Positions 1 to 24,579 of a stretch of DNA of 24,579 nucleotides are shown here, one piece after another. Source of the stretch: a virus (taxonomy: Duplodnaviria; Caudoviricetes); the IMG/VR virus record IMGVR_UViG_3300042470_000147, positions 1-24,579 of that record. One strand, written 5' to 3'. The translations under genes and the position numbers were made by a program. Numbering within the stretch: the stretch's first letter is position 1; every line of letters starts with the position of its first letter. The notes under the pieces were generated by a model. It was not told where the DNA came from and searched no databases. It saw nothing but the letters and a program-made list of their open reading frames with translations.

Positions 1-2
1 AA

Positions 3-68
3 GCCGCGTGTAACGCAGCGAATGCGCTGTGCGCGTTGGCGACATCGAAGACGATTCAGAAGCCGTAA
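3..68 (+). CDS. 3' end of a small phage hypothetical protein (partial, ...AACNAANALCALATSKTIQKP*)
   Basis: Frame 3 is open from the window edge to TAA at 66-68, followed by a terminator-like hairpin; the AACNAANA motif resembles a small phage protein family I recall. Not in the ORF track (too short). Confidence 0.5.
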   Translation, partial: AACNAANALCALATSKTIQKP

Positions 69-110
69 CAACGGGGGCCGCCGGGGATTGCTCGGTGGCC
101 TCTTTGTTAC
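65..110 (+). terminator. RNA hairpin, probable intrinsic terminator/attenuator
   Basis: GGGGGCCGCCGGG (73-85) pairs with CTCGGTGGCCTCT (91-103) using 4 G-U pairs, loop GATTG, followed by TTGTT; outer stem GTAACAA (65-71) / TTGTTAC (104-110). The G-U pairs favour the + strand transcript. Confidence 0.6.
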
Positions 111-130
111 AGATTAAAAAGGAACATGCT

Positions 131-367
131 ATGACCCGCGACCACATAAACATGCTTCTGAACGTAGCCATTACCGCAAGCAACACGCAGGTATGGACTA
201 TTACTCAGGAACAGTTAGAACGCTTCGCCGCCCTCGTTGCCGCAGCCGAGCGGGAGGCGTGTGCGAAGTTGTGTGAGGACGGTCCGCTACCGAAAGAATC
301 AACGACATTGACGCATATCCCGACACTGGTGCGATGCGCCACCGCTATCCGTGCGAGGGGAAAGTGA
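131..367 (+). CDS. phage hypothetical protein (LERFAALVAAAEREACAKLC...CATAIRARG family), 78 aa
   Basis: Start moved from 29 to ATG 131 (AAGGA upstream, downstream of the hairpin); the EREACA...AIRARG motif is common in small proteobacterial phage proteins; TGATG coupling to next gene. Confidence 0.8.
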   Translation: MTRDHINMLLNVAITASNTQVWTITQEQLERFAALVAAAEREACAKLCEDGPLPKESTTLTHIPTLVRCATAIRARGK

Positions 368-825
368 TGGACAGAGAAGATGTAATCCGCATAGCCAAGC
401 GAGCCGGGATCGTATTCCGACTGACGAGTACTGACGTTACGGTGGAGAAATTGGAGCGGTTTCTGGAGTTGGTGGATGGGTATAAAACTAGAGGGTGGCG
501 CGTCAAAGAACCAGAGGCTAGGAAAGTCACTGACGTAAGTCTCTTTGCGAGAGAAACAAATCCTACCCCGGAGGGTTTTGGCCCCCACATTTTCCGCGAA
601 GAAAAAGAAGCCTACATTCCGTATGGTTCTCGCGGATTGTTGTGGTTCTGGCTGCGCTCAGAAGGCGGAGCCATTAGGCGAGGGATCAACCTCACCATCA
701 TTGGCAAGGACAATCCTTCTGGTTGTTACAGAGGGTTTGTGCTGATTCTCAAAACCAAAAAGCACAAGTACCGATTCCGTTTTCGAATGGGCATCAAGCC
801 TATGTTTCTGTGGAGTAAGGAATGA
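367..825 (+). CDS. phage hypothetical protein, 152 aa
   Basis: ATG 367 overlaps upstream TGA (TGATG); N-terminus MDREDVIRIAKRAG...LERF resembles the preceding gene; ATGA overlap with the next gene. Confidence 0.7.
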   Translation: MDREDVIRIAKRAGIVFRLTSTDVTVEKLERFLELVDGYKTRGWRVKEPEARKVTDVSLFARETNPTPEGFGPHIFREEKEAYIPYGSRGLLWFWLRSEGGAIRRGINLTIIGKDNPSGCYRGFVLILKTKKHKYRFRFRMGIKPMFLWSKE

Positions 826-1499
826 GAGTCTTTATTGGATATGACAGTCGGGAAGACATTGCCTTTCGGGTTTGCGAGAGTTCACTCCGCAAGCACAGCA
901 AAATCCCCATTGATGTCTGGCCGATTAAGCAGCAAGAGATGCGGACTCAGAAACTTTACTGGAGAGATCATGACCCGCTCGCCTCCACGGAGTTCTCGTT
1001 TACACGCTTCCTCGCTCCGCATCTGGCTGGATACAAGGGTTGGGTCTTGTTCTGTGATTGCGACTTCCTCTTCCGCAAGGACATCTCAGGGCTGCGTGAT
1101 TACATGAATCCCGAGAAGGCGGTGATGGTGGTTAAACACGAATACAACCCGCCCGAGAAGATCAAGATGGATGGGAAGGCACAGACCCAGTACACCCGAA
1201 AGAACTGGAGTTCGTTCATGCTCATCAACTGTGAGCATCCTTCTGTCCAAGCATTGACTCCCGATGTGGTGAATAGACAGACAGGACTCTACCTTCATCG
1301 CTTCCAATGGTTAGAGAACAAGCACATTGGCGAACTGCCGATGACCTACAACTACCTTGAGGGTTGGCATACCAAACAGGACTGCGAAGATCCCATCGCT
1401 GTCCACTTCACTCGCGGCGGTCCTTGGTTCAAGGACTACATGCAAGTCGAGTACGGTGATGAATGGATCGAACACGCAAAGAGGATTACCCATGAGTGA
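822..1499 (+). CDS. GT-A fold glycosyltransferase (GT8-like / plant CDI-like nucleotide-diphospho-sugar transferase)
   Basis: Motifs VFIGYDSRE, STEFSFTRFL, DxD (FCDCDFL), RKNWSSFML, YNYL and HFTRGGPWF. Confidence 0.85.
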   Translation: MRVFIGYDSREDIAFRVCESSLRKHSKIPIDVWPIKQQEMRTQKLYWRDHDPLASTEFSFTRFLAPHLAGYKGWVLFCDCDFLFRKDISGLRDYMNPEKAVMVVKHEYNPPEKIKMDGKAQTQYTRKNWSSFMLINCEHPSVQALTPDVVNRQTGLYLHRFQWLENKHIGELPMTYNYLEGWHTKQDCEDPIAVHFTRGGPWFKDYMQVEYGDEWIEHAKRITHE

Positions 1500-1746
1500 C
1501 GTGAATGAAGAAGATGTTTCTTACTTAGACATCCCTTCGGCAAAGACTGAGGAGAAGGTCTGGTGCAAGATCGGTGAGGCCGGGAACTTGGAGTTCGTGG
1601 ACTGGAAGATCATCAAGGGGATGGCTGAGGATTTCGATCTCAAGCGTCCTCAAGATCGTACTGAACAGATGTTGATTGCAAAACTGATGTGGTTGGTTAG
1701 AGAAGAAACCAAGCGGGAGTTTGGCAATGAAGACAAGGCAGGATGA
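1492..1746 (+). CDS. phage hypothetical protein, 84 aa
   Basis: ATG 1492 with GAGGA upstream and an 8-nt overlap with the GT gene end; preferred over the track start at 1357. Confidence 0.7.
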   Translation: MSDVNEEDVSYLDIPSAKTEEKVWCKIGEAGNLEFVDWKIIKGMAEDFDLKRPQDRTEQMLIAKLMWLVREETKREFGNEDKAG

Positions 1747-1948
1747 GTTCTATGATGATTGGGACAGGGAATGGGATGCCATGTCCCATACTACAAGCGA
1801 ATACCAGAGAGAGATTAAAGAACTCAGGGCTAGGATCTTTGAGTACTTAAAGGAAATAGCAGAGAGAGATCAACTGATCGAAAGCATGAAAGAAGAACTC
1901 GCCCTCCAGAATAAGTACTGGATGAAATCATTTGGCATGGACAAATGA
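1727..1948 (+). CDS. phage hypothetical coiled-coil protein, 73 aa
   Basis: ATG 1727 preceded by GGGAG; charged heptad-like segment YQREIKELRARIFEYLKEIAERDQLIESMKEEL; ATGA overlap with next gene. Confidence 0.7.
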   Translation: MKTRQDEFYDDWDREWDAMSHTTSEYQREIKELRARIFEYLKEIAERDQLIESMKEELALQNKYWMKSFGMDK

Positions 1949-2142
1949 ACTGGAAACGAGAAGACATCCTTGAGGTGTTGGGTTGGGTGGAAGAATCCGC
2001 CGATGACATCAACGCCATTACCACAGAACTGGAGTTCATCGTGGTGAGCGAACTATTTAAACGATGTGCCGATGAGATCCGCAGTCTGCGGGCAGAGATC
2101 GCTGAACTGAAAAGCAAAAAACCAAACAGGAGAAGGAAATGA
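1945..2142 (+). CDS. phage hypothetical protein, 65 aa (CADEIRSLRAEI motif)
   Basis: ATGA overlaps at both ends; the ADEI..LR motif is frequent in small phage proteins. Confidence 0.7.
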   Translation: MNWKREDILEVLGWVEESADDINAITTELEFIVVSELFKRCADEIRSLRAEIAELKSKKPNRRRK

Positions 2143-2327
2143 ATCTTGAGAAAACGTCTTCGTTCACTGAAGTTGATTACGCCTTGGAAGAGGCGCAGTA
2201 CCTGACACAGAAAGAGAAGACCCAATACTCAGTTGTTCAGGTTGATGGAATCGCAGGGCGTAGGTTCTATGCCCTGCCTACAGACACTATCGTTTCGGTC
2301 ACGATCCTCGAAACATTTACCCCATGA
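2139..2327 (+). CDS. phage hypothetical protein, 62 aa
   Basis: AGGAGAAGG upstream; ATGA overlaps at both ends. Confidence 0.7.
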   Translation: MNLEKTSSFTEVDYALEEAQYLTQKEKTQYSVVQVDGIAGRRFYALPTDTIVSVTILETFTP

Positions 2328-2818
2328 ACCCAGTGGTGAATCTGCTCCCTTGGGAGTATGAATGGGTCTGTCATGTGGGTGCGAGAAGGTATGCGGCGAA
2401 CTGGTTCAGACCAGATGCCAAGCATTACCACAGAGACAGGATGGAAGATGACAGGACCGCTGCGGCTGCTGCGTGTGCTGCGGAACTGGCGGTAGCGAAG
2501 TACACCAATCGCTACTGGTCAGGTCATGTCTGGGACTATCGGGATCACAACCAGTACAAAGAGATTCCCGATGTCGGGACAAACATCGAAGTCCGTCGCA
2601 TCCGAACAAGGGAAACAGCGGCAGTCAGGAAGAGACAGGTCGGTAAGGGTCTGGTCCTATTCGTTGCCAAGCCCATCATGCCTGAGATCCGCAGCGTCGA
2701 GATCTACGGGTGGATGCACTACGACGAAGCATGGTCAGTCGGAACCCAGTCCGACTACGACCCTGATACCCGACTCATCAGCGTGGATCATTTAAACACT
2801 TATGAACCCAAATCTTGA
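2324..2818 (+). CDS. phage protein, possible PD-(D/E)xK nuclease-like fold
   Basis: Helix AAELAVAKY followed by PDVGTNIEVR matches an E...PD...ExK/R spacing; the function is inferred. Confidence 0.55.
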   Translation: MNPVVNLLPWEYEWVCHVGARRYAANWFRPDAKHYHRDRMEDDRTAAAAACAAELAVAKYTNRYWSGHVWDYRDHNQYKEIPDVGTNIEVRRIRTRETAAVRKRQVGKGLVLFVAKPIMPEIRSVEIYGWMHYDEAWSVGTQSDYDPDTRLISVDHLNTYEPKS

Positions 2819-3125
2819 AGAGATCATTGCGAAGGTTGTCAAACAGAACCGGCGTAGTCTGGGTCAGAACTCACTGATGTGGGCGTTGCTCAGTGACATC
2901 TCCAGACAGGTGGAATGGCACGGGCAGAGGCTCTCCAAGAATGACTGGAAATGGATCTTCACTGCTGCGGTACGCAGGCAGAGGATGGTTCCGGGGATCG
3001 ACGGGGGGATGGTCTATCTGGGGGAGCCTACTTCTGGGATGTCCAAACAGGAACTCGCAGACCTGATCGAACTCATCTACCACTTCGGTGCAGAGCGCGG
3101 TGTTGAATGGACGGAAGTTGACTGA
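2802..3125 (+). CDS. ninB: NinB/Orf-family recombination protein (short form)
   Basis: RSLGQNSLMWALLSDISRQVEWHG, DWKWIFTAA, VPGIDGG and TSGMSKQELADLIELIYHFGAERGVEW are characteristic lambda NinB-family motifs. Confidence 0.88.
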   Translation: MNPNLEEIIAKVVKQNRRSLGQNSLMWALLSDISRQVEWHGQRLSKNDWKWIFTAAVRRQRMVPGIDGGMVYLGEPTSGMSKQELADLIELIYHFGAERGVEWTEVD

Positions 3126-3134
3126 TACTCTGCG

Positions 3135-3491
3135 CTAGGCAGCGTTATCCTGTTTGCTGCCTGTTTGTGAAACCTTCTTGAGGGGGGTCAAGTCTGACTC
3201 CCCTCCTTTTTCGTCCAACAGACGAATGGTCTCAGCCAGCAGATCCAATTCGGATAGTTTGGCGATCTTCATCAGGGCCTTGGTTCCGTGGAACCCATGA
3301 GTTCCCCGATGGCATTCCACACAGAGAGCCACAGTCAGGTAGTCACTTGCCCTGTCCCCAAGCCCATGCCCGGTACGGATGTGGTGGGCTTCTGTCACAG
3401 AGGTCTGGGGCTGGCCTAGTAAGGAACAGAGGACACAGTCCAACTGTTTAACCTTGCCGAGGTAGTGACTAGCCTGCTTGTCTCTGCTCAT
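3135..3491 (-). CDS. Ref/DUF968-like Zn-binding HNH nuclease
   Basis: CVLC...EAHHIRTGHGLG.RASDYLTVALCVECHRG...GFH; GAGGAG upstream; 23-nt overlap with the polyvalent gene end. Confidence 0.8.
   Translation of the reverse strand: MSRDKQASHYLGKVKQLDCVLCSLLGQPQTSVTEAHHIRTGHGLGDRASDYLTVALCVECHRGTHGFHGTKALMKIAKLSELDLLAETIRLLDEKGGESDLTPLKKVSQTGSKQDNAA
3180..3211 (+). terminator. Rho-independent terminator of the + strand operon
   Basis: GAGGGGGGTCA (3180-3190) / TGACTCCCCTC (3195-3205): 11-bp stem with one G-U pair, AGTC loop, then CTTTTT; about 55 nt after the ninB stop. Confidence 0.75.
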
Positions 3492-6400
3492 CGTAGGCCA
3501 GTCTCCTCAGTTGCGGCATTACCTTCAACTGAAGATTAATGTTCCTGTCGAGTTCATCAATGATCCTTCGCTTCTCAGCAGGATCAATATCCATCCGGAG
3601 TATCGCATCTTTCTGATCGCGATATCTCTTCATCAACTTATCAAGTACATTCACGCCGCTCTTGAGTTGGAGGATGTTCTCGTTCTCAAGCATGTAAGCC
3701 TGAAGTTCATCGACTCGACCCTGATCTTTCAGAGCGTTGATGCTTCCGACGATACCATTGATGTTCTTGTCGAGTTCATAGAACTGTTCCTGTAAGCCCG
3801 GTCTCATCGCAGTCGTGAAGAACCGGCGCACGAACGGATACTCAAACCACTTCCTCTGCGGATACTGCATGTCGTTATCGCGAAGGAGTGTGTCTGCGGC
3901 ATCAAGGGTATAAGTTCCAAGACTACCAAGGTAGCCATTCATCAAGTGATCCAGTTTGAGAGGAGAGATACCAGTCGCTTCTCCTGCGCGACGAGCGAGT
4001 TCGTTCGTGCCAAATCGCGCCTGAGCAATCGCATTTCGGTCTTGCATGTATGTCGGGACGATGGGTCTGCCCGTGAACGTGTCGTAGTTCGCGACCGTCT
4101 CAAGGATCGGCAAGATCGCTTGCGGAACAGGGTTAAACGCCAAAGTGCTGGTCGTTGCGCGGAGAAGTGAATCGCGCAAATCCTTCGACGTAGTGTCCCC
4201 ATAGGACATGTCGAGGATGCGTTCCGGGATCGTCTTGAAGAGGATACCCACTTCGAAGGGAATCGGAATCTTTACAGCAAAGCCCGGCTCGCGATTGGCA
4301 AGGTCTGCTTTCTTGATCGGGATCAGGTAGTAGTTATCCTTCACTTCCTGATTCTCGTTATCGTATAACTCATCGTCAGAGATCATGGCGTAGTACAAGC
4401 CAGTCAATCCGACCATGAGTCCTGCGCGAACAACGAATCTCTGGATGTTCTTACGACGATCTCTGGTCACACCAGAGGTTCCGGTCGCTGCCTGATACAA
4501 CTTGTCGAGACCTTGGATACGCGCATTCAAGAACGGCACCGTTGCAGTGACAAGCCTCAACTGCGGGTTCCGTCCACGCCGTCCATAGTTGATGACAGAC
4601 AGCGCCTGATAGGCGGCTTCTACCCAGTCGCCTGTTCTCTTGAGCGTGTCCTCATAGACCGCATTACGGGTCGAGGCTTCTGCCTTATCTGAAATCGTTC
4701 CAAGGAAATCCCATGCGCCTTTAAGCGGACGCATGTAAGCAGAGTTCACTACCTCATCCCACTTCGTCTCTTCTCGTACAGGGATCTCATGCCCTCTCTT
4801 ACGAGCCTCGTCTGAGAGGAACTTGACCACATCCTGCGGATCACGGGCGAAGTCATATCCGCCTACCACGCCAAACCGGGCAAGATTATCCAGACCGCGA
4901 TTGAAGTTCCGTGCGGTATCAACGGCAGGGATGATGTTCGCTCCGCTTGTCAGAAGGACGGAGACGGTATCGCGGGCCATGTTCGCGATGAGATAACCCG
5001 GCTCACGGACAATGAGTTCTCGCAATACGGTCGCCGGAACCCTGAAGAGATTCCCCAGTAGCCCATCAAGATTGACATCTGGGATCGCCTGCATGGATTC
5101 GAAGATCAGCGGATCGTCGATGAATGCAGTAACGCGCTTGCCGTTGACCTTGAGATTGACGGTCGGCTTCCCTTCGACATTCTCGCCGGGCTGTTTAAAT
5201 CGGCCCATGCCGATGTTGACCATATCCCTGACGATTCGCTGCTGGGCGACGTTCTTCATGCCCATTGCAATCGCCGCATCAAGGTTGGAAAGAATCGCCT
5301 CCATGAGCGGGACGTTGATTCCCTCCTCGCTGCCTCTCAGGGCTTTGAGGGTCGATGCGGTGGTGAGGTTACCGCCGAATACACTGGGATCAGAGATGTC
5401 CTTGCCGGTCTTATCCGTTCGATAGAAGGGGTAATAGTCAGACTGATTCAACCACTTGGTTGCAGCAGCATCATCAATCATTCCCGTATCGCGCAGGAAC
5501 TTGACGGTGTTGGCATTGTAAGCCTGCCATGCGTCATACCATTCCCTGATGATGGGTTGACCCGTTGCAGGATTGATGTACTGATTCGCTTCCTGCTCAA
5601 TCTCTTGCAGGAATGCAGCATCAGCAGGAACGGCTTTACCTTCCCTGCTTAAACGCTCTCCACGCTTGGCAACCGCATACGCCTGAGCCAGTTTCTCAAG
5701 GCTGGCGTTGTACTGATTGTTGTAGAGCGGGGCGAGGACATCGATAAGTCCCTTGTACTGCCTGCCGTTATGGACAAACGGATCAACACGGAAGCCGCCA
5801 TCGACATAGACCGGAACCCCTTCGGTGATCGCCGCTGCGAAGATTGCCTTGCTGCGATCCGCAAACTCTGCCGCTGCCAGTGAACTGACTGCCGCAGTGT
5901 TATGCATCAGCGAAGGATGATTCTGGTTGTAGAACTCAAGACGAGAGAAATTGAAGATCGCGTTCTGACGCAGTTTGTCCACGGTGTCCCGGAACGGTGA
6001 CATCCTCATGGAGTTAATTACCGTTCTAACAGGGTCTTGATTCGGAGGTTCAGGGACAACCTGATCAAGAATAGTCCTGATGTTCGGGTTCCGATAGTTC
6101 GGTTGGTTCTGGCGCGAGTATCGCACCTCATCATCCGGGGTCAGTTTCAGACCTTGCTCCGGATTCTGTGCGACGTAGAGCGCATCAGGCGATGCCGCCA
6201 AGTTGTAGAGCGGGATCGCCATTGCAGGCGTGGACTCAATATCCGCCCTCGCATTCTCAACCGCTTGGTCGAGTTGCGCTTGCGGTCTTTCAATAGGCGT
6301 TACTTCTGCGGCGGCTTTTGCTGCGCCTTGCTGCCCTTCTTGTCCTTGCCAGATGATGGTGCCGTCACCGGCAAGGTCGATGCGCGATGGAGGGTACCGA

Positions 6401-9400
6401 CGCTGTAGAAGTTCAACTTCTTGTAGTCTTCCTCTGTCGCGTAATGAGCCGAGATACGCTTCGCCATTTCGATTCTCCTTCCAATCGTTCTTTGTAGACG
6501 ATAGCACAACCTGACTAATTATTGAACGGTCAAGTTCAACATTAGTTTGTTCGGCTGCATCGTTCGCAGCATTGATGATCTTCTCGACTTCGTTTCTTCG
6601 CCACTTGCCGCCAAAGTTTAAAAGACGAATGCCCGGCATCCCATCGATGAGGATCTGCTGGAAGCCCGGAGCAATGGGATCGCCTTCTTTGTTCTTTGGT
6701 GCGAACTCAAGGAACTTGGAGAAGAACTTCGTCGCGTTATCAACGGAGTCAAGGTTAGGCGAGAGGATGTCAATCGCCATGTTCTTTCCAGACTTCAACG
6801 ATCTGGTGTTGATGATCTCCGTTTGCTGGAAGGCATAGCCAACCATGTCCATGAAATCATCGACGGCTTCAGGACTCGCGACCGCATCCAGTTGGATCGC
6901 GCCTTCAAGCCACTGGAGATACGCGCCTACGCCCGCGACGTTCTGTTTAACCTTGATACCAGCAAGATTTGCGAGGAACCCAATCTCTCTCTGTGCGACA
7001 TCGACAGGGATTTCTTTCCCTGCGAGTTTGTCTGCGAGGACAGAGTTTGCACCGGGGGCCAAGCCAATCGAAACACGGCGCGTGTTACCGCCAATGATGT
7101 CACGAACGAACTCTGCATCGACGCCCATGGCTCGCTGCATCGTCACCCAACCGACAGCCTGAACCTCGCGAGCGGTCCAACCGCCACCGTCGAAGTTCTG
7201 TCTGTTGAGCATCTCAGCGACATCGTTGTAGAAGTCGATGCCGTACTCGTACTGCGTCTCGCCTGAGGTTGTCTTATCTACCTGAAGGCGATTGGCTGCT
7301 TCATTACCAAAGTTCTTGCGGATGTATTCCTGCACAGTCGGATCGACAAAGCCGATATCGCGCTGCGCCCAGACATCAATCGCCGCAGGCTGTCTGCCAC
7401 GGACATCACCACGAACCACCGTTCGCGTATCCAATCCCAGTTCGCTGTCGAGGAAGTCGAGGAGTTTGTCACCCACTCCGCCTTCCGGAACTCTATCGCT
7501 CAGGACATCGATCAATGCCTGTTGGTTTAAACCTGCCTTCTTGATTTCAGGTTTGCCAACGGCCATGTCCGCTGCTCGCAGTACGTCCGTGAATCCCTTC
7601 GTGGGACTGGCGCGTTTCTGTGAGAGTAGCCATGCGAGTGCGTACTTCGGAGTCTCATCACCGAAGATGGGGCGGAAGGCTTCGTCTAACTGTCGATACC
7701 ACCCGCGAGCATCTTTGATTTCCTCCATGCTCATCAGGGTATTGACACGGTTTAACCAGTCTTCGTTGGTGATCTTTCCAACCAAGAATGAAGGTCTGCC
7801 CGGAACTGTAAGTTCGACACGTTCGTTCCGGGGCGCACCGACACCGGGTTCCCGTGCAAGGCGGCGGCGAATACGACCTTCGGCCTCTTCTGGGGTAACG
7901 ATATCTGCCAAAGGACTACGCGGCGGTTTGCTGCGAGATTCCAAAATGAGATCCGTCTCAAGACCAAAGTCGCCCGTGTTTCCTACCGCAGACTTGACCT
8001 GATTCGGGTTGAAGACAGCAAGGTTCTTCTCGCCCTGCTCTTCAACGAACATGGAGTCATAGCCAAGTTCTCTAATCGCATCAAGAATCGGAGCATTACC
8101 ATCCGATCCTTCAATGGTCTGCCAGTTACCCTGACCAATCTCTTCGACCATGGACGCGGTGATATCTGCGCCGTTCTCTCTGGCGCGACGAACAACAGCG
8201 CGAACATCCTCGCGATTGTCGTAGTCCCAAGGCTTGTCCGCCTTGACGTAGACGGGCATCAGGTTCCCGCTTGAAGGCAGGCGAGTCTGGATGGCGTTGA
8301 GGTAACGCGAACTGCGTCCCTCTGCGGCAACATCCTTCACCGCCTGCAAGGACTTCGGATTGATGGCCTTACCGTTCGCAATGTCCTTCGCGATCCTGTC
8401 TCTCTCCGCCCTCATCTTCTCGTAGAGCGGAGGGGAGAACGAAGACTGGACGGCCAGTGCCTCATTCAAGACATCCAAGACTTGCTGGTCTGACATGAAG
8501 TCCGGGAAGTTGCTGACCATGTAGTTATCAGACAAGAACGCGAACTCTTCCGCGAATGCCGGACTCTTGGTGACGAAGACAGATCCCGCCTGCTTCGGAC
8601 GGAACCGATCAATGATCGCCCCGGTTCCATGGTAGAAAACCTGCGGGCGACCCTGACTATCCTTCGCCTTGCTCTTGCCGAACCAGCGCCAGAAGTTGGT
8701 TAAACCTTGCTCAGTGTTTCGAGTGGCTCTGCCAACCTGCTCAAGACCTTCGCCGCCAATAAAGATCGGGCGACCTTCGGCATTGGTGGTCGGAACCGAT
8801 TCGCCTTCGACAGAGATACGGGGAGGGAGTCTCGACTCCATGATCTCCGCACCCTGAAGCATTTCAGGGGGAAGGTCAGAGGTTGCCCGTGGACGGGCCG
8901 CAGGCGGCGCAGGAGGAGCGGTAGCGGCAGCAGGTGTAACGACGGCAGGGGCTGGAGCAGCGCCTCCCAGAATGCCTGCTAATCGTTCCGGAGTGGTACC
9001 CGCACGGGATAGCGCAGCCTCAGTGGCACGGAGGGTGCGGATCTCACCACGCTGACGACCGCCTACCTCGCCACGCTCAAAGCGGGAAAGGATATCTCCG
9101 TAGGTCTGGAACCCAGTTCCGGTCAGGGCAGAGCGTAGTCTTTGGAAGAACTGCGCCATTCTCTCCAGAAGATTCTGGGGACGCCCACTGACTTTCAATT
9201 GCTTGGCTGTGTAGTCACGGAACATATCCGCGACCGCCTCTTCGATCTGAATTACTCCACTACGATCTGAGTAGTTGGTCTTGGCGATATCGAAGTAGGT
9301 CTGATTAGTACCCGGCTTCTTGACCTTGGTGATGGCGTTCTCAAGGTTCGACCACTCGTCCTGTTTCCATAGATCCAGAAGACGGGCAGCATGGATCACC

Positions 9401-12012
9401 TCGTGACCCATCACCTGATTTAGAGCATTTAAACGCTGTTCTGGTGTCAGCGAACCATCGGGATCTACGCGATCCACTGCGAGGAAAATCTGCTTTAGGC
9501 GCGGATCGAAGAAGGCTTCGGTCTCCTCGCCTGCGATCTCTCCAGTCGGCTGGATCAAGTTCCGTTCAATGTTGAGCGCAATGTCGTTAAGTCCATACCC
9601 ACGCAGCGACTGACGAAGTGCCTTGCGGATTGGGACAAGATTGCCCACACCACCCGGAGGAGCGGGCAATGCAAGGACCGGCTTCGGCGCTACCTTAACG
9701 CCCTGCTTGGACAGATCCTGCTTGAGTACGGCAAGCGTCTCATCGACCTTCGGATATTCCTTAGGCAACCGCGCTGCTTCGATGATCTGATCATCGGTCG
9801 GAGTGACGCCGCGAGCATTCGCGCCTTGAATGAACTTCGATGCACGAACGAAGTTCTCACGGTTGTACGGCTTGAACTCGAAAACAGGAAGTTTGGTTTC
9901 CCGTTCGAAACGCGGAAGGCTAGACAGTTTCTTGTGGAAAAGACGGATGTCGCCGTAGTCCATCTCTTTGACGGAACCCTTCCCTGTAACGCCTTTTGCA
10001 AGGGCATTGACTTCAGGGGAGGCAATGTCTGAGATGATGTTCTTCGAACGAATCAGGTCAGCAATCTGATTGACTGCGCCTTTCTTGCCGAGTTTCGGAT
10101 CAATCGGCACATCCTTGGTGATGGCCGGGAAACTCTTGCCCAGTGCAGACTTGGTTTCTTCAAGCGAAAAGACATTGCTCTCAGGCTTGCCTTCCTGAGA
10201 ACGTGACTTGTTGATCTCTTGGGCCTTGGTCAGACCCTTGATGATGCGAGGCTGACCACCTTCCGGCGTGTACTGATACCCCAATACGCGACCGCGACGA
10301 TCCTTTGCCTTCGGCAACCCTTCGATCTGTCGCCAACTCAGCGCCTCTGCGTAATCAGGGCCGACCGTCTTTGCCGCCTCGTTGAGAGATACAGCAGAGA
10401 ACGTATTCGCATCCGGGTTGAGGGTGCGATATCCGTAACTGAAAAGGCTCTGTGTCGTATCCGGATCGTAAGCCTGACCCGCAGTTTCCAGAGAATTGAG
10501 GATGGCTCCCCGAACATTCTGGTTGACAACTTCTTTGTTTAAACTAAAAGCAGTGGCGTTCGCTTGCTCGAAAGTTTTAAGCGGCTGGCCGTAACGCTTG
10601 CCTTCAGTGTCAATAATTGTGAAGGTCGGTTGCGGGTTACCCGCCTGATCACGAACCGTTTCTCCCTGCTGAACAGAGAACTGACCAAAGTTCGGGAAGT
10701 AATCACCAAGATTACGGGCAATCTTCTGCCCATAAGCCACACCAAACTGAACATCATTAGAGACATCTGGTCCACGCATCGGCGTAGCCAGTTGGTTCAC
10801 CTCGTCCTGAGTCGGCGGGTCGATGGCATCTGCCTGAACACGCGCAGCAGCAGCCTCTGCATCAAGGCTTGTCTGATCCGCTTGGCCCTGCATACGACGC
10901 TGATTCTCAGCCTCAAGGGCTGCACGGAACTCCGCTGCTCGACGCTCCTCTTCCTGACGAAGTTCCGCCTCGCGTTGGCGATCAACCTCGTTGGTGATGT
11001 TCGCACGGGCAAGGTTGTACTCTGCCTGTTGAGTCGGTGAGGCAATCTCGATACCTGCGCCAAGGCCAAAGCCCACCGCGCCTTCCAGTGCCGCAGCCGA
11101 AGCCACGCCGCGCATGGTCGGGATGTCTTCAAAGCCTTCTCTCTGAAGGGCAATGTTCCCAGCCGCTTGTTCTTGTGCGGCTTGAATGAATTCAGGGGCC
11201 GCTTCCTTCGCACCTGCAAAGAGTGCCTTCGTCAATGTGCCTTTCGAAGCCGCATTACTGGTCGCGACGTTCTTGAGGATGCGACTTGCCAGTGCCTTTT
11301 CTAGGCCGGTTCCAGCAGCCAATCCACCCAGTCCTGCACCGAGCAGGATCTGATCCAGATTCTCGCCACCGTATTCTTGAGCCAGTTTTGCTCGCTCTTC
11401 GATGACATCTTCTGGAAGACCCAGTGCTTCCAGTTCGCGTTTAACCTCATCGTAGATGGTGCTTTTGACGATACCCGCACCACCTACCGCACCGATACCG
11501 GTTCCGACACGAGCCGCTGTCGCAGCACGAGCCGCCAATGTGCCGCCGCGCAGAGCCGCACCTGCGAGACCACCCGCGATAGTCGGCACTGCCGTACCAA
11601 TACCCTGTGCGAGGAAGTCCACGGGGGCTGTGGCGAATGCACGAAGACCCGCAGTCAGTTGCTCTCCAAGTCCTTTGTCTTCGGCTTCTTGGAAGATACG
11701 CGCAACTTCTTGCGAGTCTTGCTTGGACTGTGCGCTCAACAAACTGCTGAGGTAATCCTCAACACCACGAATGTTTTGAGAGGCAGCGTTGTCTGCGCCA
11801 AAGGCATCCGTTAAAAAGCGAACGCCTTGAGCAACACCCGTTGCGGCTTTGAGAGGAACATCCGCAACCTGACGGAATACAGATTGATCTTCTGGTTTAG
11901 GAGGCTGGTACTGACTAAAGATCTGATCGAGATCCGCATCAGTCGGCGGAGCATCTCCGGTCAGATCAAGTACAACACCCGTCCTTGGATCTGTGACGCG
12001 GTAAGTAGGCAT
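3469..12012 (-). CDS. large polyvalent (virion-ejected) protein, 2847 aa: Gly/Ala hydrophobic N-region, zincin metallopeptidase, ART-PolyVal-like ADP-ribosyltransferase, HhH-glycosylase-like domain, C-terminal LPD38-like domain
   Basis: HEVIH...EEAVA (9391-9405 onward); FWRWFGKSK..D..GRPQVFYHGT...GNLMPVY...GYDS...VFNPNQVKSA.GN.G.F; WY...SP...K..F...IDVW..R...QAVGW; NYGRRG...PFLNARIQG...KIPIPFE...NYDTFTGRPIVP. Confidence 0.85.
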   Translation of the reverse strand: MPTYRVTDPRTGVVLDLTGDAPPTDADLDQIFSQYQPPKPEDQSVFRQVADVPLKAATGVAQGVRFLTDAFGADNAASQNIRGVEDYLSSLLSAQSKQDSQEVARIFQEAEDKGLGEQLTAGLRAFATAPVDFLAQGIGTAVPTIAGGLAGAALRGGTLAARAATAARVGTGIGAVGGAGIVKSTIYDEVKRELEALGLPEDVIEERAKLAQEYGGENLDQILLGAGLGGLAAGTGLEKALASRILKNVATSNAASKGTLTKALFAGAKEAAPEFIQAAQEQAAGNIALQREGFEDIPTMRGVASAAALEGAVGFGLGAGIEIASPTQQAEYNLARANITNEVDRQREAELRQEEERRAAEFRAALEAENQRRMQGQADQTSLDAEAAAARVQADAIDPPTQDEVNQLATPMRGPDVSNDVQFGVAYGQKIARNLGDYFPNFGQFSVQQGETVRDQAGNPQPTFTIIDTEGKRYGQPLKTFEQANATAFSLNKEVVNQNVRGAILNSLETAGQAYDPDTTQSLFSYGYRTLNPDANTFSAVSLNEAAKTVGPDYAEALSWRQIEGLPKAKDRRGRVLGYQYTPEGGQPRIIKGLTKAQEINKSRSQEGKPESNVFSLEETKSALGKSFPAITKDVPIDPKLGKKGAVNQIADLIRSKNIISDIASPEVNALAKGVTGKGSVKEMDYGDIRLFHKKLSSLPRFERETKLPVFEFKPYNRENFVRASKFIQGANARGVTPTDDQIIEAARLPKEYPKVDETLAVLKQDLSKQGVKVAPKPVLALPAPPGGVGNLVPIRKALRQSLRGYGLNDIALNIERNLIQPTGEIAGEETEAFFDPRLKQIFLAVDRVDPDGSLTPEQRLNALNQVMGHEVIHAARLLDLWKQDEWSNLENAITKVKKPGTNQTYFDIAKTNYSDRSGVIQIEEAVADMFRDYTAKQLKVSGRPQNLLERMAQFFQRLRSALTGTGFQTYGDILSRFERGEVGGRQRGEIRTLRATEAALSRAGTTPERLAGILGGAAPAPAVVTPAAATAPPAPPAARPRATSDLPPEMLQGAEIMESRLPPRISVEGESVPTTNAEGRPIFIGGEGLEQVGRATRNTEQGLTNFWRWFGKSKAKDSQGRPQVFYHGTGAIIDRFRPKQAGSVFVTKSPAFAEEFAFLSDNYMVSNFPDFMSDQQVLDVLNEALAVQSSFSPPLYEKMRAERDRIAKDIANGKAINPKSLQAVKDVAAEGRSSRYLNAIQTRLPSSGNLMPVYVKADKPWDYDNREDVRAVVRRARENGADITASMVEEIGQGNWQTIEGSDGNAPILDAIRELGYDSMFVEEQGEKNLAVFNPNQVKSAVGNTGDFGLETDLILESRSKPPRSPLADIVTPEEAEGRIRRRLAREPGVGAPRNERVELTVPGRPSFLVGKITNEDWLNRVNTLMSMEEIKDARGWYRQLDEAFRPIFGDETPKYALAWLLSQKRASPTKGFTDVLRAADMAVGKPEIKKAGLNQQALIDVLSDRVPEGGVGDKLLDFLDSELGLDTRTVVRGDVRGRQPAAIDVWAQRDIGFVDPTVQEYIRKNFGNEAANRLQVDKTTSGETQYEYGIDFYNDVAEMLNRQNFDGGGWTAREVQAVGWVTMQRAMGVDAEFVRDIIGGNTRRVSIGLAPGANSVLADKLAGKEIPVDVAQREIGFLANLAGIKVKQNVAGVGAYLQWLEGAIQLDAVASPEAVDDFMDMVGYAFQQTEIINTRSLKSGKNMAIDILSPNLDSVDNATKFFSKFLEFAPKNKEGDPIAPGFQQILIDGMPGIRLLNFGGKWRRNEVEKIINAANDAAEQTNVELDRSIISQVVLSSTKNDWKENRNGEAYLGSLRDRGRLQEVELLQRRYPPSRIDLAGDGTIIWQGQEGQQGAAKAAAEVTPIERPQAQLDQAVENARADIESTPAMAIPLYNLAASPDALYVAQNPEQGLKLTPDDEVRYSRQNQPNYRNPNIRTILDQVVPEPPNQDPVRTVINSMRMSPFRDTVDKLRQNAIFNFSRLEFYNQNHPSLMHNTAAVSSLAAAEFADRSKAIFAAAITEGVPVYVDGGFRVDPFVHNGRQYKGLIDVLAPLYNNQYNASLEKLAQAYAVAKRGERLSREGKAVPADAAFLQEIEQEANQYINPATGQPIIREWYDAWQAYNANTVKFLRDTGMIDDAAATKWLNQSDYYPFYRTDKTGKDISDPSVFGGNLTTASTLKALRGSEEGINVPLMEAILSNLDAAIAMGMKNVAQQRIVRDMVNIGMGRFKQPGENVEGKPTVNLKVNGKRVTAFIDDPLIFESMQAIPDVNLDGLLGNLFRVPATVLRELIVREPGYLIANMARDTVSVLLTSGANIIPAVDTARNFNRGLDNLARFGVVGGYDFARDPQDVVKFLSDEARKRGHEIPVREETKWDEVVNSAYMRPLKGAWDFLGTISDKAEASTRNAVYEDTLKRTGDWVEAAYQALSVINYGRRGRNPQLRLVTATVPFLNARIQGLDKLYQAATGTSGVTRDRRKNIQRFVVRAGLMVGLTGLYYAMISDDELYDNENQEVKDNYYLIPIKKADLANREPGFAVKIPIPFEVGILFKTIPERILDMSYGDTTSKDLRDSLLRATTSTLAFNPVPQAILPILETVANYDTFTGRPIVPTYMQDRNAIAQARFGTNELARRAGEATGISPLKLDHLMNGYLGSLGTYTLDAADTLLRDNDMQYPQRKWFEYPFVRRFFTTAMRPGLQEQFYELDKNINGIVGSINALKDQGRVDELQAYMLENENILQLKSGVNVLDKLMKRYRDQKDAILRMDIDPAEKRRIIDELDRNINLQLKVMPQLRRLAYDEQRQAG

Positions 12013-12017
12013 GTGAA

Positions 12018-13688
12018 CTACCGCCGCACAACTTCAACTTGATATCTTGATTGTGCATTCGCAGGCTTTTCGGAATCCGTCTTACGCAACTGAAGTACCT
12101 TCGCTACATCGACAGTGGGGATCATCGCACCGTACTGGCGGATGGCTCTTTCGACAAGCATCTCTCGCATCTGATCCTTCTGCTCCGGACTCAAGCCAAT
12201 CTGATCCTTGAGCGTGTCCTCAATTCTATCCTCAGCCGATTCCACTGCGTTCAAGAATGCGCGGTTGTCCAATGCTTGTTGCTGTGCCGCATTGGCAAGG
12301 TTGCTTCTAACAGAGGTGTCATAGGTGATGAACAACTGAGCAGCGCGATCCTGTCGCTCCCGATCAGACTTCGCAATGTCGCCGTAGATGTTGGCAATCT
12401 GACCCACAGTCTCACGGTCAAACTGCATCTTGTCGATCTGCGCCTGACGCTGTTGCTGCGCGGTCTGCAACTGCAACTGTTCCGCAGTGCGACCTTCAGC
12501 CGTTGCTTCACGACGCCCTTCGCGCAGGGTTTCCATGGCAACCTGAGTCGCCTGCCTCAAACCTGCGGCAGGATCTCCGGCCATTACACCCGCGCCAAGG
12601 CTGGTTAAGGTTCCGGCAATCGCCATGCGACGAGCCTCATCTCGTGCTTCCTGTTGACGCTGCAATGCAGCCTGTCGATAAGGATCAAGATCAAGCGGGG
12701 CCGGAATACCTTGCGCTCTTTGCTGTTCGATGAGATCGATTAAACGCTGCTGCTGTTCCGTGATGCCAGTTGGCTGCATCATTCCGCTGATCATGCTTGG
12801 AACATTGAGATTACTGCCCGCTCCAGTTGGAGCAGTTCTCTGATTAGCCATGGCCGCGCCAACATCCGCTATGCCACCGGGTGGCACAGGAGGCGGAGCG
12901 GCAGGCGGGGCAGCAGACGGTGCGGCAGCAGGCGGGGGATTGCGCTGGCCGGTCATGGCTTGGTTTGCTGCCATGAAATCAAAGTTTGCCGGGAGATTAG
13001 CCGGTGGAGGAGTCGGGGGAGGGGTCGGTGCCGTAGCCGCCGCAGCCTCCATGGGAGGACGCTGAACAGATCCCAGCGCACGAGCAGGATCAATGCCTTC
13101 GTTCCTCAGCAATGTCGCTGCTTCTTCAACGCGATCTGCCTGAGCAAGCGCCTGCGCTTCGCGGATCACAGAGAACTGTGCGCGACGTGGTAAAAGCAGC
13201 GAAGACAACGAAGCACGATTCGCCTCAACACCCTCTTGGGTTTGAAAGCCGGGGATGAATCGCTGTGCGAAGTTGGGAACCGTTCTGCCTTCCTGCATTC
13301 GGTACGGAACCTGCCCGCCCTGATACATGCCCATCGGCGCACCGGTCATCGGCTGCTGTCTCGGCGCTCCCGGAGGGGCTGCTCCCTGAGGAGCCATTGG
13401 AGGCGCTGCTCTCATCGGCGCGGCACCTTGAGGGGCCATCGGAGGAGGCTGCTGGGTTCCCGGCGGAGGACCGCCCACACCCGCAATGCCGCTTTGAAGG
13501 ATCTGATCCTTCACCGTTTGCTGAGGCTGCTGCTGATTCGCCTGAAACCGTTGACGCATATCCTGCCTTCTCTGAACTTCAGAGACTGCAAGGAACTGAG
13601 GGATTCGGCCCGAAGGGAACTGTGCTTCTTGGAACAAGACTTGGTCAGGAAGACCCTTGACCATGTCTTCTGCTTCGATGATGTTCAT
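12018..13688 (-). CDS. putative internal virion/ejection protein, 556 aa, Pro/Ala/Gln-rich
   Basis: GAGG RBS; lies between the pilot-like and polyvalent genes; low-complexity Pro-Ala linker, hydrophobic IAGTLTSLGAGVMAG segment and Gln-rich helices. Confidence 0.65.
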   Translation of the reverse strand: MNIIEAEDMVKGLPDQVLFQEAQFPSGRIPQFLAVSEVQRRQDMRQRFQANQQQPQQTVKDQILQSGIAGVGGPPPGTQQPPPMAPQGAAPMRAAPPMAPQGAAPPGAPRQQPMTGAPMGMYQGGQVPYRMQEGRTVPNFAQRFIPGFQTQEGVEANRASLSSLLLPRRAQFSVIREAQALAQADRVEEAATLLRNEGIDPARALGSVQRPPMEAAAATAPTPPPTPPPANLPANFDFMAANQAMTGQRNPPPAAAPSAAPPAAPPPVPPGGIADVGAAMANQRTAPTGAGSNLNVPSMISGMMQPTGITEQQQRLIDLIEQQRAQGIPAPLDLDPYRQAALQRQQEARDEARRMAIAGTLTSLGAGVMAGDPAAGLRQATQVAMETLREGRREATAEGRTAEQLQLQTAQQQRQAQIDKMQFDRETVGQIANIYGDIAKSDRERQDRAAQLFITYDTSVRSNLANAAQQQALDNRAFLNAVESAEDRIEDTLKDQIGLSPEQKDQMREMLVERAIRQYGAMIPTVDVAKVLQLRKTDSEKPANAQSRYQVEVVRR

Positions 13689-13691
13689 CGT

Positions 13692-16619
13692 TTAACCTCG
13701 TTGACCAAAGGCCTGATACAGACCCAAGGCTCCTAAGCCGCCGCCCAGTAACTGTTGTTCCGCTGTCGGAACTCTACCAAAGGTTGATACCGCGCTGCCC
13801 GGTTGAACAGGGACGCCTTGCAAGAGATTGCTGAGATAACCCAACTGCTCCCGGCCATACGCCTGCTGACGTAGGAAGTCTTCGTAGCCGATATCCAGAC
13901 CGCGCTGCATGAGACCTCGACGCTCTGCGCCGATAGCCTGCTGTGCGGCCAGTCTTTGCAGGTCCAACTGTTGCTGCTGTCCGCCAAGACCGGTGAGAAG
14001 TTCCGCTGCCGCCAGTCGTTGAGCCTGACCAGCGCGATCTGCTGACAACCCCTCCAGTCCAAGCAACGCTCTTTGACGCTGCTGTTCGACATTGAACTGC
14101 TGGGCTTGCATCAAGAACTGCTGCTGCGCCTGACGGGCTGCTTCGGTCTGCTGCTGCGCCGACAACCCAAGTTCTGCCGCCCTCTGGCGAGCCTGTTCGC
14201 CCGCTTGCTGGGCCTGCAACTGGAACTGCCCCTGCTGCTGACGAGCCGCCTCTTGGGCTTGGAATGCGCCAAGGCCCATCTGTCCTTGGGCTTGCCTTGC
14301 CGCTTCGGTGGCTTGGAAGCCCTGCAATCGGAACTGCTCTGCGGCTTGTCTTGCCGCCTCGGTCTGTTGCTGTGCAGACAATCCAAGTTCTGCTGCCCGC
14401 TGACGCGCTTGTTCCCCAGCCTGCTGCGCTTGGAAATTGATATTGGCTTGGAACTGACGCTGTTCTGCGCCCATACCAAATGCCGATTGACGGAACTGTT
14501 CTGATGCCTGACGTGCGGCATTGTTCTGCTGCTGTGCAGACATCCCCATCTCAGCCGCTCGCTGACGGGCCTGTTCACCCGCCTGTTGAGCCTGAAGATT
14601 GATGTTCGCTTGGAACTGTCTCTGCTCCGCAGTTTGTGCAAAGGCTGACTGACGGAACTGTTCCTGTGCTTGTCTGGCCGCTTCAGTCTGTTGCTGGGCA
14701 GAAAGACCCAACTCTGCCGCCCTTTGACGAGCCTGCTCACCGGCTTGTTGCGCTTGAAGGTTGACGTTTGCAGCGAACTGACGTTCCTCTGCGCCCATGC
14801 CAAACGCAGACTGACGGAATTGTTCTTGGGCTTGTCGAGCCGCTTCATTCTGCTGCTGAGCAGACATGCCCATTTCCGCAGCGCGTTGACGGGCTTGTTC
14901 ACCCGCTTGCTGCGCTTGGAAGTTAAGTTCGGCTTGTTGGACACGCGACTGTTCCTGCGCTTGGAAAGCCGCAAGACCCATCTGTCCCTGAGCCTGACGA
15001 GCCTGTTCGCGCTGTGAGTACGCGCTCTGTCTAAACTGTTCAGCCGCCTGACGTGAAGCCTCTTCCTGCTGCTGGGCTGTCATGCCCATCTCAGCCGCAC
15101 GTTGCTTCGCCTGTTCCGCAGCCTGTTGTGATTGGAATCGCAGGTTCGCTTCAAACTGTCGCTCTTCACCGGTCGCTTGGAACGCACGGAGACCAAACTC
15201 CGCCTGAGCCTGACGCGCTGCTTCATTCTGTTGCTGGGCTGACAAGCCAAGTCGTGCCGCTTCCTGACGGGCAGATTCACCTGCCTGCTGGGCCTGCAAA
15301 GACATCTCGCCTGCGCGTTGACGGGCGGCTTCCTGTGCTTGGAATGCGCCAAGTCCGAACTGCGCCTGCTGCAATCGGGCAGCACGATCTGCTTCAAATC
15401 CTGCACGGGCTTGCTCAAAGGCAGACTGCAAGCCACGGGCTTGGATGTCTCCCAACTGCTGGCCTAAGGCCCTCTGTCGCTCTGCTTCCAGAAGGGTAGA
15501 ACGGGTTCCGCCGAAAGCCCCTGCGCGAGCCGCCTCTGCACCGATCTGAGGGCGCTGCATCTCTGATGCGCGAATCGCCTCTCGTCTCTCAATGTCCGTC
15601 ACGGCCTGTTGATAAGGCGACATGTAGGCTTCAAGAGTTCCCGGTGCAGCAAGCGATCCGGCCTCAAAGCCTGCCTGTAACTGACCGGCCTGATAGCCCG
15701 GTGTAAACGTGCCAGCCTCGTAGCCCGGAGTAATAGTCCCCGCCTGATAACGGTCCGTAAATCGCTCGCCTTGGAATCCGGGTTCAAAAGTACCCGCAAC
15801 ATATCCGGGCTGAAACCGTCCCGCTTGGAACTGCGAAGTTAGATCACCGGCTTGATAGGTTGGGCCTACGGTTCCGGCAGTGAATCCCGGAGCGAATGCC
15901 CCTGCGGTGTATCCCGGAGTGATGGTTCCAGCGCGATATTCAGGAGAATAACTTTGTGCCTGAAATCCGGGAGCAAAAGTTCCTGCTTGGTAGCCGGGTG
16001 TAAACGCCCCGGCCTGATAGCCCGCAGTGAGATCTTGTGCTTGGAACCCCGGTTGAAACTGACCTGCCTGATAGGCAGAGGTGATCATCTCCGGCGCAAA
16101 CTGAGAGGTGTAATCCTGTGCCTGAAAGCCCGGAGCAAATGCGCCTGCGGTATATCCCGGAGCAAATGCCCCCGCTTGATAGGACGGGGCATAGGTTCCG
16201 GCCTGATACATCGGGCCTACCTGACCTGCCTGATAGCCTGTGCCAAATTGACCAGCGCCATATCCCGTCTGGAACTGAGTGGCCTGATACGTCGGGGTGA
16301 TGGCACTGGGCTGGAACTGCCCAACGATATCCATAGCAGAAGGCTGAGGGGCCGTGCCAACTTGCTGGGCAATGTTGGTCGCCATCCCGATCTGCTCTGG
16401 CCGGGTCAGCGCAGTGATGCCTCGCTGTGCAGTAGTCTCCTCAGGAGCGAACTGCGCTAAACGCTGTCCAGTAAAAACCTGATAAGGACGCGCACTCTCA
16501 AACAATCCTCGTTGCAGTACCTGCTCGAAGTACGGCTGAACATAAGGAGGAAGACTGCTTTGAGTAACTGTTGAGGTGACCTGTTGTGGGCCACCACCAC
16601 CGCCGCCGCCGCTGCTCAT
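13692..16619 (-). CDS. putative DNA-pilot/ejection protein with two matched repeat arrays, 975 aa
   Basis: MSSGGGGGGG start, LPPYVQPY and YMSPYQQAV...AGAFGGTR motifs typical of podovirus-type ejected proteins; hydrophobic Gly-rich C-terminus; GAGGT RBS; ATGA overlap with the upstream gene. Confidence 0.75.
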   Translation of the reverse strand: MSSGGGGGGGPQQVTSTVTQSSLPPYVQPYFEQVLQRGLFESARPYQVFTGQRLAQFAPEETTAQRGITALTRPEQIGMATNIAQQVGTAPQPSAMDIVGQFQPSAITPTYQATQFQTGYGAGQFGTGYQAGQVGPMYQAGTYAPSYQAGAFAPGYTAGAFAPGFQAQDYTSQFAPEMITSAYQAGQFQPGFQAQDLTAGYQAGAFTPGYQAGTFAPGFQAQSYSPEYRAGTITPGYTAGAFAPGFTAGTVGPTYQAGDLTSQFQAGRFQPGYVAGTFEPGFQGERFTDRYQAGTITPGYEAGTFTPGYQAGQLQAGFEAGSLAAPGTLEAYMSPYQQAVTDIERREAIRASEMQRPQIGAEAARAGAFGGTRSTLLEAERQRALGQQLGDIQARGLQSAFEQARAGFEADRAARLQQAQFGLGAFQAQEAARQRAGEMSLQAQQAGESARQEAARLGLSAQQQNEAARQAQAEFGLRAFQATGEERQFEANLRFQSQQAAEQAKQRAAEMGMTAQQQEEASRQAAEQFRQSAYSQREQARQAQGQMGLAAFQAQEQSRVQQAELNFQAQQAGEQARQRAAEMGMSAQQQNEAARQAQEQFRQSAFGMGAEERQFAANVNLQAQQAGEQARQRAAELGLSAQQQTEAARQAQEQFRQSAFAQTAEQRQFQANINLQAQQAGEQARQRAAEMGMSAQQQNNAARQASEQFRQSAFGMGAEQRQFQANINFQAQQAGEQARQRAAELGLSAQQQTEAARQAAEQFRLQGFQATEAARQAQGQMGLGAFQAQEAARQQQGQFQLQAQQAGEQARQRAAELGLSAQQQTEAARQAQQQFLMQAQQFNVEQQRQRALLGLEGLSADRAGQAQRLAAAELLTGLGGQQQQLDLQRLAAQQAIGAERRGLMQRGLDIGYEDFLRQQAYGREQLGYLSNLLQGVPVQPGSAVSTFGRVPTAEQQLLGGGLGALGLYQAFGQRG
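14052..15401 (-). repeat. coding tandem array: 25 x 54 bp (18 aa) Gln/Ala/Arg-rich helical units
   Basis: Gap-free 18-aa phase from GFEADRAARLQQAQFGLG to AQQFNVEQQRQRALLGLE (1350 nt); AQQAGEQARQRAAE[LM]G[LM]S recurs every 3-4 units. Confidence 0.92.
15642..16316 (-). repeat. coding tandem array: 25 x 27 bp (9 aa) [YF]QAGxFxPG units
   Basis: Gap-free 9-aa phase from FQPSAITPT to FEAGSLAAP (675 nt), with an aromatic residue at position 1 of every unit. Confidence 0.92.
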
Positions 16620-17059
16620 TGTGATACCTCATCAAAATGCTTTTCAAAGATCACCGTCTTGACGGTGTACCCTCGCTTCTTAACGTGCGGCTCCCAACCG
16701 GGGCGACCGAAAAACTCAATGCCCTGACAGCCCATGTCCTTGGCGAACTGGTCTGCTGTCTCATGCATCTTGTCTTCAATATGCTTCATGTGATTCGGCG
16801 TCATCGCGCAATACTGAATCACGAACATCTTCTTCTGTGGGTAATGCTTGATCTCCGTCATCACGAAACCATGGATCTCGTTAGATTCCGGTTCGTAGAC
16901 CGCCCACAATTGCATCTGCCCGGTCAATGCAAACCGGACGATGTCATCAATATTGGCTCGTCCCATGGACCACATCTCTGATTCGTTTAAATAACGCATC
17001 AGAGTGGGGATCACATAACTGATCTTTCCGTAAGGGACAAGTGAGATATTGAGATTCAT
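16616..17059 (-). CDS. GNAT-fold acyltransferase-like virion assembly protein
   Basis: 147 aa; QLWAV...GFVMTEI...FAKDMGCQGIEFFGRPGW...GY pattern; position before the ejection genes parallels T7 gp13 / P22 gp14. Confidence 0.65.
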   Translation of the reverse strand: MNLNISLVPYGKISYVIPTLMRYLNESEMWSMGRANIDDIVRFALTGQMQLWAVYEPESNEIHGFVMTEIKHYPQKKMFVIQYCAMTPNHMKHIEDKMHETADQFAKDMGCQGIEFFGRPGWEPHVKKRGYTVKTVIFEKHFDEVSQ

Positions 17060-20000
17060 CCTGCCGCCTTCCTATAGGGCTTCACTTGTTCCGTGGTCCC
17101 CATGGTCTTGCTGCGGATGTCATCGACAAGATTGTCGAAGAACTTCGCCCCATCGCCAGAATATCCGCCGCCTGCAAGGGCCACTGCATCTGCCGGGATG
17201 ATGTATTCACCGGGTGACACGGCCACCGGACGTTGCGAACCAATCATCCCATCGACCATGTCATCCTGACCGCCGCCGTTGCCCTCAACCATTCCTTCGG
17301 TTTGTGCATTCGGAACGATTTCGCGAAGGACTTGATTGCGAAGTTGCATGAAGTTTTCAGATCCGTAGGTATCTACGAATGCCTGAATCACTTGATCTGC
17401 GTTTTCAATCTCTCCGCGAATGGCAGCAATCGTCATGGAAATCAGTTGCTGAGAATCACCTTGATTCATTGGAGGCTGATCCACGGCATCTGAAGTAGCA
17501 CCGCCTTCAGCAAAGTATCCGGGGAATTCAGATTGAACGCTGCCCGTTGGCTGACTGGCAAGCAACGCCTCAAGACCTGAGATTCTTTGCAGGACAGGGT
17601 CAAGGTTGGTTGGAGCAATTGATCCGATCTGAGATTGCAGCGTTCCCAGTTGACTATAGATTCCGCTCAAGTCCGGAGCCGAAGGAATACTGGACCTCAA
17701 AGATCCAAACTGAGATTCCAATTGACCGAAGCGATTGTAGATCCCGCTCAAATCCGGAGCCGCAGGGATACTCGATGACAACGAGCCAAGTTGAGATTGC
17801 AATGTTCCCAACTGCCCATAGATCCCGCTTAGATCAGGCGCTGAAGGAATGCTAGATCTCACCGATCCAAGTTGAGATTCCAATTGGCCGAAGCGATTGT
17901 AAATACCACTCAAATCTGGTGCAGCAGGGATACTCGATGACAACGAGCCAAGTTGAGATTGCAATGTTCCCAACTGCCCATAAATTCCACTCAAGTCAGG
18001 CGCGGCGGGGATACTGGATCTGATTGAACCCAGTCCTTGTTCAAGTCCGCCAAGTCTAGATTCAAGTCCTGCGAGCCGATTGTAATCAAACTCAAACGGC
18101 GTATAGGCCGGAATCTGAATACTGCCAACTCTAGACTCAAGACCGCCCAGCCTTGATTCAAGGCCGCTCAAATCAATCTGAGGAATTCTGCTGTAATCAA
18201 ACTCAGGTGTCGGTCTGGATTCAATCGCAGCAAGCCTTTGCTCTAGGGGAGAGAAATCAAAACTGGGGACAGGAATCCTGCTGTAGTCAAATTCAGGAAC
18301 CGGTCTAGATTCAATTGCAGCGAGTCTCTCCTCAATGGGAGAGAAATCAAAACTGGGAACAGGGATACGACTGTAATCAAACTGAGGCACAGGCCTTGAC
18401 TCAATCGCGGCAAGCCTTGACTCAAGACCACTAAAGTCAATGGTAGGCATTTGAATGTTTCCAATTCCGGTCTCAAGACCTCTCAGCCGAGACTCAAGAC
18501 CAGACAGATCTACTGTCGGAGCATTCAATACCGGGGCAGGAATATTTTGAATGCGGGACTCAAGACCACCCAGCCTTTCATAAAGGCCGCTCAGATCTAC
18601 CGCAGGCGCATTCACTACAGGCGCAGGGGCATTGGCAAGCCTTGATTCCAGTCCTGCAAACCGAGCCTCAAGCCCACTTAAATCAAACGTAGGTATTTGA
18701 CTGTAATCAAACGTGGGTATCTTGCTGTAATCAAATTCAGGCTGTGGCCTATTTTCAATTTCTGCAAGTCGCTCGTTGATGTTACTTAAAAAAAAATTGT
18801 TTGGGTCGTAGAGACCTTCTAGATTCTGATTGATGCCCTGAAGGGTATCGCCCAACCCACCAAGATTCACCGGAACAGAAACATTGATCGGCGCTTGAGA
18901 GGTCGGCCTTGTGGCAAGACCCGCATTAAGTGCGGCGTATTGCGCTCCCAGATTACCAATGCTTTGCTGCAATGGCATGAACTGCTGGGAAAGGTAGTTC
19001 TCTGTTTGCAGTCGAGACAGTTCTGTGCGGAACGGATCAAGTTCACGCTGCAACAAAGACTGCGTTTCCATTTCGCGAATGCGCTCTTGAAGAGGATCAA
19101 ACCGCTCAGAAAGAGTCTCCTCAAGCAAATCAGAATATGCGCTTGGATCAAACGAAGGAATCTGCTGACTTTGGATATTTGCAAAGTTCGATAGGTATTG
19201 ACCCAAGTTTGATAGGTCGATTCCACCATATCTTCCATCTGGAGATACGCCAGCAGGCGGAGCAGGAGAGGCTCCGGGCGGAGGCGTTCTGGAGAAGTAT
19301 TCAAATTCCGGGGAAACACCCGGCAAGTAGCCTTGTCCGCCGACATCTAACGCAGAGTAACTGGCCGTTGGCGGGGTCTGTACATACTGCCCCCTCAGTC
19401 CTAACTGGACATTCTCAGCAGTGGGAAGACTAGAGCCATACAGTTGACTGATGGCCGCTTGACGAGCGCGTTCCTCAATGTCTCCGCCATCGAAGTACTT
19501 CTCGACCATGCCACCTTCGGCATACCCAACGCCGGGATAAGCCGATCGAACTTGGTTAAACACATTGCCCATTTGACCGAGGGTCTTGCGTCTTTCAGCG
19601 GCCTGCTGCTCTTCGTATTCCCTCATGCTGCCTCGACCCATGAGTTCTTGCTCACGGGCCATGCGGCTGGTCTCTCCAACATAGGCAGGGAGAAAGGTTC
19701 CGGGGGAAGAGAGTTGTTTCAAAAAAGCGCCGGGTTCTTGGAATGGCGCAGACAATCTCTGGGTGGCAGTCAGACCTGCTGGCGGGGTCACCGCAGGGCT
19801 TGCCGTGACACCCGCAAAATCAGGAGCAGCCGTCATCTGAGAAGCCGCCATGCCCGGCGCAAACGAAGACGGAGTGCTTTGCAGGGCAGATTGGAGTGTG
19901 GCATCTGCCGCTAATGGATTCATCGTAGAAGCCGCAGCACCGGGGCTGAACGTCGTTGCCGCATCGGTGGCCGCTTGGGTGGCGGTATCAACGCCCGCCT

Positions 20001-20397
20001 TCGACAGCGCATCGCCTGCTGCGCCAAATGCCTGACCCAGTCCAAACCCGGTGATGCCTGAGAGGATGCCCTGCTCCAGATCGCCCGTGACGGCAGCGGT
20101 CGCGAGACCAGATCCAATCGCACCTGCGGCAGCGGAACTCAGTCCGGCTGCGCCAAGGATGCCAGCGCCTGCGCCAGTCAACAGGGACGATCCAAGGAAA
20201 GACCCCAACAAGGGGGCAAGGAAGGGCAGGAAGGCCTCTGGCTGTCCGGTCTGGGGGTTCCGGGTCAACTGTCCGGTCGGGGACAGACGGGACAGCATCT
20301 GAACCTCAATCGGGTTCATGTGTACAAGTTGCGAGTCACCGTATCTGCCGTATCCGGCAAGTTGGTTCGCGACTCCTTGGTATGGGGCTTTATACAT
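17056..20397 (-). CDS. putative internal virion protein with internal repeats, 1113 aa
   Basis: TAGGAG RBS; N-terminal GRYGDSQLVHMNPIE...NPQTGQPE motif, Gly/Ala hydrophobic stretch, AxGG motifs, C-terminal GGGQDD...VSPGEYIIPADAV domain. Confidence 0.75.
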   Translation of the reverse strand: MYKAPYQGVANQLAGYGRYGDSQLVHMNPIEVQMLSRLSPTGQLTRNPQTGQPEAFLPFLAPLLGSFLGSSLLTGAGAGILGAAGLSSAAAGAIGSGLATAAVTGDLEQGILSGITGFGLGQAFGAAGDALSKAGVDTATQAATDAATTFSPGAAASTMNPLAADATLQSALQSTPSSFAPGMAASQMTAAPDFAGVTASPAVTPPAGLTATQRLSAPFQEPGAFLKQLSSPGTFLPAYVGETSRMAREQELMGRGSMREYEEQQAAERRKTLGQMGNVFNQVRSAYPGVGYAEGGMVEKYFDGGDIEERARQAAISQLYGSSLPTAENVQLGLRGQYVQTPPTASYSALDVGGQGYLPGVSPEFEYFSRTPPPGASPAPPAGVSPDGRYGGIDLSNLGQYLSNFANIQSQQIPSFDPSAYSDLLEETLSERFDPLQERIREMETQSLLQRELDPFRTELSRLQTENYLSQQFMPLQQSIGNLGAQYAALNAGLATRPTSQAPINVSVPVNLGGLGDTLQGINQNLEGLYDPNNFFLSNINERLAEIENRPQPEFDYSKIPTFDYSQIPTFDLSGLEARFAGLESRLANAPAPVVNAPAVDLSGLYERLGGLESRIQNIPAPVLNAPTVDLSGLESRLRGLETGIGNIQMPTIDFSGLESRLAAIESRPVPQFDYSRIPVPSFDFSPIEERLAAIESRPVPEFDYSRIPVPSFDFSPLEQRLAAIESRPTPEFDYSRIPQIDLSGLESRLGGLESRVGSIQIPAYTPFEFDYNRLAGLESRLGGLEQGLGSIRSSIPAAPDLSGIYGQLGTLQSQLGSLSSSIPAAPDLSGIYNRFGQLESQLGSVRSSIPSAPDLSGIYGQLGTLQSQLGSLSSSIPAAPDLSGIYNRFGQLESQFGSLRSSIPSAPDLSGIYSQLGTLQSQIGSIAPTNLDPVLQRISGLEALLASQPTGSVQSEFPGYFAEGGATSDAVDQPPMNQGDSQQLISMTIAAIRGEIENADQVIQAFVDTYGSENFMQLRNQVLREIVPNAQTEGMVEGNGGGQDDMVDGMIGSQRPVAVSPGEYIIPADAVALAGGGYSGDGAKFFDNLVDDIRSKTMGTTEQVKPYRKAAG
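17620..18020 (-). repeat. coding array: 5 x 27 aa SSIP[AS]APDLSGIY... units alternating A/B (162-bp super-period)
   Basis: A = GQLGTLQSQLGS, B = NRFGQLESQ[LF]GS; perfect 59-bp direct repeat at 17762-17820 and 17924-17982. Confidence 0.9.
18100..18780 (-). repeat. coding degenerate repeats D[LF]SGLExRL / RLAAIESRPxPxFDYSRIP (about 3 x 30 aa core)
   Basis: Seen directly in the translation; boundaries approximate. Confidence 0.8.
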
Positions 20398-20435
20398 GGC
20401 AACTCCTATGGTTGCGGGGAGCCACGGCTCTGTAG

Positions 20436-20464
20436 ATTCTGGTGTAACAGCGTTTAAATTTCAA
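20436..20464 (-). promoter_or_regulatory. candidate sigma70-type promoter for the ejection-protein cluster
   Basis: TTGAAA (20464-20459), 17-nt spacer, CAGAAT (20441-20436) in the only sizeable intergenic gap (87 nt) of the late operon. Confidence 0.4.
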
Positions 20465-20484
20465 CGAGATCGACAGGTTAAGGA

Positions 20485-21090
20485 TCATCGTATCGACCCC
20501 GCCTCGTAATTGGAGACCAAATAGATGGTCATGATGATCGACGGGATTCCGGGGATGTTCCCGGAAGGGGTGTCTGCTAAGAGAACAACGCCCGTATCAG
20601 AAGACTGCCAGACCAACTCGAAATAGTCCCCGCCGTTTAGAACGAGAAGGAAGTTCCATGCCGGAACCACCTCTGCGTTAGGCCCATCGATGACAATTTT
20701 GGTTGCTGAGTCAGGGACATTAACCCCGTTTACACGAGGCCAAATGTAGACGGCGCTGGCACTACCCCCCGTTTTGTCCAACTGGGCAGAGAACTGAATG
20801 TTGTAGATGCCCGTATCCGAAATGTAAATCTTGGATGTCGGTATTCCGCGTTCAATCTGAAACTCGCTGACTACGCCGTTGTAGGTGATCAGGTTGACCG
20901 TATCTGCGACAGGATTGGTCTGGGTCGTGGTGTCGTAGTACGAGGCATGAGGGATAGGGGAATTCAATTCATTCGTGATGTTGTTGAAGAACAGCCTCAG
21001 CACGTTGGCAAACTGATCCTGATATCGCCTCTCATAAGCCTGTGGGGCAACGGGAAGGTTCGGAGGAGCGACACCATAAACGACACCCAT
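20485..21090 (-). CDS. virion structural protein with C1q/TNF-like beta domain (short spike/fibre)
   Basis: N-terminal PPNLPVAP..Y...Y.DQF..VLRLFF helix, then GIYNIQFSAQL...VYIW..VNG...GDYFELVW; TAATG coupling to the upstream gene. Confidence 0.6.
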   Translation of the reverse strand: MGVVYGVAPPNLPVAPQAYERRYQDQFANVLRLFFNNITNELNSPIPHASYYDTTTQTNPVADTVNLITYNGVVSEFQIERGIPTSKIYISDTGIYNIQFSAQLDKTGGSASAVYIWPRVNGVNVPDSATKIVIDGPNAEVVPAWNFLLVLNGGDYFELVWQSSDTGVVLLADTPSGNIPGIPSIIMTIYLVSNYEAGSIR

Positions 21091-23378
21091 TAGCGTCTCC
21101 CGTCCGGTCTAATATCCAGACGCATCGCACCCATCTGCCATGCCACACCAAGGCCAGATGAGGTCACACGAAGGGCTAACTGCCTGCCTCTGATGCGGGT
21201 ATAGACCTGCTCGGTATATCTCTCGACAGGAAGAACTGCCAAAGCATTCACGGGATCTACGTCAGGGGTTCCGTAAGCCGCGCCGGGGTAGTTATGCGGG
21301 TACAGGCTCAGGGTGACCGAAGGAGTTCCATTACTGGAACCCAAGAACTTCACGTCAGGAATGATTCGAGATACGAAACTGAAATTGTTTCCATCTCCAA
21401 TATCAAAGTCAGAAGTTTCGATGAAAGCCGTAATGGGTTCCGCGATACCCGTTTCCAGATTGTCCCAGCCGATCTCGTGGAACATCACCTGATTCGGTGC
21501 CTTCATGGCGACAATGGAATAAATTGAATGCGAAGCGGCAATGGTGTTGTTGACGCCGCGCACACATCCCGTCAATGAGTTTCCACTGATCCCGGTGTAA
21601 ATGATCTCTTCGTTCTCAATGACGATGGCTCCTTCTGACGGATATGAACCTGCATTGAGGAGGGTGATCGTGGTATCCGTTGCAGAGATATTCGAAGACA
21701 AATAGGAAGTCTGAACGCTCTTTGCCAGCATCGGAAATGATCTCAGGGTCTGCTGGACAAATGCGGTTCTGTTTAAACTTCCATAGTGCCATGTGCCGTC
21801 TTGGTAGTTGAACGTCACATACAGGCTATTTACTTGGCTTCCTGTGCCGGGATAAAACCACCAAATCTCACTGTATGGTTCATTGATACCGCACATTACT
21901 TGAGAGATCTGAGATCTGTTCAATGTGCTGAAAACGTGCTGCCTCAATGAGCAAGGCAGTGTTTGAACGCGACCGTCATACACGAAGAACTTGTCTTCGC
22001 CCATCCAGTACACGGAGTTGTTCACTGCAATAACTGAATTCTGCGAAGCAACCGAAATGTCTTGGTCGAGGAGATTGAAGTTCCACACGAACGGAGGGCC
22101 GACATACTGCATCGCATAGACAGCAGTGTCAGTGAGAATCAAAATCTCTTGGCGCGTCGAAGTACTGGTAACAATAAATGAGCCGTTCGACAGTCTCTGC
22201 TCGCCAGACTGATTGGTGAGTTCGGGAACCCATTCATACGGGTTTCCTTGGTCAGACCATCGGACCAGAAGCGGATCGAATTCAGTATTGAAGTTGGTCG
22301 GGTCATAAGGCTTTGCGCCCAAGCAAATCAAGAAGTCTCTGATGGGAGACAAATTGATGGTCATTGTCTTGTTTGGCGCATGTTCGCCAGAATAGGACGC
22401 AGTGACAGCCACCGTTCCAGAGCCGGTGGTCGCCGCAGAAAGCGTCAAAGACGTTGATCCTGTCCATGCCGTCGTAACATAAGCGCCGGTCGGAATCCCG
22501 CTTCCGGCAATGACAGATCCCGTGTTGATCCCCGTTGCATCCGATACCACAATCGTCGTTGATCCAGAGGCGAACGTGGCTGTCGTAGAAACTTTCGGGA
22601 CCGTATCGATTTTCGTTTTAAACGTAACAGCCCGAGACCATGTGGCAACATCATCTGTCCAGTAGTAAATGTTTCCTTCTCTTTCAGCGAAGAGGCAGTC
22701 ATCGCCGTAATTGAGAATGGACCACAAGCGCATCGACACGCCGACAGGGATACTGGAACCCCATGCTCCAAATCCCCATGGACCACCGCCCCAACCAATG
22801 GCTGTCGTTGATACGGCAGGACCCGCATTGATCTGATACTGAACAACGACTGCCGCACCACCGCCCGTCGCCGTTGACGATGCGGCTGTGGAGGCAATGA
22901 CAGAGAACGTGTTGGCAGATGCAACGCCGACAATCTCGTATTCGCCTGAGAGCGTGATGCCCCCTACTGCGGTAGCACCGCTGATCGTTATATAAGTGCC
23001 AACAGTCGCACCATGTGAAGTCGCTGTAATGACAACCAGTTTGCTTCCACTGGTTGTGTCAATGGGATCTGAGCCAAGGGTCGCGGTAGTTCTAATCGGG
23101 GTAATATCATGGAAGATACCGCCAAACTCCATGTAGAGTTTTTGCGTGGTGCCGATTGCTAGAAGATTCTGGGACTGGAGGGTGACGTAGTTCCAGACAT
23201 ACCTTGCAACGCCATTGTAGGTTCCGCCAGACGAAGTGATGTTCTGCCAGCCACCTATCTTCTGGGCAAATCCACCACGGAACCGAACCTTTTCAGAAAC
23301 GAAAAAGCCGCCCTCGTTGGCATAGTTCGTGGTTTCTCTATTGACGCCGGGTCGGAATTCAAGTTTTTGGAGCGGCAT
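21090..23378 (-). CDS. tail nozzle / head-stabilisation-like protein (P22 gp10 / T7 gp12 analogue), 762 aa
   Basis: Beta-propeller-like segments (LLVRWSDQ, NSVYWMG.DKFFVYDG, YSEIWWFYP) and C-terminal RIRGRQLALRV...WQMGAMRLDIRPDGRR; Thr/Gly-rich inserted beta domains. Confidence 0.7.
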   Translation of the reverse strand: MPLQKLEFRPGVNRETTNYANEGGFFVSEKVRFRGGFAQKIGGWQNITSSGGTYNGVARYVWNYVTLQSQNLLAIGTTQKLYMEFGGIFHDITPIRTTATLGSDPIDTTSGSKLVVITATSHGATVGTYITISGATAVGGITLSGEYEIVGVASANTFSVIASTAASSTATGGGAAVVVQYQINAGPAVSTTAIGWGGGPWGFGAWGSSIPVGVSMRLWSILNYGDDCLFAEREGNIYYWTDDVATWSRAVTFKTKIDTVPKVSTTATFASGSTTIVVSDATGINTGSVIAGSGIPTGAYVTTAWTGSTSLTLSAATTGSGTVAVTASYSGEHAPNKTMTINLSPIRDFLICLGAKPYDPTNFNTEFDPLLVRWSDQGNPYEWVPELTNQSGEQRLSNGSFIVTSTSTRQEILILTDTAVYAMQYVGPPFVWNFNLLDQDISVASQNSVIAVNNSVYWMGEDKFFVYDGRVQTLPCSLRQHVFSTLNRSQISQVMCGINEPYSEIWWFYPGTGSQVNSLYVTFNYQDGTWHYGSLNRTAFVQQTLRSFPMLAKSVQTSYLSSNISATDTTITLLNAGSYPSEGAIVIENEEIIYTGISGNSLTGCVRGVNNTIAASHSIYSIVAMKAPNQVMFHEIGWDNLETGIAEPITAFIETSDFDIGDGNNFSFVSRIIPDVKFLGSSNGTPSVTLSLYPHNYPGAAYGTPDVDPVNALAVLPVERYTEQVYTRIRGRQLALRVTSSGLGVAWQMGAMRLDIRPDGRR

Positions 23379-23742
23379 CCGTCACTCTCCGCCATTCAGG
23401 CTTGCCCATGCCTCTGCTGAAGTGCGGAGTATCGACCAACTTAACTCCGTTGCCGCCCCATGAGTTAAAGGGATGGAGCGATTCCCAATACGCGCCCAAG
23501 GGGGCGAGAACGGTCTTGTCGTAGGTCAACTTGCCGTTCAGGAAGAAGTTTAAATCAACCGCCCGGCGCTGCAAGTGCAGGCTGTTCATGGTCCGGCTAC
23601 GCCCAGTCTTGACGTAGATCTCCTGCTGTTCAGGAGTGCGGTAGAGTTCCCCGGCTGTGACTACAAACCCTAGTTCAGTAGCCCGGTTGATCAGACGGGT
23701 GACATCTAGCAAGAAGGCGGCTTGTTCTGCGACGTTACTCAC
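23359..23742 (-). CDS. endolysin, peptidase M15 family (Zn peptidase)
   Basis: GELYRTPEQQ, SLH...AVD, WGG...DTPHF motif set; GTG start with AAGGAGG upstream. Confidence 0.88.
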   Translation of the reverse strand: MSNVAEQAAFLLDVTRLINRATELGFVVTAGELYRTPEQQEIYVKTGRSRTMNSLHLQRRAVDLNFFLNGKLTYDKTVLAPLGAYWESLHPFNSWGGNGVKLVDTPHFSRGMGKPEWRRVTDAAPKT

Positions 23743-24283
23743 GGAGCGCCTCCTTCAGTTGATCGGACTTGTCCTTGCTACCCTGTGAAGAGCCAAAGTA
23801 GTAACTAACGATCTGCGTGGATATGGCAGACAGGACGCCCAAGATGTAGATCAGGATGTCCTTCCTACTGGACTCCACCGGGGTGTTGTCAAACATGACG
23901 ATGCCGAAGAGGATAAAGGTCAGGAGCAGAAGGGAGAGCGCCAAGACCGGGGTCACGATCTTGTTCAACAGGGGCGCTTTGTCAGAGGTCGCAATCTGCA
24001 CCTCCCGATCCCGTGCCGAATCGGTGTCCTTCAGGCGCATGTCGAGTTCTTGCAGGTCGAGTTTGTTTTCCTCCAACTTCAACCGCAGCAGTTCTTCCTC
24101 ATGCTCCATCTCAGCAATCTTGATCCGAGCGATATCCTCCGAAGACATGTCGGGCTTGAGTTCTACGCCAAGTTTTTTCTCAACGTAGTCCTTGCCTTTT
24201 GCCATCACCGCATTGGCAACGAGGTTTAAACCGTTTCCAAGAAGCGGAGTCAGGATTGCGCCAAGTGCAGCAGGAATGGGCAT
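23735..24283 (-). CDS. holin-like membrane protein (3TM/GTA-holin-like)
   Basis: D.DSAR.RE motif, two strong TM segments, YYFGSS terminus; directly upstream of and overlapping the endolysin. Confidence 0.75.
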   Translation of the reverse strand: MPIPAALGAILTPLLGNGLNLVANAVMAKGKDYVEKKLGVELKPDMSSEDIARIKIAEMEHEEELLRLKLEENKLDLQELDMRLKDTDSARDREVQIATSDKAPLLNKIVTPVLALSLLLLTFILFGIVMFDNTPVESSRKDILIYILGVLSAISTQIVSYYFGSSQGSKDKSDQLKEALRE

Positions 24284-24286
24284 AGA

Positions 24287-24571
24287 TTACGCCCATCCCC
24301 TTACCGGATTCTGCGGGAACACCTGATACGCCTCCAGTTCTGGGGCTGCGTCCACCACCCGCACGTTAGCGTGATACCCCGGTACCGGAGCCATCTCGGG
24401 GAACTCGCCCTCATCGCTCTGGAGCATCTTGCCGGTCGGCTTATACACCGTGCCGATGAGATCAATGGCGAGGTACTTGGGGACTTCGTTCCCCTCTTCC
24501 CCTTCCACGCGATACAGCACCGCCTTTGCTGCGGCTTCGGAGTCAAACTTGAGGTGGTAGTCAATATACAT
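24287..24571 (-). CDS. small tail-fibre-associated protein (putative chaperone), 94 aa
   Basis: DYHLKF..EAAA...IDLIGTVYKPTG...GYHANVR...P.NPVRGWA pattern, which I recall downstream of podovirus tail fibre genes; the function is inferred. Confidence 0.55.
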   Translation of the reverse strand: MYIDYHLKFDSEAAAKAVLYRVEGEEGNEVPKYLAIDLIGTVYKPTGKMLQSDEGEFPEMAPVPGYHANVRVVDAAPELEAYQVFPQNPVRGWA

Positions 24572-24579
24572 GGCGTATG

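Follow-up and report, generated by a model that had tools for sequence, protein, structure and literature searches.

A gene of a lake phage, on the minus strand of the window (the whole 24,579-nucleotide stretch of phage DNA analysed here), at positions 13692..16619, encodes a 975-residue protein, predicted from its open reading frame and from PHROG 4287 profile matches to be an ejection (pilot) protein, whose two repeat arrays are mirror-matched in unit class and coupled 1:2 in length. The reading that we favour, with a probability of about 0.6, is that this likely DNA-ejection protein folds back on itself so that one array lies as a strand along the helix formed by the other, and that copies of it form a conduit whose length is given by the number of matched units.

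The sequence-only reading had described 25 nine-residue units, a core of 80 residues and 25 eighteen-residue units. Cutting the single ORF at those boundaries gave exactly 225, 80 and 450 aa: the nine-mers occupy aa 102–326 (15642..16316), the core aa 327–406 (15402..15641) and the eighteen-mers aa 407–856 (14052..15401), all on the minus strand. They are flanked by two conserved anchors assigned from coevolution and modelling, an N-terminal one at aa 20–101 (16317..16562, minus), for which helices are predicted, and a C-terminal one at aa 857–975 (13695..14051, minus). The nine-mers have an aromatic residue at position 1 and an apolar residue at position 6 (25/25). In an AlphaFold2 model of the whole protein this arm has a pLDDT of about 30–39 and no regular secondary structure, and we infer that it is an extended strand. 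The eighteen-mer arm was predicted by AlphaFold2 to be a straight helix with five turns per unit, bearing an Ala/Gly stripe (positions 1, 5, 8, 12 and 16) and, on the opposite face, a Gln stripe (positions 3, 10 and 14). The C-terminal anchor consists of a helix, which probably pairs with the N-terminal anchor, followed by a Gly-rich, mildly apolar end (aa 950–970). The best 19-residue hydropathy of this end is about 0.6 at most, and it may be regarded as a candidate membrane-inserting segment.

When nine-mer i is set opposite eighteen-mer 26 − i, variant classes had been claimed to face one another along both arrays, and pattern matching reproduced these pairings with one qualification. The FQ[AG][QE] nine-mers 8, 11, 14 and 21 lie opposite the RQFxAN eighteen-mers 18, 15, 12 and 5, the VGP nine-mers 4 and 17 opposite eighteen-mers 22 and 9, the IT nine-mers 1, 9, 15 and 22 opposite the eighteen-mers with Asn at position 5 (25, 17, 11 and 4), and the FQAQxY nine-mers 8 and 14 opposite the GMG eighteen-mers 18 and 12. 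All seven [AS]QQA[GA]E eighteen-mers do face nine-mers of the YxAGxFx[PT] type, but nine nine-mers fit that pattern, so the relation is 7/9 rather than one to one. The mirror register gave similarity-matrix correlations of 0.49 (BLOSUM), 0.52 (identity) and 0.43 (DNA), values reached by 0/100,000 permutations for each measure. Among shifts of −12 to +12 in both mirror and parallel orientations the runner-up was parallel +4, with a correlation of 0.36–0.38; the mirror concordance therefore exceeded that of shuffled, shifted and parallel registers. A pairing score trained on 13 more distant homologues selected the same mirror register in the 975-residue protein (0/100,000 shuffles). In a sliding-window version of the mirror test, repeat phase dominated and mirror and parallel were not separable; ratios of 2.0 and 2.07 were recovered.

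Codons for the same residue are only about 33–55% identical from one repeat block to another, which suggests that the blocks are old and that the match has been maintained. As synonymous sites are largely scrambled between blocks, recent duplication was ruled out as the source of the match. An assembly artefact or collapse was also ruled out, since in 4/4 lake runs the contigs span each of the 30 bins and show no listed insertion or deletion; in run X1, possibly the source of the record, one contig extends across 13837–16700 with zero differences.

The family comprises 8,156 clusters, and the length of its proteins, fusions excluded, ranges with the paired repeats from about 290 to 975 aa. The two repeat counts do not vary independently across homologues. 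Within the close clade, 64 of the 66 proteins made of whole units have as many nine-mers as eighteen-mers (5, 6, 7, 8, 9, 11, 12 or 25 of each), and close relatives whose cores are 80–90% identical carry 5 to 12 units where the present protein carries 25. Arm lengths follow a 1:2 line (Theil–Sen slope 2.00), on which 132/139 further homologues (50%-identity representatives) fall. Phylogenetic contrasts had the same sign in 105/121 cases with a median ratio of 1.93, and the arm differences between sister pairs were 4:7, 4:11, 5:11, 9:18, 16:33, 27:54 and 32:66. Off the line were 19 of 140 non-redundant homologues, some of which (L018, L044 and L038) have long unmatched N-arm inserts; it is because of a few such large inserts that ordinary least squares over all homologues gave slopes of 1.02 and 1.39. 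Three mismatched proteins (P0020, P0152 and P0062) resemble single-crossover mosaics of two matched relatives, a sign of actual recombination within the gene or of chimeric assembly. A second repeat type has as many 16-mers as 33-mers (4/4 proteins); with its strictly alternating units, it gives the same score in the mirror and the parallel register. The spacing of the core motifs is 59 aa in 175/175, 139/139 and 52/54 homologues of three scored sets.

Of the top 50 coevolving pairs, 24 fall at i + j = 730–745, a band that holds 676 of the 25,006 pairs. This suggests that the core is an antiparallel helical hairpin, the turn of which is the GAFGG motif. At the far ends of the arms, aa 58–72 and 38–41 coevolve in antiparallel fashion with aa 889–901 and 923–932, which points to pairing of the two anchors and hence to a hairpin closed at both ends. 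Between these points an aromatic-exchange rule was found: an aromatic residue is present on the strand or on the helix but not on both (odds ratio 0.09 in the query clade and 0.05 in distant clades, the latter count leaving out 5/20 proteins in which automatic unit cutting failed). Contact between strand and helix is probably on the Ala/Gly face of the latter, and at each site either strand position 6 or helix position 2 would contribute the single aromatic ring. The position-5 rule did not transfer to the distant clades and is clade-specific, so the register code is not universal. The top 12 strand–helix couplings had no significant residue-level slope (r −0.21, p 0.52), and a family-wide scan of aromatic versus small residues, made without unit boundaries, gave no clean peak. 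The proposed register code is thus borne out by the aromatic-exchange rule common to the clades but not by the position-5 rule, and some of the class match was possibly inherited by joint duplication.

AlphaFold2 models of the 975-residue protein and of a 5-unit homologue contained the helix, with the strand arm at pLDDT < 50 and the arms not docked. A trimer prediction for aa 237–568 scored 0.04 and weighs neither for nor against the contact, and fold searches with both low-confidence models yielded nothing but uncharacterised phage proteins and helical matches below significance. The self-zipping chain of the sequence-only reading is therefore supported in its fold-back geometry and length coupling, by array counts, register tests and antiparallel coevolution at both arm ends, but contact between the arrays is absent from both AlphaFold models; its rod length of 68 nm was arithmetic from an assumed straight helix.

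Short homologues matched phrog_4287, 'DNA ejection protein', in 10/10 cases, with E values of 2e-9 to 4e-20 over nearly their whole length. The whole 975-residue protein, searched against the PHROG profiles, did not match PHROG 4287; this profile has 392 positions, and the protein has 675 residues of paired repeats in addition. Its three non-repeat parts did each match phrog_4287, in profile order (E 7e-6, 0.009 and 0.013). The name of PHROG 4287 is an annotation, and from these profile matches the gene product is likely a phage DNA-ejection protein. Sequence and fold searches of the PDB gave no significant match to solved ejection proteins, nor one of the family to T7 gp14, P22 gp7 or DEV gp73, the fold models being of low confidence; P22 gp7 appeared as a weak lead (0.87, on 13–18% of members). 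Among cultured phages no close relative was found (3 records at 29% identity); the Synechococcus phage MinM2 group is a distant cultured relative. A PDB match to Spt5 falls on Tyr/Pro/Gly repeats and was taken as compositional, and a fibre bearing a Peptidase S74 chaperone was rejected, the Pfam match being absent from the protein and from 22 homologues (four of them long).

The neighbouring genes lie on the same strand. Directly downstream is a 556-aa gene (12018..13688), likely encoding the next ejection protein and with a homologue in this position in 37/55 loci, followed by the gene for a 2847-aa polyvalent protein (3469..12012; LPD38 and ART-PolyVal domain matches), which is probably the module's large ejected protein. 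In 26/51 long-tailed homologues the terminal region matches the profile of the downstream gene, a fusion to the hairpin protein, which implies that the C-terminus adjoins the following component; arm length and downstream gene length are uncoupled (rho 0.09, n 44). Directly upstream is a conserved 147-aa gene (16616..17059; phrog_7642), with a homologue in 41/55 loci. A Pfam search of 17 upstream genes gave no convincing match, and the idea that the 147-aa gene encodes an acetyltransferase was dropped as it lacks Pfam support. A conserved 1113-aa gene with repeats of its own (17056..20397), present in 45/55 loci, matches weakly an internal virion protein family (phrog_342, E 6e-5), and a 762-aa virion structural protein (21090..23378; phrog_3287, E 1e-59) probably forms the tail nozzle or hub, to judge by where it lies and how large it is.

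In preceding a mid-sized and a very large gene, the 975-aa gene resembles the class of T7 gp14, phiKMV-like Ar-KM gp41 and P22 gp7. After ejection T7 gp14 and gp41 each form an antiparallel hairpin of helices within the nozzle, both termini of gp41 pointing outward (PMC11784390, bioRxiv 10.64898/2026.05.18.726046), and the core here is likewise a hairpin as judged by coevolution. Proteins of the gp14/gp7 class have 181–240 aa and a size called least variable (PMC8954989), whereas the present family reaches its range of ~290–975 aa through paired repeats and has a strand-on-helix section in addition. The nearest precedent for the zipper lies outside phages, in the A–P stalk of streptococcal antigen I/II (SpaP). 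Two reports describe a single chain that folds back, with Ala-rich helical repeats and Pro-rich extended repeats that interlock by means of Tyr knobs to give a stalk of over 50 nm, N- and C-terminal domains that lock the far end, and repeat regions that are both shorter in some homologues (PMC7732690, PMC3178794). The helix of antigen I/II is N-terminal and Tyr-bearing, whereas in the phage protein the strand comes first and carries most of the aromatics; moreover, antigen I/II is a surface adhesin, monomeric and globular at its tip, and not the product of a phage gene. The A-V-P-C domain order, signal peptide and LPXTG anchor of the stalk proteins are not shared by the phage protein. No Pfam or PDB similarity to the phage family was found, and the available text on antigen I/II contains no description of an irregular mirror-matched class order.

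The phiX174 H tube has a Gln/Asn/Arg-rich helix with 11- and 7-residue steps and conducts DNA (PMC7354561). The Gln-rich helix of the present family also has 7- and 11-residue steps, but H, from an ssDNA microvirus, forms a 17 nm decamer of plain helices without a second, taped array. In the T7 ejection tunnel an extended segment of gp16, the 'molecular tape' on gp15, cements helical interfaces (PMC8954989); unlike the arm within the 975-residue chain, this tape is a chain of its own and does not vary in length. An insertion in one antiparallel arm of coronavirus HR1/HR2 is compensated in the other (PMC10893436), as a single helix-versus-helix event of 14:14 with no repeat code. Searches of the open-access literature turned up no ejection protein described as having matched repeat arrays.

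The proposed structure would be a hairpin like that of T7 gp14, lengthened by a strand zipped onto a straight, Gln-striped helix. By analogy with T7 gp14, phiKMV-like gp41 and phiX174 H, the hairpin turn would sit in the tail nozzle and both termini would point toward the cell. Several copies may oligomerise to form a DNA conduit, the Gln stripe lining its lumen and the strand taping the exterior of the helix of its own or of a neighbouring chain, while the C-terminal end would contact both the next ejection protein and the outer membrane. At 2.7 nm for every unit pair, the 975-residue protein would reach ~80 nm as against roughly 15 nm in its shortest relatives. Such a length would most likely serve to cross a thick surface layer, or a wide gap that separates the tail from the outer membrane.

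A zipped rod that instead crosses the periplasm, in the manner of phiX174 H or the T7 gp15 tunnel, and whose length follows envelope thickness, is unlikely. The helix composition and step sizes do recall the H tube and the PHROG name is generic, but the place of the gene ahead of the 556- and 2847-aa genes, the hairpin core and the apolar C-terminal end suit the gp14/gp7 slot; the spread of unit numbers among relatives with 80–90% identical cores probably goes beyond what the periplasm of related hosts would need, and arm length does not track downstream gene length. Another reading, likewise unlikely, keeps the pairing of the arms but makes the rod a strut, needle or antenna instead of a DNA conduit, or has the strand only chaperone the helix in the capsid and peel off at ejection. 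The Gln stripe lies opposite the strand-binding face of the helix, as expected of a lumen, and the module context and downstream fusions link the protein to an ejection channel, even though the oligomer is itself a proposal, the stored and ejected forms of ejection proteins differ strongly in fold, and antigen I/II has the same geometry as a monomeric stalk.

Selection might act on total length alone, the class match being a historical by-product of joint block copying or of core-swapping double crossovers, with no residue-level code. Partner classes do vary by clade, as does the position-5 rule, and the three mosaic-like proteins look like the products of single crossovers. This explanation is nevertheless decidedly improbable, as the aromatic-exchange rule is valid in distant clades with different unit sequences, the paired classes persist despite the scrambled synonymous sites, and side-by-side arms would still be required. 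That the arms never touch, and the match is a chance or assembly effect, agrees with the lack of contact in both structural models but is scarcely credible: it is largely refuted by the family-wide 1:2 coupling, and the mirror register, the distant-trained score, the phylogenetic contrasts, the coevolution, the aromatic-exchange rule and the lake-run contigs are all contrary to it.

Beyond the folded-back conduit favoured here for the single protein, we suggest tentatively that uncultured short-tailed phages, forming a very large family, may build their ejection channel from a self-templating zipper, its register fixed by side-chain complementarity between two repeat alphabets. Tube length would be digital and evolvable, from roughly 15 to 80 nm, and the zipper would act as a tape-measure for a tail extension present only while infection lasts, reinvented in at least two alphabets (9:18 and 16:33). 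The gp14-class proteins characterised so far are short and vary little in length, whereas this family offers a natural length series, and the simple rule of two helix residues per strand residue would make tube length, register and host reach directly testable. The family also holds hundreds of natural variants of a zipper of alpha-helix and extended strand, a fold familiar chiefly from a single adhesin family, and these may help in the study and design of rigid rods with a defined length.

Both repeat arrays are encoded by one 975-aa minus-strand ORF (13692-16619), which divides, as the sequence-only reading had proposed, into 25 nine-residue units, an 80-aa core and 25 eighteen-residue units. 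That reading set 9-mer i against 18-mer 26-i (the mirror register) by matching variant classes; all its class lists were reproduced, but the YxAGxFx[PT] pattern is met by nine 9-mers, not seven. The similarity matrices of the two sets of units correlate in the mirror register at 0.49 (BLOSUM), 0.52 (identity) and 0.43 (DNA), against 0.36-0.38 for the best rival among shifted or parallel registers, and in the permutation check none of 100,000 shuffles reached the observed value for BLOSUM, identity and DNA alike. Between 71 and 100% of the gene's sampled words were present in 24 lake-water runs; in the four lake-water runs examined, all bins were covered by contigs and no insertions or deletions were listed. 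When three-unit blocks were compared, same-residue codons were identical in about one third to one half of cases, a low identity that implies that the repeat copies are old.

The pattern is real and family-wide. Arm lengths were taken as the distances separating the core from the preceding anchor (N arm) and from the following anchor (C arm) in the 275 of 299 distinct proteins that could be scored (112 non-redundant), and a 1:2 band was defined as C minus 2N from -65 to -15, limits fixed after seeing the first data. This band held 99 of the 112 non-redundant proteins, with a slope of 1.96 and r of 0.994 within it; all 112 gave a Theil-Sen slope of 1.875, a Spearman coefficient of 0.86 and a least-squares slope of 1.02. 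A further 146 representatives were those scoring highest against a profile built from matched proteins, a choice that may favour matched arms. Of these, 139 could be scored and 132 fell inside the band; the Theil-Sen slope was 2.00 (1.97-2.03) and the Spearman coefficient 0.957. On a 140-protein tree the sign agreed in 105 of 121 phylogenetic contrasts with an N change of at least 4 (median ratio 1.93), and sister-pair differences, N:C, include 4:7, 5:11, 9:18, 16:33 and 32:66. In the close clade, 9-mer and 18-mer counts were equal in 64 of 66 whole-unit proteins (5 to 12 units; 25 in the window protein). A second repeat alphabet, of 16-mers and 33-mers, gave equal counts in four of four proteins, one of 964 aa. 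Its units are unrelated to the 9:18 units on the same scaffold, the 33-mer being three hendecads; the carriers are the homologues L078 (5113-7995), L039 (5221-7527), L042 and L050, whose total length nearly reaches that of the window protein.

Independent variation of the two counts is therefore not the rule: the arms co-vary at about 1:2 in most homologues, and 19 of 140 proteins lie outside the band. Three of these are mosaics, each arm being 92-100% identical to a different matched relative, and are recombinants or chimeric assemblies. Others carry long N-arm inserts, some Pro-rich, that are unmatched by helix, so that surplus strand (in the N arm) can evidently loop out; surplus helix (in the C arm) is scarcer (3 of 140). 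Long unmatched N arms were seen in L018, L044 and L038, where they are Pro/Gly-rich, and in L034, L135, L139, L150, L156 and L157.

Mean-field coevolution was computed for 465 sequences (effective number 204) over the conserved blocks. With antidiagonal bands picked after the first run, the core antidiagonal (i+j 730-745) held 24 of the top 50 pairs against about 1.4 expected, and the N-terminal/C-terminal antidiagonal (i+j 952-968) held seven against about 1.9. Coevolution thus closes the hairpin at both ends, which would force the arms antiparallel. A pair score picked the mirror register in the window protein, which none of 100,000 shuffles matched, whether its training set was 30 homologues or just the 13 that are more distant. 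Of 87 distinct unit pairs with a small residue at helix position 5, 86 have an aromatic at strand position 6, a rule that does not extend to distant clades (9 of 38). The rule that carries to these clades is an exchange of the aromatic ring between strand 6 and helix 2, which are rarely both aromatic (odds ratio 0.09, 208 pairs); the distant set gave 0.05 (96 pairs, 15 proteins), five of 20 proteins having been left out for poor unit cutting. For both sets the p values are optimistic because units are related. Mirror exceeded parallel in 17 of 20 distant proteins, individually significant at 0.05 in six. Many coupled helix positions belong to, or adjoin, an Ala/Gly stripe (positions 1, 5, 8, 12 and 16), and a Gln stripe (3, 10 and 14) runs along the opposite face; the within-unit slope of the strand-helix couplings was not significant. 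AlphaFold2 predicted a nearly unbroken helix from 372 to 933 and a 9-mer arm with pLDDT of about 30-39, and a 5-unit homologue behaved in the same way. Given this low confidence, the case for contact between the arrays is statistical and does not come from a structure model. Across all pairing models together, fold-back pairing of the arms is likely (probability about 0.85).

The full-length window protein had no match in Pfam or PHROG. Ten of ten short homologues match PHROG 4287, 'DNA ejection protein', and the three non-repeat parts of the window protein also do so, weakly and in order; by profile it belongs to that family. A profile search gave 8,156 clusters (50% identity; E up to 1e-10); the cultured matches are only three cyanophage records of 65,014 bases each, at 29% identity. 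Many homologues (P0002, P0003, L047, L080, P0254) have a leader of 20-35 residues, possibly a cleaved propeptide, ahead of the Gly run at which the window protein begins.

The phage record is 42% complete. Its virion module, on the minus strand, runs: 762-aa structural protein, 1113-aa gene, 147-aa gene, window protein, 556-aa gene, 2847-aa polyvalent protein; of the neighbours, the 1113-aa, 147-aa and 556-aa genes recur in 45, 41 and 37 of 55 loci, respectively. The 1113-aa gene, with a weak internal-virion match, has its own arrays (17630-18735; 27-aa and 30-aa periods) and varies widely in size, complete copies at different loci measuring about 500 to 1200 aa. The polyvalent protein (3469-12012) contains LPD38 and ART-PolyVal domains. 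A motif, aromatic/Met-Ala-Glu/Gln/Asp-Gly-Gly, is repeated in module neighbours (12018-13688, 17056-20397) and recurs at the junction of fused homologues (e.g. P0250, P0262, P0379); it is a possible packaging or cleavage signal. A weak match to glycosyltransferase family 8 (phrog_28018) lies at 822-1499.

By analogy, the window protein most likely works like a gp14/gp7-class protein, from which it departs in size; no homology to solved members was detectable. Gene position and the hairpin core would place it in the gp14/gp41 nozzle slot. T7 gp14 is described after ejection as two antiparallel helices in the nozzle (PMC11784390), and Ar-KM gp41 as a helical hairpin that forms a hexamer and has its two termini directed outward from the nozzle (bioRxiv 10.64898/2026.05.18.726046); N4 gp52 (150 aa) and DEV gp73 are reported as helical (PMC13434306). 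The streptococcal antigen I/II stalk (PMC7732690, PMC3178794) is a known example of a strand folded back along a helix, and coronavirus fusion cores (PMC10893436) are one of matched insertions. Searches of the open-access literature turned up no account of an ejection protein with matched repeat arrays.

The hairpin turn would stay in the tail nozzle, with the zipped arms reaching out to the cell; at their far end, the paired termini would contact both the outer membrane and the ejection protein that follows. C-terminal fusions bear on this last contact: extensions of more than 250 aa occur in 48 of 139 representatives (e.g. P0302, P0335, L047, L052, L079), and in 26 of 51 long-tailed homologues the tail matches downstream genes, a natural fusion of two ejection genes. 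Arm length did not track downstream gene length (rho 0.09, n 44), an independence that gives a weak fit with extension outside the cell. The Gln stripe would face the lumen, an arrangement like that of the phiX174 H tube (PMC7354561), and the strand would work like the T7 gp16 tape reported in the ejection tunnel (PMC8954989). Eighteen residues would form five straight turns (2.7 nm), a length that nine extended residues cover at 3.0 A each; the 33:16 type would need 3.1 A per residue. By arithmetic the repeats would span 68 nm, the figure of the sequence-only reading. The best single mechanism, towards which we lean, is a length-tunable tail extension, in which the whole hairpin would, again by arithmetic, be about 80 nm long and that of the shortest relatives roughly 15 nm.
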